DNA of 64,000 nucleotides from Candidatus Latescibacterota bacterium (GTDB taxonomy: Bacteria > Latescibacterota > UBA2968), in the NCBI GenBank assembly GCA_965208125.1, contig OZ242320.1, positions 3,616,001 to 3,680,000 of the forward strand, given 5' to 3'. Under the pieces are notes generated by a model, which worked only from the letters and a program-made list of their open reading frames with translations, searched no databases and had not been told where the DNA came from. This document shows, piece after piece, positions 1 through 64,000 of this stretch. The translations under genes were made by a program, and so were the position numbers. Numbering within the stretch: the first letter of the stretch is position 1; the number at the start of each line of letters is the position of its first letter.

Positions 1-149
1 TACATCCCGATCAAATAGGTGCGGGAAAGATGGCAAAAGCTATTGCCGAAATGCTCGAACGTTCTGTGTCCGAACACGATCTATCCATAGATGGTGCCGA
101 GCAAACGCGAAAGTTCATAGAGCAGCAGTTAGCAAAACAGAAAAAATGA
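1..149 (+). CDS. 3' end of a probable glycosyltransferase (COG4671/GT28-C-like), truncated by window edge
   Basis: Frame from base 3 reads HPDQIGAGKMAKAIAEMLERSVSEHDLSIDGAEQTRKFIEQQLAKQKK* (TGA 147-149). The 'HPDQ...DGAEQT' ending resembles GT-B C-termini. Stops 8 nt before the next ATG. Not in the ORF track. Confidence 0.55.
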   Translation, partial: HPDQIGAGKMAKAIAEMLERSVSEHDLSIDGAEQTRKFIEQQLAKQKK

Positions 150-157
150 GGTAAAAA

Positions 158-1561
158 ATGAAAATTTACGTGCCACACCCATATTGCGACCGCGAGAAAG
201 TGATAGCGTCAAATAGTGGGGCGTCTCTATCAGGTTTTAACCATGTGCTGGCGTTATCGAAGTATTGCGAGGTGTATATGCCAGCGTCTGAAGCGGTGGA
301 TTATGGTCCGAATTTGCACGGTATTCGACTCGCATTTGAGACGATTGATTCGTCTCGCCAGTGGTTTGCGCGGCAGGGATTTGACGGGGTGCTGATGTTT
401 GAACCCAAAGCAGATGACCTGGCATTTTTTCGCCATGTGTGTCCCGCACCCATTGTGATTCGGCTGTCGTGTTCTTTTGGGCGCAATCGCGATTTTGTCG
501 ATAAAGTGCTTCAATGTTATTCGCTGTTGCGGCCTTATGATGCCTTGTCGCCCAAGTCGGCGTATGTCGCTGACGAAGTGGGCAAGTTGGTGTTTGACAA
601 GTCGTATTTGCGTCCGATTACCAATGGGGTAGATGCCGAGGTGTTCAAACCGATGGATAAGTTGCAAGCGCGCAAAGAGGTCGTGGATAAGACAGGTGAT
701 CAACGCTTTTTGGAGATGCCTGTGGTGGGTTTTTGCGGGCGGTTTGAACCGGGCAAGGGCGCGTATTCATTTTTGCGAATGGCCGATCTGAATCCCAATG
801 TGTTGTTTACAGTGATTGGCAAGCAGTTCGCTCCCGTGACGCATCCTCCCAATGTGATCTTTTTGGGCGCGCAACCCTATACGGATATGCCGCTGTATTA
901 CAATATGCTGGATGTGTTGTGCGCGTTGTCGGTGTATTCGTATGAGTCGTGTCCCTCAACTGTGATAGAGGGCATGGCGTGTGGTCTTCCGGTTGTGGCG
1001 ACAAATTTTGCGGGTGCGCCAGAGTTGTTGGGCAGTTGTGGGCAGTTGATAGAGATTGAGCGATTTGAAGATGAGCCATTGAATGTGACGGGTTATATCG
1101 ATCCTGAGGTGATTTCAGATGCTGTGCGCGGTTTGTTGAATAGCAAAACGGAGCGGGAGAAATTGGGTGAGTGTGCTCGCAAACGCGCACTCGAATTTTC
1201 CTGGGATTGTATGGCACAGCAGCACCTGGCATTGTTTGAAGATCTGCTGACCAAACGCGATACACCCGCGTGTCCGATTCCACTAACCGTGAGTTTTACA
1301 CAGGGTTGTGATATATCTGGTGTGCCGAAGAGTGTGTCTAAGGGGTTTAACTATTTGGGCAGCAGGCAAGGCCCATTGCCGCGTATCCCGTTTTTGGGGC
1401 AGGATATGTCCCTTATTGAGGGTCTGGGCCTTCACTTGATGCAACATTTACATCCAAACGAAGTCGAAGCCGTCCTGTTGGGATTATGTGAAACGCGCGC
1501 TACAGCCTACAAAACGCTTCGCAAAATCCGACGCTTCAGCGATATGCTCACTGCTCCCTGA
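158..1561 (+). CDS. GT4 (GT-B) glycosyltransferase with ~100-aa C-terminal extension
   Basis: Motifs ITNGVD, VGFCGRFEPGKG, E-x7-E (ESCPSTVIEGMACGLPVVAT) and FSWD. GAGG RBS upstream. Confidence 0.9.
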   Translation: MKIYVPHPYCDREKVIASNSGASLSGFNHVLALSKYCEVYMPASEAVDYGPNLHGIRLAFETIDSSRQWFARQGFDGVLMFEPKADDLAFFRHVCPAPIVIRLSCSFGRNRDFVDKVLQCYSLLRPYDALSPKSAYVADEVGKLVFDKSYLRPITNGVDAEVFKPMDKLQARKEVVDKTGDQRFLEMPVVGFCGRFEPGKGAYSFLRMADLNPNVLFTVIGKQFAPVTHPPNVIFLGAQPYTDMPLYYNMLDVLCALSVYSYESCPSTVIEGMACGLPVVATNFAGAPELLGSCGQLIEIERFEDEPLNVTGYIDPEVISDAVRGLLNSKTEREKLGECARKRALEFSWDCMAQQHLALFEDLLTKRDTPACPIPLTVSFTQGCDISGVPKSVSKGFNYLGSRQGPLPRIPFLGQDMSLIEGLGLHLMQHLHPNEVEAVLLGLCETRATAYKTLRKIRRFSDMLTAP

Positions 1562-2077
1562 TGGATAGAAGGATACAGCTTGCGCTGAGGTAGTGAAGAA
1601 AGGAGGTGATAGAGATGAAGAGACGAGTTATATCAAATCCCGAGCAATCGGTCGCTGATGTGACCCCTCTACCGATTAAAACGAGTGATCTGGACGCGTA
1701 TCAAATTGCTCATATATCTGGTGGATCTATATTGGATGTCATCGGTGATTATATCAGTGAGGAATTGGGTATAGACGTACCAGATTTAGATGTTCATCCA
1801 TGGTCCTGGTAAGTTTTTGGTAGAGTGAATATTGGGCTTCCTGATAGTAATCGCGCTACACCTGCAAAAATCGACACTTCAGCGACACGCTCACGGCTTC
1901 TTGCGTCCCCAACAAGGGATGCTATTTGCACTGCGCTGAGGTGGTAAAGAAAGGAGGTGAGGAAGAATGGCGAGACGAATCATATCAAATCCTGAGCAAT
2001 CGGCTTCCTGTGTGACCGATCTACCGCTTGAAACGACGGATCTGAACGTGCATAAATTTTCTCAGGTCTCTGGTGGA
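1521..2077 (+). repeat. Degenerate direct repeat (1521-1725 vs 1864-2077): GT 3' end + RBS + leader of precursors 1/2
   Basis: gcaaaatccgacgcttcagcgatatgctcactgct vs gcaaaaatcgacacttcagcgacacgctcacggct; tgcgctgaggtagtgaagaaaggaggtga vs tgcgctgaggtggtaaagaaaggaggtga; the leader codons are then similar. Confidence 0.85.
1615..1812 (+). CDS. RiPP precursor peptide 1 (37-aa GG leader + 28-aa acidic core ending HPWSW)
   Basis: AGGAGGT RBS at 1601-1607, ATG 1615. Leader has L(-12), I(-7), I(-4), GG. Paralogous to the next ORF and upstream of a C39 transporter. Confidence 0.85.
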   Translation: MKRRVISNPEQSVADVTPLPIKTSDLDAYQIAHISGGSILDVIGDYISEELGIDVPDLDVHPWSW

Positions 2078-2182
2078 TGTTACCCGACCCCGGAGGAAGA
2101 GTTCAGTGAAGAATATGACCCAACACTGGAAGGTATTTTGGATGATGTTGACCCCTTTTACCCCTGGTCCTGGCCAATGTAA
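1967..2182 (+). CDS. RiPP precursor peptide 2 (37-aa GG leader + 34-aa acidic core ending YPWSWPM)
   Basis: AGGAGGT RBS. Leader RRIISNPEQS...LNVHKFSQVSGG aligns without gaps to precursor 1. Confidence 0.85.
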   Translation: MARRIISNPEQSASCVTDLPLETTDLNVHKFSQVSGGCYPTPEEEFSEEYDPTLEGILDDVDPFYPWSWPM

Positions 2183-2328
2183 TTCAGAACCCGGTAAGTA
2201 TTTGGCTCAGTGGAACCTGTTGGTCATTTGTTGTAAATCTCTAATTTTTATTTTTCAAGTACTAAAAAACCAGCTTTATTCTACAAAGTACTTGATAAAT
2301 TTTACAATTCATTTATTCGGAGGATATC

Positions 2329-2637
2329 ATGTCTGCTGTCGCATTAAATAATCGCGTGACTTCAGATTCAGACGCTATTTTTGCGTCTTGCACATCACTG
2401 CCCATCCAGCAAACAACGCTCAATTGTGAAAAAATGGCAGGTATTGATGGTTTATGCCTGTGGGGGACAGTTTTTGGTGAAGTGCACGAGCTTATTTCTG
2501 AATGGGAAGATCAGTTGGAAGATGTTAATACTGTAGCTTCGCTATATTATTATGGCGGTGTTGTTGTTTTGTCTGCCGACCCTCCTGAGCCTGGGGTTGA
2601 GTATCCCCTAATAATACCTAATAAGAAGCTGTTTTGA
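2329..2637 (+). CDS. RiPP precursor peptide 3 (42-aa leader ending GL + 60-aa core)
   Basis: GGAGG RBS. Leader is closely similar to precursor 4 and aligns ungapped to precursors 1/2 (T-x-LPI...L-N...A-x-I-x-G). Confidence 0.8.
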   Translation: MSAVALNNRVTSDSDAIFASCTSLPIQQTTLNCEKMAGIDGLCLWGTVFGEVHELISEWEDQLEDVNTVASLYYYGGVVVLSADPPEPGVEYPLIIPNKKLF

Positions 2638-2747
2638 AATTATTGGGACCTATCCCTTTACTCCTATCCGCGTCAATTTAAGGGGTAAATCACTGTCACT
2701 CCTGCACATGTGGTATCACAATTCCTTTCATTTACCCGGAGGCTATC

Positions 2748-3011
2748 ATGTCCCCTATTGCATCAAATAATCGCTTGACTACGTATTCAGATGCCGCTTT
2801 CGCCTCTTGCACGGCACTATCTATCCATCAAACAACGCTCGACATTGAAGAAATGGCAGGTATTAATGGATTGTGTCATTCTGAGCAAGAAGAAGAAGAG
2901 AATTCTGCAATCCCGACACCACCCAGTCAAGCGGTCATTATGTATTACATATTGAAAGCTAAGAGGCGAATGGAAACCCCCGTGATTTACTGTTCCTATT
3001 CTATTTGGTAA
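2748..3011 (+). CDS. RiPP precursor peptide 4 (42-aa leader ending GL + 45-aa core)
   Basis: GGAGG RBS. Leader NNRLTTYSDAAFASCTALSIHQTTLDIEEMAGINGL is conserved with precursor 3; the core is unrelated. Confidence 0.8.
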   Translation: MSPIASNNRLTTYSDAAFASCTALSIHQTTLDIEEMAGINGLCHSEQEEEENSAIPTPPSQAVIMYYILKAKRRMETPVIYCSYSIW

Positions 3012-3032
3012 GGTGCATCAACCCGTTATTTC

Positions 3033-3064
3033 TGTGGCTACGCCGTGGGCATGGCGTAGCCACA
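3033..3064 (+). promoter_or_regulatory. Stem-loop between precursor array and transporter (attenuator or mRNA stabiliser)
   Basis: Perfect 12-bp stem tgtggctacgcc/ggcgtagccaca with no U-tract. Confidence 0.6.
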
Positions 3065-3083
3065 CCACATAATGGATTGAAAA

Positions 3084-6000
3084 ATGAATCTTTCCCACTT
3101 TTTCTTAAAAAACTCGGTGTGGACGCAGTCTGTTCATTTTCCCTTTGGAGGTGTTGTTTTTCAACAGGGGCAAGCGGGTGAGGCGTTTTATATTGTGGAG
3201 TCTGGACGGTTGCGGGTGATTAAGCAGGATGCGAATGGTACTTCGACAACTGTGGGATATTTGTATGCGGGCGATCATTTTGGTGAAGGGGCACTGTTGA
3301 CCAGGCAGGGGCATCGGGCAACGGTGCGAGCGGTTGAGGATGCGGAGGTGTTGCAGGTGCCCAAGGATGAGTTTTTTAAGGCTGTGAGAAAAAGTTCTGA
3401 TGTACGAGCCTACCTCGAAGAGCAGGTTGCCTGTATTGCATATCGGGATTTTACGCGATTTTTGAAAGGAGATGTTCCGGGCGAGGCGATGCGGGTGTTG
3501 TTCGCGCGGTTGAAGCGCGAGGCAGCTGAGGAGGGTGTGACCGTTGTTGAGCGAGGTCAGTTGGGTCAGCGATTTTATTTGCTTGGTAGCGGTCAGTTGG
3601 AGGCTGTGTTAGAAAATGGTGATACGGTGATTCTACGCCCGGGTGATTATTTTGGCGATGGTAGAGATGATGAAACGATCATTCGCAGTCGGCGTGATGG
3701 TGTACTCTTTTATATAGATAAAAGCAATTTTAATAAGCTAAAAGCTATGATGCCGGGATTCGAGGAGGCGTTGGATAAAGGCTGCATATTGCGTGGAGAA
3801 GAGGGATCAAGAGGGGAATTGCGACCTGTGCTTGAGCCGCCTGTTGTGCGATCTGTTACCCAAAAAGATACAGAGCCTAATACAGCATCCAATGTGGTTA
3901 ATATCAGAATAGACGGTGAAAAACCACAAGTACCTACATTGTTGCGTTTTCCGTTTTTGAAGCAACACGATCAATCAGATTGCGGCGCGGCGTGTTTAGG
4001 CATGATCTGTAAGTATTACAAGATGCCTATTGGATTAAACAGGTTGCGCGATATGTCCAATGTGTCGCGGTATGGCACGTCAATGGCGGCATTGGCCGAG
4101 GCTGCGGAGACACTGGGCTTTGTCACGCGCGGTGTGCGAACGGGTTATGAAGCTCTGATGCGAACAGAATTGCCAGCTATTCTCCACTGGGAAGGCAATC
4201 ATTTTGTGGTCCTGTATCAGATGAATAAAAAGGAAGTGAACATAGCGGATCCAGGTGTGGGTATTCGCAAGCTGTCGCGGGCAGAGTTTGAAAAGGGTTG
4301 GACAAACATGGCGCTTTTGTTGGAATACACGGATCAGGTGGCAGAGAATGAACCCTCTCGGTCTTCTTTTAAGCGGTTTTTTCCATTAATCAGACCCTAT
4401 ACAAGCATTTTGATTGAGGTATTGTTGGCGTCTTTGGTACTCAGTTTGTTTGGTCTGGCATCACCCATTTTTATGCAGACGATTGTCGATCAGGTCTTAG
4501 TGCATCACGATGAGGATTTATTGAATTTGATGCTGGTGGGTATGGTCGTTGTCGCATTGTTCCAGATGGGTACATCGACGTTGCGTGTCTATTTAATCGG
4601 GTATGTGAGTGCGCGATTGAGCATTGCGATGTTGTCGCGTTTTTATCGGCATTTATTGGCACTATCCATGCGGTTTTTTGCCCTCAGGCGCACGGGCGAT
4701 TTGACCACGCGGTTTCGGGAGAATGCAACGATTCAGCGTTTGTTGACGGATACGACGGTTTCTGCGGTTCTGGATTTTATCATGCTTTTTGTCTATCTGG
4801 GTCTGATGTTTTATTACAATGCGGAACTGACGCTGGTCATGTTGATTTTTGTGCCGCTATCTGTGGGTCTCACGCTGATTTACACACCCATTTTGAAGTC
4901 TTTTAGCCAGCGTGCTTTTCTGGCGCGTGCCGAACAATCCTCGGTTTTAATTGATGCGCTGCACGGTATTGATGTGGTTAAAGCCGAGGCGGTGGAGCGC
5001 GCGACACGGTGGCATTGGGAAGGTAAGTTCACAAGGGAAATTCAGATTGGCTTTCAACGGTTAAAAATGCAGATGTTGTTTGGGGGGATGGGAAGGGTAA
5101 TTAATTTGCTGAGCAGTACGGTGATTTTGTGGTATGGTGCCTCATTAGTGATTGCGGGGGACCTGTCGGTTGGGCAGTTGATGGCGTTTAATGCGCTGAT
5201 TGGCAATGTGATGGGTCCCATTATGGGCTTGATCGGAATATGGCCTCAGGTGCAAGAAGCGCGTATTGCCCTGGATCGGCTGAATGATGTGTATGACACG
5301 CAGATGGAAGATGCGCGGCAGCAAGGTCAGGGTTTGATCTTAAAGCATTTGGTAGGGCGCGTGGTTTTTGATGCGGTGTTTTTTAGATATGGTGTTGGTT
5401 CTGATGAACCTTATGTGTTGAATAATATAGACCTGACGCTTGAGCCAGGTCAAAAGGTTGCAGTTGTGGGACGCAGTGGTGCGGGTAAGACGACGTTGGT
5501 CAAGCTGTTGCCCCGTTTGTTTGATCCGTCAGAAGGTCGGGTGATGATAGATGGTATGGATGTGCGAGATCTGGATCCCCATTGGTTACGGCGACAGGTG
5601 GGTATGGTGATGCAGGAGCCGTTTTTGTTTTCTGGCACGATTGCAGAAAATATCGCTATAGGTCAGTCAGATGCGGATATGGATCGCATTTTGGAAGTGG
5701 CGAAACTATCGTGTGTCCACGATTTCGTAAGTGATATGCCTTTGGGGTATGAGACAAAGGTGGGTGAGCAGGGCGTGGGGCTGTCTGGCGGACAGCGACA
5801 GCGGATTGCCATTGCCCGAGCACTTTACCATGATCCGAAAATTTTGATTTTTGACGAGGCGACCAATGCGTTGGATACAGATTCAGAACAGGCGATACAG
5901 GCGAATTTAGATCTGTTTTTGGATGATCGCACGGCGTTGATTATCGCGCATCGGTTGAGTACGGTGCGCGATGCGGATGCGATTGTGGTCTTAGATAAGG

Positions 6001-6092
6001 GTCATATTGTAGAGATGGGCACGCACGATGAGTTGATGGTGCAACAGGGTTTGTATTATCACATGTGTAGTCAACAGTTGCAGGTGGTGTGA
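3084..6092 (+). CDS. Peptidase-containing ABC transporter (2x cNMP-binding + C39 peptidase + TMD + NBD)
   Basis: cNMP motifs (FYIVESG...GDHFGEGALL; FYLLGSG...GDYFG). C39 motifs QHDQSDCGAAC, HWEGNHFVV, IADP. Walker A GRSGAGKT, signature LSGGQRQR, Walker B ILIFDEAT. Confidence 0.95.
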   Translation: MNLSHFFLKNSVWTQSVHFPFGGVVFQQGQAGEAFYIVESGRLRVIKQDANGTSTTVGYLYAGDHFGEGALLTRQGHRATVRAVEDAEVLQVPKDEFFKAVRKSSDVRAYLEEQVACIAYRDFTRFLKGDVPGEAMRVLFARLKREAAEEGVTVVERGQLGQRFYLLGSGQLEAVLENGDTVILRPGDYFGDGRDDETIIRSRRDGVLFYIDKSNFNKLKAMMPGFEEALDKGCILRGEEGSRGELRPVLEPPVVRSVTQKDTEPNTASNVVNIRIDGEKPQVPTLLRFPFLKQHDQSDCGAACLGMICKYYKMPIGLNRLRDMSNVSRYGTSMAALAEAAETLGFVTRGVRTGYEALMRTELPAILHWEGNHFVVLYQMNKKEVNIADPGVGIRKLSRAEFEKGWTNMALLLEYTDQVAENEPSRSSFKRFFPLIRPYTSILIEVLLASLVLSLFGLASPIFMQTIVDQVLVHHDEDLLNLMLVGMVVVALFQMGTSTLRVYLIGYVSARLSIAMLSRFYRHLLALSMRFFALRRTGDLTTRFRENATIQRLLTDTTVSAVLDFIMLFVYLGLMFYYNAELTLVMLIFVPLSVGLTLIYTPILKSFSQRAFLARAEQSSVLIDALHGIDVVKAEAVERATRWHWEGKFTREIQIGFQRLKMQMLFGGMGRVINLLSSTVILWYGASLVIAGDLSVGQLMAFNALIGNVMGPIMGLIGIWPQVQEARIALDRLNDVYDTQMEDARQQGQGLILKHLVGRVVFDAVFFRYGVGSDEPYVLNNIDLTLEPGQKVAVVGRSGAGKTTLVKLLPRLFDPSEGRVMIDGMDVRDLDPHWLRRQVGMVMQEPFLFSGTIAENIAIGQSDADMDRILEVAKLSCVHDFVSDMPLGYETKVGEQGVGLSGGQRQRIAIARALYHDPKILIFDEATNALDTDSEQAIQANLDLFLDDRTALIIAHRLSTVRDADAIVVLDKGHIVEMGTHDELMVQQGLYYHMCSQQLQVV

Positions 6093-7475
6093 ATGGCAGA
6101 ATCGCTTTTAGAGACACCAGCAGAGACAATGTCTCCAGGTATAATCCAGGGACAAGATGACGCGGCAGAAGAGGTGCATGCGTTTATGGGATCCTTGCGG
6201 CCCTTTTGGGGTCGTGCATTGCTCTATATTGTCCTGCTATTTGTAATTATTGCCATTATCTGGGCATGGTGGGGCAAGGTGGATGTGGTGGCATCAGCGC
6301 CTTTTCGGCTGGTGCCCCTCGGACAGGTGAAGACGATGCAGGCGCGGCGAGGTGGTGAGATTGAGTTGATTGGTGTGAAAGAGGGAGATCAAGTCGAGAA
6401 AGGGCAGGTATTGTTCAAGCTCAAATCGTGGGAGACCTGGGGAGAGTTGCGGGAATGGGAACAGGCAAAGATGGCTTTTCAAAAGGCAGAGTATGATCTC
6501 AAGACGGTGTTGTCTCAAAGGGCGAGGTTAAATCGAGAGACGATAGAGGCATTGGAGCAACGTCTTTCTGTTTTGCAGCAGTTTATGGAGGCACATCAGG
6601 ATGCGTTGGAAGATTATCAAAGCGATGTGGCCGGTGTTGAGGGATCGAAAAGCAAAGTATCTGACGTGGGGTTGCAAGCGCAGATCGGGTTTCGTCAGGC
6701 TGAAATTGATCATTTGAAGGGGGAGTTTTTGCAGCAAAAGACGCTGTTTGAGCGCGAGTTGATCAGCCGGGCGGATATGAATCGCGCGCGCGTGCAGTAT
6801 TTAAGTGCTCTGTCTGCGCTTCCCTCGCGTATGTCGGAGATATACAAGAATGAAATGGCTGTACAGGATCTCAAGCGTCAAATCACAGAGGCGCGCATTG
6901 CACATGGTCGCGAGACTTCGCAGATGCAATACGCTTATGAGACTGCACAATTGCGATTGGAACAGGCGCGCAAACGCATTGATCGGACCCTCGAAGCCGA
7001 GTCGGATTTGATTCTGGCACCTGAGTCGGGCGTTGTAACACAGGTGATAGTGAATGCGATTGGACAGGTGATCAACAAGGGGCAGGCTCTCATTGCACTG
7101 GCACCTGCTTCAGCACCGATGGTTGCAGAGGTGAGGGTTTTAAATAAAGATGTGGGCTTGCTCAAACTCGGGCAATTGGTCAAGCTGAAATACGATGCGT
7201 ATGCCTTTCAGGATTTTGGTATCAAACGCGGGTGGCTTACATCCATCTCGCCCGATGCGGTGATCGATGAACGTATTGGACCGATATTTAAGTGCGTTGT
7301 TGAATTGGAAGAAAATACCATGCGCGTGAAAGGATATGACAAACCTCTGATGTTTGGTATGAAGGGCACGGCGGAGATGATGACAGATCGGCAATCGGTT
7401 TTGCTGATATTACTTTCTCCTTTGCGACAGCTTTACGAGTCGGCGAGGTACGATGTTGAGGAGGGTGCGTTGTGA
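6093..7475 (+). CDS. HlyD-family membrane fusion protein (type I secretion)
   Basis: N-terminal TM helix, GVKEGDQVEKGQVL hairpin, long coiled coil, APESGVV, VKLKYDAY, GMKGTAE. Starts directly after the transporter stop. Confidence 0.93.
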   Translation: MAESLLETPAETMSPGIIQGQDDAAEEVHAFMGSLRPFWGRALLYIVLLFVIIAIIWAWWGKVDVVASAPFRLVPLGQVKTMQARRGGEIELIGVKEGDQVEKGQVLFKLKSWETWGELREWEQAKMAFQKAEYDLKTVLSQRARLNRETIEALEQRLSVLQQFMEAHQDALEDYQSDVAGVEGSKSKVSDVGLQAQIGFRQAEIDHLKGEFLQQKTLFERELISRADMNRARVQYLSALSALPSRMSEIYKNEMAVQDLKRQITEARIAHGRETSQMQYAYETAQLRLEQARKRIDRTLEAESDLILAPESGVVTQVIVNAIGQVINKGQALIALAPASAPMVAEVRVLNKDVGLLKLGQLVKLKYDAYAFQDFGIKRGWLTSISPDAVIDERIGPIFKCVVELEENTMRVKGYDKPLMFGMKGTAEMMTDRQSVLLILLSPLRQLYESARYDVEEGAL

Positions 7476-8251
7476 TGGTGGAGGATGCTATGTTGATTCA
7501 GGTCAATAGTATCGCAGTATCATTGCACCATATTGTGCGACAATTAGGAGTTGCCGATAATCTACGTTTTTTTGATGAATTTGCGCGTAGAGAATTGATC
7601 CGGCAACTCGCGCTACGTGAGGGTGTTTGTGCAGCGCGTGAAGATATTCAGCGTAAGGTGAATGAATGGCGGTATCAACATCGCCTCGAACGGGTGGAAG
7701 ATACAGAGGCTTATCTTGCAAAGCGGGGTATTACGCTTCAGGATGTGGCAGAAGATGCCGAGGTGAGGCGGCTGGAGTTTTTGCTGTCTGAGAAGATTGC
7801 CGAGGGACAGGTCGAACCCTATTTTGCACAACACACATTGGAATTTGATGAGGCGGAGATTTGCTGGATTTTTCACACGGATGAGGGTGTGATCGACGAG
7901 GTTGATTTGCAGATACGAGAAGATGGTGCAGATTTTTACGCGATGGCGCGTCGGTTTTCTCAAGATGCACACACGCGGCCAGGTAGTGGCTTTTTGGGTC
8001 GTGTGAGGCGCAAGCAGTTGCCAAAGGGGATTGCTGCACGCGTGTTTGCCGCTTCACCGGGTGAAATTTTGGGTCCAGAAAAAGTATCGAAAGGCTTTGC
8101 GCTGTATTTGTTGCAGGAACGCTATCCGGCAATGCTGGACGAGCGGATTAAAAAAGAAATTCGCAAGCACCTGTTTAATCAGTGGTTGCAACGAGAGATG
8201 CAGCGGGCAGATATACGATATCCGATTTGGCAGGCGAAAGTCTCTAAATAG
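7472..8251 (+). CDS. PpiC/parvulin-like peptidyl-prolyl isomerase-related peptide maturation protein
   Basis: DFYAMARRFSQD...SGFLGRVRRKQLP...GEILGP rotamase-like motif. GTGA overlap with HlyD. Confidence 0.85.
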   Translation: MMVEDAMLIQVNSIAVSLHHIVRQLGVADNLRFFDEFARRELIRQLALREGVCAAREDIQRKVNEWRYQHRLERVEDTEAYLAKRGITLQDVAEDAEVRRLEFLLSEKIAEGQVEPYFAQHTLEFDEAEICWIFHTDEGVIDEVDLQIREDGADFYAMARRFSQDAHTRPGSGFLGRVRRKQLPKGIAARVFAASPGEILGPEKVSKGFALYLLQERYPAMLDERIKKEIRKHLFNQWLQREMQRADIRYPIWQAKVSK

Positions 8252-8264
8252 AAGGAGAATATGG

Positions 8265-9344
8265 GTGAAAATTATTCTTGTTGCGGGTGCGCGGCCCAAT
8301 TTTATGAAAGTTGCCCCGCTGTGGAATAGACTGATCAAGATGCCCGATGTGTTTGATCCGATTTTGGTGCATACGGGACAACACTATGACGATTTTATGT
8401 CCGAGATTTTTTTTCGAGACTTAAATCTTCCCAGGCCACATTATGAATTAAATGTGGGGTCGGGCAGTCACGCGTACCAGACAGCGCAGATCATGATGGG
8501 ATTTGAGGATGTTTTACTTCAAGAAAGGCCGGATTGGGTTCTTGTCGTTGGCGATGTAAATTCCACTCTGGCATGTGCGATGGATGCAGCAAAATTGCAA
8601 ATCCCCGTTGGACACATAGAGGCAGGGTTGAGAAGCAGGGATAGGTCAATGCCCGAAGAGATCAATCGGCTCGTTGTGGATGCCATATCCGATCTTTTGT
8701 TTGCACCTTCGATGCAGGCGTGTGAAAATCTGAGGCGCGAAGGCATAGAAGAGAGCCGCATTCATTTTGTGGGCAATGTGATGATAGATTCCCTTGTGTT
8801 GCTATCTCCCAAAGCCGATGAATCCCGCATTCTGGATATACACGGTTTATCAGTTCAAGAGTACGTTTTTCTGACTCTCCATCGAGCCTCAAATGTCGAT
8901 TGCCCAGATACGTTGGCTGGCATTGTATCCGCGTTGCAAACCTTCAAATGTCCAATCGCCTGGCCTTTACATCCGAGAACCCGCAATCGCCTATCCCAAT
9001 TTGGTTTTTTGCAAAGGCTTGAGATGATGGACAATATCAAACTTATGGATCCGGTGGGCTATCTCGATTCTTTAAAACTTCAGAAGAATGCAAAATGTGT
9101 GATGACAGATTCTGGAGGATTGCAAGAAGAGACGACGGCTTTGGGTGTGCCGTGTTTGACGCTTAGAGAGCATACAGAACGCCCAGAGACTATAGATATT
9201 GGGACGAATACACTTGTGGGTGTTTGTCCCGAACGCATTGTTGCAGAGGCTGAATCTGTTTTGAAAGGGCACTATAAATCCGGTCGCTTGCCCGAGTTGT
9301 GGGATGGCAATACCGCAGAGCGAATTGTTGCTTTGCTTTGTTGA
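8265..9344 (+). CDS. wecB: UDP-N-acetylglucosamine 2-epimerase (non-hydrolysing)
   Basis: Motifs GARPNFMK, HTGQHYD, GDVNST, HIEAGLRS, PEEINR, TDSGGLQEE, TERPET. GTG 8265 with AGGAG RBS. Confidence 0.95.
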   Translation: MKIILVAGARPNFMKVAPLWNRLIKMPDVFDPILVHTGQHYDDFMSEIFFRDLNLPRPHYELNVGSGSHAYQTAQIMMGFEDVLLQERPDWVLVVGDVNSTLACAMDAAKLQIPVGHIEAGLRSRDRSMPEEINRLVVDAISDLLFAPSMQACENLRREGIEESRIHFVGNVMIDSLVLLSPKADESRILDIHGLSVQEYVFLTLHRASNVDCPDTLAGIVSALQTFKCPIAWPLHPRTRNRLSQFGFLQRLEMMDNIKLMDPVGYLDSLKLQKNAKCVMTDSGGLQEETTALGVPCLTLREHTERPETIDIGTNTLVGVCPERIVAEAESVLKGHYKSGRLPELWDGNTAERIVALLC

Positions 9345-9440
9345 CGTATGGCGTACGCCAAGTTCTCAATTGTGTCAGAAATGTAATTTCTCTATAATTG
9401 TATGAAGAGGAAGTATATTAAAAAAAGAGGCTGTAACAGG

Positions 9441-9854
9441 ATGGCAGAAAAAACAGACGAAGAAAGGGTGTCTATTTGGAGCACAGGAGATAAAGAAAGA
9501 ATATGGTTTATATCCTTAGCCTCGGCATTCTTTTATACTTCACTTATACTGATTCTTTGGCACAAAATTATTGAAGTTGATTACAATGCGATTGTTGAAG
9601 TAATCAATGTCATAGGATCTGCAAGTCTTGCTGCCATAGCATTAGCATTCTTCATTATAGAGGGGGTAAATCTTATGATTATTCCAGTTGAAAAATATCG
9701 CCAAAAACAACGACAGAAAGGTCGACAGGAGGGTCGGCGAGAAGAGCGGCAAAAGATTTTTAAAGCAATAGAGTTGGCCTGTCCGGAGGTTGATATAGAG
9801 GCCATCCGTGCTGCATTAGAAGACCAGAATAGGAGTGCAGAAAACAGTAAATGA
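9441..9854 (+). CDS. Hypothetical membrane protein with charged GRQEGRREE tail
   Basis: Two hydrophobic segments followed by RQKQRQKGRQEGRREERQ. AT-rich coding sequence. Start could be 9402 or 9441. Confidence 0.65.
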   Translation: MAEKTDEERVSIWSTGDKERIWFISLASAFFYTSLILILWHKIIEVDYNAIVEVINVIGSASLAAIALAFFIIEGVNLMIIPVEKYRQKQRQKGRQEGRREERQKIFKAIELACPEVDIEAIRAALEDQNRSAENSK

Positions 9855-9886
9855 TTGCGCCAGAAGACGAAAGATATCTGTAAAAT

Positions 9887-9929
9887 AAAATAGCCCGTGT
9901 TAAATACATCAACGCGGGCTATTTTGTTT
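9887..9929. terminator. Bidirectional rho-independent terminator
   Basis: aaaatagcccgtgtt / aacgcgggctatttt hairpin between convergent genes. Confidence 0.8.
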
Positions 9930-9967
9930 GATATTTTACCATTAACGGGATAAGCACATGGGGCATG

Positions 9968-10819
9968 TCAAGGCATCACAGCTTCTTTCCCCTGATATTC
10001 TCGGATCCAGCCTTTTAATGGCACGTCCTCTTCTGTTGGGGATGTGTAGCCGTGAATGCCCGATGGAGAATGCCGGCACATTTGCTTTCGGATTGGACTT
10101 AGTTCATCCCAGAAATTTTCCACATTGCATTCGCCGCGGGCTTGAAGCCAGCGATAAGCGTAGCCGTAGAAGAGCACCTTGCGGGGTTGTGTCCAGTAAT
10201 TTGCACTTGCCGAATGCCACAATCGACGGTCAAAAATAACGGCTGTACCCCGGGGGGCGAGGATGGGTACGGCGCGTTTTACCATCTGATTGCGATTTCC
10301 GTTCGGCCAATTCATTTTATTTTTTAACTGGCTTCCCGGAATGACGTGAAAATTGCCGCGTCCCGGTTCACTTGTATCCGATAGGAAGTAGGCCACTTTG
10401 ACCGATAAGCGAGGCCTCGGGTTTGTCTCCATCTCTTGATTCACGCGCCCGGTATCTTGATGCCAGCCGATCCCCAAACCGCGTTTGCTATCTGGTGGTT
10501 CGGGAGGTGTCACGTTCAGGTGTGCCAGATAGATTTGAATATTCCATCCCAAAATTCCCCAAACTTTTGGGAATGTGGTGTAGTGATCTATCAGGTCAAT
10601 AAACACTTGATCCCGCCCCAGAAAGTCGCGTTCGTGAACACGCTTATGGGGTTCGATTTTTTGCTTTTCGCGTTCTTCGGCATTGACGCGATCAACTGCT
10701 TTGGTCAGTTGTCTTCTCTTGGCGTCGCTCAGCGCGTTTTCAATGATGAGATAACCCCGATCGTCAAATTCGAGCCGTTCGTCTTCTGTCAGGCAATGGT
10801 GTAGCCAGCGTCTGTTCAT
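9968..10819 (-). CDS. Phytanoyl-CoA dioxygenase (PhyH) family Fe/2OG oxygenase
   Basis: FDDRGYLIIENAL, WHQD, VIPGSQ, IFDRRLWHS motifs. Confidence 0.9.
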   Translation of the reverse strand: MNRRWLHHCLTEDERLEFDDRGYLIIENALSDAKRRQLTKAVDRVNAEEREKQKIEPHKRVHERDFLGRDQVFIDLIDHYTTFPKVWGILGWNIQIYLAHLNVTPPEPPDSKRGLGIGWHQDTGRVNQEMETNPRPRLSVKVAYFLSDTSEPGRGNFHVIPGSQLKNKMNWPNGNRNQMVKRAVPILAPRGTAVIFDRRLWHSASANYWTQPRKVLFYGYAYRWLQARGECNVENFWDELSPIRKQMCRHSPSGIHGYTSPTEEDVPLKGWIREYQGKEAVMP

Positions 10820-10832
10820 AGCGTATCTCCTT

Positions 10833-11300
10833 TCAAGAAAAGAGGTTGGCCTTCCTTTTTTTTCGATCCAGAATATAAAATTTGATAAGCCCTATCCCGC
10901 CGATCAGACCACAGGGGATTACAATGAAGCGGTACATTGATACTTCATCATATCGAAGCGATGCACCGGTCGCGCCCATTGTCGCTACGACAAATGACAG
11001 GTGAATGAGTTTTTGAGATAGGTTTTTATTTACAAAGGTTGAGATCAGAATCAACGCGAGTGCGGTGTGGAAAATGACAAATCCCGCATAACCGTTTCGC
11101 ACGGCGAGATCGAATTGCCAATCATAGCGATAAATCCATACCATGAGCACATGTACCAGAATGATGAGTGCTATAGCGCGCCACAGCGTGGTCGGATGTT
11201 GTCCTCGCAGGGTGAGTACGACCACAGTGGTTAAGCCCACATATCCTGTGATAGCCAATAAAAAAGTGATGAAAATTTCCGTTGTTCCTGTCCCTACCAT
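10833..11300 (-). CDS. Hypothetical integral membrane protein (~5 TM)
   Basis: Several hydrophobic helices. GGAG upstream of ATG 11300. Confidence 0.65.
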   Translation of the reverse strand: MVGTGTTEIFITFLLAITGYVGLTTVVVLTLRGQHPTTLWRAIALIILVHVLMVWIYRYDWQFDLAVRNGYAGFVIFHTALALILISTFVNKNLSQKLIHLSFVVATMGATGASLRYDEVSMYRFIVIPCGLIGGIGLIKFYILDRKKRKANLFS

Positions 11301-11410
11301 CAAACGATTCTCCCATCCCATAGCTCTGTGTCGCGTTTGATATGCAATATATGGCATGATATTCTGAGGACAAGAGCGTTTCACAGGGCAAGCCGAGGAG
11401 TATAATACAA

Positions 11411-11448
11411 AACGGGTTATGACGTATTGTCATAACCCGTTGTTTTTT
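11411..11448. terminator. Terminator downstream of tRNA-Thr
   Basis: Perfect 13-bp stem aacgggttatgac/gtcataacccgtt with T tails. Confidence 0.8.
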
Positions 11449-11449
11449 G

Positions 11450-11525
11450 TGGAGCCGCCCAGCGGACTCGAACCGCTGACCGCCTGATTACAAATCAGGT
11501 GCTCTACCAGCTGAGCTAGGGCGGC
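11450..11525 (-). tRNA. tRNA-Thr(TGT)
   Basis: Reverse complement GCCGCCCTAGCTCAGCTGGTAGAGCACCTGATTTGTAATCAGGCGGTCAGCGGTTCGAGTCCGCTGGGCGGCTCCA is 76 nt, folds as a cloverleaf, has anticodon TGT and an encoded CCA. Confidence 0.97.
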
Positions 11526-11572
11526 TGGTCGTCAAAGATATACAAGCGGACTATTTTTGGCAACTCTTACCT

Positions 11573-12655
11573 TTAAAAAAAAGAGGTTTTGTGTTTTTGT
11601 TCGCGTTCGTAGCGTTCAATGCCCAGTTGGATGAGGCGATCAATCAATTCCGAATAAGAAATGCCACTGGCTTCCCACAGCTTGGGATACATGCTGATCC
11701 GCGTAAAGCCCGGAATGGTATTGATTTCGTTTACCACAAAGGTGCCATCGTTTTTTAAAAAGAAATCCGCGCGTGCCATGCCCTCACAGCACAGGACTTG
11801 AAATGTGCGAATGGCAAGGGCCTGTACTCGTTTTACCGCTTCTTCGGATAAATTAGCGGGGATGTGCAATACGGCGCCTTTTTCATCCAGATATTTTGCT
11901 TCGTAAGAATAAAACTCGTGCTGAGGCAAGATTTCGCCAGGGATTGAGACAATGGGCGTTTCGTTGCCCAATACCGAACATTCGATTTCTCGACCCTCGA
12001 CAAAAGCCTCAATCAGTACCTTCTTGTCGTATCGAAATGCTTCTTTTAACGCGGGGATTAGCGCGCTTTTGTCGTGTACTTTACTCACGCCGACTGATGA
12101 GCCTAAATTTGCCGGCTTTACAAATAGGGGTAAACCAAGTTCTGAAATGATATCACTTACATCCAGATTGTCCAATTGGAATTGAAGTACTGTTCGCCAC
12201 GCGGCAACGGGAATACTGGCATCGCGCAACAAGCGTTTCATGACGTCCTTGTCCATTCCCACAGCTGAGCCGAGTACATCGGCACCTACATAGGGGACAT
12301 CGGCCAATCTCAAAAATCCCTGTACTGTGCCGTCTTCTCCCAGTGGCCCGTGCAAGACGGGAAAAACCACATCGACCGAGTCGGATGCAGACTTCCCTAC
12401 GAGTTCACCGCGCCCTTCTGGCATCAATGTAATCAGCGCGTTTTGATCTGCGCCAGAGAGGCCCTCTGTATTGGCTTCTGGCAATAGTTGTTCGGCCTCG
12501 TTTAAGAACCATTGACCCGATTTGTCGATTCCTATTGGCACGACTTCGTATTTGGTTTTGTCAATGGCGTCAATGATGTTGCGCGCAGATTGCAGTGATA
12601 CTTCGTGCTCTGCTGATTTCCCGCCAAATAATATTCCCACGCGGATCTTTTTCAT
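11573..12655 (-). CDS. ddl: D-alanine--D-alanine ligase
   Basis: FGGKSAEHEVS, LHGPLGEDG, KPANLGSSVG, FYSYEAKY, NEINTIPG. ATGA overlap with dedA. Confidence 0.96.
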   Translation of the reverse strand: MKKIRVGILFGGKSAEHEVSLQSARNIIDAIDKTKYEVVPIGIDKSGQWFLNEAEQLLPEANTEGLSGADQNALITLMPEGRGELVGKSASDSVDVVFPVLHGPLGEDGTVQGFLRLADVPYVGADVLGSAVGMDKDVMKRLLRDASIPVAAWRTVLQFQLDNLDVSDIISELGLPLFVKPANLGSSVGVSKVHDKSALIPALKEAFRYDKKVLIEAFVEGREIECSVLGNETPIVSIPGEILPQHEFYSYEAKYLDEKGAVLHIPANLSEEAVKRVQALAIRTFQVLCCEGMARADFFLKNDGTFVVNEINTIPGFTRISMYPKLWEASGISYSELIDRLIQLGIERYEREQKHKTSFF

Positions 12656-13311
12656 TTTTCTCTTTGCTTTTTTTTTCGTCGCCACCACCAGAACCCGATT
12701 ATGCCTATAGCCATTAATATTGCCAGTATGCGATTATAAGTTTTCAGTACAGCGACTACGATTTGCCAGTTTTCACCGACCGTAAAGCCGAAGTAGATCA
12801 GCAGACTATTCCACAATAATGTGCCAAATAACACGTAAAGCGTCATGCGCAGGGGGTGCATCTGGCTGATGCCAGCCACAATGCCGACAAATATCCGCAC
12901 GGCGGGCAAAAATCGGTTGAAAATGACGATTTTGTCGCCATAGCGATTGAACCATGTTTCGGTGCGGTGCAGGTTTTCTTCATTTAAGAACTTTATATTC
13001 AACCGCAAGAAGAACGATCGCCCTTTTACAAATGCGATGGCGTAAAGAAGCAAACAGCCCACTGCGCTGCCTATCCACATTGCGAAATACGCAGGCCAGA
13101 CGGCGATTATCCCAATGCCAGCCAAATACGCGCCGAATACAATCAGGGTATCACCAGGAATGATAGGTACTATGTTCTCTAAAAAAGCACCCAGACATAA
13201 AAAAAAGTAAATCCACTCTGGCGGTTGGTCTCTCAAATAGGTGAGAAAAGAATTCCAGAGTTCGGTAAAGTAGGTGAGGAAAGAACCCCAGAGTTCAGTA
13301 AAGTACTCCAA
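12652..13311 (-). CDS. DedA family membrane protein
   Basis: LENIVPIIPGD, WFNRYG, RFLPAVR motifs. TTG start. Confidence 0.9.
   Translation of the reverse strand: MEYFTELWGSFLTYFTELWNSFLTYLRDQPPEWIYFFLCLGAFLENIVPIIPGDTLIVFGAYLAGIGIIAVWPAYFAMWIGSAVGCLLLYAIAFVKGRSFFLRLNIKFLNEENLHRTETWFNRYGDKIVIFNRFLPAVRIFVGIVAGISQMHPLRMTLYVLFGTLLWNSLLIYFGFTVGENWQIVVAVLKTYNRILAILMAIGIIGFWWWRRKKKQREK
13238..13303 (-). repeat. 33-bp tandem repeat (2 copies) in dedA 5' end
   Basis: taggtgagaaaagaattccagagttcggtaaag / taggtgaggaaagaaccccagagttcagtaaag encode YFTELW(G/N)SFLT twice. Confidence 0.9.
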
Positions 13312-13373
13312 TTGCGTATCCTTTGGATGTGATACCCGAGGCGATTACATTTTTGAATAAACTGCGCAAGAAG

Positions 13374-14540
13374 TCAATAACTTTTTATTAACGCTACCGC
13401 CTGTGATGCTATGCCTTCTTCGCGTCCGACAAAACCCAGATGTTCGGTTGTTGTTGCTTTTACCGATATAAGATCAACCGACACTTCCAATGCGCGTGCC
13501 ATGTTTTCGCGCATTTGTTCAATATACGGCGATAGCTTTGGCCGTTGCGCCATCACAGTTGCATCCACATTGAGTACCTGCGCGTGCGATTCTTTCAGGA
13601 TGTGGGCCACGCGTGCCAGCAATGTGAGACTCGAGATATCTTTGTACGCGGCGTCTGTATCGGGAAAGATCTGACCTATGTCGCCAGCACCCAGTGCGCC
13701 CAATAGGGCATCGATGACGACATGGGTCAATACATCTGCATCTGAGTGGCCCAGCAATCCTTTTTCGTGGGGAATGTGTACGCCACCCAAAATTAGTGCA
13801 CGGTCTTCTATGAGTTGATGTGCGTCATAGCCCTGGCCAATTCGCAATGTCGGTGTCACGTCACCTCGTTTTTCTAAAATGTACAACCCCATGTCGAGGT
13901 CTTCTGGCGATGTAATTTTAATATTGTCCGCTCGTCCGGGCACAATGGTTACTGCTTCGCCCAGACGCTCTACCAGAGCCGTGTCATCTGTACCCAGGTA
14001 TCCCGATTCGCGTGCAGCACGATGGGCGCGGAAGATCACATCGCGGCGAAATGCCTGGGGTGTTTGTACGGCTCGCAATGTCGATCTGTCCAGAGTTTTT
14101 GCGACTTGATCGCCCTGCACGCGTTTTATCGTGTCTGTTACTGGTGTGCCTAAAACAGCAGCACCGCGTTCTGCCGCTGCCAGAACCACGGCATTGATAT
14201 CTTCGGGTGTTACATAAGCCCGCGCGCCATCGTGGATAGCAACTATGTCGGCATCTTGCGGTATCGCCTGTAGTCCGCAGGCCACAGAATCCTGTCGTTC
14301 TGCACCGCCAGCGACCACATCGACGACTTTGGAAAATTTTTTCTTTTCGAATTGTTCTCGACAAGTATCGATGTCTTCACGCCCCACGACCAGCACAACG
14401 CGATCAATGCGGTCTGCGCGTTCAAACGCGGTCAATGCCCAGGCCAATACGGGACGTCCGGCAAGATCGAGAAATTGCTTTGGGATATGCGTGCCCATTC
14501 GCTTTCCCGACCCGGCAGCGAGAATGATGGCGTAGTTCAT
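13374..14540 (-). CDS. ispDF: Bifunctional IspD/IspF (MEP pathway)
   Basis: ILAAGSGKRMG, IHDGAR, QTPQ (IspD) followed by RIGQGYDAH, GHSDADV, KATTTE (IspF). Confidence 0.95.
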   Translation of the reverse strand: MNYAIILAAGSGKRMGTHIPKQFLDLAGRPVLAWALTAFERADRIDRVVLVVGREDIDTCREQFEKKKFSKVVDVVAGGAERQDSVACGLQAIPQDADIVAIHDGARAYVTPEDINAVVLAAAERGAAVLGTPVTDTIKRVQGDQVAKTLDRSTLRAVQTPQAFRRDVIFRAHRAARESGYLGTDDTALVERLGEAVTIVPGRADNIKITSPEDLDMGLYILEKRGDVTPTLRIGQGYDAHQLIEDRALILGGVHIPHEKGLLGHSDADVLTHVVIDALLGALGAGDIGQIFPDTDAAYKDISSLTLLARVAHILKESHAQVLNVDATVMAQRPKLSPYIEQMRENMARALEVSVDLISVKATTTEHLGFVGREEGIASQAVALIKSY

Positions 14541-14563
14541 GGTAAGTTTTCAGCTTTTTGCTC

Positions 14564-15745
14564 TTATGCGTTATACTGATCCTGTTCCCGTTTGGCCCAG
14601 TCGGCGTTGACAAACATGTTCAGGCCCGGATCGGCGTATATGCCGTCTATTTTGTCGCCATCGTGTTGTCGCAAGAAATCGATGTCGATCTCTACGCCCC
14701 AGCCCGGACCACCGGGCAACTCGAAATGACCATCTACGACTTCGGGGTACGGCGTTCCCGCGCGTTTGACGTGCTCATCTGCAAAGTCATTAAAATGTTC
14801 GAGCACTTTGCCATTGCGGAGGGTTGCCATCAGGTGAAGGGTCGCAACGGTGGTAATAATTCCGCCGACATTGTGCGGCGCGACCATCACATTGTAGGTT
14901 TCAGCCGTTGAGGCGATTTTCTTGGTTTCCAGCAGGCCGCCACACTGGTTCAAGTCTGGCTGGATGATATCCACGACCCGCATGGGAAACAGGTCTCTAA
15001 ATTCTGCGGCTTTGTAAAGCCGTTCTCCGGTCGCAATTGGAATGGATGTATGTTGCGCCACTTTGGTCAATGCGCCCAAATCTTCCGGACGCGTCGGTTC
15101 TTCAATCCATCCCGGGCGCAGGTGTTCAATTGCTTTGGCGATTTCGATGGCCTGATGCGCTGCAAACCGACCGTGCATTTCCACAAAAATTTGTACGCGA
15201 TCACCCACGACGGAATGCACGGCTTCGATCAATTCAATGGATTTGAAAAATTCGTCGCGCGTCAGTTCCAGATTGCCATTGCCAAACGGATCGAATTTTA
15301 GACCGATATATCCGCGGTCAATCACTTTTTGAGCTGCTCTGGCATATTCTTCTGGCGAACGTTCCACTGTGTACCAGCCATTTGCATACGCGGGCACGCG
15401 TTCAATGGTTTTGCCGCCGATCAGATTGTACACAGGCTGATTGGTCAATTTGCCAATGCAATCCCAGCACGCCATCTCTACGAGTGCCAGTCCCGTCATC
15501 ACAACTTCGCCCGGTACACCGAAATCGTGGAGTGTAAATCGGCAATAGAGATCTTCAATATCGTACACACTGTGCCCGATAAAATGACGTCTGGTGTCTT
15601 TCAGAAATTCCAGCACAGTATGTGTTTTACCCAGTACGCGCGCTTCGCCAACTCCGCGCGTGCCGTCTTCCAATTCGATAAATACATAAGTCAAATTGCG
15701 CCAGGGCGTTCCCAGCACATAAGTTTCGTAATTTTTGATTTTCAA
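14564..15745 (-). CDS. Mandelate racemase/enolase superfamily acid-sugar dehydratase (DgoD-like)
   Basis: YANGWY, KFDPFG, EMHGR, WIEEP, ATGER, APHN motifs. TTG 15745 with AAGGAG RBS. Confidence 0.88.
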   Translation of the reverse strand: MKIKNYETYVLGTPWRNLTYVFIELEDGTRGVGEARVLGKTHTVLEFLKDTRRHFIGHSVYDIEDLYCRFTLHDFGVPGEVVMTGLALVEMACWDCIGKLTNQPVYNLIGGKTIERVPAYANGWYTVERSPEEYARAAQKVIDRGYIGLKFDPFGNGNLELTRDEFFKSIELIEAVHSVVGDRVQIFVEMHGRFAAHQAIEIAKAIEHLRPGWIEEPTRPEDLGALTKVAQHTSIPIATGERLYKAAEFRDLFPMRVVDIIQPDLNQCGGLLETKKIASTAETYNVMVAPHNVGGIITTVATLHLMATLRNGKVLEHFNDFADEHVKRAGTPYPEVVDGHFELPGGPGWGVEIDIDFLRQHDGDKIDGIYADPGLNMFVNADWAKREQDQYNA

Positions 15746-15762
15746 GGGGTGCTCCTTTTTCG

Positions 15763-16800
15763 CTATAATATCATCATTGCATCGCCGTAGCTGTAAAACC
15801 GATAGGCTTCGCGCACGGCTTCCCCATATGCCCGCATCGCAAAATCGCGCCCCATGAATGCGGCGATGAGCATGAGCAAAGTGGATTCTGGCAGATGGAA
15901 ATTTGTGATTAGACCATCTACCAATCGAAAATTGTAGGGCGGATAGATAAAGATATGCGTCCAGTCCGAGCCGGATTTTAGTTGCCAATTCGATCCGATT
16001 TTCACTGCTGCAGACTCAAGTGTTCGCACCGATGTCGTTCCCACTGCTATGACGCGTCCGCCATTTGCCCGGCATCGGTTGATGGTTTCTGCTGCGCTTT
16101 CATCGATTTTCCAAAATTCCGCAGCCATGTTGTGATCGCGCACATCGTCTGCTTTCACGGGTTTGAATGTACCGGGTCCTACATGTAGCAGGATTCGCGC
16201 TAAACTTATGCCCAATGCTTCAATTTTGGCCAATAGGTCGGGAGTAAAATGAAGTCCTGCAGTGGGGGCGGCGACCGATCCGCGCACGCGCGCATAGACC
16301 GTCTGATACCGCTCTTTGTCAGAGGCGCGATCTTCCCGCCGAATATAGGGCGGCAATGGCACATGGCCATGCGTTTTTAGGAGTTCGTCAAGCGACCCTT
16401 TGCCCTCAAACCGAACGCGGCGGTTGCCCGAATCCAGTACATCTACGACAATGGCGATCAGATCAGATCCTTCAAAAGCAATTTCAGCCCCAACTCGCAA
16501 TCGCCGTCCGGGTCGCGCCATTGCTTCCCAGCTATCGCCATTGGGATGCAGGAGCAAAAGTTCTACCGCGCCTCTGGTGATTGGTCGGTATCCTTTTAAT
16601 CGTGCGGGAAATACCCGCGTTTCGTTCAATACCAGACAGTCACCTGCGCGCAAATAGTTCGGTAATTCTCGAAATGTTCGATGTGCAATCTCGCGATGCG
16701 TGCGATTTGCCACCATCAAGCGCGATCCATCGCGCTCAGCGGTTGGGTATTGTGCGATCAGGTGATTGGGCAATTCGTAATAAAATTCAGAACGCTTCAC
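15763..16800 (-). CDS. queA: SAM:tRNA ribosyltransferase-isomerase
   Basis: PLPPYI, YQTVYA, AAPTAGLHF, VGTTSVR, TNFHLP, YRFYSYGDAM. Confidence 0.96.
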   Translation of the reverse strand: MKRSEFYYELPNHLIAQYPTAERDGSRLMVANRTHREIAHRTFRELPNYLRAGDCLVLNETRVFPARLKGYRPITRGAVELLLLHPNGDSWEAMARPGRRLRVGAEIAFEGSDLIAIVVDVLDSGNRRVRFEGKGSLDELLKTHGHVPLPPYIRREDRASDKERYQTVYARVRGSVAAPTAGLHFTPDLLAKIEALGISLARILLHVGPGTFKPVKADDVRDHNMAAEFWKIDESAAETINRCRANGGRVIAVGTTSVRTLESAAVKIGSNWQLKSGSDWTHIFIYPPYNFRLVDGLITNFHLPESTLLMLIAAFMGRDFAMRAYGEAVREAYRFYSYGDAMMIL

Positions 16801-16846
16801 TGGACGAGTTTTTGAAAAAGTGAGAATATGGCAGTACGGCGTCATT

Positions 16847-17626
16847 TCATTCAAAGAGCGATGGGAAGTGACGAAGGGGTTCTGCTGGCTCTCTGAAGAG
16901 TATCTGCTGACGCGGTGTCAGTTCTGTGTTGGTTGGCGGTTGTACGCGATTGGGTCTCCAGGCTGTATGCGCTACGCAATATTTGTAGAGGAGAGAGCGG
17001 CGTTCGTGCTTGCCGTACCAGGCCGATGTCCCGTGTGTTAGAGCTTCGGTAAATAAAATAGCGGAGCCAGCGGGTGCCTGTGGAATGATTATAAGGGGCG
17101 ATTTTTCAGGGGCATCGAATATCTTTTGGGGCAATCGGTAGTTGCTTTTGTGACTGCCGGGAATGCAGCAGAATCCCCCGTGGTCTGGCCCTGCGTCTGT
17201 GAGGCTCCACGCTACAACCAGGAATCCGTCGGTTATCTCGTGTTTGGGAAAATTAAAGTATTTGCCCGGCATTGATCCCGAAATGGGTGACATGGCACCG
17301 TAGTCGGCGTGCAGACGCCCTCTTCCCATGCCCGCTTTCATGTACATGCCATAGAGGCGGTCAAGACGAAAGCAGTCGCCCAATCGGAAGCGCAATATGG
17401 GCATAATTTGAGGGTGGTCGAGGAGTTCGCAAAAGGGTTTTCCCCATTGCAGAAAGCCCGGCCCGTCAGGTGCGCTGCCAAATCGCTGCGTTTTGCCCGG
17501 TGGGGGCAGTTTTTGTTGGTCAAATAGTTCATTGAGTGTTGCTACTTCGTCTGCGTTTAAGACATTTTCAACGACGAGGTAGCCCTGCAAGTCGAGCAAA
17601 TACTGTTGTATTTCAAGGTCTTCCAT
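16847..17626 (-). CDS. PhyH family Fe/2OG oxygenase
   Basis: DLQGYLVV, LHAD, CIPGSHKSN, FTEALTHG. AGGAG RBS before ATG 17626. Confidence 0.88.
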   Translation of the reverse strand: MEDLEIQQYLLDLQGYLVVENVLNADEVATLNELFDQQKLPPPGKTQRFGSAPDGPGFLQWGKPFCELLDHPQIMPILRFRLGDCFRLDRLYGMYMKAGMGRGRLHADYGAMSPISGSMPGKYFNFPKHEITDGFLVVAWSLTDAGPDHGGFCCIPGSHKSNYRLPQKIFDAPEKSPLIIIPQAPAGSAILFTEALTHGTSAWYGKHERRSLLYKYCVAHTAWRPNRVQPPTNTELTPRQQILFREPAEPLRHFPSLFE

Positions 17627-17871
17627 AATGTTCTCCTGTTTTTTTAGATGATGTGGTGTATTAAAATTCCGGTTGATCCTCAGCGTGTCTTGGAATATCA
17701 TTTTGATTGGACTATATTAGATTTCGACTTTGGACGCAAGGAGAAAGACCAGCAAATGGTCAGTTGCAAAATCAGGTAGGTGGTATTATATTTTTTCGTG
17801 CCTTATTATTTTATGTAAAGAAACGGTGTGTATCACGCCGTTTCTTTTTTTCCGAATAACAGGAGTGAGCT

Positions 17872-18912
17872 ATGGCAGTTAAAACGTGTCTTATGGTGGG
17901 CGGCGGTGGTATGGCAGGGGGCTGGATCAATCGCATGACGCAAAAATTTGGAGATCGCATCAAAATTATCGGTCTCGTCGATGTCAATCGGGATGTGCTG
18001 GACCATCAGGCTCAGGCACTCGGTCTGTCTAATGATCAACTTTTTACCTCACACGAAGATGCTGTGTCCGCTGTCAAAGCCGATTTTTGTGGTGTGGCAA
18101 CGCCGCCGCCGTTTCACGCGCCGGCAACGGTTGCCGCGCTTGAGGCGGGCATGCCTGTGATATCTGAGAAGCCGATTGCGGATACTTTCGATGCGGCCAA
18201 AGACATGGTTCTCGCTGCCCAAAAGACGGGCTTGCCCTGCGCTATTATTCAAAATTATCGCTATGCCCGAAATAAGCAGGAACTCGTTCGCATTCGCAAT
18301 GAGGGACGCCTCGGTCGCCTCCAGCATATTGTTGGACGATATGCTTGCGATTACCGGGAATTTGAATCCTGGGGCAAAGCCTGGCGACATACGATGGAAT
18401 TTGGCCTTCTCTTTGAAGGCTCAGTGCATCATTTTGACATGCTGCGGTTTCTTTCGGGTGGCGATCCCGATACGCTTATGGGATTTGGCTGGAATCCCGA
18501 ATGGTCGAGTTTTGATCACCATTCGAGCGGGATGTATCTCGTAAATATGGACAATGGCACACATGCGTTTTATGAGGGCAACAGCTCGGCGGCGGGTATT
18601 ACCAACTGCTGGCATCGAGAACACTATCGCGCTGAATTTGAAGAGGGTACGGTCGAAATAGCCGAAGGCGCTACCGTGACGATTCACCGCGTTGGGCAAG
18701 AGTCCGAAGTTTATGAAGCACCTGAAATAGAGTGGGAAGGTCACGATCATCTCTTTGATGAGTTTCTCAATTGGCTCGACGGAGGACCGCCTTCTGAGAC
18801 GCGTATTGAAAAGAATATTATCTCGTATGCGATGGTCATCGCCGCTATGGAGACGACGCTGGATGGGCAGCCGAAGAAAATCGCAGATTATGTTTCGGAC
18901 CTTGGATTGTAG
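17872..18912 (+). CDS. Gfo/Idh/MocA family oxidoreductase
   Basis: VGGGGMA, SEKP, HHFD motifs. Confidence 0.9.
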   Translation: MAVKTCLMVGGGGMAGGWINRMTQKFGDRIKIIGLVDVNRDVLDHQAQALGLSNDQLFTSHEDAVSAVKADFCGVATPPPFHAPATVAALEAGMPVISEKPIADTFDAAKDMVLAAQKTGLPCAIIQNYRYARNKQELVRIRNEGRLGRLQHIVGRYACDYREFESWGKAWRHTMEFGLLFEGSVHHFDMLRFLSGGDPDTLMGFGWNPEWSSFDHHSSGMYLVNMDNGTHAFYEGNSSAAGITNCWHREHYRAEFEEGTVEIAEGATVTIHRVGQESEVYEAPEIEWEGHDHLFDEFLNWLDGGPPSETRIEKNIISYAMVIAAMETTLDGQPKKIADYVSDLGL

Positions 18913-18927
18913 TCATAGAACAATTGG

Positions 18928-19731
18928 TTATATGCCCGACAATATTCCCTTGATATATCCCAGTGTGAACGCGAGGTCGCGGTCGATACCCTCAAGCGTT
19001 TTAGAGCCGACGCATTCTACGTAGAGAGGACCTGTGAATCCCCCGCCGGTTAGTCCGGATAAGATGCGGTGAAAATCGACTTCGCCATCGCCTGCTGTAG
19101 TCTGTACATTGGGGTTGTTGTCGGAGTCCAATGCACAATCTTTGATGATCGCTGTTGAGGTGTATTTTGCAATATCATCCACTTCCTGCTCTGGGCGCAC
19201 TTCGCCGCGCGTGTAGTGAATGATGTTGCCCGGGTCGTAGCTTACTGCAAATGCGGGGTGATTGACCTGGTGATACAGGTCGATCAATTCTTTTGCTGTC
19301 AGGCTGATGCCCCCGTGAGGCTTGAGGGAAATTCCCAGGTCTAAGGTTTCCGCGTGTTCAGAGGCACGGCGCATGACTTCGGGATAGATGCCGTAATATT
19401 CTTTTTTGCCCGTTCCCAATTCCAATATCCACTTTGCGCCGAGTTCGGCGGCGTTATCCAATAATTGTTTATACGCATCTGCTGCACCATCCACTCCGCG
19501 CTCCAACAGCGCTCTGCCGAGCAACATGGATGGATTGACGCCTGCCTGGGCAGCAGCTTTTTTGGTGTCTGCGATTTTCGCGGCACTGCTTTCATTATTT
19601 ACGGGTATAACCCCATCATGTGCAAATACAGCTACATCTGTGTATCCCGCGCTTGCGATGTGTTCACACGCCTCTGCAAATGACAGGGCGTTGAGAGGCC
19701 GCGTTGTGCTGCCAATGACCAGTTCCATCAT
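18928..19731 (-). CDS. Sugar phosphate isomerase/epimerase (xylose isomerase-like TIM barrel)
   Basis: YDPGN, IKD, GDGEVDF, GFTGPLYVE. Confidence 0.82.
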   Translation of the reverse strand: MMELVIGSTTRPLNALSFAEACEHIASAGYTDVAVFAHDGVIPVNNESSAAKIADTKKAAAQAGVNPSMLLGRALLERGVDGAADAYKQLLDNAAELGAKWILELGTGKKEYYGIYPEVMRRASEHAETLDLGISLKPHGGISLTAKELIDLYHQVNHPAFAVSYDPGNIIHYTRGEVRPEQEVDDIAKYTSTAIIKDCALDSDNNPNVQTTAGDGEVDFHRILSGLTGGGFTGPLYVECVGSKTLEGIDRDLAFTLGYIKGILSGI

Positions 19732-19760
19732 TTACTCCTTCCTTATTTTATCCGGATTGT

Positions 19761-20558
19761 TTACCCGTGGTTGTTAAGGTCTTTCCCGCAATGTGGGCAT
19801 TTATTTTCGCGAGATTCCTGCATGGCTTCGACAAAGCCAGAACTCAAGATGCCGGCGGGTAAGGCAAACATCCCAACGCCCAGTACGGCAATTATTGCCC
19901 CCAGGAATTTGCCCAATGGCGTTATGGGAAAGACATCGCCATAGCCCACGGTTGTCAGGGTTACTATTCCCCACCACATGGTTGTTGGAATACTCGAAAA
20001 TGCTTCGGGTTGTGCATGGTGTTCGACAAAATACATCAAGCTGGATACAATGACCAATAAAAGTATTAGTGCAAATGCCACGATATAGAGTTCCCGGCGT
20101 TTTTGCCATATTACCCGGCCAAACATTTGCATCGAATGCGAATATCGACCCACTTTGAGCAGGCGAAATAATCGCAACAAGCGCAGGGGGAGCGTGTAAT
20201 CGGGTGGTATTGTTACAAGCAAGAAGATGTAATAGGGAAATATGGCGATGAAATCAATGAGCGCCAGAGGCGTCAGCATAAATGCCAACCGCCCGATCAG
20301 GGGACGCGCGAATTTTGTATCTGCCGTGCAACACCAGATGCGCAGCAGGTATTCAACGGTGAAGATCAGCACGCATACAGTTTCAAAAAGCTCGATAAAC
20401 TCGCCATAAGTCTCATTAATTCCCTCAACGGTTTCGAGTATGACCATTGTCACATTCAGGACGATGAGGGTGATTATAAAAAGATCAACTACGCGGCTCA
20501 GCAGATCACCTTCTTCGGCTTTTTCCAGGATTGCGTACAAGTGTGTTTTTGCGGTCAT
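19761..20558 (-). CDS. Voltage-gated K+ channel (6TM)
   Basis: S4 segment LRLLRLFRLLK, selectivity filter TTVGYGD, C-terminal CPHCG. Confidence 0.93.
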   Translation of the reverse strand: MTAKTHLYAILEKAEEGDLLSRVVDLFIITLIVLNVTMVILETVEGINETYGEFIELFETVCVLIFTVEYLLRIWCCTADTKFARPLIGRLAFMLTPLALIDFIAIFPYYIFLLVTIPPDYTLPLRLLRLFRLLKVGRYSHSMQMFGRVIWQKRRELYIVAFALILLLVIVSSLMYFVEHHAQPEAFSSIPTTMWWGIVTLTTVGYGDVFPITPLGKFLGAIIAVLGVGMFALPAGILSSGFVEAMQESRENKCPHCGKDLNNHG

Positions 20559-20702
20559 CGCGTTTACCTCCCGCTCCAAAATAGAATTGTTTTGTACTCT
20601 TTACAAGTGAATATTAAGCGGTGAGATGTAAGAGGCGAGAGTCCGCAGTCCCCAGTCCCTTGTAATGGGTTGCGGGACGGGGTTCATCAAAGGAGATTTT
20701 AT

Positions 20703-22670
20703 TTGTCCGATCTTTTAAAAAATCCAATTGTCCGGGTTATTTTTGCACTTATTCTTGCAATGGTTCTGGTGAGCATTTTGCCGGGGAACCGGGAGCGCGT
20801 TTTACACGAGCAACTGTTGACTGCGATTCCCAAATTGGCGGAACAGTTTGGCGATTATCCATGGATGCTATCGCCAGATGCAGACCGCGTGTTGCAGAAG
20901 GCTTTTGCCGAAGCACAAGGTCGTCGGCCTGATGCGTCTGATGAGGGTGCAGAGATTGTATTTCGCAGCGCGGCAATCTCCGAGGGTTATCACCTCGTTG
21001 CTGTGCGCGGTTCTGATGAACGAGGAGAAGTTTTGTCGCCGGTTACTGCGTGGAGTCTTTTTCCGCCCGTTGCTGCGATTCTGGTGGCTATTATCAGCGG
21101 GCGTCTTATTCTGGGGCTTTCGCTTTCTATTCTCGCGGGGGGATTTCTCGCGTCGCTGGGTGAACCTCTTTATTATTTGCCGATTATTGCGCTGCAAAAA
21201 TCCCTGATTGGCTATGTTTGGACGCCTTTGGAAAGTTCGTTTCAGCTCTATATTCTCGCGTTTACTGCAGGGCTTATTGGTATGGTGCGCGTTACCACGC
21301 TTTCGGGTGGCAATCGCGGTATTGCCAATGTGCTCGCCCGACGTGCCGAGGGCGCGCGCTCAACGCGGTTGGCGGCATTTTTTATGGGTCTTGCCATTTT
21401 TTTTGACGACTATGCCAATTCTATTGTGGTTGGCTCTACGTTGCGCCCGATAGCCGATCGGTTCAGGGTGTCGCGCGAAAAACTCGCGTATATTGTCGAT
21501 TCAACAGCAGCCCCTATCGCAGGTATTGCGATTATCAGTACGTGGATTGGATACGAAGTCAGCCTTTTTCAGGATTTGATGACGGATCTCAAGACTGGAC
21601 TGTCGGGATACCAGCTTTTTTTTAATGCTCTCCCTTTGCGTTTCTATTGTTTGCTCACGCTCACTTTTGTTCTGCTTTCGGCTTATCTTCGCCGCGATTA
21701 CGGGCCTATGCTCGCCGCCGAACGCCGCGCACAAACAACGGGTCAGGTGATGCGCCCCGGTGCGACGCCAATGACCGGGCGTGCACAGGATGAAATTGGT
21801 CCTGTTGAGGGCGTCCATCCCGTGTGGTGGGCGGCTGTTTTGCCTGTGATTCTCGTTATTATATGCGTCATTGGGGGGATGGCTTTTGATACTTGGGATC
21901 ACGAGAGGGTGCTGGCAGCACGGCGGGATTATGGCTTGATGAGCAGCGCGTTTTGGAGTGCGTGTTTTTCAAATGCCAATACGGCACAGGTTCTTTTTGT
22001 GGCGGCAATGCTCGGTTCCGCACTCGCGATTGTGATAGCTATTACGCGCAGGCATGGTGAAACAGGTGCGCGGATTATTTCTGTGGGGAATGCTATCTCG
22101 ACATGGGCGCGCGGTATTGTCGGCGTGTGGTATGCGATTGTTATTCTGATTCTCGCATGGGCGATCAAAGAGGTCTGTGCAGATGCGGGTACGTCAACTT
22201 ATCTCACCGCAGCACTTTCTCCGCTTATATCTCCAGGGCTGCTGCCTTTGCTGATTTTTCTGCTCGCTGCTCTTGTTGCATTTTCAATTGGCACGTCCTG
22301 GACGACTATGGCGATTCTCATTCCTACGGTTGTTCCGCTCGCACATGCGTTGGGGGGACTACCGCTGACGATCCTGGCAGCAGCGGCTGTGCTCGATGGG
22401 GCGATTTTTGGCGACCATTGCTCGCCTATTAGCGATACTACAGTGATGGCGAGTATCGCGTCGTCGTGTGACCACATGGATCACGTTAAAACACAGCTCC
22501 CCTACGCGCTGACGACGATGAGTGTCGCGGGCATTTTTGGCTATCTGGGGACGGCGCTGATTTATCCGGGCTGGGTTGGGCTTATTTTTGGACTGATCAC
22601 TATTCCAATAATTCTTCTCGCCATAGGTAAAAATCCGGATGAGCCCATCCAGTCTTCCAATCGGCTTTAG
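20703..22670 (+). CDS. NhaC-family Na+/H+ antiporter-like transporter
   Basis: IFFDDYAN, SREKLAYIVDSTAAP, GTSWTT, FGDHCSPISDTT. TTG 20703 after AGGAG. Confidence 0.9.
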   Translation: MSDLLKNPIVRVIFALILAMVLVSILPGNRERVLHEQLLTAIPKLAEQFGDYPWMLSPDADRVLQKAFAEAQGRRPDASDEGAEIVFRSAAISEGYHLVAVRGSDERGEVLSPVTAWSLFPPVAAILVAIISGRLILGLSLSILAGGFLASLGEPLYYLPIIALQKSLIGYVWTPLESSFQLYILAFTAGLIGMVRVTTLSGGNRGIANVLARRAEGARSTRLAAFFMGLAIFFDDYANSIVVGSTLRPIADRFRVSREKLAYIVDSTAAPIAGIAIISTWIGYEVSLFQDLMTDLKTGLSGYQLFFNALPLRFYCLLTLTFVLLSAYLRRDYGPMLAAERRAQTTGQVMRPGATPMTGRAQDEIGPVEGVHPVWWAAVLPVILVIICVIGGMAFDTWDHERVLAARRDYGLMSSAFWSACFSNANTAQVLFVAAMLGSALAIVIAITRRHGETGARIISVGNAISTWARGIVGVWYAIVILILAWAIKEVCADAGTSTYLTAALSPLISPGLLPLLIFLLAALVAFSIGTSWTTMAILIPTVVPLAHALGGLPLTILAAAAVLDGAIFGDHCSPISDTTVMASIASSCDHMDHVKTQLPYALTTMSVAGIFGYLGTALIYPGWVGLIFGLITIPIILLAIGKNPDEPIQSSNRL

Positions 22671-22764
22671 TGTCTGCGCTCTATTGTTTTCTTGACTTCT
22701 ATTTTAGAGTGATTCATGCATGTCCTGTAACGTTTTTTTAGTTTGAGATTCGAAGGAGGTCGCT

Positions 22765-23706
22765 ATGACCATTCAGGAGCAGTTGCACTACGAGCAGGTG
22801 AATGATGAGTCGCTGAGTTTTCTCAAAGCGATTGGCGTTGACTATCTGACGATCAATCCGTCGATGGATATGCGCGATGGCAAAGATCGCCGCGCGTACT
22901 GGGAAGAGACGCGGGATAGGGCTGCTGATCACGGCCTGATTTTGCGGAATGCCGCCAGCTATGGTTGGGATGAGTTTACTCTGGATTTGGAAGATCGAGA
23001 TGAAAAAATAGATGCCTGGTGTATGTTCATCCGCAATTTAGGAGAAGCGGGCATACCTACTTTGGGATACAATTTTAAGCCGATTGGCAATTTTCGCACA
23101 GAATCGGCGACGGGACGCGGTGGCGTCAAATACAGCACGTTTGATTACGACGAATGGGCGCGCGAGCGCGTGTATGTGCCCGACAAAGTAATTTCAGAAG
23201 CTGGCATGTGGGAAAATATCGAATATTTTTTGAAGCGCGTGATACCCGTGGCCGAGGAATACGGCGTGAGGATGGCATTGCATCCGGATGATCCGCCCAT
23301 TCCCGAACCGATGGGTGGGGCCGCTCGTATTGTATCGACATTGGAGCAATATCATCGCATCTTTGACCTTGCTCCCAGCCCGTGTAATGCCATGCTATTT
23401 TGTCAGGGTTGCGTGGCGGAAATGGGCGAAGATGTTTGCGAAGCGATCCGCGATATTGGTAGTCGGGATAAAATTGTGTATGTGCATTTTCGAGATATTC
23501 AGGGTACGCCGAAAAGTTTTCGAGAGGTGTTTATCGATGAGGGACAAAATGATATGCACAAAGCGATGCAAACCTACAAAGACGTGGGGTTTAATGGCCC
23601 GTTTATGATGGACCACACTCCCAGGTTCTGGCAATCGGGTACTGAGTGGGCAGGACGCGCGTTTGCCGTGGGGTACATGCGCGCGTTGATTCAGGCGGTT
23701 TATTAA
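22765..23706 (+). CDS. uxuA: Mannonate dehydratase (UxuA-like)
   Basis: GYNF, ALHPDDPP, FCQG, VHFRD, MDHTP, AFAVGY. Confidence 0.82.
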   Translation: MTIQEQLHYEQVNDESLSFLKAIGVDYLTINPSMDMRDGKDRRAYWEETRDRAADHGLILRNAASYGWDEFTLDLEDRDEKIDAWCMFIRNLGEAGIPTLGYNFKPIGNFRTESATGRGGVKYSTFDYDEWARERVYVPDKVISEAGMWENIEYFLKRVIPVAEEYGVRMALHPDDPPIPEPMGGAARIVSTLEQYHRIFDLAPSPCNAMLFCQGCVAEMGEDVCEAIRDIGSRDKIVYVHFRDIQGTPKSFREVFIDEGQNDMHKAMQTYKDVGFNGPFMMDHTPRFWQSGTEWAGRAFAVGYMRALIQAVY

Positions 23707-23718
23707 AAGGAGAGCAAT

Positions 23719-24711
23719 ATGGGAAAGAAGACGGCAAGTTCTCAGAAGGTCGTCAAGGTTGCCATGATCGGTGCGGGGGGGCGGTCGCGCAGTGTACACT
23801 ATCCCTCGCTGAACGATATGGACGATGTCAAAATGGTGGCCGTATGCGAGTTGAATGAAGTGCGTATGATCGAGGTGGCGGGGGAGTACGATATTCCCGC
23901 GCGATACACCAATTATGTGACGATGATCGAACGGGAAAAACCCGATGTGGTGTATGCGATTATGCCACCGCATCACATATACGATCTGGCGGCGAATATT
24001 ATGGATATGGGCGTTAATATCATTATTGAAAAACCACCTTCAGTAACGACCGAGCAGGCCAAACAGATGGCATTGTTGGCAAAAAAGAACAATGTGATTA
24101 CGGGCGTGACATTCCAGAGGCGGTTTGCGCCGGTGATTCGCACGGGAAAAGAAATATGCGAGAAAAATGGGCCGGTGCACAGCGCGGCGTCGTATTTTTA
24201 TAAAAACGAAGTGGGTGGGCGGCCCATTTACAAGGGCGCAATGGAAAAACTGACCTGCGATGGCATTCACGCGGTGGATACGCTGCGATATTTGTGTGGT
24301 GGAGAAGTAGAAGCCGTGGCGAGCGATGTGCGGCGATTGGATGCTACGTTTAGAAATATGCACACAGCCCTGGTGAAGTTTTCGTCTGGCGCGACAGGTG
24401 TGCTACAAAATTGTTATATGATGGGACGTCGGATGTTCACGGTGGAAGTACATTCGACGGGTATTTCGATGTTTGGTGATCCCGAAGAGGGCGGGCAGGT
24501 ATTTGCCGATGGCAAAGTCGAACCCGTGCGCTCGCTCGATCCATGGATACTGGGCGAAAGCGAGCAGCCGCATGTCGCTTTTGGGGCTTATGCTATCAAC
24601 CGCCATTTTATCGATTGCGTAAAAACGGGGCAACAACCTGAAACAAATTTTGAAGATGCGGCAAAATCCATGGAATTGGTCGATGCGATTTACGATTCGC
24701 AAATCGGATGA
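23719..24711 (+). CDS. Gfo/Idh/MocA family oxidoreductase
   Basis: IGAGG, IEKP, DGIHAVD. Confidence 0.9.
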   Translation: MGKKTASSQKVVKVAMIGAGGRSRSVHYPSLNDMDDVKMVAVCELNEVRMIEVAGEYDIPARYTNYVTMIEREKPDVVYAIMPPHHIYDLAANIMDMGVNIIIEKPPSVTTEQAKQMALLAKKNNVITGVTFQRRFAPVIRTGKEICEKNGPVHSAASYFYKNEVGGRPIYKGAMEKLTCDGIHAVDTLRYLCGGEVEAVASDVRRLDATFRNMHTALVKFSSGATGVLQNCYMMGRRMFTVEVHSTGISMFGDPEEGGQVFADGKVEPVRSLDPWILGESEQPHVAFGAYAINRHFIDCVKTGQQPETNFEDAAKSMELVDAIYDSQIG

Positions 24712-24731
24712 GATGTAATTATTAAGAAAAG

Positions 24732-24765
24732 AAAAGGGCGGGATATATCGCATTCCGCCCTTTTT
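24732..24765. terminator. Bidirectional terminator
   Basis: aaaagggcggga...ttccgccctttt between convergent genes. Confidence 0.75.
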
Positions 24766-24781
24766 GTTATTAGAATACCGA

Positions 24782-25339
24782 TTAAAGCCCTAAGTCATCG
24801 GAAATATTATGCATCGCATCGCGTACAAAAGCAATATGGTCGTCTAATTCTATACCGAGTTCTTCGGCGCCAATTAGAATGTCTTCTCTCGAGACATTTC
24901 GGGCAAAGCTTTTTTGTTTTATTTTTTTTTGCACTGAAGAGACTTTGAGGTCTGCGAGTTTTTTGGTGGGTTGCATTAGAGTTACAGCCACGATAAATCC
25001 AGTCAGTTCATCTACTGCAAAGAGGGCTTTATCGAGCAGGCTTTCTCTGGGCACTCCCAAATAGGGCGCGTGTGCTTTAATCGCATGGATCATTGCTTCT
25101 GGATATCCCTTTTCTTCGAGTATTGCCACGCCAAACATGGGGTGTTCGTCTGGCGTAGGATGTTTTTCATAGTCAAAATCGTGTAGCAATCCGGTAATGC
25201 CCCACAAGTTCTCATCTCGACCAAATTTTCGCGCATAGGCACGCATTGCAGCTTCTACTGCGAGCATGTGTTTGATGAGATTGATGTTTTCTGTGTGCTC
25301 GGTCAGCAATGCAAAGGCATCATTGCGGTTGAGTGACAT
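24782..25339 (-). CDS. HD/HDIG-domain metal-dependent phosphohydrolase
   Basis: KHMLAVE, GLLHDFDYE, AVDELTG. Confidence 0.88.
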   Translation of the reverse strand: MSLNRNDAFALLTEHTENINLIKHMLAVEAAMRAYARKFGRDENLWGITGLLHDFDYEKHPTPDEHPMFGVAILEEKGYPEAMIHAIKAHAPYLGVPRESLLDKALFAVDELTGFIVAVTLMQPTKKLADLKVSSVQKKIKQKSFARNVSREDILIGAEELGIELDDHIAFVRDAMHNISDDLGL

Positions 25340-25354
25340 GAGAATTCCTCGGGT

Positions 25355-25954
25355 TTATAACAGGTGTCCATTTCCACGTGTCCGGTGCTTTACTTCGCGC
25401 AGGGTGACGAGTGACTTTTCGAGTGCATTGGACACGGTTTCAAGGCGTTTGTTGGGTGAGGTATTTTCCAGAAGTGCTTGCTGTTCGTCGAGGGATAAGC
25501 TGAGATTTGCTGCGAGGATGTATGAGAGCACACCCAGTTCCAGGGCGGGTATTTGGGGCGATATCCAGCCCGATGAGAGCTTCAGGGCTTCGGAATAGAG
25601 TTTTTTGGCGCGGTTCCCCAAAGCGATGTCAAAGGCTTCGTCGTCGTCTTCTACGTCTTCCACAAAGCCCGATATATACGGATGGATATCGTATTGCTGA
25701 ATAACGCGAAAGCGTCGCGTTCCTTCAATCATGATGTTCATGCGGCCGTCGGGAAAACGATTGATCAGGCCGACAACACGCGCTGCGCATCCGATGTCGC
25801 TAAAATCGTCGTCCGTACCCCATACAAGACCAAATTCGGTATCGTTGTCAAGACACTCACCGATCATTTGCTTGTATCGCTCTTCGAAGATGTGCAGGGG
25901 AACACGTCGGTGTGGCATCAGCACCAGGTCGAGAGGGAAGAGGGGAAGTTCCAT
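25355..25954 (-). CDS. Lon protease N-terminal substrate-binding domain protein
   Basis: LPLFPL...PLHIFEERY, DGRMNI..G..RF. No AAA or protease domain. Confidence 0.9.
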   Translation of the reverse strand: MELPLFPLDLVLMPHRRVPLHIFEERYKQMIGECLDNDTEFGLVWGTDDDFSDIGCAARVVGLINRFPDGRMNIMIEGTRRFRVIQQYDIHPYISGFVEDVEDDDEAFDIALGNRAKKLYSEALKLSSGWISPQIPALELGVLSYILAANLSLSLDEQQALLENTSPNKRLETVSNALEKSLVTLREVKHRTRGNGHLL

Positions 25955-25958
25955 TGGG

Positions 25959-26858
25959 TCAGGGAGCGGGTTTTTGATCGCTGTTTAAAAGAATATCGAG
26001 CAATTTTTGAGTGGCGATTGACAAACTGCGTCCTTTGCGAAAGAGGATGCCCAATGGCCGATCAAAATCTCGATCTACAAAGTGCAGATATGCAAGGGTT
26101 TTGCGAGCGAGTTCTTGCTCAATGGAATTGAGTGGCAAAATAGAGATGCCAATATCGACTTCTACAGCGTGTTTGATAGGGGCTATGTGGTCGAGTTCCA
26201 TGACGATATTGGGAAGTATTTTGTATTTTTTTAGGAACTGATCAATGGCACGCCGCGTTGGGGTTTCGGGAGTAAAAAGAACCAGAGGAAATTTGTTGAG
26301 TTCTTGTGGTAAGAATGCGTTGCGAGAGGCCAATGCATGCTCAGGATGCATGGCTACGACCATTTTGTCTTGTGTAAAAGGCATTATATCTACATTGCGT
26401 TGGGTGCGGGGATACGGCACAATGCCCAAATCGACTTCGCCATTGGCAACATCGTCATAAATTTTGTTTACTTGATCGTATTGGAGACGGAAATTAACCC
26501 GGGGATAGGCTTTGAGATAGGTTTTGAGAAAGGGGGTGAGTTCGAGCATACCCACACTGTAAATAGATGCCAGACGAACAGTTCCCGAAACCACCCCACT
26601 CAGAGCCTGGATACGGTGTTCCATTTCTTCGTAGCGCCGGACAATGTCTCGGGCATAAGAGTAAAAAATTTCGCCTTCTGCAGTGAGTGTCAGGCGTCTT
26701 TTTTCAACGCGTTCGATGAGTTGTTTTCCCTGGCGTTTTTCAATGCTTTTGAGTTGCTGGCTTACCGCGGATTGAGTAACGGAATTAAGGACAGCTGTTT
26801 TGGAAAAACTCTGCGTTTCAATCAGGTCACAAAAGACTTTCAGGCTCGTAATCAGCAA
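25959..26858 (-). CDS. LysR-family transcriptional regulator
   Basis: SFSKTA...TQSAVSQQLKSIE...LT.EG HTH followed by a substrate-binding domain. Confidence 0.93.
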   Translation of the reverse strand: MLITSLKVFCDLIETQSFSKTAVLNSVTQSAVSQQLKSIEKRQGKQLIERVEKRRLTLTAEGEIFYSYARDIVRRYEEMEHRIQALSGVVSGTVRLASIYSVGMLELTPFLKTYLKAYPRVNFRLQYDQVNKIYDDVANGEVDLGIVPYPRTQRNVDIMPFTQDKMVVAMHPEHALASRNAFLPQELNKFPLVLFTPETPTRRAIDQFLKKYKILPNIVMELDHIAPIKHAVEVDIGISILPLNSIEQELARKTLAYLHFVDRDFDRPLGILFRKGRSLSIATQKLLDILLNSDQKPAP

Positions 26859-27112
26859 GGGGCTTTCTCCATCGTTAAAATTATAAGAGGATATGAAATT
26901 GTGAGGGGGTGTAAAGTAGAGTGACGAATCTATAAGAAAATTGAAACTATGTCAATAGAAAAACTGGATTTTAAAAAATAGTGCCCATTTTGAGCAACTC
27001 GTGGAAACAATGAATAGGGACTACTGATAGAACATCAATTTTGGATTTGCCCTTGTAAAAAACGCCAGAACATCTTATACTTCAATTTGTTATCGCTATG
27101 TGGAGATCACTT

Positions 27113-27982
27113 ATGAACTGGTTTAACAAGCTCAAATCTGGTATTCGGACGCTTGTGCGAAAGCGTATGCCCGAAAATATTTGGATTAAATGCGAGCGAT
27201 GTGAGCAAATAGTTTATCGAAAGAAACTCGAGCAAAATACAGGTATTTGCCCGCATTGCAAACATCACTTTCGCATATCCAGTGCCGATTATATAGTCGC
27301 TGTGCTCGATGAAGAATCGTTTGAAGAAATAGGCCAGGAGGTCAAATCGGCCGATCCGCTCGTATTTGTCGATCTACAGCCCTACCCCGATCGGATCAAA
27401 GAATATCGCAAACGCACCAATATGGATGCCGCTGTGCTGGCTGGCGTGGGGAAGATCGATGGTGCGCCTGTGGGTATTGCCGTACATGAATTTGGTTTTA
27501 TGGGGGGGTCGCTCGGTTCGGCTGAAGGCGAGCGAATTTGTCGGGTGATTGATCGATGTATGCGCGATCAATTGCCGCTGATTATTGTGTGTCGGTCCGG
27601 CGGTGCACGCATGCAAGAGAGCATTTTTTCGCTGATGCAAATGGCGAAAGTCAATGCCAAGTTGTCCCAATTTGCAGATGCGGGACTGCTGTTTATTTCT
27701 ATTCTTATAGATCCCACAACAGCCGGTGTAAACGCCAGTTACGCTTCAATTGGCGATATCAATATCGCCGAGCCAAATGCGCTGATCGGGTTTACGGGAT
27801 CGCGTATTACAGGGTCTTCTGTGAGTGCCTCCGAGATGGAAGCCCTGCGCCAGGCACAACGCGCGGAGCAAGTGCTCGAACACGGTTTTGTCGATATGAT
27901 TGTTTCTCGAGATAAAATGAAAGCTACTCTGTCTCAGTTGATTGAGATGTTAAGCAAAAAGTCCCCCGAGGTTACTTCATGA
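27113..27982 (+). CDS. accD: Acetyl-CoA carboxylase carboxyltransferase beta subunit
   Basis: C4 zinc finger, FMGGSLG, SGGARMQE, DPTTAGV, AEPNALIGF. Confidence 0.93.
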   Translation: MNWFNKLKSGIRTLVRKRMPENIWIKCERCEQIVYRKKLEQNTGICPHCKHHFRISSADYIVAVLDEESFEEIGQEVKSADPLVFVDLQPYPDRIKEYRKRTNMDAAVLAGVGKIDGAPVGIAVHEFGFMGGSLGSAEGERICRVIDRCMRDQLPLIIVCRSGGARMQESIFSLMQMAKVNAKLSQFADAGLLFISILIDPTTAGVNASYASIGDINIAEPNALIGFTGSRITGSSVSASEMEALRQAQRAEQVLEHGFVDMIVSRDKMKATLSQLIEMLSKKSPEVTS

Positions 27983-28428
27983 AGATTCTCGTTTTACAAG
28001 GTCCCAATATTAACATGCTGGGACGGCGCAAAGCCGAGCACTACGGTACTGTGACAATGGACGAGATTCACATGCATCTCGAACAAAAGGCGGATGAACT
28101 GGGGTGCGAAATTGTGTGTTTTCAGTCGAATCACGAGGGGGCACTCGTCTCAAAAGTGCAGGAACTGCGCGATTCTGTAAATGGTATTCTTGTAAATCCC
28201 GCAGGGCTGACTACAACAAGTGTATCGCTGCGGGACGCATTTGAAGATGCGGGTTTACCACTGGTTGAAATTCACCTGTCCAATATCCACGCGCGAGAAG
28301 CATGGCGGCGACATTCTCTGTTTTCTGAAATTGCCGTGGGTATTATTGCCGGATTCAGGTGGCGCGGCTATGTGTCGGCACTTGATATGCTGGTGGGCAT
28401 GTTGAGAGAAGTAAGAAGTGAGAAGTGA
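27979..28428 (+). CDS. aroQ: Type II 3-dehydroquinate dehydratase
   Basis: GPNINMLGRR, QSNHEG, NPAG, EIHLSNIHARE. Confidence 0.95.
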   Translation: MKILVLQGPNINMLGRRKAEHYGTVTMDEIHMHLEQKADELGCEIVCFQSNHEGALVSKVQELRDSVNGILVNPAGLTTTSVSLRDAFEDAGLPLVEIHLSNIHAREAWRRHSLFSEIAVGIIAGFRWRGYVSALDMLVGMLREVRSEK

Positions 28429-28433
28429 GAAGT
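28406..28433 (+). repeat. Heptamer tandem repeat (GAGAAGT x4)
   Basis: gagaagt aagaagt gagaagt gagaagt spans the aroQ stop. Confidence 0.75.
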
Positions 28434-28543
28434 CCACCCCGCTCCACCCAAAAACTGGTATATCATCCTACCTTTTGCTTCATCTTCACCCTTCCTACTT
28501 CACCGTGAACTGGTCTGCGACCAGTTGTACCCCGTTTCCTACT

Positions 28544-29269
28544 TCATTTGTAAAGGTCGAATGTCTCAATAAATTGGGCAATAGATTCTGGCACGAGATC
28601 TGTGATAGGATCTCCTGCTCGGATGCGTTTGCGTACTTCGGTAGAGGAAATATTGCCAAAGGAAGGGGGTAGTTGAAGAGGGTGTACGCGGTTCGCAAAA
28701 GGCGCGCATTCAGGGCGTGACATAAATCTGTGAAAGACTTCCCGCGAAGGATTTTCGCGGTTGGCAGATACAATGTGGCACAGTGAAAATAGCACTTTGA
28801 GTTCGGCGGGCATGTCGGTGTAATAGCGCGGGTCAAAGATGCGTATCAGGGTGTCGTGTCCGACGAGAAAGTAGATTTGGGCGTTGGATGAAAAATGTGC
28901 TCTGAGTGCGTGTGCTTTGTCGATAAAGCGGGCATGGCTACATCCCGCAATTGACAGGCAGGTGTCCAATTGGGTATCAGAATTCGCGTAATTGACCATC
29001 ATGGCGAGGCGTTGGCTCAGGTCTGCACCAAAGAGGGCTTTATCGACATTGGTTTTGGCGAGGAGGAGGACGATTTCGTCAAAGTTAAAAGCATTTTGTG
29101 CATGGCGTACAAGTGCCTTATGGGCAAGGGTAAGCGGATTGAAGGATGCGTCGAGTACCCCGATATGCTTGGGTTGCCGAGGTGCGACTCGATGTACAAA
29201 TCGCACCACAGGGGGACTTTGGGGATCAAGGCTATCCATGAGGATGCGGTAGTTTTCAAGGGTGTTCAT
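28544..29269 (-). CDS. Nicotinate/nicotinamide-nucleotide adenylyltransferase-like (Pof1-type)
   Basis: LDASFNPLTLAH, GHDTLIRIFDPRYY, ISSTEVR. Confidence 0.82.
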   Translation of the reverse strand: MNTLENYRILMDSLDPQSPPVVRFVHRVAPRQPKHIGVLDASFNPLTLAHKALVRHAQNAFNFDEIVLLLAKTNVDKALFGADLSQRLAMMVNYANSDTQLDTCLSIAGCSHARFIDKAHALRAHFSSNAQIYFLVGHDTLIRIFDPRYYTDMPAELKVLFSLCHIVSANRENPSREVFHRFMSRPECAPFANRVHPLQLPPSFGNISSTEVRKRIRAGDPITDLVPESIAQFIETFDLYK

Positions 29270-29364
29270 GATGAGGAAAATTTATGTTAGAGGCAGGTGG
29301 GGGGCAAGTATAAATAGCGATTAGTCCAGATAACCTATCGCCGAAATGCATGAGGATATCATAA

Positions 29365-30117
29365 ATGATTTACCGATTGTTTTTAATGGTTCTTGTCATT
29401 CTGTTTGCCAATCCCGTTGTGCCGTTGGCATCTGAGCAAGATGTGGAATCTATTGTGAGAAAAATTGACGCGCTCTACCGCAGCAAAACCAGCGTGGCGG
29501 ATATGGAGATGCAGATTGTTACGCCACACTGGGAACGCACGTTGTTGATGAGGGTGTGGACAAAGGGAATGGATAAGACTTTCATCCGCATTGACGCACC
29601 CAAAAAGGAAAAGGGCGTTACAACGCTGCGCATCGGCAACGAGATGTGGAATTATCTTCCAAAGACCAACAAGGTGATAAAGGTGCCGCCATCGATGATG
29701 ATGGGGTCGTGGATGGGGTCGGATTTTACGAATGATGACCTCGTCAAAGAGTCGTCAATGCTCAACGATTATATCTACGATTTGATTGTGCCGGATGACG
29801 CGGAACCGGGTCATCTTTACATTCGGTTCATTCCGAAGGAAGATTCTCCGATTGTTTGGGGCAGGCTCATCACGGCTGTGCGGGTAGATGATCTGATTCC
29901 GGTGTGGCAACATTTCTATGATGAGAAGGGCAATTTGATGCGGGTCTTGAATTTCAAAGAGATTGTGTCGTTCGGCGGCAAGACGATTCCAACTTTGATG
30001 GAGATGATCCCCCAGAACAAGGACAGGCACAAAACCGTTATGCGTTATCTCAAGGCCGAATTTGATGTGCAGATAGATGACGATGTATTCACGCGGCGCA
30101 ATCTTCAGAGAAAATGA
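29365..30117 (+). CDS. LolA-like outer-membrane lipoprotein-sorting protein
   Basis: Signal peptide, MWNYLP, SWMGSDFTNDDL, FTRRNL. Confidence 0.85.
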   Translation: MIYRLFLMVLVILFANPVVPLASEQDVESIVRKIDALYRSKTSVADMEMQIVTPHWERTLLMRVWTKGMDKTFIRIDAPKKEKGVTTLRIGNEMWNYLPKTNKVIKVPPSMMMGSWMGSDFTNDDLVKESSMLNDYIYDLIVPDDAEPGHLYIRFIPKEDSPIVWGRLITAVRVDDLIPVWQHFYDEKGNLMRVLNFKEIVSFGGKTIPTLMEMIPQNKDRHKTVMRYLKAEFDVQIDDDVFTRRNLQRK

Positions 30118-31331
30118 CGATGCTCAAAATGGCATTTCGCAATATCTTTCGTCAAAGACGGCGCACTGTGTTGACTGCGCTTGCAATGATCGTGGGGTTC
30201 ACGCTTTCGTCGGTCTTTATCGGCTGGTCAGATGGCGCGTATTCAGATATTATTTCGATGTTCACGCGGAATCGCATCGGGCATATTCAGGTGCATCGAG
30301 CGGGCTACCTCGACAAGCCGTCGCTTTACGATGTGATCGACAGTTATGAATCCATTGGAGAAAAGATTGCCGGTGTTGCTGGCGTTGAGGCGTGGACGCC
30401 GCGCATCTATTCGGCGGGGCTCGGTTCGGTGGGCGATAAGACGATGGGGGTGCAAATCATCGGCGTAGATGTGGAGCGCGAGGTGAAAGCCACGCGGTTT
30501 GATCGGAAGATCACCAGTGGGGCGATATTTTCAGAGACTGCCACGGGCGAAGCGGTTCTCGGTGTTGGGCTGGCGCGCATCCTGAAGACGGATGTTGGTC
30601 GCGAAATTGTGCTCGTCACACAGGGCACGGATGGTGCTATTGCCAATGATTTGTACACAATTATCGGTATAGCAGAAAGCGGCGACAAAGCGACTGATCG
30701 GATGGCGTGCTATCTTCATATCGATGACGCGCAGGATTTGCTCGTACTCAATGGGCGGGTTCATGAAATCGCTGTGATCGTCGAGGCGTTGGATCGCGTC
30801 CCCAAAATTACCGCGGAGATTGAGGTGCGGCTCAACGACACAACGCTCGAGGTGTCGCCGTGGCAGGTCGTCGCCAAATCATTTTATCGCGCGATGCAGG
30901 CCGATAGACAGGGCGATCTTATTGGACGCATGATTATTATGCTGATTGTCGCCATTGGCGTGCTGAACACGGTTCTGATGTCGGTGCTGGAGCGCACGCG
31001 AGAGTACGGTGTGTTGAAAGCGATGGGAACAAAACCGAGTCAGATCTTCGGAGTGGTGGTGGCTGAGGTGACGTTTATCGCGCTTGGTAGCATTTTTATT
31101 GGTGCATTGTTCGGTGCGGGTCTCAACTATTGGCTGTCTATCTATGGCATCTCACTGCCGCAAGAGTTTTCCTATGGCGGTATTGTGTTTCAGACGATGT
31201 ACGCTGCGGTCACTGTGCGAAGTCTTGTAATTCCCGCAGTTACGGTCCTTGTCTCGGCAATTTTGGTCAGCCTGTTTCCCGCGCTGAGAGCAGCGCGAAT
31301 TGCCCCGGCCAACGCGATGAGAACGCATTAG
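30114..31331 (+). CDS. ABC transporter permease (LolC/E, FtsX-like)
   Basis: AFRNIFRQRRRT, SVLERTREYGVLKAMG. Confidence 0.9.
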   Translation: MTMLKMAFRNIFRQRRRTVLTALAMIVGFTLSSVFIGWSDGAYSDIISMFTRNRIGHIQVHRAGYLDKPSLYDVIDSYESIGEKIAGVAGVEAWTPRIYSAGLGSVGDKTMGVQIIGVDVEREVKATRFDRKITSGAIFSETATGEAVLGVGLARILKTDVGREIVLVTQGTDGAIANDLYTIIGIAESGDKATDRMACYLHIDDAQDLLVLNGRVHEIAVIVEALDRVPKITAEIEVRLNDTTLEVSPWQVVAKSFYRAMQADRQGDLIGRMIIMLIVAIGVLNTVLMSVLERTREYGVLKAMGTKPSQIFGVVVAEVTFIALGSIFIGALFGAGLNYWLSIYGISLPQEFSYGGIVFQTMYAAVTVRSLVIPAVTVLVSAILVSLFPALRAARIAPANAMRTH

Positions 31332-31336
31332 GAACT

Positions 31337-32566
31337 ATGTCCTGGATACTGATAAAGCTCGCGTGGAAGAATCTCTTTCGACATAAACGCCGCTCCGTCA
31401 TAGCTGCAACAGCTATGGGAATTGGACTTGCTGCACTTATCTTTGCCGATGCACTCTGGTTGGGGATGGAGCAGAACATGGTCAAAACGGCGACGGCGTC
31501 ATTTCTGGGAGATGGCCAGATTCATCGGGAGGGGTTTTCCGACGAGCAAGCAGTTGAGTTGACGATTAACCATCTCGATGCGGTGGTAGCCAATCTTCGG
31601 CGGGAAGGTATCGTGGCGCACTTCACCTTGCGGACGTTCGCCTTTGGTATGATAACTTCACCTGCAACTGTTGCGGCGGTCAATCTCGTGGGCGTCGAAC
31701 CATCTACCGAGCAGTATCTGTCTCAAATTGACGATGCGATTGTTGAAGGCGCGTTTTTTGAGGGGGCAAATCCGCGGGACATTGTCATCGGTGAGGAACT
31801 CGTGGAACGCCTTGAGGTGGGGTTAAACGATAGGGTTGTCGTGACGATGGCGCAAGCCGGGAGCGGCGATCTCTCGCAGGAGATGTTCCGCGTTTCTGGA
31901 ATTTATCGTTTTGCCGACGAGGGGATGAACAGCGGCATGGCGTTTATTCGATTGGAGAAGGCGCAGCAGATGCTCGCTCTCGGCGCAGGAGCGCACGAGA
32001 TCGCACTGAAGTTCATTGATTCAATATCTGCGGAGGATCAGAGTCTGCTGTTTTGGAAAACTTATTCGCAAGGTGGAAACAAAGCGCGCAGTTGGACAGA
32101 GGTTTTGCCAGAGGTTCAAGCGATGTTCGAGATGTCGAAGTTCAGCAAGTACATTATGGGCTTTGTGCTGTTTGGCGTGGTTGTTTTTGGCATTGTCAAT
32201 ACGCTGTTTATGTCGCTTTACGAACGGATGTTTGAATTTGGCGTGTTGCGCGCAATTGGCACGCGTCCGTTTGGCATGGCGCGGCTGATTCTGTTTGAGG
32301 CAGGAGCATTGGCAGTTCTGGGTATTATTTTGGGTACGATTTTTGGATTCTGTGTCACTTTGATTTTTTCAACGATTGGCATTGACTACACGGGGATCGA
32401 GATGATGGGTATCACCATGCAGGAGTTGATCTATCCGGAGATGCGCATTCAACCATTCATTTTTTATTCGATCTGGATCTTTGTTTTTACAATTATCGCG
32501 GGGCTGTACCCGGCGCGATATGCAGCGAAGATGTCTGCGGCGACGGCGATGCGAAGGAGTTTTTGA
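31337..32566 (+). CDS. ABC transporter permease (LolC/E, FtsX-like)
   Basis: AWKNLFRHKRRS, SLYERMFEFGVLRAIG. Confidence 0.9.
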   Translation: MSWILIKLAWKNLFRHKRRSVIAATAMGIGLAALIFADALWLGMEQNMVKTATASFLGDGQIHREGFSDEQAVELTINHLDAVVANLRREGIVAHFTLRTFAFGMITSPATVAAVNLVGVEPSTEQYLSQIDDAIVEGAFFEGANPRDIVIGEELVERLEVGLNDRVVVTMAQAGSGDLSQEMFRVSGIYRFADEGMNSGMAFIRLEKAQQMLALGAGAHEIALKFIDSISAEDQSLLFWKTYSQGGNKARSWTEVLPEVQAMFEMSKFSKYIMGFVLFGVVVFGIVNTLFMSLYERMFEFGVLRAIGTRPFGMARLILFEAGALAVLGIILGTIFGFCVTLIFSTIGIDYTGIEMMGITMQELIYPEMRIQPFIFYSIWIFVFTIIAGLYPARYAAKMSAATAMRRSF

Positions 32567-32584
32567 AGGAGGGAGATATCCGCG

Positions 32585-33274
32585 GTGCCTGTGATTGTGA
32601 CAGAAGGGGTGACCAGAGTTTATTCAGACGGTGGCGTGCCCGTTCACGCCTTGCGCGGGATTGATCTGTCCATCGAGCATAGTGAATTTGCAGCGTTGGT
32701 TGGGCCGTCTGGGTCGGGGAAGACGACTTTGCTCAATATCATCTCCGGGCTGGATGCACCAACGGATGGTAAGATATGGCTCAATGGTAAACTTTTGTCG
32801 CGCATGAGCGGTAATGCGCTTTCGGATTTTCGGCGAGACAATATCGGTTTTGTCTTTCAAGCGTATAATTTGATTCCGGTGCTGACCGTTGAGGAGAATA
32901 TTGAATACATTATGCTCCTGCAAAAGGTGCCCAAATCCGAACGGCACAAGCGCGTGCTGGCGATACTGGAGGAGGTGGGATTGGGCGGGATGGCGAGTCG
33001 CAAGCCGACGCAACTTTCGGGTGGGCAGCAACAGCGGGTCGCGATTGCGCGGGCCATGGTGTCTCAGCCAGCGATTATTCTGGCGGATGAACCGACGGCG
33101 AATCTCGATTCAAAGATCGGTGCAGAGTTGCTCGATATGATGTATCGGCTCAATACGCAGACTGGAATGACATTTATTTTTTCCACGCACGACCCGATGG
33201 TGATGGCGCGCGCGCGACGGCTGATTACGCTGAAAGACGGAGAGATTGAGCGCGATGAGGTAGGGGCACTATGA
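32585..33274 (+). CDS. ABC transporter ATP-binding protein (LolD-like)
   Basis: GPSGSGKT, LSGGQQQR, LADEPT. Confidence 0.95.
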   Translation: MPVIVTEGVTRVYSDGGVPVHALRGIDLSIEHSEFAALVGPSGSGKTTLLNIISGLDAPTDGKIWLNGKLLSRMSGNALSDFRRDNIGFVFQAYNLIPVLTVEENIEYIMLLQKVPKSERHKRVLAILEEVGLGGMASRKPTQLSGGQQQRVAIARAMVSQPAIILADEPTANLDSKIGAELLDMMYRLNTQTGMTFIFSTHDPMVMARARRLITLKDGEIERDEVGAL

Positions 33275-34458
33275 GATGGGTTATTGGAGCAATGATTGTG
33301 CTTTTGCCACAAGCTGTCACATCTGCACAACTGAGCGGTTTTTACAAGAGTTTTTCCGTCGCCTTTGATTCGCCACAGGTGGGTGTTCCTGTGAAGGGTA
33401 TGGTGAGTAATCGGCTGCGGCTTAGTCTCGCCAATTCGATTAGCGAGCACTTGTCGTTTGATTTCGCCTACGACTTTATCCTGCGTATTCAGGATCCATT
33501 GCTATTTGAGAACCGGGTGGAAGTCGCCACCATTGATCTGTACGATTATCGCGTTGTCGATCTGGAGTCGTCTGTTTATCCCGGCGACAATGATTTCGGT
33601 GGTAGCGTTGGCGTGTTTCAAAACCTCGACCGGGCCAGTGTGACAGCGCGTTTGTCATTTGCAGATGTGATTGTCGGACGTCAGGCGATTGCGTGGGGAA
33701 GTGCGCGGGTCGTCAATCCGACGGATATGATCGCGCCGTTTACCTATAGCGAATTGGATACGGAAGACCGCTCTGGTGTCGATGCCGTGCGCGTGCGCGT
33801 CCCGATTGGAGCACTAAGCGAAGTCGATGCAGGGTATGTGTTTGGGCGAGACTTCGCGGTTGATCGGAGCGCGTTTTTTGTTCGCGGTCAATTCAATGCG
33901 GTGGAGACCGATGTGTCGCCGATGCTCGTCCGTTTCCGCGAGCAGTTGCTTGTTGGTATTGATGTCGCGCGTGGCGTTGGAAGTGTTGGCACATGGATAG
34001 AGGGGGCCCGCGTTTTTACGATGGAGCAGGATGACGCGATTGGCGACTATTTTCGCGTATCTACGGGCATGGATTACAGTTTTGGTGGCGAGACTTATGG
34101 ATTCATCGAATACCACTTCAACGGAGCAGGGGTGCGCGACCCTGAAGATTATCTCGTCAACCTAAATCGCTCGGCATATCGCGACGCTGCTGTTTATCTT
34201 ATGGGCACCCACTACTTCGCGCTCGGTATCACCCATCAACTCACGCCACTGGTCGCGTCGAGCGGGCAGTTTCTCGCCAATATCACTGATCCGTCGTTCT
34301 TTTTTTCTTCTGTTATAGAATACAATATTGAGCAGGATTTTTATCTTTCTGCTGGTGCGTTTATCGGCGTTGGTGATCGACCGCAAGATGGACAATTTCA
34401 ATCTGAGTTCGGCGGGTATTCCAATATTCTGTTTTTTGCGTTCCGTATTTACTTCTGA
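33271..34458 (+). CDS. Putative outer-membrane beta-barrel protein
   Basis: Signal peptide, alternating beta strands, GRQAIAWG, C-terminal aromatic residue (RIYF). Confidence 0.7.
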   Translation: MRWVIGAMIVLLPQAVTSAQLSGFYKSFSVAFDSPQVGVPVKGMVSNRLRLSLANSISEHLSFDFAYDFILRIQDPLLFENRVEVATIDLYDYRVVDLESSVYPGDNDFGGSVGVFQNLDRASVTARLSFADVIVGRQAIAWGSARVVNPTDMIAPFTYSELDTEDRSGVDAVRVRVPIGALSEVDAGYVFGRDFAVDRSAFFVRGQFNAVETDVSPMLVRFREQLLVGIDVARGVGSVGTWIEGARVFTMEQDDAIGDYFRVSTGMDYSFGGETYGFIEYHFNGAGVRDPEDYLVNLNRSAYRDAAVYLMGTHYFALGITHQLTPLVASSGQFLANITDPSFFFSSVIEYNIEQDFYLSAGAFIGVGDRPQDGQFQSEFGGYSNILFFAFRIYF

Positions 34459-34570
34459 CGCAATTCAGACTTTGATCATTTTTCTTGACTTCACCTTCAC
34501 TACGCGTTTTCATATCAGCGTAGCTGAGACAACAGATAACAGTTTTTTTATTTTAATAGGAGGTAGCGCA

Positions 34571-35434
34571 ATGCATGTGGGTATGCGAATCCCGCCGATG
34601 GGGCGGGAGATGGGGTTGGAGGGCATTATTCAATGGGCAGCAGAAAATGGCTTGGGGTCAATTGATCTGCCAGAAGTAGATGCTGAAATTCGCAAGATGT
34701 GTGATAGTGCTGAGATTGGGATTGGCACTGTGGATTGGGGGGCAGGCGGTGGGTTGTTGAGCAAAGATGACGGTGTGCGAGAAGACGCTGTGGCCGCGAT
34801 GAAAGCGCGGATTCAGGCGGTTGGCGAATACGGTTCAGGGGTGATTTTTTTGTGTTTGGCTCCAGACGACCGATTGCAAGCGCGAGCCGAAACCTTTGAG
34901 GTGTTTAAGCAGGTCTATCCAGGGATTGTGAAAGAGGCAGAAGCGCACGAGGTTTTTCTCGCGATTGAACCATGGCCTGGTCCGGCACCAGCATACCCGA
35001 ATTTGGGTTGTACGCCCGAGACCTTGCGAGCAGTTTTTGAGGTTGTTCCATCACCCAATCTGGGTATTTGTTACGATCCGTCGCATTTTGCGCGCATTGG
35101 CGTCGATTACAAGCGGGTATTGATGGAGTTTGGCAATCGGGTGCGGCATGTGCATGCAAAGGATACCGAGTTGTTGGCGGATGGGCTGTACGAGTTTGGC
35201 TGTTTGGGCCAATCGTTTGGTCAGCGCTACGGTTATGGCGAGGGGTGGTGGCGTTATTGCATTCCGGGATGGGGTGTGGTGGATTGGAAATGGGTGATTG
35301 CGCGTCTGGAGGAATTGAGCTATGACGGGCCGTTGGCCATTGAATTGGAAGACCACCGCTACAGCGGCAGCGCCGAAAAGAATGCAGCGGGTATTTTGGC
35401 TGCGAAAAGCTATCTCGAAGATATTTTGGGATAA
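34571..35434 (+). CDS. Sugar phosphate isomerase/epimerase (TIM barrel)
   Basis: AIEPW, YDPSH, HVHAKD, PGWGVVDW, AIELE. AGGAGG RBS. Confidence 0.88.
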   Translation: MHVGMRIPPMGREMGLEGIIQWAAENGLGSIDLPEVDAEIRKMCDSAEIGIGTVDWGAGGGLLSKDDGVREDAVAAMKARIQAVGEYGSGVIFLCLAPDDRLQARAETFEVFKQVYPGIVKEAEAHEVFLAIEPWPGPAPAYPNLGCTPETLRAVFEVVPSPNLGICYDPSHFARIGVDYKRVLMEFGNRVRHVHAKDTELLADGLYEFGCLGQSFGQRYGYGEGWWRYCIPGWGVVDWKWVIARLEELSYDGPLAIELEDHRYSGSAEKNAAGILAAKSYLEDILG

Positions 35435-35456
35435 ACCGCTCGGTATTGAGCAAGAC

Positions 35457-35499
35457 AAAGCCCCCATAAGCGATGTACTGTGGGGGCTTTTTGTTTTTT
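35457..35499. terminator. Terminator between convergent genes
   Basis: aaagcccccata...tgtgggggcttt followed by a T tail. Confidence 0.8.
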
Positions 35500-35507
35500 A
35501 AGCAGTA

Positions 35508-36395
35508 CTACTCCGATAGGGCACGTTTCATTGTTGCGCCCATTTCGGCGGGGCTTTCGCATACGTGAATGCCGGCTTCTTGAAGCGCGGCCATTTTGTC
35601 GGCGGCGGTGCCCTGTCCGCCGGAGATAATCGCGCCCGCATGCCCCATGCGCCGTCCCGGAGGTGCTGTTTGGCCCGCGATAAAACTGACCACGGGTTTG
35701 TCAAAGTGCGCTTTGACATAAGCGGCGGCTTCTTCTTCTGCGGTACCGCCAATTTCCCCGATCATGATGACGGCGTCTGTGTCGGGGTCGTCCTTGAAGA
35801 GCGCGAGGCAGTCTGTAAAGGTAGTGCCGATGATGGGATCGCCGCCAATGCCTACACACGACGATTGACCAAAGCCGCTGTCGGTGAGTTGCGAGACCGC
35901 TTCATAGGTGAGCGTGCCGCTGCGCGAAATGACACCAATGCGACCTTCGCGGTGAATGGCGCCGGGCATAATGCCAATTTTGCACTTGCCCGGAGAAATC
36001 AGGCCCGGACAATTGGGGCCGATCAAGCGCGTGTTTTTATCGGCCAGATAGTGTTTGGCTTTTAGCATGTCGAGCACGGGTATGTTCTCAGAGATGCAAA
36101 CGACCAGAGGCAGGTCTGCATCGGCCGCTTCCATGATGGTGTCGGCTGCAAAGGGCGCGGGAACAAAATTGGCCGATGCCGTGGCACCTGTTTCTTCTAC
36201 GGCATTGGATACAGTATCAAAAACGGGTATGCCAACCACGCTCTCGCCGCCTTTGCCCGCGTTGACCACGCCGACGACTTGCGTGCCGTAATCTACCATT
36301 TGTTCCAGGTGAAATCGCGCTTCGCCGCCCATCGCTCTGCTGCTGGAAAAGCTCTGGACGATCACGCGGGTGTTGTTGTCAATGAGGATGCTCAT
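35508..36395 (-). CDS. sucD: Succinyl-CoA synthetase alpha subunit
   Basis: [34 protein letters not shown]. Confidence 0.96.
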
Positions 36396-36413
36396 AAAAT
36401 CTCCAGTGTTCGG

Positions 36414-37094
36414 TTACTCAAGCGTTCGTTCTTCGATTGTGCCATCTGTTTTGCCGATGATGATACGGTCTGTAAGTCCTATAAAAAGGCCGCATTCGAC
36501 CACGCCGCATAAGGCGTTGATTTTTGCTTCGAGCGCGGGCGGGTCGTCAATGCGACCAAAATCGCAATCGATGATGTAATTGCCGTTGTCTGTGACAAAA
36601 GGCGCGTTGTCCTGTGCGTTGCGAAGTGTGGGATGACAGCCCAGGTCAGCGAGCAGGCGTTGTATGGCTTGCCAACCAAATGGGATGACTTCAACGGGCA
36701 AGGGAAAAGCCCCAAGATGCACCACTGGTTTGGATTCGTCGGCGACGATGATTTCTCTGTCGGATAGAGAGGCGACGATTTTTTCTCGCAAAAGCGCGCC
36801 GCCACCACCCTTTATAAGATTAAAGTCCGGGTCAAATTCATCTGCGCCGTCAATGGTAAGGTCAATGCGGGTGACTTTGGCGAAGTCGATGAGTGGTATA
36901 TTTTCAGATTCCGCCTGAATGCGCGATTGTTCTGAGGTGGGTATGCCGCATATATCGAGTCCTTCAGCGATGCGCTGGCCGAGTTTTTGGATTGCAAAAA
37001 AAGCCGTTGATCCCGTTCCCAGACCGACGACCATGCCATCTTCGACATATTCGGCAGCCCGTTCTCCTGCTAATTGCTTGGGGTTAATTGTCAT
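36414..37094 (-). CDS. rpiA: Ribose-5-phosphate isomerase A
   Basis: GLGTGST, DGADE, KGGGGALLREK, TDNGN. Confidence 0.96.
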   Translation of the reverse strand: MTINPKQLAGERAAEYVEDGMVVGLGTGSTAFFAIQKLGQRIAEGLDICGIPTSEQSRIQAESENIPLIDFAKVTRIDLTIDGADEFDPDFNLIKGGGGALLREKIVASLSDREIIVADESKPVVHLGAFPLPVEVIPFGWQAIQRLLADLGCHPTLRNAQDNAPFVTDNGNYIIDCDFGRIDDPPALEAKINALCGVVECGLFIGLTDRIIIGKTDGTIEERTLE

Positions 37095-37268
37095 ATCTAT
37101 TCCATCCTTACGCAATAAAAACAAGCGAAAGATAAACGGAAGATAGTGATTTGGCAATGATTTTGACTCAGACAGGCACGGTATTTTTCTGTTTATTTTT
37201 TTTAGAAATTGTCATACTCTATCAAATAGGCAGGACAAAGTTGAATATGATTAAATTCGGAGAAGAAG

Positions 37269-38105
37269 ATGGCTTATCGCACACTGGAAGATTTTTTTGG
37301 TGATATTGTGGGGAAAGCGCGTCGGGGACAGGGGATTTCGGAATCGGAACTGGCGCAACAGGTGGGGCTGAGTGTTCGAGAAATCGGGCAAATAGAATCG
37401 TACGAGTTGACACCTGACGATCAGACCATTTGCCGACTTGCAGACGCTCTTCATCTCGATGGCGAAAAATTGGCGGAGGTGGCGCGTGGATGGGTGCCAA
37501 CGCAGGGCAATGCGGCGTTTGAAGACGAGAATATGCGGGTTGATCGATTGATTCTCGATGCGGGCATGACAGTGAATTGTTATGTGCTAATATGCAAGAC
37601 ATCGGGCAAAGGAGCTGTGGTTGATCCCGGTGGGCAGGCGCAGTTGATTTTGAATGCGATTGCCGATGTACAGGTGACGCACATTTTGCTCACACACGGA
37701 CACGGCGATCACGTTGGGGCACTCGAAGCAGTTGCCGAGGCGACACGGGCACAGGTATGTGGTTGCGAGCGCGATTTTGGGTTGATGGGAGGGCGCAGTC
37801 AGCGGGTGACTGAACGCGTGGATGAAGGGTGGCAAACAGCGATTGGCGAACTCGGTATTGATACGGTGAGTTTGCCCGGGCACACGGGCGGAGGCATTGG
37901 GTATTATACCGCACCTGTGTTTTTTTCGGGCGACGCGCTATTTGCGGGTTCTCTGGGAGGGGCGAGGGGTGATGCCTACCGCGGGCAAATTCAGGCTGTG
38001 CGTGCGAAGGTGCTCTCTCTGCCTGGAGAAACGACGATTTTTCCCGGTCATGGTCCGATTACGTCTGTAGCGCAAGAACTGGCGCACAATCCCTATTTTG
38101 TTTGA
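37269..38105 (+). CDS. XRE-type HTH fused to metallo-beta-lactamase-fold hydrolase
   Basis: N-terminal ARRGQGISESELAQQVGLSVREIGQIE; then THGHGDH, PGHT, SGDALF, PGHG. Confidence 0.85.
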   Translation: MAYRTLEDFFGDIVGKARRGQGISESELAQQVGLSVREIGQIESYELTPDDQTICRLADALHLDGEKLAEVARGWVPTQGNAAFEDENMRVDRLILDAGMTVNCYVLICKTSGKGAVVDPGGQAQLILNAIADVQVTHILLTHGHGDHVGALEAVAEATRAQVCGCERDFGLMGGRSQRVTERVDEGWQTAIGELGIDTVSLPGHTGGGIGYYTAPVFFSGDALFAGSLGGARGDAYRGQIQAVRAKVLSLPGETTIFPGHGPITSVAQELAHNPYFV

Positions 38106-38123
38106 GATGGATCCGGGGACTTT

Positions 38124-38321
38124 TTATTCTTGCTCGGATGCCTGGGTTTCAACCCATTGTCCAATGGCCTGGCGAATGGATTCGACTGCGGCTTTTTTGC
38201 GCTCAAGGCGGTCAATATGCACGCGTAGCTGGTCAATTTGTGCGTCGATGTCTTGAAGTTCACCATTTGCTGCTTCAAGTGCTTGTTGATACAGGGGTTC
38301 GCTATGGGTCGGTTCTGCCAT
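38124..38321 (-). CDS. Small coiled-coil hypothetical protein
   Basis: AAGGAG RBS upstream; heptad pattern LQDIDAQIDQLRVHIDRLE. Confidence 0.65.
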   Translation of the reverse strand: MAEPTHSEPLYQQALEAANGELQDIDAQIDQLRVHIDRLERKKAAVESIRQAIGQWVETQASEQE

Positions 38322-38451
38322 GAATTAAGCTCCTTGTAGTATAAGAAATGAAGTATGCGATTCAGCTAAACATAACCTGTGTGGCCTTGTGTCGTCAAGC
38401 GCGAAAAAGTCCGCTTGCTGTTGGTTTGTGAAAGTGGTGTATTTTTTGTCT

Positions 38452-38477
38452 TTACAACCCGTTACAATTTATTACAA
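38452..38477. promoter_or_regulatory. Three TTACAA direct repeats at 10-bp period (putative transcription-factor site)
   Basis: ttacaa at 38452, 38462 and 38472 in a divergent intergenic region. Confidence 0.5.
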
Positions 38478-38677
38478 CTTTCATGGGAACGAAGAGGTTC
38501 TGCCAGTTGTTTAATGCCGTAAATACTGATTCTTAGAGATATGCAACTTTCTTTTGATTCACGCATTTAAAAAAAGTAGTAAATTCCAATATATAACGAG
38601 CTTTGGGAGTATGTCAGCACTGTTTTACAAGGATAAGGATATTTCTCAAAGTTGATTACGTCGCAAAGGAGCTAAAC

Positions 38678-41600
38678 ATGGCTCGGTGTTGTCTTTTCGT
38701 GCGAAGCGCCATATTCGTCCTCATTTTGGGGGTTTCAATCTCTGCTTTTGGGCAAGAATATTTTGGCAAAAACAAGGTCAATTACAGCCAGTATGTGTGG
38801 CATTATATCGACAGTGAACACTTCACGGTTTATTTTGACAAGGGTTCACTCGGGCTGGCCGAGTTTGTTGCCAAAGAAGCCGAAAGATCACTGGTACACA
38901 TTGAGAAAACGCTGAAATATACGATGAAGGATCGCTATCCCATTGTTATTTACAATTCTCACAATGGGTTTTCGGTATCGAATATTATCAGCGGGGAACA
39001 GTCTGAGTTTACGGGCGGATATACCGAGTTTGCACAGGGGCGCGTGGTGATTCCCTTTACGGGATCTTATGGGGATTTGCAGCACGTCATCCATCACGAA
39101 CTCGTTCACGCTGTTACAATTGAGTTGTGGACCGGTGGCGGCTGGTTGGGGTCTCTGGTTTCTCAAACATCGACGTTACCTCCGCTGTGGATTGCCGAGG
39201 GTATTGCCGAGTACGTATCTCGATATGGCTGGCATAAGGAGCACGATAATTTTATGCGCGATGCAACCATTACCGGATATGTGCCGACTATCGAAATGAT
39301 GTCCATGAGTTATTTTGCCTATCCCGGTGGCAATTCAGTTTTTTACATGATAGAACAGGAATACGGCAAGGACAAAGTGGCATCTTTTATTTCTTCTTTC
39401 CGCACGGCCAAAAATCCCGATAAAGCACTCAAAGCATCTCTGGGATTTGGGATGAAAGAATTGGAGGAAAAATATCAATTGTGGCTCAAGCGGCAATACT
39501 GGAATGAGATCAATTTGCGCCATACGCCCAAAGAGATGGCAACAAATTTGACAGAGCACGAAGATAGGCGTTCGGCGTATAATTTAGCTGCTGCGTTATC
39601 TCCACAAGGCGACAAGGTCGCGTATTTGACCGACCGAAATGGTACTTTTGATATTTATTTGATGTCGGCGATTGATGGCAAAGACCTGGGGCGTTTGGTC
39701 GAGGGACAGAAGTCGTCTGCTTTTGAGTCAATGTTTGTTTTACGGCCCGGATTTACCTGGTCACCGGATGGTCGGCATATTGCATTCGCTGCCAAATCGA
39801 ATAACAAAAATACCCTGTATATTCTCGAAGTTAAAAATAAACGAATTCGCAAGCGATTTAAGTTTGACCTCGATGGCTTGTTTGAACCCACCTGGTCACC
39901 CGATGGAGAAAAAATTGCCGTCGCGGGTATTAAAGATGGCTGGTCTGATATCTATGTGGTCGATGTGAACGACGAGTCGCTTACGCGGCTTACAAATGAT
40001 CCCTATGACGAGCGGCATCTGGATTGGTCGCCCGATGGCACATGGATCGCCATGAGTTCTGATCGTCCCGATACCCATTTGAAATTCAGCGGTGGGAAGG
40101 ATTTTGCTTTCGGTCAATACGATATTTTTTTAATGCGTACAGATGGCTCTGAAATGCGCCGGATTGTCGCGTCTGAAGACGCCGAAGATTCACATCCCGT
40201 GTGGGGTGCCGATAGCAAACACATTGCCTTTGTTTCTGACCGTACGGGTGTGGGCAATATTTATATTGCAAATGTTGACAGTACTCAGGAGATATATCCC
40301 ATTACCAATTTATTGTCGGGGGCGCAATATCTCGATTGGTCAGCCGATGGCAAAAAGATCGTGTTCAATGCTTTTCACAAGGGTGCCCTGGATATATTTG
40401 TGATGCGCGACCCATTCGCGCAGCGAAAAGAAATGGCGGATTTGCCGCGTACTCGATTTGTCAAGCGCCTCGCCGGTGAAGATGAAAAGATGTTTGTTGA
40501 GTTACAAAAAGAAAAGTATGCAAGCCGCAAGATTGCCAAAGTAGAAGTCGATAGCACCGCGATCGATTCGACAGCAAAAAAAACAGAGAAGAAAGTGGCG
40601 CAGTGGATCTCCGATCAGGAAGCACTTGCAGCGGCAGAGAGCGCGCCTACAGATAGTACGGCTGAGATCGATACCACGCATCCGGTCGCAGGTAGTCCAG
40701 AAATGGCCGATACTGGCAAACAAGGGGTAAAAAATTGGGGTGAAAAGGAATTTCAGGTTAAGAAGTACAAGCTGAAATTCAAGCCTGAACTGTTTGGTGC
40801 ACAGGCGGGATTTGATACGTTCTACGGCGTGAGTAGCTCTATCGTATTGTCCATGAGTGATGTGATGGGTGATCACCGCGCCACATTGGTGACGAGTTTA
40901 AATTTTTCACTCAAAGACAGCGACTTTCTGCTTGCGTATGCCTATTTGAAGAATCGTACAAATTACGGTGCGCAGCTTTTTCACACGCGGTTCTTCTTCT
41001 TTGATAATACAGGTCGTCTAACTGCGGATCGATATTACGGGCTTGCCGGAATGCTCGAGCGACCATTTAATCGGTTTGCCCGTTTAGAACTCAGTACGCG
41101 TTTTGTATCTGTTGATCGCGAAGAGGTTTTTACTGATATCAACAATTATTTGTATCAGCCGGGCTTTCGCGGCGTTGGGCGGTTTTCGAGCCAATTGATC
41201 GACCGTCGTCGGGCGGCTATCGGCGAAGTGGCTCTGGTGGGCGATAGCGCGCTGTACAGTTTGTTTGGCGCGGTAGATGGGCATCGCTATCGGTTGAATT
41301 TTGAAGGTTCTGGTGTGGGCATGAAATTTGCCACATTTGCGCTGGATTATCGCAAATATATGCGGTTATTAAACGAATACACCTTTGCCATCCGAATGTC
41401 GGGCGGGACGAGTTATGGCCCCAACAGCACCGTATTTTTCTTAGGCGGTGTGAACAATCCGGTCAATCCAACATTTTCCACCATTGCCAGTGTTGACCAG
41501 AGTCGCGTGTTTTTCTCTTCTTACGTCTGGCCCCTGCGCGGCGCGAGATTGCTCGAAATGGCGGGTGATTCTTATGTGCTGGCCAATGTCTCATTTCGGT

Positions 41601-41944
41601 TCCCACTCATTCGGCAATTGGCCATGGGCTGGCCCCTGCCGTTTTTCTTCCAGAATGTACAGGGCGAGTTGTTCTTCGACATCGGGGGGGCATTTAACCG
41701 CGCCGATTGGAGAGATGGATGGGTGTCCCGAGATGGGGGTTTTGAACTCAATGTACCGCAGCATTTTCGCAGCGGATCGAGACATGGACTACCAAAGCCC
41801 CAAATGGCTGCCGGGTACGGGTTTGGCGTGCGGGTAAATTTGGGCTATTTCCTGTTCCGATACGATTTGGCCTGGCCTACAGATCTCGCGCAAACATATC
41901 ATCCATACCAGTATTTTTCAATTGATTTCACGGGTTTGTTCTAA
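38678..41944 (+). CDS. Outer-membrane protein: zincin metallopeptidase + TolB/PD40 propeller + BamA-like barrel
   Basis: Signal peptide, FGKNKV, HELVH...WIAEGIAEY, repeated WSPDG, C-terminal GYGFGVRVNLGYFLFRYDLAWP...F. Confidence 0.8.
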   Translation: MARCCLFVRSAIFVLILGVSISAFGQEYFGKNKVNYSQYVWHYIDSEHFTVYFDKGSLGLAEFVAKEAERSLVHIEKTLKYTMKDRYPIVIYNSHNGFSVSNIISGEQSEFTGGYTEFAQGRVVIPFTGSYGDLQHVIHHELVHAVTIELWTGGGWLGSLVSQTSTLPPLWIAEGIAEYVSRYGWHKEHDNFMRDATITGYVPTIEMMSMSYFAYPGGNSVFYMIEQEYGKDKVASFISSFRTAKNPDKALKASLGFGMKELEEKYQLWLKRQYWNEINLRHTPKEMATNLTEHEDRRSAYNLAAALSPQGDKVAYLTDRNGTFDIYLMSAIDGKDLGRLVEGQKSSAFESMFVLRPGFTWSPDGRHIAFAAKSNNKNTLYILEVKNKRIRKRFKFDLDGLFEPTWSPDGEKIAVAGIKDGWSDIYVVDVNDESLTRLTNDPYDERHLDWSPDGTWIAMSSDRPDTHLKFSGGKDFAFGQYDIFLMRTDGSEMRRIVASEDAEDSHPVWGADSKHIAFVSDRTGVGNIYIANVDSTQEIYPITNLLSGAQYLDWSADGKKIVFNAFHKGALDIFVMRDPFAQRKEMADLPRTRFVKRLAGEDEKMFVELQKEKYASRKIAKVEVDSTAIDSTAKKTEKKVAQWISDQEALAAAESAPTDSTAEIDTTHPVAGSPEMADTGKQGVKNWGEKEFQVKKYKLKFKPELFGAQAGFDTFYGVSSSIVLSMSDVMGDHRATLVTSLNFSLKDSDFLLAYAYLKNRTNYGAQLFHTRFFFFDNTGRLTADRYYGLAGMLERPFNRFARLELSTRFVSVDREEVFTDINNYLYQPGFRGVGRFSSQLIDRRRAAIGEVALVGDSALYSLFGAVDGHRYRLNFEGSGVGMKFATFALDYRKYMRLLNEYTFAIRMSGGTSYGPNSTVFFLGGVNNPVNPTFSTIASVDQSRVFFSSYVWPLRGARLLEMAGDSYVLANVSFRFPLIRQLAMGWPLPFFFQNVQGELFFDIGGAFNRADWRDGWVSRDGGFELNVPQHFRSGSRHGLPKPQMAAGYGFGVRVNLGYFLFRYDLAWPTDLAQTYHPYQYFSIDFTGLF

Positions 41945-41970
41945 TCAACAAAATCAACCGCTGCATTTTG

Positions 41971-42000
41971 GGAGAGGCGTTTTACGTCTCTCCTTTTTTT
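41971..42000 (+). terminator. Rho-independent terminator
   Basis: ggagaggcgt-ttt-acgtctctcc followed by T7. Confidence 0.85.
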
Positions 42001-42082
42001 GTCAGGTTGATGAAAGGTGATTTTTTGTGTATTATTGAAGGGCAAGACGCACGTTAAACCACAAATAAAATGAGGTCCTTAC

Positions 42083-42397
42083 ATGGCAACCAAAGAGTAT
42101 TATATGGCGGGGTTGAGTAAGTTGGGAACTGGAGACCTGGAAGGCGCAATTGTCGAATTTGAGAAGGCTGTTGCAGACGATGCCTCGTTTTACATGGCGC
42201 ATCTGGGATGGGCGCAGGCACTGGATCGGCAGGGGAAGATTGACAAGGCGATTGAACAGGTCAATCTCGCTTTGCAAATTGTTCCCGATGAGGCACTGGC
42301 CCATACGAGTCTGTCGCGTTTGTATCAGCAGAAAGGGATGATTGACGAGGCCGAGGAGGAAATGGCTATTTCTCACAAACTCTCTCAAAATATTTGA
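42083..42397 (+). CDS. Small TPR protein
   Basis: About three TPR-like helical repeats (AHLGWAQAL..QG, AHTSLSRLYQQKG). Confidence 0.82.
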   Translation: MATKEYYMAGLSKLGTGDLEGAIVEFEKAVADDASFYMAHLGWAQALDRQGKIDKAIEQVNLALQIVPDEALAHTSLSRLYQQKGMIDEAEEEMAISHKLSQNI

Positions 42398-44424
42398 AAA
42401 TGGCTCGTGTACTGAAAATGAGGACGTCCTGTTTGGGCGTCCTCTCTGTTTTTGTGTTAATGGCGTGTGTAACAGCAAATGCAGATTCAGTTGATTCGTT
42501 GCTGGCACGCGCGCAAAGCGATACGTTGAAACCGCTTGATTATCGCATTGATTTGCTTCGAAAAGCACTCAGTGTGGATGGTGATCGCGCAGATGTCTGT
42601 GCGGCATTGGGCGCGTTGTTTATGCAAAAGAACACGCCTGCGAGCAGGCTGCGTGCAGACCGCTATATTTATCGCGCAATTGTATTGGATCCTGAGAATA
42701 TAGACTATCATCTGTCTTACGCGACTCTGCAGCGCAAGAAGGGTTTTCGGTACAATGCCAGGCGATATTTTGAAAAGGTGCTCAGCATAGATTCAACGCA
42801 GGTTGAAGCAGCCTGTGAAGTGGGCGATTATTATTTGCAGGATATGTTGAAATACGTCGATGCGCGACGTTTTGACGGAGGTGGAAGTATGCGGTCTTTT
42901 GCAATGGAGAGTGTGCAAACGGCCGCGAATTATTACCACTACGCACTTGCACATGATCCCTATTGCAGGCGCGCGTATCACGGGTTGGGTATGCTGAGTA
43001 TAGAGGGTGGGTATAACGAGGATTTGATTGTTATTGCACGGGCACTTTTAGACCGATGGCCACAGGATCGGGACGGTCTTTTGTTTTTGGGATTGGGGTA
43101 TTATGCAGCCGAAAATTTTGAGGCAGCGGGCAAAGCATTTGATCGCGCGTACGCACAGATGGATTCGGTTGGGCAGGCGGCAATGACTTCAATAGAATTG
43201 TTGGGTGGTGGGGATGAGGCACACGCGCTTTTTTGGCAAAAGCGCGATCCTTTGTTTCTCACGCCTGTGAACGAAAGAAAGCTGGCACATCGCGGGCGGG
43301 TTGCTTATGCAAATTTGAGATTTGGTCTGCCCGATGAGGGGATTGCGGGTTGGGAAACGGATATGGGCAAGGTCTGGATCCGCTATGGTCGCTATGTCAA
43401 TCGCGTGAGAACGCTTATTCCGCATCGGGAGATCTGGACATACGAAGATTTTTCAATGGACTTTTTTTCTTATGATTCTGTGCATTGGAAATTGGAATCA
43501 ATGAAGGATGAGCGATGGGCACTCGTTCCAGGCGGGTGGGGCAGAAGTCAGATTCTGTCGTCCAATTTTTATTTGCCTGAGCGCTATGTCGATCCATATC
43601 GAGATCAAAAATACGGATTGCCCGTGCAGGTGGGATTTTTTAAGGCTGAGGAAGGACAGATCAAAGTGGCACTATCGTGGGGTATTCCCAAGCGTCAGTT
43701 GCAGTATCTCAAGCTCTATGAGACCTATCAAGTCGATTTAGATGCCGGTATTTTTGTACACAGAAGCAATGGGCAAGAGGTAACAAGTGCCAGATGGCAA
43801 CCAGAGGTATTGCGGGATGTTTGGACCGATTCATTAAAGGCGCAGTATTTATTGGGTCAACGCGATCTGGTTTTGGCAGCAGATCAACAAGACGCCGATT
43901 CACTTGCGTTGTCTTTAGAAATTAGAGATGTGGGAAAGAAAACAGTGGGCATGTTCCGCGATACCGTTTTTGTACAGGCATTTCCCGATGATGTGATTTC
44001 TATGAGTTCTGTATTGCTGGCTTCACACGTAGGGGAGAGCAAAGAGGGAATTGAAGTGACACCCAATCCGTTGAGAACTTTTGACGCGGACGAGTTGTTG
44101 TATATCTATTTTGAGATCTACAATCCGGTACGCGATGAGTTTGGGCAGACTGATTTCTCTGTGACGTACAGAGTCGGACCACCAGATTTGCGGCGTTTTT
44201 CCGATAAGCGAGATCGAAAGGCGATTGCGCAATTGGGTATAAGTGATGACAGGTGGCGTATTTCCGTTAGTACAGATTATCGAGGCGGGGATATGCTGGA
44301 GCCGATTTATTTATCTATTGATTTAAATGAACTGGGATCTGGCGTGCATCTGCTATCCATAGTCGTCACTGACCGTCAGACGGGGTTACAGGCCTGGCGA
44401 GAAATCCTGTTTCGCATTTTGTGA
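42394..44424 (+). CDS. TPR + GWxTD domain-containing protein
   Basis: Signal peptide, TPR repeats, FWQKRDP...NE, GWETDMGKVWIRYG. Exact start uncertain. Confidence 0.85.
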   Translation: MKMARVLKMRTSCLGVLSVFVLMACVTANADSVDSLLARAQSDTLKPLDYRIDLLRKALSVDGDRADVCAALGALFMQKNTPASRLRADRYIYRAIVLDPENIDYHLSYATLQRKKGFRYNARRYFEKVLSIDSTQVEAACEVGDYYLQDMLKYVDARRFDGGGSMRSFAMESVQTAANYYHYALAHDPYCRRAYHGLGMLSIEGGYNEDLIVIARALLDRWPQDRDGLLFLGLGYYAAENFEAAGKAFDRAYAQMDSVGQAAMTSIELLGGGDEAHALFWQKRDPLFLTPVNERKLAHRGRVAYANLRFGLPDEGIAGWETDMGKVWIRYGRYVNRVRTLIPHREIWTYEDFSMDFFSYDSVHWKLESMKDERWALVPGGWGRSQILSSNFYLPERYVDPYRDQKYGLPVQVGFFKAEEGQIKVALSWGIPKRQLQYLKLYETYQVDLDAGIFVHRSNGQEVTSARWQPEVLRDVWTDSLKAQYLLGQRDLVLAADQQDADSLALSLEIRDVGKKTVGMFRDTVFVQAFPDDVISMSSVLLASHVGESKEGIEVTPNPLRTFDADELLYIYFEIYNPVRDEFGQTDFSVTYRVGPPDLRRFSDKRDRKAIAQLGISDDRWRISVSTDYRGGDMLEPIYLSIDLNELGSGVHLLSIVVTDRQTGLQAWREILFRIL

Positions 44425-44434
44425 CGTCAGGAAT

Positions 44435-45421
44435 TTATTTTTTTTTGTGCCAGAGGAGGCTAATCAATGGCGGACCGCCAAATAAAATAAAGCCGAAGAT
44501 CGCGACCGCGTGTACAGACGTGGCAAATGCCACTGCTATTTCTGTCGGCACATGGTAGAAGTGGTGGAGAGTTTCAGCGCAAAAGAAATGATAGGTGCCT
44601 ATACCCCCCGGAGCGGGAAGGACAAATCCGATCGTGGCGATGGTCATCACAACCATAGCTTCAAACAAGCCGAGGTTGTACTTATGTGATAGGTCAAAAC
44701 TATAGAAGGGCAAGTACATAGCGAACAGATAAAGGCTGTTGAGAATCAGGGTTGACACCAATATCCCCGCGTAGCCTTCCACAGTGTGAATAGCTCTCAT
44801 TCCCTGTAAAAAAGAACGCAAAATGTGGGTTGCACCATCGGCCAGCCGGGGAGAGAGGCGTGCCAGCAGGCGGTGGAAAATGGACAGGCCGCGTTCTTCG
44901 CGGGCGGAGAGCAGTCCTAAAAATACGAAAGCAAACAGAATGAGGGGCAATGTCAGTAAGGCGACTGGTTCAAGCCAGGGAAATGCCGCGCCGATCTGCT
45001 CTCTGGCAAAAAACAAAACCACGCCAAAGATGATCAAGAGGGTGAGTACATCGAGCAAGCGTTCTACAATCACTGTCGCCAGGATTGCACCGATGCCGGT
45101 AGGGTGATCCCTTTCGAGGGCAAGGGCACGCGCAACTTCGCCAGCGCGTGGGAATACGACATTGCCCGCATAGGCGACCATGACAGCCCAAAATGCCGAG
45201 CGAATGGAAATATTTGAGGCAACGGGCAATAGCAAAATGCGCCAACGCCAGGCTCGGGGCAAACCCGAAAGGATTATTGCGATGGCCGATAAGAGCAACC
45301 ACAGGGGATTGGCTGTTTGGAGGGCCTCCACAAGGAGCGTTCCATCGACATCTCTAAACGCTGCCCAGAGAAAGGTCCCCATTAGCACGAGACTGGCTGC
45401 GAGTTTGAGAAAGTTTTTCAT
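44435..45421 (-). CDS. Lysylphosphatidylglycerol synthase TM / flippase-like (UPF0104) protein
   Basis: RAWRW, PRAGEVAR, ERLLD, PGGIG. Confidence 0.88.
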   Translation of the reverse strand: MKNFLKLAASLVLMGTFLWAAFRDVDGTLLVEALQTANPLWLLLSAIAIILSGLPRAWRWRILLLPVASNISIRSAFWAVMVAYAGNVVFPRAGEVARALALERDHPTGIGAILATVIVERLLDVLTLLIIFGVVLFFAREQIGAAFPWLEPVALLTLPLILFAFVFLGLLSAREERGLSIFHRLLARLSPRLADGATHILRSFLQGMRAIHTVEGYAGILVSTLILNSLYLFAMYLPFYSFDLSHKYNLGLFEAMVVMTIATIGFVLPAPGGIGTYHFFCAETLHHFYHVPTEIAVAFATSVHAVAIFGFILFGGPPLISLLWHKKK

Positions 45422-46308
45422 GATAGGCCATATCCCAGACTGCGGAGGGCGGTGTCTTTTTTGCGCCAGTTCTCATAGACTTTGACGTGCAGGTCGAGGT
45501 AAATTGGACGTTCCAAAAAGGCCTCGATTTTTTTTCGTGCCTGATGTCCAATGGTTTTGAGGGTCTTACCCTTCCGTCCGATGACAATGCCTTTTTGTGA
45601 ATTGCGTTCGACAATAATATTGGCTTGAATATAGACTTTGGGGCGGTTTTCTTCAAAAGCCTCAATGCTGATTGCCGTTGCATAAGGTAATTCTTGACGC
45701 AGGTGGTGAAACACTTCTTCGCGAATGAGTTCCGCAACAAAAAATCTTTCGGGCTGTTCGGTGAGTATATCCTCCGGGTAGTATTGTGGTCCTTCTGGCA
45801 GTGCATGGCGCAGAGTTGTATGAAGCTCTTGCAGGCCCTGTCCAGTGATGGCCGACACAGATAAGACGGTCTGCGTCGCGAGTGAGGTGCGAATCTGTTG
45901 CTCGCAGCGTTGTGCTCGCGCGCGCGAGATGAGGTCGGTCTTGTTTACGGCAATGATTTTTGGAATATTCCATTGTCCAAAGGTTTGTCGCACTTCGGCG
46001 TCATAGGAAGTGTCAAATTCTGAACCATCAACGATGCCCAAAAGCACATCGGCACTTTGATATGCACGCCCAATTTGCCGGTTCATAAATTCGTGAAGGC
46101 GATAGCGCGCAGACAAGATACCGGGGGTGTCGAGAAATATCATTTGAGTCTGTTTATCTGTGACAATCCCCAGGATATTATTGCGAGTTGTTTGGGGTTT
46201 GGGCGAAATAATGGATAGACGCTCCCCTACGAGTGCATTAAAAAGCGTGGATTTGCCAACATTGGTGCGTCCGGCGATTATGATATATCCAGATTTGAAA
46301 GTCATCAC
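45418..46308 (-). CDS. era: GTPase Era
   Basis: GRTNVGKST, QTTR, DTPG, NKTD, and KH domain IVIGRKG. Confidence 0.96.
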   Translation of the reverse strand: MMTFKSGYIIIAGRTNVGKSTLFNALVGERLSIISPKPQTTRNNILGIVTDKQTQMIFLDTPGILSARYRLHEFMNRQIGRAYQSADVLLGIVDGSEFDTSYDAEVRQTFGQWNIPKIIAVNKTDLISRARAQRCEQQIRTSLATQTVLSVSAITGQGLQELHTTLRHALPEGPQYYPEDILTEQPERFFVAELIREEVFHHLRQELPYATAISIEAFEENRPKVYIQANIIVERNSQKGIVIGRKGKTLKTIGHQARKKIEAFLERPIYLDLHVKVYENWRKKDTALRSLGYGLS

Positions 46309-46315
46309 TCTCCAA

Positions 46316-47287
46316 TCAAAAAAATAAACTGGCCGAAATGCGGTACGTATTGTCGAGTTGGTCGTGTTCCATGAAGGCGAAGTCTACGCCAATCCGACGA
46401 AGTTGCAAGCCAGTGCCTGCTGTAAAGTGCCCGTCTTTGTATCCGAGGCGAAATGCAAGGCGGCGTTGCAAGCGGTATTCTATACCGAGTTGTATGCTGC
46501 GTGTTTTTTCCAGTGTTGATTTTTTATCATTCAGGTGTGTGCTAAAACCGACTTTCATATCGCCGCCGGGCACCCTGTGGTGGAGGGCGGAGCCAATGAG
46601 AAGAGATGGGGAAATACGATCTACAATGCCGTCGGGAAATGCAATGCGCGTTTTTGTGAGATCGCGTATTGTCGCGCCAATGCGAAACATCGATGTGGGC
46701 AGATAGAGCAGACCGATGTCCAGGCCAAAGCCACTTCCGATGCCCACGCTGAGATCGCGTCTGATCATTTTTATACCTGCCCCAAGACGCAATTTATCTG
46801 TGATATGTCGGCCATAAGCAATTCGAAAGACGTAATCTGCCGTGCCGCTTTTATCGATTATTACGGGGCGATTGTCTGGACCAATTGGACGGTCAGAATC
46901 TTCCAGGCCCGTCAGAGCAATCCCATCAACGCCAGCGCGAACAATGCCCAGACCAATGCCGCCTTTTCTTATGGGCAAGCGCAATGCAAAAATATCTTGA
47001 TTCACACTGCCGCCAAATTGCTCTGCATGTTGTAAGTGAATTTCACGTTTTGGCAGCGATGAACTGCTGTCCAGTCCAGGGTTGTACACCTCTGGAGCAA
47101 GTCCTGCGGGATTCCAATAGATCGCCGTTGCATCAAAACTGATCGCGACATAAGCACTGCCCATGCCCAGGGCGCGGGCACCGGCACCCAATAAGAGTGG
47201 ATCCCCTGCATAATGGGATGTCTGCGCATGGGTTGGGCTTGTAAGCGCGCACGCGCAATACAATGCCAGGGTCGCAAGGCGTTTCAA
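46316..47287 (-). CDS. PorV/PorQ-like (FadL-type) outer-membrane barrel
   Basis: GARALGMGSAY...DATAIYWNPAGL; C-terminal F. Confidence 0.82.
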   Translation of the reverse strand: MKRLATLALYCACALTSPTHAQTSHYAGDPLLLGAGARALGMGSAYVAISFDATAIYWNPAGLAPEVYNPGLDSSSSLPKREIHLQHAEQFGGSVNQDIFALRLPIRKGGIGLGIVRAGVDGIALTGLEDSDRPIGPDNRPVIIDKSGTADYVFRIAYGRHITDKLRLGAGIKMIRRDLSVGIGSGFGLDIGLLYLPTSMFRIGATIRDLTKTRIAFPDGIVDRISPSLLIGSALHHRVPGGDMKVGFSTHLNDKKSTLEKTRSIQLGIEYRLQRRLAFRLGYKDGHFTAGTGLQLRRIGVDFAFMEHDQLDNTYRISASLFF

Positions 47288-47790
47288 TGATTGGCCTCTG
47301 CATGGGGGATGAAGATGGCGATATTGCCGGGGTGCAATGCCGACCCCAGGGCTTTGATGTCGAGAGGAGATAAAGTGAGGTACGGGGCAGCACCTGCTAA
47401 AATTCCGTCCGCTCGAATGACGAGATTTGGCGTAAAGTAGAGGCGGGAACGGTGGCGAGGCCCTTCTATCAGGCGCCCGGAGAAGTCGAGGGGAAAAAGC
47501 CGCCCGCGAAGTCGCAGATTTGCATTGCCGGGTTCAACAGAGATGGGATCAATTCTGTTTATAAAGTGGTAGTTCTGAGTGAGGCGTGTTTCTATGGGCG
47601 ACAAGTTGAGAATAGGGCATGTTCTCAGCACGTTGCCCTGTAATTTGAGGTGAATTTGTTTGGACGAAAGGTCTATAATAAGGTAGAAATCGCCCGGTGA
47701 TGTTTTGACTTGATCAAGTTCGCGAACAAGGGCTTCGCGGTAGTTTTGGAGAACGATTTGGTCCTGACCAAATACAGGTATTTCCACCAT
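47284..47790 (-). CDS. Degenerate L,D-transpeptidase-like protein lacking catalytic His/Cys
   Basis: Aligns by eye with the neighbouring LDT (YLIIDLS..QIHL; C-terminal LTLSPLDIKALGSALHPG). Start uncertain. Confidence 0.6.
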   Translation of the reverse strand: MVEIPVFGQDQIVLQNYREALVRELDQVKTSPGDFYLIIDLSSKQIHLKLQGNVLRTCPILNLSPIETRLTQNYHFINRIDPISVEPGNANLRLRGRLFPLDFSGRLIEGPRHRSRLYFTPNLVIRADGILAGAAPYLTLSPLDIKALGSALHPGNIAIFIPHAEANH

Positions 47791-47801
47791 AAGGAAACAA
47801 A

Positions 47802-48386
47802 TTAGTAGATATAGACCCGGTCGCCAACTTGAAGTGAGCGATACACAAAAGCCAGGTCTTCGTCGTTGAGGCGAATACATCCGTGCGTGATATGCCGTCC
47901 GAGCAATGTGGGATAAAGGGTGCCGTGAATTTCGTACCCATCGCCCAATTTAAGAGCGTAAGCACCGAGGGTTGTCTGATCGAGACGCCGAAATTCCCAG
48001 GGCAATACAGTGGGTTCTTCACCATTTTCGATAAAGGCCCACAGGGGCTTGGCCCAGATGGGGTCTGTCACTTTGTGCAAAATAGTTCTGACACCCAATG
48101 GGGTGTAAAATTGCCAGCGTGCCGAAGCACCCGGATGAAGCAGTACTTTGCCGCTGCCTGTCGCACACGCAGCTTCTCGTATTATCTGGTTATTGTACCA
48201 AACTTGAAGACGGTTATGTACGGTATCAATAACGATGTAGGTTTCTGCTGAGTGTCGTTTTAACGCTTCCTGCAGTGATGCGATGTCAGCTTTGAGTTGT
48301 TCGATCTCTGTTTCTCGCGCGGGTATATGCAGGGAAAAACAGAAGAACAAATAGAGAGCGAGCAATATGGTGTAAAAGCTGTGCAT
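47802..48386 (-). CDS. L,D-transpeptidase (YkuD family)
   Basis: YIVID, TPLG, IHGT...THGCIRL; signal peptide. Confidence 0.92.
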   Translation of the reverse strand: MHSFYTILLALYLFFCFSLHIPARETEIEQLKADIASLQEALKRHSAETYIVIDTVHNRLQVWYNNQIIREAACATGSGKVLLHPGASARWQFYTPLGVRTILHKVTDPIWAKPLWAFIENGEEPTVLPWEFRRLDQTTLGAYALKLGDGYEIHGTLYPTLLGRHITHGCIRLNDEDLAFVYRSLQVGDRVYIY

Positions 48387-48404
48387 GTATGGCTCAGAAA
48401 TTGT

Positions 48405-48437
48405 AAAACCGAGGTGCTTTTTGCGCGCCTCGGTTTT
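48405..48437 (-). terminator. Intra-operon terminator or attenuator after lipoprotein gene
   Basis: aaaaccgaggtgc / gcgcctcggtttt hairpin. Confidence 0.65.
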
Positions 48438-48472
48438 TGTCTTTATCTAAGAAGATATTTAGATGGTGTTAC

Positions 48473-49099
48473 CTACAGGCGGAAGTACCAGGGTTTATGT
48501 CGCTCTTTCCAATCTTCGATTTTCTGGAGCGCGACCGAAACAGCTCCCTGAACCTCAGCAAGTTTGTTTTCTGCATCCTGAGCTTGAGCAAGAGCATCTC
48601 TGTATTGCCCGTTGTCGAGGCTGCTGCGTGCATCGCTTATACTGGTCTCGGCCTGATTCAGATCGGCGTTGAGTTGATCGAGATCATCGTCTGCGCCTTT
48701 TCCCCGAGGTGCTTCGCCCAAACCGACTCTGGTATCTGAAATACCGGGCATTACGCGTTCGATAATTGCCTGGGTATCGGCCTCCAGTTGCCTATTGGTA
48801 TCAGCTTCTGATTTGGCGCTATTGGCTAACTCTAGAGCTTCTACATAAAGAGGCTCGGCCTCGTCAAATTTATTAAAAAAGAAGAACTTTTTTTCTTCAA
48901 ACTTCTTGGCGGCACTGTCTATGGCAGCAGTTGCTATGCGATATGCTTCGGGCGCATAAGCCTCGGCCTGAGCCGCTTGGGCTGCGGCATAAGCGGCCTC
49001 AGTATCTGCTTTCAATTTTACCAATTGTTCGGAAGGCCCACAACCCGTTATGGCAAGTGCCATAACCAGAACAGTGCAAAGGCTTAAAATGGATCGCAT
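48473..49099 (-). CDS. Alanine-rich coiled-coil lipoprotein (DUF4398-like)
   Basis: Lipobox ITGC, AEAYAPEAY, helical Ala-rich body. AGGAG RBS. Confidence 0.75.
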   Translation of the reverse strand: MRSILSLCTVLVMALAITGCGPSEQLVKLKADTEAAYAAAQAAQAEAYAPEAYRIATAAIDSAAKKFEEKKFFFFNKFDEAEPLYVEALELANSAKSEADTNRQLEADTQAIIERVMPGISDTRVGLGEAPRGKGADDDLDQLNADLNQAETSISDARSSLDNGQYRDALAQAQDAENKLAEVQGAVSVALQKIEDWKERHKPWYFRL

Positions 49100-49156
49100 C
49101 CTTAGACTCCTTGAGTTTGTTGTCAATAAAGGCTTTACGCATTGCTTTCTTTGCGG

Positions 49157-49185
49157 AAGATAAAACACAAATTTCCGCTTGTCAA
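49157..49185 (-). promoter_or_regulatory. Sigma70-type promoter of lipoprotein gene
   Basis: TTGACA-17 bp-TATCTT on the minus strand. Confidence 0.6.
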
Positions 49186-49241
49186 CACCAATTTTGGGAT
49201 ATGGGAAATGGCGTTGAGCAGTTGGTGACGATGTATTTTAT

Positions 49242-50093
49242 TTATCGCCGTTCACTTTTTTTATAAAAAAGTTTGTTCAGTGGGCTTTTGGGGGCCGTAA
49301 GGTATTTGGCTTCGTCGGGCGTCAGGGCTTTGTCAAAGATGGCGATTTCGTCGATCTGTCCGGGGTATTTGTAATGATTAAATCGCATCACGAGGGTTTC
49401 TATATCCCAGGTCATATTCTGCTGAAGCGGACCTTTGCGTCCTGCTTCCACGCCATCTATATACAGTGCCCATTCTGCATCGGCTTTGCCGCTGTTAAAG
49501 TTGGACCATGTAATCGCGACGTGGTGCCAGTCATTTGCACGCCAATTGACGGGAATAGAAATCACGTATTTATCGACCTCGCTATCGCCAATTTCCTGTT
49601 TTTTATCGGGATAACATCCAAACCGAAGCGTGCCATCGGCTTTTTTGAAATCGACGAATACAACTGCGTCATCCCACGGATATTTTTCACCATCTTTTTT
49701 TCCTACATGAAAAGGTTCTGGATAATTGTCTTCAAAGCTGGCGATGTCGGTTTGGAGCCAGAATGCAATGCTGCCAGACCACGCGCTGTTTGCACTGTAG
49801 GCGAGGTTGTTTTTACCGCTGTAATTGAGCGCGCCTGCATTTGGGTTAAAAGCCAAATACCCGTCGGGATTGCCACCCTGCTTAATGTGGTTGGTATTGG
49901 CTGTGTCAAAGGTCGCCAACGGATCGCCGAGGCTATCGAGGGCATCCACGCCTTTTTCAAAGTTAGCAAAAAAAAGTATGTGTGCTCGCAGGCTCTCTTC
50001 AATGGCCTTTTCGGGACCACCACAAGCTGTTGTGATTACCAGAAATACGAGGGTTAGAGTGCCGCGAGATATATGGGGAAGATGGAACGACAT
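49242..50093 (-). CDS. LamG/concanavalin-like jelly-roll lipoprotein
   Basis: Lipobox TTAC, WHHVAITW, LYIDG, GQIDEIAIFDKALT. Confidence 0.85.
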   Translation of the reverse strand: MSFHLPHISRGTLTLVFLVITTACGGPEKAIEESLRAHILFFANFEKGVDALDSLGDPLATFDTANTNHIKQGGNPDGYLAFNPNAGALNYSGKNNLAYSANSAWSGSIAFWLQTDIASFEDNYPEPFHVGKKDGEKYPWDDAVVFVDFKKADGTLRFGCYPDKKQEIGDSEVDKYVISIPVNWRANDWHHVAITWSNFNSGKADAEWALYIDGVEAGRKGPLQQNMTWDIETLVMRFNHYKYPGQIDEIAIFDKALTPDEAKYLTAPKSPLNKLFYKKSERR

Positions 50094-50147
50094 GTGTAAG
50101 GTCTCCTAAAAAAAAATTGGCGCGTTGTTAAGTTGAGTGTACAAGTT

Positions 50148-50278
50148 GATATACTTCCAAAATGCGGGTATGTCAATACTAAAATCACGAGATTACTAAA
50201 GATAGCTTAAGTAATCGAAAAACTAACTGTGTGCGTCTCGGAAATTGTCTTGACATCTCAAAAGTTATTTGTTAGCAT
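50148..50278. promoter_or_regulatory. Divergent sigma70-type promoters
   Basis: Minus strand: TTGACA(50176-50171)-17-TATATC. Plus strand: TTGACA(50250-50255)-17-TAGCAT. Confidence 0.6.
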
Positions 50279-50327
50279 AAAAATTCAATTTTTTAAAATG
50301 TTCAGCATTTTAACAGGAGCCTCCTCG

Positions 50328-53300
50328 ATGCGTAAAATCGGCACAGGTATTCTCTGGGTCATCACGATTTTGATGTTGTCTTCGGTGACCATTTTTAATC
50401 CGGGACAGGTGACGGATTTTTTTGTCACGCTTTTTAATATTAAACCGAGTATTCCCGAACTCAAACCCATTGAAATTTCAGAACGCGATCGAGAAATTCG
50501 ATCCATTGCAGCGTCCATTACACAAGAAGATGTGCATCAAATCATTGCCGACCTGTCGGGGATGGGGTCTCGGGTGCCTGGCTATGCGGGGCACAGGCAG
50601 GCTTTTGAATATGTCAAACAGCATTTTGAGCAATTTGGTCTTGAAGATATCGTGGTCGAAGAGCACACGGTAACGGTTCCTATCGACAAAGGTGCTTCAC
50701 TCACTTTGACGGATACCGGTGAAGAAATTGCGATCTACGGTTTTTGGCCCAACCATGTACAAACGCCCTCTGTGCCCAGCGCTGGAATTTCGGGGGCACT
50801 TATTTATGGGGGCCAGGGGTCATTTTCAGAACTGAATGGCAAAAAGGTCGAAGGCAGCATTGTCCTGATGGACTTCGATTGTGGCCAGGGCTATTTAAGC
50901 CCGCGTATGCTGGGGGCGCAGGCCATTTTATTTTACGACAATGGGCGGGTTACACAGGGGCAAGCTATGGATAAGTTTTTGCCCGTGCCCGTTGATGTGC
51001 CCCGGTTCTGGGTCAAAAAAGACGATGCTGTGCGTTTGCTCGAACTGGCCCAAATGCAATCTCCCGAAGTGCGTTTAACATCAAAGATGGATTGGGAAGA
51101 GGTGCCGACCTGGAATATTTTTGCAACTCTTCCAGGATCCGAAGACTATATCACGGAGCGCGAAGAGCGCAAGTGGAAAGATCAGCAGATTGTGTTGAGT
51201 GCTTTTTACGATGCCATTTCCGTGGTACCCGCTCTTGCGCCGGGTGCTGAAAATGCGTCGGGGATGGCTGCGCTTTTACACACTGCCCGCGTGTTGAAAC
51301 AGAATCCGCCCAAATATTCGGTAACCTTTTTGGCAACGGGTTCTCATTTTCAAGGTCTGGCTGGCATCAATGATTTTGTGTATCGCCACTCGCGCGAAAG
51401 CGATCATTTCCGCGATAAGATTCCCGATAGTGTGTCGGTTGCTGGTGCTTATCTCGATGGCGAACTTATTCCGCGCGACAGCGAAGATTTTGAAGAACTC
51501 ATTCCCAATAGCTATAAAATCGATTTCCGGTTATTTATCGGGTTGGACCTGTCGAGTGAATCCGATCAGTTGGCGAGCTTTTCGCACGGCACTTTTAACA
51601 ACCCAAATTGGCAGACAGACAATTATTTGAATAATCTGCTGGCGCCTTATGCGGATAAATTCGATAAATATATGGCCAAAGTTTTTCCGGACGAAGACGT
51701 GCGCCATGTCGATGCGATTGCACCGCCAAAACGCACCTGGAAGAATTTTATGCCCATTCGCCTGGGATTTGATAGCGAGGCCGTTACTTTTGTTGGGAAA
51801 GAAGGCATTACACTGGCAACGCCATCAACCGTGAGGCGGTTTGTCGATACGCCTATTGATCGCGTTGAACACGTCAATATGGACAATTTGACGCGCCAGA
51901 TCCAAACGGCGATCGCTGCCATGATGAAAGCGGGCGAAGATCCCGAGTTTTTCCGGGTGTCCAAGCTCAAACTGCAAGATCGGGGACACAGTTTGAGAGG
52001 GCAGGTATTGTGGTTTGATCGCAATGTCGATTTCGCGTTGCCCCGCGTGCCTGTCCCAGGGGGGGTTGCGACGTATCGACAGCCAGGCAATGTTCATAGC
52101 TGTGCGGGGGTGCGTACGCTGATTATTGACAAGACGACAGAAGGTCCCATTTACGATATCGATAAATTGGCAGACAATCAGACAGAAGATGCAGATCTAA
52201 AATTGTTTGGCGACAAAGAGAAGGTAAAGGAAACTGGATGGTTTTCCTTTGATATTATGCGAAATCGGTTTACCAATCGCATTTTGGCTTATGATATTGA
52301 TGAAGAGGGGACAATTACGTCGGCACCCGACATGGGGACTGAGGGCGACAAAAAATTCCCACTGACGCAGCGATATGGCTGGTGGGAAAATGAAATGCTG
52401 ACAGTTCTGTTTAAGAGCCGCTCCATCAGCGTTTTTGAAATTATCGACTCGAGCTATTTGTCCGCGCTCGATTTTATGACGGTGCTCAACGACAACGATA
52501 CGCAGCCCATAGAATTTGGCTATACGTATTTGCCGGGACAAAGCACCAAAGAGGGCGACGTGACGCGCGCTGCCGTGACGTTTGCGCGTGTGGATGAATA
52601 CACGGGAGAAGCCGAGCGGTTGAAAGTTTTGATGAGTACGGGCTTGTTTGGTGTTAAGTATTTGCTGATCAATGCGCCCCAGAAGTTTTTGGACAATCCC
52701 GTTGATAAAAGCGAGGTAAATCCCGAGCTTCTGGAAGAGGCGCGAGGTGAGGGGTATGAACCAGGTGTCATTTTCAGACCTTCGTATCAGGCCGCTAAGG
52801 ATATGTGGGTAATTGACGATGTGCGGATGAAACAGTTGGCGCAATTTGGTATTGAAAACAATCGGCTCACCCTGTTGCACAACAGCGCGCGTGAGGCATT
52901 GATCGAAGCGCGTCAGCACCTTGAAAATTTGGATTATGAAGGGTTTATGAACGCATCCCGACGGGCCTGGGGGCTGGAGGCGCGGGGGTATCCCGAAGTG
53001 ATGGCGACGGCCAATGATACTGTGCGGGGTATTATTTTTTATTTTATTTTGTTGTTGCCGTTTTCATTTTTCTGTGAGCGGTTGTTGATCGGCGCGTCGA
53101 GTATTACCGCGCGATTGAGTTGGTTTGCCGCATTTTTTGTATTTTTCTTTATCGTTTTGCGCTTTGTCCATCCGGCTTTTCAGTTGAGCAATTCCCCCTA
53201 TATTATTTTTCTCGCATTTGTGATTATGGCACTCGGCGGCGTGGCGATGGTTATTGTGGTGTCTAAATTTGGCGATGAAGTACGCAAGATGAAGCAGGCG

Positions 53301-55181
53301 TCTGCCGGGACTTATGAAGCCGATGTCGGGCGCATTAGCGCGACGTCGGCTGCGGTTGTGCTGGGCATTTCAAATCTGCGAAAGCGCCCCATGCGCACGG
53401 GGTTGACGGCCATTACGCTAACTTTATTGACTTTTACGACATTGTCTTTTACCTCGGTGCAGACTTCGTTGAAATTTTACAAATTGCCCCGGGATAACGA
53501 GCCGTCATATCAGGGAGCACTCGTGCGCGATCGATCCTGGCGCGGGATGCAAGAATCCGTGCTCAATTATCTCAATAGTGCTTTTGAAGGCCGCGCCGAT
53601 ATTGTGCCGCGATCGTGGTATTTGTCACAGGTGCGTGGTGAGCGCGCTTATGTGAATTTTTCTCGCGTGACAGAGGCCACAGCCGATATGGGACCCAAGG
53701 AGATTTACGTCGATTTCGATGTGGGCATTACCACGGGGAAAGACAGTTTTGTCAATGCGCTGTTGGGGCTTACGCCAGACGAACCCAAAATTACCGGGGT
53801 TGATCGCTATTTGATGAGTGGGCGATGGTTTGAACCCGGAGAAGAGTTCGTTTGCCTGTTGCCAAATGATCTGGCCGAGCTCGTCGGTATTTTCCCCGAA
53901 GACGCCGGTACAGCCAAAATTGAAATGCAGGGACAGGTTTTTACGGTGATTGGCATTCTGGATTCTGAAATGTTTAATAAGTTCAAAGATCTGGATGATG
54001 AAAAACTGACGCCTGTTGATACGGTTAAAGAAAAAGACGATTTGGCAGATGCACAGGATCAGGATCCGAGGGTTGTCGCGGCTGCGCCGATTGAGACCTT
54101 TACCCATTTGGAATCGACCAATGTGCTTGTCGTGCCCTATGAGTATATTCGGGATATCGGGGGCGTGTTGGCCTCAGTGGCGATTGCGAATTTCAAGGAT
54201 GAGAGCGGACAGCCTAAGTTGAATTTTGTCCCCGACATTGAAGAGTTTATGGCGCGCGTGTCTTTAACGATGTTTGTGGGCAAGGATGATGGTGTAACCG
54301 TCTATAGTTCGATTGGTTCGACATCGCTTTCTGGATTGGGCAATTTGTTTATTCCTATCTTGATTGCGGCGCTTATTGTGCTCAATACTATGATGGGTGC
54401 TGTGTATGAGCGTTTCCGGGAGATCAGTATTTATTCTTCGGTGGGATTGGCCCCCAATCATATTGCCGCACTTTTCCTCGCGGAGGCCGGCGTATTTGCC
54501 ACACTCGGTGCGGTTATGGGATATTTAATTGGACAGGTTCTGGTGCTCATACTTTACAATGAGGGATTGTTGGGAGGCCTGGAATTGAATTATTCGTCGT
54601 TATCTGCAATTTCCGCCACGTTGATTGTGATGGCAACGGTATTTCTCTCCGCGCTTTATCCAGCCAAAAAAGCCGCTGATATGGCCGTGCCCGATGTGAC
54701 CCGCAAATGGGAATTTCCCGATCCAGATGGCGATCGGTGGATATTTGATTTTCCCTTTACAGTAGGCGGTGCTGAGGTATTGGGTATGTACTCTTATTTG
54801 ACCCGGGTTTTTGAATCTTATGGTGAGGGATCGGTAGGTGATTTTGTTGCAGATCATGTGAAATTCTGGTCTGAGGATCACGAGGGAGAACCGCAATACA
54901 ATATTGACCTGACGGCATGGTTGGCACCTTATGATCTGGGAATTAGCCAGGAAGTGCAGTTAAAAGCTATTCCAACGGGTGAGCACAATATTTATAAAAT
55001 TGAAGTGGTGATCAATCGCTTGAGCGGCGATGTGGCGTCCTGGAAACGGATCAATCGCGGATTTTTGAATGTGTTGAGAAAGCGATTCCTGGTCTGGCGC
55101 ACAATTCCGGGCGACATGAAGTTCAATTATGCAGAAGACGGACGCCGGATTTTGGCTGGCGAAGTCGCGGCAATAGCATAA
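50328..55181 (+). CDS. Giant membrane protein: M28-peptidase-like/PA ectodomain fused to FtsX/MacB-like permease
   Basis: GSRVPGYAG, PA-like segment, PGAENASG; later SNLRKRPMRT and GAVYERFREISIYSSVGLAP. AGGAG before ATG 50328. Confidence 0.8.
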   Translation: MRKIGTGILWVITILMLSSVTIFNPGQVTDFFVTLFNIKPSIPELKPIEISERDREIRSIAASITQEDVHQIIADLSGMGSRVPGYAGHRQAFEYVKQHFEQFGLEDIVVEEHTVTVPIDKGASLTLTDTGEEIAIYGFWPNHVQTPSVPSAGISGALIYGGQGSFSELNGKKVEGSIVLMDFDCGQGYLSPRMLGAQAILFYDNGRVTQGQAMDKFLPVPVDVPRFWVKKDDAVRLLELAQMQSPEVRLTSKMDWEEVPTWNIFATLPGSEDYITEREERKWKDQQIVLSAFYDAISVVPALAPGAENASGMAALLHTARVLKQNPPKYSVTFLATGSHFQGLAGINDFVYRHSRESDHFRDKIPDSVSVAGAYLDGELIPRDSEDFEELIPNSYKIDFRLFIGLDLSSESDQLASFSHGTFNNPNWQTDNYLNNLLAPYADKFDKYMAKVFPDEDVRHVDAIAPPKRTWKNFMPIRLGFDSEAVTFVGKEGITLATPSTVRRFVDTPIDRVEHVNMDNLTRQIQTAIAAMMKAGEDPEFFRVSKLKLQDRGHSLRGQVLWFDRNVDFALPRVPVPGGVATYRQPGNVHSCAGVRTLIIDKTTEGPIYDIDKLADNQTEDADLKLFGDKEKVKETGWFSFDIMRNRFTNRILAYDIDEEGTITSAPDMGTEGDKKFPLTQRYGWWENEMLTVLFKSRSISVFEIIDSSYLSALDFMTVLNDNDTQPIEFGYTYLPGQSTKEGDVTRAAVTFARVDEYTGEAERLKVLMSTGLFGVKYLLINAPQKFLDNPVDKSEVNPELLEEARGEGYEPGVIFRPSYQAAKDMWVIDDVRMKQLAQFGIENNRLTLLHNSAREALIEARQHLENLDYEGFMNASRRAWGLEARGYPEVMATANDTVRGIIFYFILLLPFSFFCERLLIGASSITARLSWFAAFFVFFFIVLRFVHPAFQLSNSPYIIFLAFVIMALGGVAMVIVVSKFGDEVRKMKQASAGTYEADVGRISATSAAVVLGISNLRKRPMRTGLTAITLTLLTFTTLSFTSVQTSLKFYKLPRDNEPSYQGALVRDRSWRGMQESVLNYLNSAFEGRADIVPRSWYLSQVRGERAYVNFSRVTEATADMGPKEIYVDFDVGITTGKDSFVNALLGLTPDEPKITGVDRYLMSGRWFEPGEEFVCLLPNDLAELVGIFPEDAGTAKIEMQGQVFTVIGILDSEMFNKFKDLDDEKLTPVDTVKEKDDLADAQDQDPRVVAAAPIETFTHLESTNVLVVPYEYIRDIGGVLASVAIANFKDESGQPKLNFVPDIEEFMARVSLTMFVGKDDGVTVYSSIGSTSLSGLGNLFIPILIAALIVLNTMMGAVYERFREISIYSSVGLAPNHIAALFLAEAGVFATLGAVMGYLIGQVLVLILYNEGLLGGLELNYSSLSAISATLIVMATVFLSALYPAKKAADMAVPDVTRKWEFPDPDGDRWIFDFPFTVGGAEVLGMYSYLTRVFESYGEGSVGDFVADHVKFWSEDHEGEPQYNIDLTAWLAPYDLGISQEVQLKAIPTGEHNIYKIEVVINRLSGDVASWKRINRGFLNVLRKRFLVWRTIPGDMKFNYAEDGRRILAGEVAAIA

Positions 55182-55218
55182 CGCGCAGATTTTGTGAATT
55201 TCCTTCTGGGAGGCAATT

Positions 55219-57273
55219 TTGGCAACCGACGAACCAAGAGAGACAGAAGAAACAAAAGAGGATCTGACAGAATACGAACAGATTATGCCAGAGGACGCGC
55301 CCTTTGAAGATGGCTTTGGCTGGAAGACGATATGGGCGACGGCGTTCGTTGGGATTGTTATGTTGCCAGGGGCGATTTATTTGGGCCTGGTGACCGGGCA
55401 GAGCATGGCTGGCGCGTCTGAGTGGGTGACGATTATTCTCTTTTTAGAGATTGCCAAGCGCTCTTTTGTTCGGCTCAAGACACAGGAAATTTTAATCATC
55501 TATTGGGTCGCCGCTGGGCTGCTGGGTATTGGGGTAAAACTCGGTTCTGGCGCGCACCTTTACGGTGGACCTTTTGGAGGGTTGATCTGGGATCAGTATT
55601 TGATTCAGTCACCCGCAGCAAAAGGTCTGGATAGTTATATCCCAAATTGGGTGACGCCACCTTTGGATTCGCCGGTTTATGCCGAGCGCACGTTTGTGCA
55701 TCCCGACTGGATTTTGCCGGTTTTGATTCTGTTTCTGGTCATGATTATCAATCAGGCTGCGCGGCTGTCCTTTGGGTATGTGATGTTTCGCATTACCAGC
55801 GATATCGAGCAATTGCCCTTTCCCCTCGAGCCAGTTCAAGCACGCGGTGTCACTGCACTGGCTGAAACATCGGCCAAAGCCGAGGGTTGGCGATGGCGCG
55901 TGTTCAGCACGGGAACGTGTATTGGTCTGGTGTGGGGATTGCTCTATGTGGTTGTGCCCACGTTGTCGGGCATTTTTCTGACGGAGACCGTTCAGGTTTT
56001 ACCCATTCCATTTATTGATTTTACCGCCGAAGTAAAAACCATATTGCCCGCTGCCGTGTTTGGCATAGGAACGGATTTGGGGCATTTATTGTATGGTTTT
56101 GTCCTGCCGTTTTACGTGGTGGTGGGGTCGTTTATCGGTGCTGTGCTCGCCAATCTGGTAATTAATCCAGCCCTTTATCACTATGAAATTTTGACCCGAT
56201 GGGCACCGGGTATGACGGCGATTCCCGCGAGTATTTCCAATCGTTTCGATTTCTGGCTGAGCTTTGGAATCGGTACTTCAATCGTGATTGCGCTCACCGG
56301 TTTTTATATGATAGGCAAAACCTTGCTGGAACAGCGCAAGCTGAAACAGGAGACAGGACATCATTCGATAAACATTAGTATGGAGGATTTGCCCGAAGGC
56401 CGGGGTGATATGCCGATGAAGTGGCCTCTCGTGTTGTGGGTCATGGCTTCTTTTGCCGCCATTGGACTATGCCAATGGCTCGTGCCGGAATTTCACTGGG
56501 GATGGCTGGTTTTCTTCGCGTTTATTTATACGCCTGTTTCGTCTTATATCGGTGCCCGAATGATTGGTCTTACGGGCAGTCCTTATGGGGCGAGTATTCC
56601 CTATATTCGAGAAGCAGCTATTTTGTTGTCGGGATATAAGGGGGTGGCGGTGTGGTTTGCCCCCATTCCATTGCACGACCACGGGCTGGCCGTGCGGCAG
56701 TTTAAGCAACTGGAATTGACCAAAACAAAGATCGGCAGTTATCTCAAAATGGTCGTGGTTACGATGTTTGTGATTTTCATTTGCAGCTTTATGTTCTATG
56801 AGTTTATCTGGCGGTTGGGACCCATTCCATCTTCTACATATCCTTATGTCCAGCTATTTTGGCCCTATGAAGCCACAATGCAAACCGTATGGCTTAAATC
56901 GACTTTGCCGCCTGGAGAAGTACAGGGTGCTGTAGGTATGGATCTCTTAAGAGAAATTATCATCCCCAAATACATTCTCACAGGGTTGGTTTCTGGTGGA
57001 CTTCTCTATCTGGTACTGGTCGCAGCCAAGGTCCCCGTTCTGGCGTTTTTTGGTTTTGTGAATGGCCTGGCGCAATGGCCGCATTTTGTCATTTTGAATT
57101 TTGCCGGGGCCATGCTGGGGCGATATCATTTTCAAAAGCGGTTTGGCGAGTCCAAATGGAAGGCTTACGCTCCTATTTTAGTAGCGGGTTATTCCTGCGG
57201 CATGGGGCTTATTGGCATGACTTCAATTGCCGTGGCATTGATATCCAAAGCCGTGTCTCAGGTGGTTTTCTAA
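55219..57273 (+). CDS. OPT-like multi-pass 'peptide transporter' membrane protein
   Basis: About 15 hydrophobic helices; DIEQLPFP, PIPSSTYPY. Co-oriented with the FtsX giant. Confidence 0.7.
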   Translation: MATDEPRETEETKEDLTEYEQIMPEDAPFEDGFGWKTIWATAFVGIVMLPGAIYLGLVTGQSMAGASEWVTIILFLEIAKRSFVRLKTQEILIIYWVAAGLLGIGVKLGSGAHLYGGPFGGLIWDQYLIQSPAAKGLDSYIPNWVTPPLDSPVYAERTFVHPDWILPVLILFLVMIINQAARLSFGYVMFRITSDIEQLPFPLEPVQARGVTALAETSAKAEGWRWRVFSTGTCIGLVWGLLYVVVPTLSGIFLTETVQVLPIPFIDFTAEVKTILPAAVFGIGTDLGHLLYGFVLPFYVVVGSFIGAVLANLVINPALYHYEILTRWAPGMTAIPASISNRFDFWLSFGIGTSIVIALTGFYMIGKTLLEQRKLKQETGHHSINISMEDLPEGRGDMPMKWPLVLWVMASFAAIGLCQWLVPEFHWGWLVFFAFIYTPVSSYIGARMIGLTGSPYGASIPYIREAAILLSGYKGVAVWFAPIPLHDHGLAVRQFKQLELTKTKIGSYLKMVVVTMFVIFICSFMFYEFIWRLGPIPSSTYPYVQLFWPYEATMQTVWLKSTLPPGEVQGAVGMDLLREIIIPKYILTGLVSGGLLYLVLVAAKVPVLAFFGFVNGLAQWPHFVILNFAGAMLGRYHFQKRFGESKWKAYAPILVAGYSCGMGLIGMTSIAVALISKAVSQVVF

Positions 57274-57381
57274 AATAAAATCATGGGTGGAACTTTTATC
57301 CGGGCATGTGTCGTCTAATTTGTTGCGATATATGCCTGGATTTTTATGGGTATTTTTACAACCTTTTTAAAGGAGCGGATT

Positions 57382-57879
57382 ATGCAGAGGTTTCGACTCT
57401 TCGGTTTTTTGGCAGTGGCAATGCTGATGGTTGCGTCCTGCGATGTGTGGGCACAGCCTCAAAGAGGCGGTCAAGGTCAGCGCGGACAAGGTCAACGCGG
57501 CGGCGTTCAGGTGCAGCGTTTTTTGCCGGTTGAACAGGCGCTAACTTATCTGGCATTTAACGAGAATGTGGCTTTGAGCGATGAGCAACTCGTCAAGGTG
57601 CGTGCGTCACTTAAAGGCGTTTATGCAAAACGTCAGGAGTTGCAAAGAAGCCTGCGTGGAAGTAACGACCAGCAGGCGGCGATGCAGAAAGTGCGCGCAC
57701 TGCGAATGGAAATGATGCAGGGCCTGACAGCAATTCTCAATGAGAATCAGACGAAGGTATTTCAAGAACAGATGCAGCGGATGGGTCAGCGCGGGCAACG
57801 CGGAGGGCAAGGTCAGCGCGGTCAGCGTGGAGGACAAGGTGGTCGTGGCGGTGGTGGCGGTGGCGGAGGTGGTGAATAG
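57382..57879 (+). CDS. Secreted helical protein with GQRG/RGG low-complexity tails (Spy/CpxP-like)
   Basis: Signal peptide, LSDEQ and LNENQ (LTxxQ-like) motifs, GQRG repeats at both ends. Confidence 0.7.
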   Translation: MQRFRLFGFLAVAMLMVASCDVWAQPQRGGQGQRGQGQRGGVQVQRFLPVEQALTYLAFNENVALSDEQLVKVRASLKGVYAKRQELQRSLRGSNDQQAAMQKVRALRMEMMQGLTAILNENQTKVFQEQMQRMGQRGQRGGQGQRGQRGGQGGRGGGGGGGGGE

Positions 57880-57918
57880 AGCAGATGTTTCGCTATCTGT
57901 TTAGCGTTGAAGATATTA

Positions 57919-57957
57919 AAACGCGGGTTTCTTCAAAGAAGCCCGCGTTTGTTTTTT
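57919..57957 (+). terminator. Rho-independent terminator
   Basis: aaacgcgggtttct / agaagcccgcgttt followed by a T tail. Confidence 0.85.
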
Positions 57958-58020
57958 GGGCACGCTTGTTTATTGTAAAAAAATGGGTTACATTATCTCA
58001 CATTGCAAGGGGAGGGTTCT

Positions 58021-59376
58021 GTGATACCTGAGTCTTTCAAACATCTCAAGCGGCCTTTTTCATTTGCGGTTGTGAGTGATACGCATTTTGTGACGCGAGA
58101 TTTTATTGGGCAGGCATTTGACGCGACAAGACCGCTCAGCACTGAGGGGTATGTGGAAAATGTGACCTATTCGCTCGCGCCAATGATGGATGCTCTGCGC
58201 CATCTCAAACCGGATTTTATAGTTTTGACCGGCGATGTGGCCGAACCCCCGCTGGATCCAGAACGCCACCGCGAGAATCTTAAGGCAGCACTGGATTTTT
58301 TTGCCACATGCGATATTCCTCTGATCGTCGCTCGTGGGAATCACGATGGCACTTCGGCTTTTGATGAGGTTGTGGGACCGCGTATTGCACAGTTTTTAGG
58401 TGAGACGCGCAAAGCGCATTATTTTTCGTTTGAGGTGGATGGTTGCCAGTTTATTGTTCTGGATACACCGTTTTGGAATACTGAGCAATGTCAGTGGTTG
58501 GATGCCGTGTTGAAAGAAAATGCTTATGCACCATCGTTATTACTGGGACATCATCCTATATGGCCGGTAGCACGCGCTTTTTTTTATAACCGCGATTTTC
58601 AGAAGGATATGGTCAATCTTCTGTCTCGGCACGCGATTGATGCCTATTTTTGCGGGCATTCACACAATCAAAGTATTGTGTTGCACCGCACGCCCCATTT
58701 GCCGGTGCTGCAGTGTATGGGTGCTCTGGTTGGATTGTCTGATGCGCCGCCGCTTCCGCTCAACCACGTTCAAGCCCTGTTGCCTACACCCGATGATCTC
58801 ATGGCTGTTTGGCCTGGATATATTGAAAATACGGCTCCAGGATGGTTTATGGGATATGTTGCACAGGGCCTGGCGCGTGTGGAATGGCATCATATTAACC
58901 GCGGGGCTGAAGCTATGGTGCGTTGGTTTCGGCCTGGTGACATTCAGACTTTTTGGGCAATGGATCCCGCGCCTCCTGCCCAACTCATTGAAGCAAATTT
59001 GCGGCGTATTCGCCAGGGAATGCTCCGCTTTTGCGCCTGGGATAGTATGGGAGATGCGCGCGTATTTCTCAATGGGAATGAGATTGGCCTTTTGCCGCGT
59101 GCAGATAATTTTACGCCCAGTCGCCTGTTTTTACCTCCCAACGCGCTTGCTTGTTTGCAAATGGAAAATAAGGTGCGTATTGAACCAACTGCGGGAAGTG
59201 AGATGACGCTTGGCAATCTGGTTCTCGAAGTGGTATTGCCCGGTGGTCGTTATGTGCGGTCGCAGGTTTTTGATGATATTTATACGTGGTCTAACCGGTG
59301 GGAGGGGTATGAATATGAGACGTTGCAAAAGATGAAACCGGGACGGTCGTTGAGGACGGTGTTGGCTTTCAGATGA
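58021..59376 (+). CDS. Calcineurin-like metallophosphoesterase with C-terminal beta domain
   Basis: SDTH, TGD, GNHD, GHHP, GHSH. Confidence 0.88.
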   Translation: MIPESFKHLKRPFSFAVVSDTHFVTRDFIGQAFDATRPLSTEGYVENVTYSLAPMMDALRHLKPDFIVLTGDVAEPPLDPERHRENLKAALDFFATCDIPLIVARGNHDGTSAFDEVVGPRIAQFLGETRKAHYFSFEVDGCQFIVLDTPFWNTEQCQWLDAVLKENAYAPSLLLGHHPIWPVARAFFYNRDFQKDMVNLLSRHAIDAYFCGHSHNQSIVLHRTPHLPVLQCMGALVGLSDAPPLPLNHVQALLPTPDDLMAVWPGYIENTAPGWFMGYVAQGLARVEWHHINRGAEAMVRWFRPGDIQTFWAMDPAPPAQLIEANLRRIRQGMLRFCAWDSMGDARVFLNGNEIGLLPRADNFTPSRLFLPPNALACLQMENKVRIEPTAGSEMTLGNLVLEVVLPGGRYVRSQVFDDIYTWSNRWEGYEYETLQKMKPGRSLRTVLAFR

Positions 59377-59379
59377 TGG

Positions 59380-59451
59380 TAGTTGTCAGTTGTCAGTGCC
59401 ACCACCCAACCCCGGTGTGGCGGTGCGGGGTAACTGGCTACTGACTACTGA
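59380..59451. repeat. Inverted heptamer-repeat element
   Basis: tagttgtcagttgtcagt ... aactggctactgactactga flank a GC-rich core. Confidence 0.55.
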
Positions 59452-59469
59452 TTTTCAAGTGAGGATGTG

Positions 59470-61509
59470 ATGGACGATAGAATAGATACCAATAGATTGA
59501 TCCACGAGACCAGTCCGTATTTATTGCAGCATGCACACAATCCCGTTGCGTGGTTTCCGTGGGGTGAAGAGGCGTTTGAGAGGGCTATTGCTGAAGACAA
59601 GCCCATTTTTTTAAGTGTGGGATATGCGGCCTGTCACTGGTGCCATGTGATGGCACACGAGTGTTTTGAAAACGAGGAAATCGCGCAGATTATGAACGCG
59701 CATTTTGTCAATGTGAAGGTCGATCGCGAAGAACGCCCCGATGTGGATGAAATTTATATGAATGCGGTACAGGTTATGACTGGGTCTGGCGGATGGCCCA
59801 TGAGTGTGTTTTTGACGCCGCAGGGCGTACCGTTTTACGGGGGCACTTATTTTCCACCTGAGAGCAGACACAACATACCGGGTTTTCCCCAGGTTCTGGA
59901 ATCCGTTGCCAGGCATTATCGAGAAAAAGGTGAAAATGTCGCAGATGTGGCGAATCGGTTGCACGAGCATTTGCGGGCAATGGCGCATATTGATGCGTTG
60001 GCAGATGACCTGACTGAAACGGATTTTGATGGTGCATTTCAAAAGATCAGATCGAATTTTGATTTTCAAAATGGCGGGTTTGGCACACAGCCCAAGTTCC
60101 CAAATTCGATGAATCTCGACGTATTTTTGCGAACTTATTTGCGTACGGGGGACATAGAGGCACGCGCGATGGTGAAATTGACGCTCGAAAAAATGGCACG
60201 GGGAGGTATTTACGATCAGCTCGGCGGGGGATTTCATCGCTATTCTGTGGATAGCCGCTGGTTGGTACCCCATTTTGAAAAGATGCTGTATGACAATGCG
60301 TTGCTCGCACTGCTTTATACGCAGACTTATCAGGTGACGAGGCAACCGTTTTTTGCGCGCATTGCCAGGTCAATTCTGGATTATACGCGTCGAGAGATGA
60401 CTGCGCCAGAAGGCGGTTTTTATTCTACGCAAGATGCCGATAGCGAAGGAGAAGAGGGCAAGTTTTTTGTGTGGACGCCGCAGGAGGTGGTGGATCTATT
60501 GGGCGAAGAAGAAGGGGCGGTATTTTGTCGGTATTTCGATGTGACGGAGCGGGGCAATTTTGAAGGTAAAAATATTTTGAATATTCCTCGTATTTATGAG
60601 GTGGATGAAGACGCAATGGCACGCAGGTGTGCAATATTGTTTGAGGCGCGAGAAAAGCGCGTAAAACCCGGGCGAGATGAAAAAATTCAGGTGAGTTGGA
60701 ATGGGCTGATGATTTCGGCTTTTGCCCAGGCGTATCGGGCGTTTGGCGATCCCATTTTCCTGGAGAGTGCATCGGATGCAGCTCAATTTATCTTGGAGAA
60801 TATGAGAACAGATCGCGGGCTTTTGTTGCATACCTATACTGATGGCCGCGCGCGTTTCAATGCCTATCAGGATGATTATGCCTGTTTGATCGTCGGGTTA
60901 GTCGATCTGTACGAGGCGAGTTTTGAGCCTTCTTATCTCGTTGCTGCCCGCGATTTTATGGAGGTGATGATCGATCAGTTCTGGGATGATGTAGATGGCG
61001 GATTTTTCTATACGGGGAAAGATCACGAGGAGCTGATTGTGCGTTCAAAAAATCCCTTTGATAATGCCACGCCGTCTGGTAATTCGATGGGGGCTATAGC
61101 ATTGCTGCGATTGGGAACGCTGCTGGAGCGCGAAGATTGGCGAGATATGGCCGCCCGTATTTTGCATCTTTTTGGCAGGCATATTCGGGAGGTACCTTCG
61201 GGCTTTGGCAATATGATTTGTGCCCTGGATCTCTATTTAGAAGGAGCAGTTGAAGTCGCTGTTTTGGGTGATCGAGATAGAGAGGATACGGTTGCTCTAC
61301 TCGATGTGGTGAATAAAACATGGCGACCCAATGTCGTTTTATGTGGGGGAAGTGATCCCGTGTCCGACGCTATTCCGCTTTTGAAAAATCGCGGCATGAT
61401 TGACGGACGCGCCACAGCTTATGTCTGTCGCAATTTTGTCTGCTCTGAACCCGTTACAGATGCCGGGGCACTGGAAAAATTACTGGATGAAGTTGGTTCG
61501 GGATACTAA
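59470..61509 (+). CDS. YyaL/SSP411-family thioredoxin-domain + (alpha/alpha)6 barrel protein
   Basis: [36 protein letters not shown]. Confidence 0.93.
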
Positions 61510-61576
61510 TTTGAATGGAAGAGTTAACAATCTAACAACTAAATTCCAAATTTTAAATTCTAAGAAAGGATATGTT

Positions 61577-62122
61577 ATGGCAGATGTTTTGATTATAGGC
61601 GATGGGCCTGCGGGGTTGAGTGCCGCGTTGTTTTTGGCGAAGAATGGTCAGAATGTGACGGTGTTTGGGCAAGATGGGACGCCGATGCACAAGGCGATGC
61701 TTTACAATTATCTGGGTATTCCCGAGATGACGGGGAGCGAGTTTCAGCGGGTAGGTCGCGCGCAGGTCCAGAATTTGGGCGGCGAAATTGAGGATGTAGA
61801 AGTGACCGATGCCGAAAAGACGGATGGTGGGTTTGCGGTTACAACGGCGGATGGAGGCCGAAGAGAGGGGAAGTATCTCATTTTAGCCACCGGTACAAAT
61901 ACCAAATTGGCCGAGGGGCTGAGTTTGGCTAAGGAAAACAAGGGTATTGTTGCCGATGGAGATGGTCGTACCTCCGTCGAAGGGCTTTTTGCGGTGGGTT
62001 GGAATACGCGCCTCATTCGTACGCAGGCGATTATTTCCGCTGGACAAGGTGCCGCAACGGCGCTGGAAATACTATCGCTCGAAGCTGGCGAAGATTTCCA
62101 TGACTTTGATGTGGTTGAATAA
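61577..62122 (+). CDS. Short FAD-dependent thioredoxin reductase-like protein
   Basis: IIGDGPAGLSAA, ILATG, TSVEGLFAVG, QAIISAGQG. Only 181 aa. Confidence 0.82.
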   Translation: MADVLIIGDGPAGLSAALFLAKNGQNVTVFGQDGTPMHKAMLYNYLGIPEMTGSEFQRVGRAQVQNLGGEIEDVEVTDAEKTDGGFAVTTADGGRREGKYLILATGTNTKLAEGLSLAKENKGIVADGDGRTSVEGLFAVGWNTRLIRTQAIISAGQGAATALEILSLEAGEDFHDFDVVE

Positions 62123-62139
62123 GGTGTATAGAGGAAGAC

Positions 62140-62382
62140 ATGAAAATTACCGAGACCAATACCACTATTGGCGCACTGATTGAACGGCTCGAAGCTACGG
62201 GAAAGCCTAAGACGACGAAGGCCCGAGCCTTCATTATCATAGAGGATGAGTCCGCACAGACACGCGAAGATATCCGAGAGGCTGTGGCGCAGTTTCGGGC
62301 GAGTTTTAAGGATATACCCTCTGAGGAGATCGAACAAATTATTGGTGAATCCAGACGGGCAGTAAGAGCGCGAGGATCATGA
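62140..62382 (+). CDS. Putative antitoxin
   Basis: 80-aa ORF with ATGA overlap to the PIN toxin; helical C-terminus EEIEQIIGESRR. Confidence 0.65.
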   Translation: MKITETNTTIGALIERLEATGKPKTTKARAFIIIEDESAQTREDIREAVAQFRASFKDIPSEEIEQIIGESRRAVRARGS

Positions 62383-62813
62383 CGCGAATTGTGCTGGATA
62401 CCAATGTATTAATCAGTGCTATCCTGAATCCGCACGGGAGTCCAGGCATTATACTTGACCGGGTCTTTGATCAGAAAGTATCTCTTTGTCTCTCTGCGCC
62501 CCTTATAGATGAAATTCAGCGCGTCATTCATTATGAAAAGATGGTTGATTTGCTAAAAAGAGGGGGAAGGACCGTTGAGCAGGCGGGAGAGATTGTAGAT
62601 AAGATTGTTGGGATAGCGGAATTAACCGCTGGTCGCAGAGAAGTAAGCCTGATAGATGCGGATCCTGATGATAATATGGTGCTGGGGTGCGCTCTTGAAG
62701 CCGAGGCAGATTACATCATTTCTGGAGATCGACATCTCACTGCCTTAGGTGATTTTCAAGATATACCCATTCTCACGCCCAGGGCTTTCTTGGATATGCA
62801 GGTTAATTCTTGA
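62379..62813 (+). CDS. PIN-domain (VapC-like) toxin
   Basis: VLDTNVLISA, DPDDN, ADYIISGDRHL. Confidence 0.92.
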   Translation: MTRIVLDTNVLISAILNPHGSPGIILDRVFDQKVSLCLSAPLIDEIQRVIHYEKMVDLLKRGGRTVEQAGEIVDKIVGIAELTAGRREVSLIDADPDDNMVLGCALEAEADYIISGDRHLTALGDFQDIPILTPRAFLDMQVNS

Positions 62814-62930
62814 ATATCCTGATCTTATTCTGGCTTTCAACGATGAGTTGGCTCAGTCTATGTCTGATGGTTTCTTGTCTCGTGTATGGAAATTTTGATG
62901 TTGTGGAATAAGGTAAGATAAATTTTTTCG

Positions 62931-62980
62931 GGAGGTTCCATGTATGCCCTGTGCAGATGGGTACCTGGAGCCTCCTTTTT
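62931..62980 (+). terminator. Rho-independent terminator-like hairpin
   Basis: ggaggttcca...tggagcctcc followed by ttttt. Confidence 0.6.
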
Positions 62981-63047
62981 GTTTATATATAAGGTAGATA
63001 CTGTAAGGGCAAACCCCTGTGTTCGCCTATTGTTAGAGGATATCCTT

Positions 63048-64000
63048 ATGCGTATTTTTTTAGTTGTACATTTCATGGTATTTCTATTCTTCAGTCCTGT
63101 ATTTTCAGAAATAGATGTTGGTGTCGTATCTGAAAGTATTGTGCAGGTGCGTGCGTACAAGAATAACAGAATTATAGCTGAAGGAAGCGGCTTTGTTGTC
63201 AATGAGGAAGGGTATGTGCTAACCAATGCACATCTTTCAGCAGATGCGGAAAGATTAACTGTATTAGCCTTCAAAACAGGTGTCGAGATCGTGTCACAGC
63301 AGGTCTTTGCCAACCGGGATTTAAATCTCGCTTTATTGCGAGTACAGGGACTGGGTTTACCGTCCCTCAACTTATCCGAGCAAGGATCCGCTGTGGGGCG
63401 GGTCGTGCAAACCCTGAAGTTGACTCTTCAGGATAGTATCCAGATTGCTCGCGGGACTATTGGTGCATACCAGGATGTGCCGGGAAAAAAAGTGAGTGAT
63501 CCCGTGGCACATTTGCTACAGCACAATGCCATAGTGACTTCCAAAGCATTCGGTATGCCACTGTTTAATGAGTGTGGGGATGTTATCGCTATCAATCTGC
63601 CAGATCCGGATAGCGGACGCTGGCCGTTTCGGAAAGCAGCCCCCAAAGGAATAATTTTTGCCTTGCGTAGTAGCGATATCATTGCCGTGCTTAAAGACTT
63701 GGAAATTGCACATTCATTGGTTGAGGAAGAATGCTTGAGTGCCGTGGAACGAGCTGAACGAGATAGAAAAATCGCAGAAGGTCGTATCAAAGCGGCACAA
63801 GATAGTGCCCAGGCAATAGCAAAAGCGGCAAGAGATAGTGTTAGTGCAGAAAGAGCTGCCCGGTTGGCGGCAGAAAGAGCGATCAGAGCTAAGCAACAAG
63901 AGGCCGAAAAAGCAAAAGCACGGGCAGATTCAGCAAGCAAGGCGGCAATAGATAGTATCAATACAGCCCGGCTGGCATTAGAACGAGAAAAGGCTAAGAC
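63048..64000 (+). CDS. Secreted trypsin-like (S1C) protease homolog, probably inactive, with Ala-rich coiled coil; truncated by window edge
   Basis: Own translation: MRIFLVVHF...GSGFVVNEEGYVLTNAH...DLNLALL...SKAFGMPLFNECGDVIAIN, then AERAARLAAERA. GAGG RBS. The frame is open to the window end and absent from the ORF track. Confidence 0.8.
   Translation, partial: MRIFLVVHFMVFLFFSPVFSEIDVGVVSESIVQVRAYKNNRIIAEGSGFVVNEEGYVLTNAHLSADAERLTVLAFKTGVEIVSQQVFANRDLNLALLRVQGLGLPSLNLSEQGSAVGRVVQTLKLTLQDSIQIARGTIGAYQDVPGKKVSDPVAHLLQHNAIVTSKAFGMPLFNECGDVIAINLPDPDSGRWPFRKAAPKGIIFALRSSDIIAVLKDLEIAHSLVEEECLSAVERAERDRKIAEGRIKAAQDSAQAIAKAARDSVSAERAARLAAERAIRAKQQEAEKAKARADSASKAAIDSINTARLALEREKAK

Follow-up and report, generated by a model that had tools for sequence, protein, structure and literature searches.

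Class II bacteriocin loci combine double-glycine leaders, export by a C39 ABC transporter (PCAT), glycine-zipper cores, and immunity proteins of the CPBP/Abi type. Glycocin transferases are SunS-like GT-A/GT2 enzymes. Glycocins carry their sugars on Cys or Ser, according to the available part of PMC12457901, which also documents a C39 domain that cuts at a site other than Gly-Gly (Gly-Lys). Cyanobacterial clusters of groups I, II, and VI share a "long-type" transporter, HlyD, and SurA (Wang, Fewer and Sivonen 2011, PMC3140520); the word "glycosyltransferase" has 0 occurrences in the main text of that paper, in the form available. The rosaritide (mir) graspetide cluster, which includes a PCAT, encodes MirC (TIGR04500), described in the available sections of PMC13097080 as a required, chaperone-type partner of the modifying enzyme. 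For the cacaoidin (lanthidin) cluster, the available text of PMC8068269 proposes that Cao24, a retaining enzyme of family GT4, adds a sugar to a ribosomal peptide.

Here, we compare these systems with a locus in a 64,000-nucleotide stretch of DNA ("the window"). The locus is a genuine operon of an uncultured Latescibacterota bacterium, and it makes and exports several small leader-bearing peptides. On balance, we lean toward a bacteriocin-like or RiPP-like operon in which peptides modified by glycosyltransferases (GTs) are exported by the C39 set.

Gene content of the operon

Positions 1 to 9344 of the window contain ten co-oriented genes, all on the + strand: the tail of a GT, a 467-amino-acid GT4, four precursors, a cNMP-C39-ABC transporter (the PCAT), HlyD, a PpiC/SurA-like protein, and wecB. 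The ORF listing reproduced this layout as the initial annotation gave it, including the spacing of 0, -4, and +13 nucleotides among the last four genes. The GT tail (3..149) consists of the last 48 codons of an upstream glycosyltransferase; its 5' end is open and its body lies left of the window. The GT4 gene (158..1561, with a Pfam Glycos_transf_1 match) begins 8 nucleotides after this tail and ends 53 nucleotides before precursor A1.

The precursors A1 (1615..1812, or from an alternative GTG start at 1606), A2 (1967..2182), B1 (2329..2637), and B2 (2748..3011) are short ORFs, each with a match to the leader profile. All four have a Shine-Dalgarno-like GGAGG 6 to 10 nucleotides before the ATG. 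Of 119 candidates, 58 proteins matched a profile built from the four at E <= 0.01; their leaders are conserved and their cores hypervariable. Because of the upstream GGAGG and the homologs found by the profile, we consider the four ORFs to be real genes rather than chance frames.

A1 has a leader of about 37 amino acids that ends in a canonical double glycine (profile match, 9e-16; close homologs, P0007 and P0012) and an acidic 28-residue core (7 D+E and 0 K+R) with Ser first and PWSW last. A2 has an A1-type leader (5.7e-17; homologs, P0001 and P0002) and an acidic 34-residue core with Cys first and PWSWPM last; it is 90% identical to a sequence in another locus (L031:11800-12030). In B1, a strongly conserved type-B leader of about 42 amino acids ends in GIDG-L (1.8e-33) and is followed by a 60-residue core. 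B2 also has a type-B leader, which ends in GING-L (7.2e-33), and a 45-residue core with 2 Cys; over its full length, it is 76% identical to L031:12579-12842. The window's four cores contain 0, 1, 1, and 2 Cys.

The shared leader comprises an N-terminal box, approximately R-[IV]-[TS]-S...F-x-x-C-x-x-L-P, and an export box of the double-glycine type. Conservation of R, L-P, L, and G reaches 90 to 98% in a set of 60 distinct leaders that includes all types. When 13 type-B sequences were aligned, all 17 invariant columns fell in the first 41 residues, 11 of them over 15 residues upstream of the cut site, and the cores could not be aligned. Judging from these sequences, the leader apparently exceeds, in both length and conservation, what export by itself would require. 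Searches of Pfam and NCBIfam yielded no match to the leaders, in line with the initial annotation, which did not recognize the class of the system. Type-B leaders lack Gly at the position that aligns with -1, so their cut site is uncertain, but this odd site is less troubling given the Gly-Lys cut documented for a glycocin C39 domain (available part of PMC12457901).

Together, 32 loci and the window have 62 precursors. Of the 28 acidic cores of types A and C, 23 begin with Cys, 4 with Tyr, and 1 with Ser; the initial Cys is mostly the sole Cys, and 26 of the 28 cores have no K or R. Some cores weakly match the Bacteriocin_IIc or Gly-zipper models, under the cutoff (for instance, P0028 at 9.6e-5). 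Precursor types follow the order C-B or A-B in 13 loci, whereas the window has A-A-B-B.

Glycosyltransferase genes stay with precursors and exporter

We retrieved 33 GT4-related loci, all found via GT4, and 32 of these are from organisms whose names begin with Latescibacter. In 32 of the 33 loci, at least one precursor of the shared leader family lies immediately after GT4 on the same strand; L014 has GT4 alone. Arrays range from one to four precursor genes per locus. A PCAT (29 loci), HlyD (25 loci), or PpiC-like protein (24 loci) is encoded downstream of GT4, and most of the missing calls reflect the ends of the fetched DNA. GT4 and precursor remain adjacent down to 52% GT4 identity, and the module occurs in at least 13 distinct upstream contexts (23 loci had full flanks). 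Single genomes contain two to four diverged copies of the module, whose GT4s are 51 to 94% identical, and each copy has its own GTs. Furthermore, GT4 identity and PCAT identity are correlated (r = 0.89 across 325 pairs; Mantel test, 0/999). Given this synteny across loci, contexts, and diverged copies, the link between the GTs, the precursors, and the exporter is real, which upholds the association that the initial annotation had drawn.

The 48-amino-acid GT tail was matched by tblastn just upstream of GT4 in 28 of the 33 loci. In some relatives, the tail ends a fusion protein of 841 to 873 amino acids with an N-terminal GT4 domain and a C-terminal GT-B half (Glyco_tran_28_C, MurG/MGT-like); in others, it ends a protein of about 415 amino acids that is the C-terminal Glyco_tran_28_C half alone. 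The "probable GT tail" is thus matched in relatives by the end of a true GT-B protein. The N-terminal half of the large form is closest to a GT of an exopolysaccharide system (TIGR04063, 325.5 bits, under the 442 cutoff). More tailoring genes had been expected to the left of the window, but the relatives add only this upstream GT, with or without a REC-AraC response regulator, and then come housekeeping genes. The regulator is upstream in L001 and L029, and tblastn matches in 8 more loci bring the total to 10.

In 11 loci, the stretch from the precursors to the PCAT includes Rce1-like (CPBP immunity-like) genes. L021 has three tandem precursor-ORF-CPBP cassettes, which include its type-A genes. 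A scan of 13 ORFs of the window turned up no CPBP immunity-like gene.

The last gene, wecB (8265..9344), encodes a non-hydrolyzing UDP-GlcNAc 2-epimerase (TIGR00236, 336.7 bits, cutoff 210.15), and its GTG start at 8265 lies inside a longer ORF that runs from 8031. Although it had been counted as a core member, wecB is accessory: in the fetched DNA, it is present in 6 of the 33 loci (L001, L003, L009, L011, L017, and L031), each time 17 to 71 nucleotides after the PpiC-like gene, and absent from the other 27; other genomes lack it at the equivalent chromosomal site. In all six loci with wecB, the upstream GT is the full two-domain form, while none of the 11 loci with the C-terminal half alone has wecB, and the sister loci L009 and L010 differ jointly in wecB and the extra GT4 domain. 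L026 and L033 have the fusion GT without wecB. Correcting for kinship left three independent pairs on supported branches, with two changes in the same direction, none in the opposite direction, and one pair unchanged (p = 0.5). With relatedness allowed for, the link between wecB and the extra domain is not significant.

The GT4 enzyme and the export proteins

GT4 is a soluble GT-B enzyme of the retaining type, with a family-specific C-terminal domain of about 100 amino acids. Pfam's Glycos_transf_1 matches residues 186 to 343 (68 bits), and the Pfam search gave no match to residues 1 to 185, which form the N-terminal (acceptor-side) domain, or to residues 365 to 467. A sequence scan showed no hydrophobic segment. 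An alignment of 16 family members shows no variation at the E-x7-E pair (E263/E271) or at R195/K200, and the AF2 model is confident (pLDDT 87.8, pTM 0.86); from these residues and the GT-B model, we predict that GT4 is active. The top Foldseek matches in the PDB are MshA, GlgM, sucrose-phosphate synthase, and BshA (E down to 3e-17); these enzymes act on small molecules or glycans rather than on peptides. The GT4 family has a sharp boundary, with 45 clusters at E <= 1e-102 and the next match at 9e-10, and it occurs only together with the precursor/exporter system. As the initial annotation stated, the GTs belong to GT-B and differ from the glycocin enzymes, and the cores, too, are unlike those of glycocins.

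The C-terminal domain of GT4 occurs in no other protein architecture. We considered whether it might be a leader-recognition (RRE-like) fold and found no support for this: the isolated domain yielded a poor model (pLDDT 66), with 0 Foldseek matches at E <= 0.001, and a profile of the domain gave 0 matches to PDB sequences at E <= 10.

The "long-type" PCAT (3084..6092, 1002 amino acids) has two cNMP_binding stretches, Peptidase_C39 (137.7 bits), ABC_membrane, and ABC_tran domains, and it matches TIGR01193 (bacteriocin_ABC) at 530.2 bits (cutoff 523.85). It retains the catalytic residues Cys300 and His373 as well as the Walker A, Walker B, and LSGGQ motifs. The HlyD-family periplasmic adaptor (6093..7475; TIGR01843, 216.5 bits, cutoff 208.65) has one N-terminal membrane segment (hydrophobic residues 35 to 69). 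It is followed by a cytoplasmic PrsA/SurA-like protein (7472..8251) with a chaperone-type region and a parvulin (PpiC) domain (Rotamase, 48.6 bits, residues 141 to 214). This protein resembles parvulin, PrsA, and SurA in PDB sequence matches, and no hydrophobic segment was found by sequence scan. It also matches TIGR04500, at 86.2 bits (under the 180 cutoff) and across profile positions 87 to 336 only. The PpiC-like gene directly follows HlyD in 24 of the 33 loci and on a Tolypothrix plasmid, and cyanobacterial plasmids carry the PCAT/HlyD/SurA-like trio without any GT. Because the cyanobacterial trio works without GTs, export is a likelier role for the PpiC-like protein than glycosylation. 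The set had been presented as new, but it matches the known set of cyanobacterial groups I, II, and VI, as described in the available text of PMC3140520.

Between the last precursor and the transporter is an RNA hairpin (3018..3080, + strand) with a minimum free energy of -35.1 kcal/mol (z = -5.74); 0 of 200 shuffles were as stable. L031 has the identical hairpin sequence at the equivalent place, and there is no T-run on the 3' side. This candidate attenuator or mRNA-stabilizing element might set the ratio of precursor to transporter.

Are the peptides glycosylated?

The constant pairing of the precursors with two GT genes suggests that the peptides are decorated with sugars; both this decoration and the nucleotide sugar that would be used are inferred. 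The N-terminal leader box would recruit the GTs, which would attach between one and three sugars to the core. In the short acidic peptides, the core always opens with a residue whose side chain is nucleophilic, and this residue is a candidate sugar site. WecB may supply UDP-ManNAc to the upstream GT that has the extra GT4 domain, and the SurA-like protein may keep the peptides, or an enzyme, competent. The C39 domain would then cleave after the glycine motif, and the ABC transporter and HlyD would export the product. The cNMP domains, along with the REC-AraC regulator in some loci, might gate the process. The products are probably used in competition between bacteria, since many sister loci have CPBP-type immunity-like genes beside the precursors.

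The peptides could instead be exported unmodified, in the style of class II bacteriocins or of cyanobacterial group I, while the GTs alter the cell's own envelope glycan or lipid for self-protection or make a co-regulated surface glycan. We consider this unlikely, though several points favor it: the export trio of cyanobacteria functions with no GT, certain cores look like unmodified glycine-zipper bacteriocins, the nearest relative of the large GT's N-terminal half is an exopolysaccharide-system GT, and wecB is a classic envelope-glycan gene. Also, neither Foldseek nor the PDB profile search found a leader-binding fold in GT4, and a cell without CPBP among the 13 ORFs scanned in the window would need other protection. 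However, neither GT4 nor the GT28-like half has a membrane segment, and the conserved N-terminal box of the leader seems to exceed what C39 cleavage requires. A shared envelope function is also hard to reconcile with paralogous copies that each have their own GT pair by their own precursors. That the GT genes and wecB are mere neighbors of a peptide-export operon, with no functional tie, is very improbable. GT4 and wecB genes are common in bacteria, and wecB is dispensable (missing from 27 of 33 loci in the DNA fetched). But adjacency holds in 32 of 33 loci, spans 13 contexts, and persists when GT4 identity falls to 52%; together with the correlated divergence of GT4 and PCAT, this brings the explanation close to refuted as regards the two GTs.

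Another explanation, which is compatible with either role for the GTs, is that the short acidic A and C peptides are secreted quorum or induction pheromones that are sensed via the upstream regulator, so that only type B and the other larger cores are effectors. The order of genes (acidic peptide first and type B after), the strongly negative net charge of cores that nearly all lack K and R, the REC-AraC regulator in 10 loci, and the cNMP sensor domains on the PCAT would all fit. But many loci lack the regulator, no histidine kinase was seen in the sample of ORFs scanned from the loci, and L021 has its type-A genes in cassettes that also contain CPBP immunity-like genes, an arrangement that fits toxins. 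Comparable cyanobacterial clusters commonly have acidic precursors as well, according to the available text of PMC3140520. We therefore consider pheromones to be quite improbable.

Comparison with known systems

The closest resemblance is to cyanobacterial groups I and II, which, in the available text of PMC3140520, have a long-type C39 ABC transporter with N-terminal CAP_ED domains, HlyD, a "SurA" with a rotamase domain, and arrays of double-glycine precursors with conserved leaders and variable, often acidic cores, with several clusters per genome. The Latescibacterota loci belong to another phylum, their leader is neither NHLP nor Nif11 (NCBIfam and Pfam gave no match), their operon consistently opens with two GT-B glycosyltransferase genes, and many loci have CPBP immunity-like genes.

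Like sublancin, glycocin F, and thermoglycocin (available part of PMC12457901), the locus combines a leader, a GT gene by the precursor, and a PCAT for export and cleavage. However, its GTs are GT-B, and it has no gene for a thiol-disulfide oxidoreductase, whereas such genes accompany the glycocin cores, which contain two or three nested disulfides. The mir cluster also encodes a cytoplasmic SurA-like protein with a RiPP precursor and a PCAT (available sections of PMC13097080). Unlike MirC, the PpiC-like protein is well under the 180-bit cutoff and lacks the N-terminal, weakly RRE-like domain; there is no ATP-grasp enzyme, and the PpiC-like gene travels with the PCAT and HlyD, as in cyanobacteria. 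The cacaoidin cluster similarly has several cooperating GTs (GT2 and GT4) and sugar-nucleotide genes, but it is an actinobacterial lanthipeptide cluster with many other modifications and, in the available text of PMC8068269, no PCAT/HlyD/SurA trio; also, the role of Cao24 is only proposed.

With class II bacteriocin loci, the locus and its sisters share double-glycine leaders, PCAT export, glycine-zipper cores, and, in 11 sister loci, Rce1-like membrane proteins beside the peptide genes. They differ in that the leaders are about twice as long, with an extra conserved box, and that GTs are added; also, the window's copy of the operon has no CPBP gene. Overall, the export trio was already known and the locus is less new than had been proposed, but the link of the GT pair to the precursors and the exporter is real.

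A lineage-specific glycosyltransferase, precursor, and export module

Positions 1 to 9344 of the window hold ten ORFs, all on the + strand. An open-ended tail of 48 codons (3 to 149 in the ORF listing) is followed after 8 nucleotides by a 467-amino-acid GT4-type glycosyltransferase (158 to 1561), which matches Glycos_transf_1 at residues 186 to 343. Another 53 nucleotides downstream begins the first of four small ORFs (1606 or 1615 to 1812, 1967 to 2182, 2329 to 2637, and 2748 to 3011), each with GGAGG directly 5' of its ATG. Next comes a peptidase-containing ABC transporter (PCAT) of 1002 amino acids (3084 to 6092), which has two stretches of cNMP_binding plus Peptidase_C39, ABC_membrane, and ABC_tran from Pfam, and in which the C39 cysteine and histidine and the ABC motifs are all intact. 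The last three genes encode a type I HlyD adaptor (6093 to 7475), which scores above its NCBIfam cut-off; a rotamase-domain (PpiC-like) protein (7472 to 8251, identified with Pfam and below the cut-off for TIGR04500); and WecB, a non-hydrolysing UDP-GlcNAc 2-epimerase (8265 to 9344), which matches TIGR00236 over its full length at 336.7 bits (the cut-off is 210.15 bits). The initial annotation had placed the last four genes 0, -4, and 13 nucleotides apart, and these spacings were borne out.

Scans for promoters and terminators found 15 promoter-like sites, where 15.6 were expected from shuffling; because this count does not exceed the shuffled expectation, the sites carry no weight. A strong, conserved hairpin (-35.1 kcal/mol, z = -5.7) separates the last precursor from the gene for the transporter; it is also present in L031, the locus whose precursor set is most closely related to the window's. 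By analogy with other bacteriocin operons, the hairpin would fit differential expression of the precursors and the transporter.

Outside the operon, the 64-kb window contains ordinary chromosomal housekeeping genes (Ddl and IspDF, for example). Directly after wecB is an ORF of 150 amino acids (9402 to 9854, + strand), which has two or three hydrophobic segments and no match in Pfam or NCBIfam. In L004, a related locus without wecB, a homolog (88% identical) comes after the PpiC-like gene. This ORF could encode an accessory membrane protein or an immunity-type protein of the operon, or it could be a mere neighbor. Two genes for PhyH-family dioxygenases lie near the operon (9968 to 10819 and 16847 to 17701, both on the - strand). 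We consider the first of these to be a neighbor rather than a tailoring gene because it is part of a conserved PhyH/membrane protein/Ddl flank, which directly follows the PpiC-like gene in loci without wecB. Two large proteins are unrelated to the operon: one of 1650 amino acids (50229 to 55181, + strand) with Peptidase_M28 and an FtsX-like permease end, and one of 1113 amino acids (38603 to 41944, + strand) with PD40 propeller repeats, a Peptidase_MA-like region, and an Omp85 domain.

The family of the GT4 has sharp limits: 45 clusters match at E <= 1e-102, with 47 to 94% identity, 40 of them are 466 to 468 amino acids long, and the next match is a generic GT4 with E = 9e-10. Scanning with the GT4, with one genome per species, gave 33 loci, all of which were thus ascertained through this gene. 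All but one are titled Latescibacterota or Latescibacteria (the other is titled only "bacterium"), and single chromosomes carry up to four GT4 loci. We counted the other genes by using tblastn with the window's proteins, a leader profile, and a reading of the remaining loci. The initial annotation had named a lack of synteny between the glycosyltransferases and the precursor and PCAT genes as grounds for abandoning its proposal, but the loci do show synteny: a precursor directly follows the GT4 in 32 of 33 loci (62 precursors in these loci and the window), and a PCAT lies downstream in 29. As for the four loci without a PCAT, the sequences of L023 and L028 stop too soon, L021, with its long array of precursor and immunity-like genes, shows none within 10 kb, and L014 has a lone GT4. 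HlyD was found in 25 of 33 loci and the PpiC-like gene in 24, and most of the misses are due to the ends of the fetched DNA. The lone GT4 (L014, 10001 to 11404) is 90% identical to the window's and is the sole exception to synteny: no precursor, upstream glycosyltransferase, or transporter is nearby, and the genes on both sides are unrelated.

Across the 23 loci with full flanks, the module occurs in 13 different upstream contexts. The pairwise identities of the GT4 and the PCAT are correlated (r = 0.89 for 325 pairs from 26 sources; 0 of 999 in a Mantel test). Paralogous copies in the same genome have GT4s that are 51 to 94% identical, and each copy has its own precursors. One such pair, L025 and L029 (both on OZ244847.1), has PCATs that are 96% identical and GT4s that are 55% identical, while all other same-genome pairs diverge in step; judging from the sequences, this mismatch suggests a recent exchange of export genes between copies. 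Overall, this is a real, well-delimited, lineage-specific module.

Precursor peptides with shared leaders and variable cores

The small ORFs are a real family of precursors, with the conserved leaders and variable cores of ribosomally synthesized and modified peptides (RiPPs). A profile built from the window's four precursors matched 58 of 119 candidates at E <= 0.01, and among 21 fetched homologs, the leaders are near-identical and the cores are unrelated. (A look-up of B1, one of the window's type-B precursors, in the ESM Atlas gave no usable match.) In an alignment of 13 type-B sequences, which have larger cores, all 17 invariant columns fall within residues 1 to 41.

The 60 distinct leaders from all loci align as one superfamily, with no match in Pfam or NCBIfam. 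They share two boxes: an N-terminal box with R (98%) and then F-x-x-C-x-x-L-P (L 98%, P 90%), and a C-terminal export box with L (93%) and G (98%). Leaders of types A and C have a canonical S-G-G end, with hydrophobic residues at -4, -7, and -12. Type-B leaders have Gly at aligned position -2 and Leu, Val, or Gln at -1; because there is no Gly at -1, the type-B cut site is uncertain.

The cores of the homologs are of several kinds: short acidic cores with Trp-rich ends, glycine-zipper cores (which match Bacteriocin_IIc and Gly-zipper models weakly, below threshold), and cores with Cys-rich C termini. Of 28 acidic cores of type A or C, 23 begin with Cys, 4 with Tyr, and 1 with Ser, and the leading Cys is usually the only one. 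In the usual arrangement, the gene for an acidic A/C peptide precedes that for a type-B peptide; the two could be a signal and its effector or the parts of a two-component product. Six loci (L024, L025, and L027 to L030) have a single long precursor of 136 to 156 amino acids directly after the GT4, with the same leader box and a Gly/Ser/Thr-rich core.

In 11 sister loci, Rce1-like/CPBP membrane proteins are encoded between the precursors and the PCAT; no CPBP gene was found among the window ORFs that were scanned. CPBP/Abi proteins serve as bacteriocin immunity proteins, and their presence fits a polymorphic toxin-immunity arsenal. L021 has three tandem cassettes (11329 to 17594), each with a type-A precursor, an ORF of 121 to 166 amino acids from no known family, and an Rce1-like/CPBP protein; this is the locus with no PCAT in the 10 kb downstream. 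In some distant loci, namely the six with long precursors, TPR, zinc-ribbon-like, and DUF3267-like membrane proteins follow the precursor instead of CPBP. L027 also has two large ORFs that belong to none of the tested families.

The export genes are of a cyanobacterial type

Of the system that the initial annotation proposed as new, the combination of a cNMP-binding PCAT, HlyD, and a PpiC-like protein is a known cyanobacterial export set. According to the available part of Wang et al. 2011 (PMC3140520), cyanobacterial bacteriocin groups I, II, and VI are marked by a long-type CAP_ED transporter, HlyD, and a rotamase "SurA," and many of their precursors are acidic. The window has the same features as the group I/II clusters: a long-type PCAT (CAP_ED/cNMP, C39, and ABC), HlyD and a SurA-like rotamase-domain protein in the same operon, and double-glycine-leader precursors adjoining the exporter. 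Also, a search with the PpiC-like protein returned 31 records, with relatives on cyanobacterial plasmids, the best having 31% identity over 95% of the query. A Tolypothrix plasmid encodes a peptidase-domain ABC transporter, HlyD, and a peptidylprolyl isomerase in the same order as in the window, with no glycosyltransferase among 20 annotated features and no obvious precursor among 17 ORFs (L035, 2600 to 5000). On a Leptolyngbya plasmid, the isomerase is beside two such transporters, again with no glycosyltransferase. Because the PpiC-like gene travels with the PCAT and HlyD even where there is no glycosyltransferase, we associate it with the export or holding of peptides and not with the glycosyltransferases.

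The PpiC-like protein is similar to PrsA and SurA, has no hydrophobic segment, and is predicted to be cytoplasmic. It scores 86.2 bits against TIGR04500 (cut-off, 180 bits) and aligns to positions 87 to 336 of 340. MirC, a true member of TIGR04500, was shown (PMC13097080, available part) to be a chaperone-type partner that a graspetide synthetase needs, and its cluster includes a PCAT. The window's protein differs in that it does not have MirC's N-terminal domain.

The glycosyltransferases and WecB

The GT4 has the hallmarks of a retaining GT4 enzyme, namely a GT-B fold, a Glycos_transf_1 C-terminal domain, an E-x7-E motif, and an R/K phosphate-binding pair. Both the E-x7-E and the R/K are invariant in 16 family members, and there is no membrane segment, so the protein appears to be soluble. 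The model of the full structure (pLDDT 87.8) is nearest to MshA, GlgM, SPS, and BshA. The acceptor-side domain is divergent, and residues 1 to 185 and 365 to 467 have no match in Pfam. The GT4 (28.7 bits) and the two-domain form of the upstream glycosyltransferase (54.2 bits) are both far below the 400-bit cut-off of TIGR04157, which, going by its NCBIfam name, we take to be the glycosyltransferase of the Bacteroidota radical-SAM/GG-peptide system.

Residues 370 to 467 form three strands and then three helices in the model of the whole protein; folded alone, this C-terminal domain has a pLDDT of 66, with its hairpin below 50. Foldseek found no matches to it in the PDB with E <= 0.001, and its profile had no matches to PDB sequences at E <= 10. 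An exhaustive search of 1.84 billion representatives with this profile gave just six matches: members of the same GT4 family, fragments, and two repeat-like proteins. In P0253, a giant protein from this search (3921 amino acids), 19 separate stretches match profile positions 5 to 46, which is the hairpin part (E = 1e-25).

By tblastn, 28 of 33 loci have the 48-amino-acid tail upstream of their GT4, as the end of a GT-B protein. The C-terminal half of this protein (about 415 amino acids) matches Glyco_tran_28_C and, weakly, MurG and macrolide glycosyltransferases, but it had no matches to PDB sequences at E <= 0.01. In 14 loci, this half shares its ORF with a complete GT4 domain on its N-terminal side (841 to 873 amino acids in all); in 13, it is alone; in 3, it is followed by a separate GT4-like ORF; and in 3, the form cannot be told or the gene is absent. 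The closest match of the added N-terminal domain is a glycosyltransferase of an exopolysaccharide system (TIGR04063, 325.5 bits against a cut-off of 442). A REC-AraC response regulator is encoded 5' of the upstream glycosyltransferase in L001 and L029 (by domain scan) and in eight further loci (by tblastn). More tailoring genes had been expected to the left of the window. This holds for one upstream glycosyltransferase and for nothing further: in L031, the genes beyond it are housekeeping-like.

WecB, which had been proposed as part of the system, turned out to be accessory (6 of 33 loci). All six loci with wecB have the two-domain upstream glycosyltransferase, and none of 11 loci with the half alone have wecB; L026 and L033 have the fusion without wecB. 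The association of wecB with the extra domain gives p = 0.001 by a Fisher test that ignores relatedness ([[6,2],[0,11]], leaving out L024, L025, and L027, which have the separate GT4-like ORF); a tree-aware test (p = 0.5) has only three independent pairs, too few to reach significance. L009 and L010 are close sisters, and both the fusion and wecB differ between them; L031, with both, has the same upstream context as nine loci with neither. These patterns are suggestive of WecB feeding UDP-ManNAc to the extra domain. The window's genome, which has wecB, is thus predicted to have the two-domain form.

Are the peptides glycosylated?

From the gene content and sequences, we infer that the glycosyltransferases may decorate the peptides. 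Several observations point this way: the synteny and tight packing of the genes, the soluble GT4 with what looks like a complete catalytic apparatus and a divergent acceptor-side domain, and a leader box beyond what cleavage by C39 needs. In the acidic A/C-type cores, the first residue is also Cys, Tyr, or Ser, and these are residues that peptide glycosyltransferases modify. Alternatively, the glycosyltransferases might act elsewhere, as the N-terminal half of the large upstream protein and wecB look like envelope-glycan genes, and elsewhere the same exporter works without glycosyltransferases. Another point against action on peptides is that Foldseek and the profile searches lent no support to the idea that the GT4's C-terminal domain might recognize the leader (as an RRE-like fold). 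If the glycosyltransferases do act otherwise, then the locus is a clean cyanobacterial-type cNMP-PCAT/HlyD/SurA exporter outside the cyanobacteria and is ordinary in kind.

The most specific form of the peptide-glycosylation reading is tentative, and we consider it rather unlikely as a whole: a new class of RiPPs, so far only in Latescibacterota, in which GT-B enzymes guided by a private leader box carry out S- or O-glycosylation, yielding bacteriocins of sponge-type symbionts that bear di- or trisaccharides. The leader box would recruit two or three soluble GT-B enzymes: the MurG/MGT-like half, the GT4 with its unique C-terminal domain, and optionally the exopolysaccharide-type GT4 domain, to which WecB would supply UDP-ManNAc. 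A short glycan would be built on the Cys, Ser, or Tyr with which the core of each acidic, Trp-terminated peptide begins, and also on the larger toxin cores, and the SurA-like chaperone would pass the glycopeptides to the cNMP-gated PCAT.

If the glycosyltransferases do decorate the peptides, then ribosomal glycopeptides are also made by a second type of enzyme, with a GT-B fold structurally unrelated to GT-A, and the leaders are a new family for genome mining. The pairing of the extra domain with wecB would be a natural modular extension of a glycan on a peptide. Decoration of the peptides would also point to a diversifying arsenal in an uncultured phylum, with as many as four diverged copies in one genome, cores that are swapped, and immunity-like cassettes.

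Comparison with known systems

The glycosyltransferases of glycocins are SunS-like GT-A/GT2 enzymes that transfer sugars to S or O and are encoded beside the precursor. Those of the window match Glycos_transf_1 or Glyco_tran_28_C and have the GT-B fold, and there was no match to Glycos_transf_2 among the 13 window ORFs that were scanned. Glycocin cores have at least two nested disulfides, and their clusters include genes for thiol-disulfide oxidoreductases (PMC12457901, available part), whereas the window's cores have 0, 1, 1, and 2 Cys and positions 1 to 9344 contain no thioredoxin-like gene. The initial view that the system is not glycocin-like therefore holds for glycosyltransferase type, core, and oxidoreductase. 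The same article reports that a C39 domain cuts at Gly-Lys in a glycocin. In the accessible portions of the open-access and bioRxiv literature, we found no prior description of this type of locus, and the accessible literature on sponge Latescibacterota goes no further than generic antiSMASH classes ("RiPP-like" or bacteriocin). The locus resembles cyanobacterial group II clusters in combining the export trio with extra enzymes. It would also resemble a glycocin pathway if the peptides are indeed glycosylated; for a GT4 in a RiPP cluster, cacaoidin is a proposed precedent (PMC8068269, available part).

Follow-up and report, generated by a model that had tools for sequence, protein, structure and literature searches.

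A candidate glycosylation-defined RiPP cassette with a GT4 glycosyltransferase and a serine motif in variable precursor cores in Candidatus Latescibacterota

Genes of the locus

The first 9,344 nucleotides of the window (the whole stretch of 64,000 nucleotides that was analysed, from contig OZ242320.1 of a Candidatus Latescibacterota bacterium) contain ten co-oriented genes. All ten had been listed in the initial annotation and all were found, and the last four are indeed separated by 0, -4 and 13 nt. The features, in window coordinates, are as follows.

1..149, + strand: 3' end of GTa, an 861-aa ORF (genome positions 3613564-3616149)
158..1561, + strand: GTb, GT4 gene, 467 aa
1253..1561, + strand: C-terminal domain of GTb, found throughout the family
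1615..1812, + strand: precursor p1, 65 aa, member of the leader family
1967..2182, + strand: precursor p2, 71 aa, member of the leader family
2329..2637, + strand: precursor p3, 102 aa, member of the leader family
2748..3011, + strand: precursor p4, 87 aa, member of the leader family
3084..6092, + strand: PCAT with two cNMP-binding domains, C39 peptidase, ABC membrane domain and NBD
6093..7475, + strand: HlyD-family membrane fusion protein (TIGR01843, 216.5 bits, cut-off 208.65)
7472..8251, + strand: PpiC/rotamase-like protein (PF00639, 1.7e-12; peptide maturation protein model TIGR04500, 86 bits, below the cut-off of 180)
8265..9344, + strand: WecB, non-hydrolysing UDP-GlcNAc 2-epimerase (TIGR00236, 337 bits, above cut-off)

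GTa is a fusion of two domains. The N-terminal one is an Stp3-like GT4 domain, closest to the EPS-associated family TIGR04063 (332 bits, below the cut-off of 442); the C-terminal one is a GT28_C/MurG-like GT-B domain (PF04101, 7e-12) and belongs to a broad family. More tailoring genes had been predicted to the left of the window: one is there, this fusion, but no further one was found within 30 kb. Genes of a CAAX protease and a DUF3267 peptidase lie farther upstream than GTa. No polymerase, flippase or priming phospho-glycosyltransferase was seen beside the glycosyltransferases in the window and 30 kb upstream of it. A scan for promoters and terminators gave counts at chance level (19 against 18.6; 20 against 13.6+-3.9). 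In one RNA library 97 contigs cover 28 of 30 bins and are mostly less than 95% identical; such contigs cannot show transcription.

GTb has the GT-B fold of a retaining GT4 enzyme with intact Arg/Lys and EX7E donor-binding residues (R195, K200, E263, E271). Its structural matches include SenB and LmbT, two non-canonical transferases of the GT-B fold. The window GTb has no N-terminal RRE. Its C-terminal domain consists of three strands followed by three helices in the full-length model; folded alone, it gives a low-confidence model (mean pLDDT 66, strands below 50). No Foldseek match at E <= 0.001 and no PDB sequence match were obtained for this domain, and its best Atlas score is 0.76. It was considered as a candidate RRE and set aside as unproven, hhalign to the RRE profile of the relatives described below giving 0.8%. 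The predicted complex of GTb with p1 scored 0.37 against 0.01 for the best control (contact agreement at least 29%, partner pLDDT at least 36) and lends weak support to the pairing; in a benchmark 18 of 157 solved complexes passed at <= 0.60, and the two of 215 mismatches that passed were both at <= 0.60.

The C39 transporter is intact, as had been claimed: it retains QHDQSDC, H and D at residues 294, 368 and 387, two cNMP stretches and the ABC motifs. By gene content, the tandem cNMP-C39-ABC, HlyD and rotamase genes correspond to the cassette of cyanobacterial bacteriocin clusters of groups I, II and VI. The rotamase-like gene, which the initial annotation counted towards a new system, is present but belongs to an already known export trio, according to the main text of PMC3140520. 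The wecB gene had been read as a dedicated sugar supply. It proved to be an optional add-on, present in 8 of 29 assessable loci, which rules it out as a core gene, and in 8 of these 8 loci it accompanies the extra N-terminal GT4 domain of GTa.

Leaders, cores and the serine motif

The four small ORFs, each preceded by an RBS-like GGAGG, had been described as having conserved leaders, and all of them fall into a single leader family. When the leader HMM was run over the whole genome, just these four precursors were retrieved at E < 0.04. The weak tblastn matches of p1 near genome positions 98-100 kb and 163 kb fall on an LRR protein and unrelated genes and can be dismissed as noise. Among 4,659 small-ORF candidates from 37 loci with GTb, the family comprises 72 precursors in 36 loci, all on the GTb strand, with leaders of about 37-43 aa followed by variable, mostly acidic cores of 18 families. 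Neither the NHLP and Nif11 models nor any NCBIfam or Pfam precursor family matched above cut-off.

All 72 leaders have hydrophobic residues at positions -12, -7 and -4 and glycine at -2, which are the features required by PCATs (PMC10885120, in its accessible part). Position P1 is less uniform, being Gly in 44 precursors, Ala in four and Leu in 18, so that 48 of the 72 fit GG, GA or GS. Accordingly, the double-glycine assignment holds for p1 and p2, which end in GG, but p3 and p4 end in Gly-Leu, with a non-canonical P1.

The cores of three window precursors share a short motif around a serine. In p1, a 37-aa leader is followed by a 28-aa acidic core with DYISE (Ser48, codon 1756-1758); p2 has EEFSE (Ser47, codon 2105-2107) and p3 has ELISE (Ser57, codon 2497-2499). 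The full motif is lacking in p4. The pattern [DE]-x-x-S-[DE] occurs in 58 of the 72 cores against 8.2+-2.6 in shuffles and, counted by core family, in 11.6 of 18 against 1.4 expected; it was discovered post hoc in the same data in which it was tested. A threonine version is found in two of the 72 cores. It is likely that the serine is carried by an amphipathic helix. On the other side, 14 of the 72 cores, p4 among them, have no such motif, and in two loci (L031, L032) both GTa and GTb are intact, yet the single precursor lacks the full motif. A W-x-x-W site, resembling those of C-mannosylation, was considered and rejected: it occurs in one core family only (0.5 of 18 families against 0.6 expected).

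It is very improbable that we are dealing with a remote type of glycocin cluster or with another described RiPP class. The logic of a glycosyltransferase, a double-glycine leader and a PCAT is indeed shared with glycocins (PMC10885120, same part). However, the cores are not glycocin-like, as the initial annotation had stated, and the locus has neither the Cys-rich disulfide-bonded core nor the GT2 enzyme of glycocins. Cysteines number 0, 1, 1 and 2 in the cores of p1-p4 and make up 2.7% of all core residues, although some core families have Cys-rich tails; the locus has no thiol-disulfide oxidoreductase; and its genes gave matches to GT4 and GT28_C and none to GT2. Together with the absence of a precursor family match, this largely refutes a glycocin identity.

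Loci with and without glycosyltransferases

The cassette is conserved in Ca. Latescibacterota, GTb being found in 20 of 20 genomes of the same genus, with up to four cassette copies per genome. Its core consists of the GT28-like domain, GTb, the precursor array and the cNMP-C39 exporter with HlyD and rotamase. The 37 loci show conserved synteny of the GT-B enzymes with the precursors and the exporter, as the initial proposal needed: the GT28-like domain was found in 33 loci, PCAT in 32, HlyD in 32 and rotamase in 30, most gaps being contig ends. Genes of CAAX/DUF3267 membrane peptidases, for which we assume an immunity role, lie in or beside the arrays in 22 of these 37 loci and in 11 of 11 loci without glycosyltransferases.

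The latter loci come from a sister genus, g7. The same PCAT is present in 15 of 15 g7 genomes and GTb in none of the 15; in the five near-complete ones no family-level match to GTb or the GT28-like domain was found. The exporter and leaders are kept, along with a remnant of GTb, as an eroded GTb 3' end lies upstream of the first precursor (z at least 5.9 in 6 of 11 loci). Since this remnant is present and the g7 PCATs nest among those of loci with glycosyltransferases (in a tree whose root is not clean), the loss in g7 looks like the derived state.

The serine motif follows the enzymes: it is present in 58 of 72 cores with glycosyltransferases and in 0 of 35 g7 cores (11 loci, shuffle expectation just 0.6), a comparison that, being made with one genus, is close to a single phylogenetic contrast. 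In g7 the cores instead contain [ILV]A[DE] (23 of 35 against 4.1 expected), mostly with alanine at the position of the motif serine. In about five core families the alignments show another residue in place of the serine, whereas background serine retention is 69%, with 70 of 909 serines changed to alanine in transporter orthologs; the higher GC content of the g7 loci (0.54-0.59 against mostly 0.47-0.49) favours alanine. L036, a locus with a mere fragment of GTb, likewise has no serine motif. A leader arginine is present in 72 of 72 precursors with glycosyltransferases and in 19 of 35 without, a count favoured by the construction of the leader HMM from the former.

Distant full-length relatives of GTb carry an additional N-terminal domain. 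Its profile (A6) matches residues 5-78 of PDB 5wgg, which we take to be the RRE of CteB, with E 7e-14, and 18 of 25 members have a TIGR03974 N-terminus. Thus the GT4 clade is linked to RiPPs, as had been supposed, through RRE fusions in these relatives. They occur as pairs of one intact and one catalytically dead enzyme, and in 23 of 27 loci adjoin small precursor-like ORFs of a family unrelated to that of the window. None of 46 such ORFs contains the serine motif, and hence the acceptor is not fixed across the GTb family.

One alternative is that the peptides are exported unmodified, in an EbfG-like or microcin-like manner, and that the glycosyltransferases, being merely co-regulated, build a glycan or glycolipid of the envelope or have a part in self-protection; the loss of serine in g7 would then be drift. 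The persistence of exporter and precursors in g7 makes secretion independent of the glycosyltransferases, the GT4 domain of GTa and WecB resemble EPS genes, the GT28-like family is broad, and there is the precedent of EbfG1-4 and PteB (PMC4997328, abstract). Against this stand the lack of polymerase, flippase and priming phospho-glycosyltransferase nearby, the RRE fusions within the GTb family, and the parallel loss of serine in about five core families against a background serine retention of 69%, and we consider it improbable.

Another possibility, also unlikely though slightly less so, is that the precursors are indeed substrates of the glycosyltransferases, but that the serine motif serves as a helix for docking or that something other than simple O-glycosylation of serine takes place: modification of another residue, formation of an Asp/Glu glycosyl ester, attachment of a sugar-phosphate or some other GT-B-fold transfer. 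All covariation data fit a binding motif as well, and GTb of the window, having no RRE, may need another handle. Motif-less precursors occur beside intact enzymes (p4, L031, L032), the RRE-bearing relatives serve motif-less cores, and the GT-B fold includes non-canonical transferases such as SenB and LmbT. However, when the enzymes are lost, the one residue to change is that bearing the hydroxyl (Ser to Ala), and its hydrophobic and acidic neighbours are retained; threonine is not tolerated (2 of 72); and the donor-binding residues of GTb are those of a canonical GT4.

The candidate pathway and related systems

We infer from sequence that the precursors are glycosylated. The preferred reading, to which we assign a probability of about 0.65, is that GTb O-glycosylates the motif serine, that this sugar is lengthened by other GT-B domains, and that cleavage and secretion are the work of the exporter. 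This would be a leader-directed glycopeptide (RiPP) pathway, in which the variable core bears the sequon [DE]-x-hydrophobic-S-[DE]. Firstly, GTb, the proposed priming peptide glycosyltransferase, would transfer a sugar to the sequon serine. Secondly, the always-adjacent GT28-like domain may add another. Where present, the Stp3-like GT4 domain could then add ManNAc derived from WecB; the order of the enzymes and the identities of the sugars are guesses. Finally, by established PCAT biochemistry, the C39 domain would cut after GG and the PCAT/HlyD/rotamase trio would export the core. Because of the CAAX/DUF3267 peptidase genes in or beside the arrays, antagonistic, microcin-like peptides are favoured as the products; an alternative is that they are matrix or signal peptides like EbfG1-4.

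A broader proposal stands at about even odds. It takes the cassettes as a new RiPP class with glycosylation as its defining feature. The GT4 enzyme would recognise a short, helical serine sequon within hypervariable cores, and an oligosaccharide would be assembled by one or two further GT-B domains, yielding libraries of secreted O-glycopeptides. In the same proposal, pairs of active and dead RRE-fused enzymes from this GT4 family would drive another undescribed class, whose cores are Cys-rich and which has a prepilin-type peptidase (42 of 121 genomes, another phylum). No published description of the system was found in the literature covered, to which subscription journals mostly do not belong.

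Several known systems are similar in part. In glycocins (sublancin, thurandacin, glycocin F), as proposed here, glycosylation is the class-defining change; the glycosyltransferase works on the linear precursor and a PCAT strips the double-glycine leader (PMC11912497, PMC10885120, in the parts accessible). But glycocin enzymes are GT2 and S-glycosylate cysteine, whereas all glycosyltransferase domains here are GT-B (GT4 and GT28-like), and the cores are acidic, mostly not of the disulfide type, with a candidate serine sequon common to many unrelated ones. The cyanobacterial clusters share the CAP_ED-C39-ABC, HlyD and SurA/rotamase trio and arrayed precursors, but 'glycosyl' is absent from the main text of PMC3140520, and the leaders here do not match NHLP or Nif11. 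EbfG1-4 and PteB of Synechococcus elongatus are likewise four small GG-leader proteins and a Cys-peptidase transporter; the likeness is by description alone, and the abstract of PMC4997328 mentions no glycosyltransferase.

In GtfA/GtfB, a cytosolic priming enzyme puts a sugar on Ser/Thr before export and further glycosyltransferases extend it (PMC6973325, accessible part), and the intact and dead pair of the RRE-GT4 relatives resembles this arrangement. However, the GtfA/GtfB substrates are large adhesins (serine-rich repeat proteins) that have no RiPP leader and leave the cell through SecA2/Y2, and GtfA matches GTb at the level of fold only (Z 19.2, rank 36). RRE-Finder flagged fusions of RRE with glycosyltransferases outside known classes, uncharacterised according to the accessible text of PMC7470986; the readable organisms of its Fig. 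S7 include no Latescibacterota and no Poribacteria, and the fusions named in the 2025 update are with GT2 (PF00535; PMC12710340, in part). For the GT4 enzyme Cao24 of the cacaoidin cluster, the proposed role is attachment of one of the two sugars of a disaccharide (PMC8068269, accessible part), but there it is secondary tailoring on Tyr in a class V lanthipeptide, and at our locus there are no other modifying enzymes.

Glycocins are described as the sole RiPP class whose defining feature is glycosylation, and of the RiPP glycosyltransferases characterised most are GT2 (PMC11912497, accessible part). If the preferred reading is true, the system would add a class built on GT4, for which a sequon is predicted and the residues to test can be named exactly, and this reaction would be a new one for the enzyme type in peptide natural products; a core-tolerant peptide O-glycosyltransferase would also be useful for glyco-engineering. 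The GT-less genus g7 offers a natural control for the effect of the sugar. The 'RiPP-like' and 'RRE-containing' clusters that antiSMASH assigns to this uncultured lineage are left without an explanation in the accessible part of PMC12993501. The presence of the cassette in every searched genome of the genus, in up to four copies, makes it likely that its product is a major secreted one.

Organization and distribution of the cassette

The ten co-oriented genes described by the initial annotation, with gaps of 0, -4 and 13 nt, are present at the left edge of the window. Two of them encode glycosyltransferases (GTs):

GTa, window-edge gene, 861-aa ORF: N-terminal GT4 domain and C-terminal GT28_C-like domain
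GTb, 158-1561: GT-B fold with a 100-aa C-terminal domain (predicted model, pLDDT 88)

The N-terminal GT4 domain of GTa scores 332 bits against TIGR04063, under the cut-off of 442. The predicted fold of GTb, the proposed peptide glycosyltransferase, matches GT4 structures, and residues R195, K200, E263 and E271 are all retained. The genome has one copy each of the C39 domain, HlyD, rotamase and wecB. Further tailoring genes had been expected to the left of the window; GTa is preceded by a 280-nt gap and genes for a CAAX protease and a DUF3267 peptidase, and no tailoring gene besides GTa was seen in the 30 kb inspected.

Positions 9402-9854 encode a 150-aa membrane-type ORF with no family match and one paralog elsewhere in the genome; such an ORF directly follows the rotamase gene in loci L018 and L045, both lacking wecB. 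Further on, 50229-57273 contains a 1650-aa ORF (M28 peptidase and FtsX domains) and then a 684-aa ORF without a Pfam match.

GTb is present in 25 of 61 related genomes and in 20/20 of the same genus, with at most four matches per genome; searched with a family profile, 24 of the 168 genomes of the phylum contain it. The 36 loci around the 37 matches from other genomes, together with the window locus, form a set of 37; the G012 match was kept separate as L205. Synteny of GTs, precursors and exporter in other genomes is borne out by this set: the upstream GT28-like domain occurs in 33 loci, the cNMP-C39-ABC exporter (PCAT) in 32, HlyD in 32 and the rotamase in 30. Missing genes are mostly explained by contig ends; GTb is an orphan in L040 and broken in L039. 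The wecB gene, proposed as part of the system, is found in eight loci only and is accessory. It accompanies the N-terminal GT4 domain in 8 of the 13 assessable loci with that domain and is absent from all 16 assessable loci without it, counts that do not amount to a test on independent samples because the loci are kin.

In L026, L029 and L030, which lack wecB, the GTa-like ORF has the reversed order, a GT28-like domain followed by a different GT4 domain. In G009 the cassette is split: the orphan GTb of L040, which is intact, lies about 40 kb from L195, where GTa and the exporter are found together with three precursors that contain the serine motif.

Precursor leaders and the serine motif

The four leaders of the window served as the seed of an HMM, with which 4,659 small-ORF candidates over the 37 loci were searched. 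In this check, suggested by the initial annotation, 72 precursors were found in 36 of the 37 loci, every one on the GTb strand. All 72 leaders share Arg, Leu(-19) and Gly(-2), and positions -12, -7 and -4 are hydrophobic in most. The last leader residue is Gly in 44 precursors, Leu in 18, Gln in 4, Ala in 4 and another residue in 2. Since PCATs cut after GG, GA or GS (PMC10885120), it is uncertain whether the window precursors p3 and p4 are cleaved.

The cores fall into 18 families. The motif [DE]-x-x-S-[DE], spotted in the same data later used for its test, occurs in 58 of 72 cores against 8.2+-2.6 in shuffles; counted by family, it reaches 11.6/18 against 1.4 expected, a value attained by 0/1,000 shuffles. 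The Thr version is found in two of the 72 cores. The flanks are acidic at -7, -3, +1 and +4 and hydrophobic at -5, -1 and +3, forming a helical pattern. It is unlikely that the motif serves for docking or for some other chemistry. In the window it is present in p1, p2 and p3 and absent from p4; both additional precursors of L205 contain it. However, there are counter-examples: in L031 and L032 the GTs are intact and the precursor lacks the motif.

A near-identical element with a ribosome-binding site precedes p1 (1585-1614) and p2 (1935-1966), a trace of tandem duplication. The exporters of loci L196-L202 form another PCAT clade, at about 55% identity, accompanied by a pair of M16 peptidases. 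The long acidic ORFs at these loci have a divergent leader belonging to the same family as that of the window precursors; four of six such cores contain the serine motif, all four from GT-bearing genomes.

A sister genus without the glycosyltransferases

In the sister genus g7, the C39 domain occurs in 15/15 genomes and GTb in 0/15; searches of five near-complete genomes with the GTb profile and the GT28-like domain gave only generic weak matches, in one genome of five each. The comparison set comprises 11 loci (L183-L193) with 35 cores. All 11 retain the same leaders, the PCAT/HlyD/rotamase trio and CAAX genes, and ten have DUF3267 genes; no GT or wecB was found in them. The CAAX/DUF3267 genes are numerous and the cores near-neutral.

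None of the 35 cores contains the serine motif, a zero that is not significant alone (0.6 expected from shuffles). Instead, [ILV]A[DE] occurs in 23 of 35 cores (4.1 expected), whereas [ILVFAT]S[DE] occurs in 60 of 72 cores of GT-bearing loci (16.2 expected). When homologous cores are aligned, about five families show another residue in place of Ser (E 6e-15 to 0.02), e.g. YISEEFG vs WVAEIFG and DRVSEG vs DRANDA; the transporter orthologs retain Ser at 625 of 909 positions and have Ala at 70. The cores have an average charge of -7.5 where GTs are present and -0.9 where they are absent, and the leader Arg is retained in 72/72 and 19/35 precursors, respectively; this control is a single genus, richer in GC than the GT-bearing loci.

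An eroded GTb 3' end immediately precedes the first precursor of the g7 loci (z at least 5.9 in six of 11 loci, 2.0-4.1 in the rest). In a FastTree tree of 49 PCATs, with an imperfect root and no clade test, g7 (support 1.0) is nested within GT-bearing loci (0.91 at the enclosing node). The remnant and the nesting suggest that g7 has probably lost the GTs, and the motif serine along with them. The motif is likewise absent from L036, where no more than a GTb fragment is left. Its cassettes look like unmodified microcin-like arrays arisen through GT loss. It is unlikely that the peptides are unmodified in the GT-bearing loci as well, the GTs acting elsewhere; we consider this slightly less probable than a docking role or other chemistry.

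Acceptor, proposed pathway and known systems

Among 1.84 billion representatives searched with a profile were full-length GTb relatives of 540-580 aa, which are longer at the N-terminus by about 100 residues. This segment matches residues 5-78 of PDB 5wgg (E 7e-14), which we take to be the RiPP leader-recognition domain (RRE) of CteB, and, in 18 of 25 members, the N-terminus of TIGR03974. The N-terminal RRE is absent from the window GTb, and examination of its C-terminal domain gave no demonstration of an RRE. The predicted GTb-p1 complex scores 0.37 against 0.01 for the best control, which gives weak support (contact agreement at least 29%, partner pLDDT at least 36): similarly low passes are given by 18 of 157 solved complexes and by both of the two mismatches, out of 215, that passed.

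In the phylum of G061, taken as Poribacteria, the family occurs in 42 of 121 genomes, with up to 11 matches. In 27 such loci one intact enzyme occurs together with a second copy from which the catalytic residues are missing. Small ORFs that are Cys-rich and have a different leader are present in 23 of these loci, an A24-peptidase-like gene in 21 and a C39 match in just one. Thus, with leaders and exporters that are unrelated between the two phyla, the family lies next to precursor-like genes in both, an argument for a peptide as its acceptor.

Loci L163-L182 and L092-L107 (this phylum and metagenomes) may represent a second RiPP class, an RRE-GT4 with a catalytically dead RRE-GT4 partner. The small ORFs have an F-x-x-x-E-x-G leader motif, presumably Flp-prepilin-like, a hydrophobic stretch and a Cys-rich core; the A24 peptidase-like gene and phosphomannomutase, NTP transferase, GHMP kinase, methyltransferase or rSAM/SPASM genes are nearby. 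L203 (G205, another family) contains a distant GTb-family gene, an ABC transporter and an upstream ORF that is RRE-like by eye, with no leader match.

We propose, with a probability of about two thirds, that GTb would prime the motif serine, the GT28-like domain would extend the sugar, the optional GT4 and WecB module, where present, would add ManNAc, and PCAT would then cleave the leader and export the product. We infer the order of the GTs, the sugars and the biological role. Priming and extension ahead of export have a precedent in GtfA/B and GtfC (PMC6973325). The original glyco-RiPP proposal has gained independent support, with glycosylation still presumed and wecB no longer a core gene.

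The export trio is known already from cyanobacteria (PMC3140520), and EbfG1-4/PteB of Synechococcus elongatus is a comparable case of four small proteins with a GG leader and a Cys-peptidase transporter (PMC4997328). It is very improbable that the locus belongs to a described class. It differs from glycocins in both GT family and core type (PMC11912497), and the GT4 of cacaoidin is a secondary tailoring enzyme (PMC8068269). RRE-GT fusions were flagged earlier as uncharacterised (PMC7470986; PMC12710340; daptide preprint). The accessible portions of sponge-microbiome surveys mention no such cluster (PMC12993501, PMC9426513, PMC11832590). No description of the system was found in the literature searched, where coverage of subscription journals was thin and prior publication is possible.

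The system is a candidate further glycosylation-defined RiPP, and a demonstration of the modification would make it a new class. The hypothesis specifies the enzyme, the substrate and the residue, and a natural loss-of-function lineage comes along with it.

Follow-up and report, generated by a model that had tools for sequence, protein, structure and literature searches.

In an uncultured Latescibacterota bacterium, four small genes that lie next to one another share a lineage-specific variant of the double-glycine leader, which in two of them ends in Gly-Leu. As far as aligned sequences can tell, Gly-Leu is constant at the junction throughout a leader subfamily that reaches beyond the window (the 64,000-nucleotide stretch of DNA analysed). 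On a modest balance of probability, all four genes (pre1–pre4) encode exported peptides that would be substrates of the neighbouring pump, with a P1-permissive peptidase cutting after Gly-Leu. The locus is a variant of the known double-glycine/C39 kind of export.

An ORF check recovered the four small plus-strand ORFs where the preliminary description had placed them (Table 1), and the 34-residue leader strings that it had quoted were reproduced letter for letter. Each ATG is preceded at 6–8 nt by a GGAGG-type ribosome-binding site, which upstream of pre1 reads AAAGGAGGTGA. The core of pre1 (28 aa) is acidic and ends in PWSW; that of pre2 (34 aa) is likewise acidic, begins with Cys and ends in PWSWPM; and that of pre4, whose orthologues are P0047, P0049-51 and P0080, has Cys at +1 and another close to the C-terminus. 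Three of the four cores are strongly acidic, unlike typical cationic bacteriocins, and none matched a bacteriocin family in Pfam or NCBIfam. Positions 1490-1640 and 1842-1992 align with a mean column identity of 80%, and we read the diverged copy upstream of pre2 as a remnant left when a tandem duplication gave rise to pre1 and pre2. The stem-loop between pre4 and the pump gene folds at -35.1 kcal/mol (z -5.3; 0 of 200 shuffles equally stable). Whole-segment folds of the 135 nt that precede the pump gene were calculated for 12 relatives with no shuffle control; they lay between -41 and -55 kcal/mol in 6 (one with the sequence of the window, five with other sequences) and between -26 and -36 kcal/mol in the other 6. 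Scans for promoters and terminators did not rise clearly above shuffles (14 vs 13.5 and 16 vs 9.5).

Table 1 Features of the precursor and export locus (positions in the window)
Feature	Position	Strand	Details
GT4-family glycosyltransferase	158..1561	+	467 aa; Pfam Glycos_transf_1 E 9.8e-19
pre1, type A precursor	1615-1812	+	65 aa from ATG; alternative start GTG at 1606
pre1 leader	1615-1725	+	terminates in GG
Diverged copy of last ~70 nt of GT4 gene plus ribosome-binding site	1842..1966	+	upstream of pre2
pre2, type A precursor	1967-2182	+	71 aa
pre2 leader	1967-2077	+	terminates in GG
pre3, type C precursor	2329-2637	+	102 aa
pre3 leader	2329-2454	+	terminates in GL; core 60 aa
pre4, type C precursor	2748-3011	+	87 aa
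pre4 leader	2748-2873	+	terminates in GL; core 45 aa
Strong intercistronic stem-loop	3018..3080	+	between pre4 and pump gene; inner 14-bp stem 3033-3064
Pump	3084..6092	+	1002 aa; Pfam cNMP_binding (2 stretches), Peptidase_C39 E 2.8e-40, ABC_membrane, ABC_tran
HlyD-family type I secretion adaptor	6093..7475	+	460 aa; TIGR01843 216.5 bits (cut-off 208.65); Pfam HlyD_3
SurA/PrsA-like parvulin protein	7472..8251	+	259 aa; Pfam Rotamase E 1.7e-12; start overlaps HlyD stop
WecB UDP-GlcNAc 2-epimerase (accessory gene)	8031..9344	+	TIGR00236 334.8 bits, match from residue 79

The four leaders had been described as one family, and comparisons at two levels bear this out. In gapless BLOSUM62 alignments the leaders resembled each other within pairs (pre1/pre2, z 11.1; pre3/pre4, z 11.9) and across them (pre1/3, z 6.3; pre1/4, z 5.5; pre2/3, z 6.4; pre2/4, z 4.8), with the observed score reached by 0 of 20,000 shuffles for each of the six pairs. 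For single sequences the link from pre1/pre2 to pre3/pre4 is weak, because BLASTP of pre1 against pre3 returned nothing at E ≤ 100; aligned by hhalign as profiles, 20 type A/B rows and 21 type C rows matched with a probability of 95.8% (E 8.3e-9) over 36 columns, the last of which is Gly(-2). A single register holds for 92 unique precursors from the loci. All four leaders keep the L(-12), hydrophobic -7, I/V -4 and G -2 first noted in them, and they show the C39 recognition register (L-12, E/Q-8, M/I-7, hydrophobic -4, G-2). Across the 217 sequences of the family logo, L(-19) is present in 217, L(-12) in 208, M(-7) in 174 of 215 and E/Q(-8) in 175 of 215, Gly(-2) is invariant (209/209 aligned), and the N-terminal half of the leader is conserved as well (R-34, C-22, L-19, P-18). 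The view that the leader is neither Nif11 nor NHLP could be widened to other named families: searched against Pfam and NCBIfam, pre1–pre4 matched no leader or bacteriocin family at E ≤ 1 and fell short of the curated cut-offs of Nif11, NHLP, TIGR01847-type bacteriocin signal, Bacteriocin_IIc and TIGR03949, their sole matches being at chance level and far under cut-off (DUF7497 and LIME1, from pre3/pre4; PRK13250; EndglycodaseB1). Among 28 relatives searched in the same databases, a named cut-off was reached by P0064 alone (TIGR03949, class IIb, lactobin A/cerein 7B; 22.9 bits, cut-off 21.5).

Leaders of C39 substrates normally end in GG, GA or GS (PMC6363468, PMC10986499, PMC10885120). At position -1 pre1 and pre2 carry Gly and pre3 and pre4 carry Leu, and a census of the 209 family members that align to the leader end (8 further sequences do not) gave GG in 130, GL in 59, GA in 9, GE in 6, GQ in 2, and GV, GK and GM in 1 each; one GT junction, with Thr at -1, was additionally found. 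Judged as double-glycine leaders, all four thus have the hydrophobic -12, -7 and -4 with Gly -2, while the Gly, Ala or Ser expected at -1 is found in pre1 and pre2 and is replaced in pre3, pre4 and 70 of the 209 relatives by a non-small residue (Leu, Glu, Gln, Val, Lys or Met). Neither pre3 nor pre4 has GG, GA or GS in the 30 residues after GL. The next GG of pre3, at core residues 35-36, was rejected as the true site because the residues before it are off register (Ser at -7), and many type C cores hold no corresponding internal GG. Both GQ cases have GG or SGG one to two residues further on, a hint that some members are really cut downstream of the aligned junction. Sister type C leaders have GG in the column where the GL leaders have Leu; in this alignment Leu occupies the second-Gly column. 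Since 23 GL precursors use four codons for Leu(-1) (CTG 8, TTG 7, TTA 7, CTC 1), the residue is under selection, and since at least three unrelated core classes begin directly after GL, the pair marks the border of leader and core. The literature searched, a partial sample, held no Gly-Leu site for these pumps and no Latescibacteria peptide clusters; Table S3 of PMC3140520, a precursor list, may hold non-GG sites.

Conservation of the ORFs, on which the preliminary description had let its reading depend, is genus-wide with dN/dS below 1: the family turned up in every one of the 20 genomes within the genus, and in 36 of 41 relatives. The leader profile matched 41 of 168 phylum genomes, all in two families of one Latescibacterota order (f1, 22/30; f2, 18/22; elsewhere 0/116), and the genera that have the leaders also have close C39 domains (g1 20/20, g6 15/15, g8 2/2, g10 1/1). 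Pooled over nearest, non-overlapping pairs (dS 0.29-0.43), dN/dS was 0.31 for the leader and 0.65 for the core of type C (12 pairs), and 0.39 for the leader and 0.27 for the core of type A/B (23 pairs). Against its closest orthologue, the pre3 leader gave 0.07 (10 synonymous, 3 non-synonymous changes) and the pre3 core 2.57 (3 synonymous, 23 non-synonymous), both from small counts. Chance similarity among ORFs that are not genes, a reading to which the empty BLASTP comparison lends some color, is contradicted by the shuffles, the hhalign match, the genus-wide presence with dN/dS below 1 and the distribution common to the family and the pump, and we regard it as negligible.

Loci were collected by a related-loci search seeded with 7 closer rows. 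The leader family co-occurs with a cNMP-binding/C39/ABC pump, an HlyD protein and a SurA/PrsA-like protein, and in 25 of the 26 loci holding both types all A/B genes come before the C genes. Because loci from related genomes are not independent, this and the other counts overstate the support. The fixed order lends some support to the suggestion that precursors 3 and 4 act as partners. One locus (L069) has three tandem units, each combining a precursor of type A, one of type C and an Rce1-like gene, and another (L048) has a single GL precursor with ABC, Rce1-like, HlyD and PpiC-like genes. Copies of CPBP and DUF3267 genes intermingle with or flank the precursors in loci of the sister genus and in several of the genus itself.

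The pump gene begins 73 nt downstream of pre4, close enough to count as a nearby pump, and encodes a catalytic-type C39 domain at approximately residues 285-430 of the protein; a genome-wide C39 search returned this pump as its single match. The protein scores 530.2 bits against TIGR01193 (cut-off 523.85), and its catalytic set of Gln, Cys, His and Asp is intact, lining up with Q15, C21, H99 and D115 of PCAT1, residues whose roles are described in PMC6959990. Over the 170-residue C39 region, no column separates the 16 GL-holding loci from the 9 GG-only loci, and in one locus (L038) a GL precursor is paired with a sister-genus-type C39; because of these two observations we see no sign of a Leu-adapted pocket. 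Residue 330 (Tyr/Ser in the genus; Asp/Glu/His in the sister genus) was considered as a tracker of GL and rejected, since L038 combines Glu with a GL precursor and the residue thus follows taxonomy. The SurA/PrsA-like protein shows by eye no signal-peptide-like N-terminus and is related to TIGR04500 ('putative peptide maturation system protein') below threshold (86.2 bits, cut-off 180). Its profile matched the SurA parvulin domain (E 1e-7) and, over residues 36-221, PrsA1 (E 2e-5) in the PDB; its fold model is poor (pLDDT 53.8), with the SurA-like chaperone 3rgc_B as best match (E 3.3e-4, TM 0.37), and the fold matches lend weak support to a SurA/PrsA-like architecture.

Upstream of the precursors, the GT4 protein carries a lineage-specific C-terminal extension of ~100 aa. 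In its predicted structure (mean pLDDT 76.6) the GT-B core is confident, residues 372-413 fall below 50 and three helices lie at 417-465; the nearest solved folds (MshA, GlgM, BshA, PimA) are generic matches, the whole-protein fold search being dominated by the GT-B core. The C-terminal 108 aa occur in 38 clusters only, whose proteins measure 265-484 aa (467 aa in 33 of them) and share the same GT4 Pfam domains throughout, and a search of the ESM Atlas with this domain yielded nothing. The gene adjoins precursors in the loci of the genus and in paralogous loci, and travels with the module down to 52% identity, so that the GT4 may have a role in peptide glycosylation. A search at E ≤ 1e-10 did not find this GT4 in five genomes of the sister genus in which the leader family is retained, and the R-x-x-S...L-P part of the leader persists there; the idea that this motif docks the GT4 is weakened accordingly. 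WecB, the real start of which is probably near 8265, stands after the PpiC-like (SurA/PrsA-like) gene in 6 of the loci collected (L024, L057, L058, L059, L064, L065) and is absent from the others.

Among known systems, the closest likeness is to the double-glycine peptides of peptidase-containing ABC transporters (ComA/ComC, CvaB/colicin V, LahT, PCAT1/CtA), which share the ~40-aa leader with hydrophobic -12/-7/-4, Glu/Gln -8 and Gly -2, the adjacent pump with C39 Gln, Cys, His and Asp, and the diverse cores; the present family departs from them in the Leu at -1 of pre3/pre4 and the non-small -1 of 70 of its 209 aligned members, in its extra conserved N-terminal half and in matching no named leader model. 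In gene content, the locus has what defines the cyanobacterial 'group I' clusters (a long-type C39 ABC transporter, HlyD, a rotamase 'SurA' and adjacent small precursor genes; PMC3140520). It also resembles PteB/EbfG1-4 of Synechococcus elongatus, where several small precursor genes, four in that species, lie directly upstream (PMC4997328), and HetC of Nostoc, which has an N-terminal cNMP-binding domain (PMC10986499). The likeness to PteB/EbfG is one of gene content. EbfG proteins terminate in GG or GA (PMC4997328), and HetC is presented in PMC10986499 as having no known substrate. Unlike the cyanobacterial systems, the locus belongs to the phylum Latescibacterota and adds GT4, 861-aa GT, CPBP and DUF3267 genes together with the GL leader subfamily.

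Tandem precursors followed by CPBP-type membrane proteins, and the GxxxG-rich cores of relatives, recall two-peptide (class IIb) and Gly-zipper class II bacteriocins with Abi/CPBP immunity genes; where a CPBP gene neighbours class II bacteriocin genes, immunity is the usual interpretation of its product. The GL-type P0040 gave a weak match to Bacteriocin_IIc (22.7 vs a cut-off of 27.1). The four cores of the window, however, match neither TIGR03949 nor Bacteriocin_IIc, the type A/B cores are strongly acidic, and the host is a diderm with an HlyD adaptor. Glycocins (sublancin-type S-/O-glycosylated peptides with a C39 pump) are similar in that a glycosyltransferase gene adjoins double-glycine-type precursors and a C39 pump, and in that several cores start with Cys or are Ser/Thr-rich. 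Glycocin transferases are GT2/GT-A enzymes, whereas the enzyme here is a GT4 of GT-B fold, and it was not found in the five sister-genus genomes searched.

The Gly-Leu junction admits other routes than a cut by the neighbouring pump. The GL leader might only dock for export and be removed by another protease (CPBP/Rce1-like, DUF3267 zincin-like or extracellular), as the narrow cleft of known pumps (PMC6959990) and the two-step removal of the lichenicidin and cytolysin leaders (PMC10885120) would allow; genes of the DUF3267 and Rce1-like kinds accompany the precursor cassettes, and no C39 residue co-varies with GL. However, these protease-like genes are also present in the sister genus, where all leaders are GG, and so are not GL-specific, and the hydrophobic register sets GL exactly at the canonical site. 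This route is also opposed by the customary reading of such CPBP neighbours as immunity proteins, and we consider it unlikely, if worth keeping in mind. A decoy role and export of the uncut peptide, both raised in the preliminary description, belong together: the GL precursors would be bound and never cut, being exported with the leader on or acting as decoys or regulators that slow the export of the GG peptides. Leu at P1 is expected to block a narrow S1 site (PMC6363468, PMC6959990), C39-like domains that lack the catalytic Cys transport their substrates uncleaved (PMC10986499), and a single pump is common to GL and GG precursors in this genome. Against this, the type C cores are long and hypervariable, and some resemble Gly-zipper class II bacteriocins, as befits cargo and not a regulator; the complete pump set of L048 has a GL precursor as its only cargo; and the sister genus fills the same type C role with GG. 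We consider this reading improbable. Finally, the cut could fall after the single Gly(-2), with Leu as the first mature residue, given that Gly(-2) is the sole invariant junction residue (209/209) and -1 varies widely across the family. Such a shift would place Asp/Asn at P2 and displace L-12, M-7 and I-4 from their canonical positions, and Leu is retained before unrelated core classes, as a component of the leader would be; we give this possibility little credence.

The reading that we favour, a permissive pump, would run as follows. The amphipathic stretch (L-12, E/Q-8, M/I-7, I/V-4) with Gly(-2) would dock on the C39 domain of the pump, which would cleave the leader off at Gly(-2)-X(-1), and the core would then exit via the ABC protein and the HlyD adaptor and finally through an outer-membrane channel encoded elsewhere. 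The two N-terminal cNMP-binding domains might gate this step, and the SurA/PrsA-like protein could handle the precursors beforehand. The cleavage cleft of known pumps is narrow (PMC6959990), and in a typical pump a Leu in the P1 position would be expected to clash, which counts against this reading. In this pump clade -1 is not limited to Gly/Ala/Ser, and Leu is kept by selection within the leader module; a P1-permissive peptidase cutting after Gly-Leu would therefore be likeliest. The arrangement of small acidic type A/B precursors first and larger type C precursors next, followed in relatives by CPBP (Rce1-like) and DUF3267 membrane-protease-like genes, is in keeping with bacteriocin-like peptides, perhaps active in pairs, that are accompanied by immunity genes. 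As a more tentative extension, which we hold to be plausible but doubtful, the cNMP-gated C39 pumps of this clade would need no second small residue and would cut after Gly-X (Leu here; Glu, Lys, Met, Val or Thr in relatives), with Leu selected for tuning the rate or timing of type C release relative to the GG partners.

Peptide genome mining and C39 leader-removal tools both presume GG, GA or GS, and here a natural family under purifying selection has a third of its members bulky or charged at -1 with all other recognition features intact. Should the pump cut after Gly-Leu, the specificity of the protease class would be wider, a new tool enzyme would be at hand, and there would be a concrete motif with which to seek substrates of cNMP-domain pumps whose cargo is unknown. 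Were the more general proposal to hold as well, the 'double-glycine' rule would become a mere Gly(-2) rule for a whole branch of pumps, and orphan pumps that have no nearby GG substrate, such as HetC, could be searched for Gly-X substrates. The locus also documents peptide secretion with hypervariable cargo in the uncultured phylum Latescibacterota.

To establish whether the four small precursors (pre1 and pre2 with type A leaders ending in GG, pre3 and pre4 with type C leaders ending in GL) share one leader family, as the preliminary description had proposed, we combined a shuffle test with a profile comparison, and both were positive. The four 34-residue leader strings it had read match the ORF translations to the letter. 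Gapless leader scores between the pairs exceeded 20000/20000 shuffles (z 4.8–6.4), single-sequence BLASTP of pre1 against pre3 returned nothing, and the profile of 20 type A/B relatives matched that of 21 type C relatives at 95.8% probability over 36 columns, the last of which is Gly(−2). The leaders also lie outside named families: a search of pre1–pre4 with Pfam and NCBIfam models, including leader and bacteriocin families, gave no match at E<=1, and the sole matches recorded were chance-level and far under cut-offs. Among 28 diverse relatives, only the GG-type P0064 reached a curated cut-off (TIGR03949, class IIb lactobin/cerein 7B family); a GL-type relative, P0040, matched Bacteriocin_IIc below threshold. 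One database protein, P0086, is chimeric: it opens with the N-terminus of a type C leader and continues in frame with a type B leader's C-terminal half and core, which suggests recombination between leader types.

A leader logo built from 217 non-redundant members is invariant at Leu(−19) (217/217) and, where aligned, at Gly(−2) (209/209), with strong preferences for Arg(−34) (188/215), Cys(−22) (185/217), Pro(−18) (170/217), Leu(−12) (208/217), Glu or Gln(−8) (175/215) and Met(−7) (174/215), and mostly Ile, Val or Thr at −4. The −2/−1 junction reads GG in 130 members, GL in 59, GA in nine, GE in six, GQ in two, and GV, GK and GM in one each, eight members not being aligned to the end; one GT junction was seen in addition to this census. 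The non-canonical GL site of pre3 and pre4 stands, and marks a coherent type C subfamily across the genus and two sister-genus loci; more distant type C leaders carry GG in the same column. At least three unrelated core classes start directly after the Leu, and Leu(−1) is written with four kinds of codon in 23 precursors; it is therefore kept by selection and acts as part of the leader module.

Whether GL is cut is a separate matter, and four points count against it. Passages in two structural papers hold that small junction residues are needed because the cleft of the C39 peptidase domain is very narrow (PMC6363468, PMC6959990), both GQ junctions have a GG close behind, no C39 columns separate GL-serving from GG-only loci, and at a related locus (L038) a GL precursor lies beside a sister-genus-type C39. 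Reading of the sequences found no canonical site near GL in pre3 or pre4. Internally, pre3 (residues 75–79) and type C cores in three related loci (L005, L007, L010), which differ in other respects, have hydrophobic residues followed by GG, preceded by residues that misfit the leader register. Judged from sequence, either the whole pump clade would already be permissive at P1 (residue −1), or the C39 domain would leave GL leaders uncut; that a permissive pump would cut after Gly-Leu falls, in our estimate, somewhat short of an even chance. Four members of the family were counted in the window's genome, along with one C39 domain, and for the locus as a whole we lean slightly towards pre1–pre4 being exported peptides with one double-glycine-type leader variant and a single P1-permissive pump.

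Features of the window and their positions
Feature	Position	Strand	Remark
GT4 glycosyltransferase	158-1561	+	
pre1 precursor	1615-1812	+	
Repeat of GT4 3′ end	1842-1966		ahead of pre2
pre2 precursor	1967-2182	+	
pre3 precursor	2329-2637	+	
Internal GG motif of pre3	2551-2565		
pre4 precursor	2748-3011	+	
Stem-loop	3018-3080		between pre4 and pump gene
Pump	3084-6092	+	1002 aa; two cNMP-binding domains, C39 peptidase domain, ABC exporter
HlyD adaptor	6093-7475	+	
Parvulin-type protein (PpiC-like)	7472-8251	+	
WecB, longest ORF	8031-9344	+	
PhyH-family gene	9968-10819	-	
tRNA gene	11453-11525	-	close to right edge of variable region

Each of the four small ORFs has a GGAGG-type site 6–8 nt ahead of its start. 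About 70 nt from the 3′ end of GT4, together with the ribosome-binding site downstream of it, recur, diverged (80% identity), ahead of pre2; the pre1/pre2 pair is therefore the product of a tandem duplication, of which this repeat is the scar. The stem-loop ahead of the pump gene (−35.1 kcal/mol, z −5.3) probably sets the precursor:pump ratio, through attenuation or stabilisation of the transcript. Raw energies, without shuffle comparison, of the 135 nt ahead of the pump gene in relatives are −41 to −55 kcal/mol in 6/12 loci and −26 to −36 in the other six, and five of the six stable folds are made of different sequences. At 8031–8264, the longest WecB ORF opens with a TTG and shares 220 nt with the PpiC-like gene; since its match to the family model does not begin before residue 79, the true start is probably near 8265. 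In relatives, WecB and a 150-aa ORF are gained or lost between the PpiC-like and PhyH-family genes. The tRNA gene adjoins a membrane protein gene and ddl.

Conservation of the ORFs is borne out by the presence of the leader in 41/168 genomes of the phylum, all of them in a pair of families (22/30 and 18/22) from a single order; a profile search found it absent from 116/116 phylum genomes outside them. Close C39 relatives occur in the same genera as the leader (20/20, 15/15, 2/2, 1/1), the only mismatches being two fragmented genomes with a leader and no detected C39. The related loci come from Candidatus Latescibacterota MAGs. A type C profile matched 77 proteins among 5.8 billion, few with a source name and each of those called hypothetical, and a leader-only profile gave 95 matches in a set of 1.84 billion cluster representatives; six of these matches, to long repeat proteins, are probably spurious. 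The leader family and its GL site are more general than could be seen from the window, and the preliminary interpretation of them holds in part.

The C-terminal half of the leader corresponds to the C39 recognition register described in parts of two published studies (PMC6363468, PMC10885120), and its conserved N-terminal half exceeds what these found necessary, which suggests a second reader. The proposal that this motif is a GT4 docking site is weakened: five sister-genus genomes (95–99% complete) keep the motif with no GT4 match at E<=1e-10, which makes GT4 an unlikely reader for the family at large. Three proteins recur in all modules, namely the cNMP-domain pump, HlyD and the SurA/PrsA-like protein, any of which might conceivably read the motif.

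As far as the relevant sections of the literature describe them, cyanobacterial 'group I' clusters share the architecture of long C39 ABC pump, HlyD and SurA-type rotamase (PMC3140520), as does PteB, whose four EbfG proteins are cleaved after GG or GA and are required to form biofilms (PMC4997328). HetC has a cNMP-type domain in common with our pump, binds ppGpp in vitro and has no known substrate, an 'atypical cleavage signal' being raised as a possibility by its authors in the part concerned (PMC10986499). The Latescibacterota locus differs in its phylum, unnamed leader family, Gly-X junction, GT genes, and CPBP (Rce1-like membrane-protease-like) and DUF3267 (putative zincin) genes.

The module is made up of an 861-aa GT, GT4, the precursors, genes of the DUF3267 and CPBP types, the pump, HlyD, the PpiC-like gene and, in some loci, WecB. 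Synteny holds throughout the genus at 82–93% protein identity with varying cores, and paralogous loci retain 52–69% (GT4) and 66–67% (pump) identity. DUF3267- and CPBP-type copies accompany relatives' precursor cassettes in variable number, lying between precursors and pump in the sister genus. In the window's own genome such a pair (L052:11534-13285, 2.7–4.5 kb upstream of the window) lies upstream of the 861-aa double glycosyltransferase that precedes GT4. All A/B genes stand ahead of all C genes in 25/26 loci with both leader types, these loci being from related genomes and not independent; the exception (L069:5109-11350) repeats, three times in tandem, a unit made of a type A precursor, a type C precursor and an Rce1-like gene, a layout resembling that of two-peptide bacteriocin operons that carry an immunity gene. 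Leaders and cores both have dN/dS under 1, with type C cores least constrained (0.65). The cores of some relatives are Gly-zipper-like, and those of some family members in paralogous GT4-linked loci (L067:7248-7700, L053:7326-7736, L055:6838-7293) are low-complexity, Gly/Ser/Thr/Lys-rich, with repeated units such as KGG and TTG, and look like O-glycosylation substrates. Taken together, synteny, variable cores, neighbouring genes, gene order, dN/dS and core types point to secreted, fast-evolving, putative bacteriocin-like peptides with immunity-type neighbours, which may be glycosylated and may work in pairs, A/B with C.
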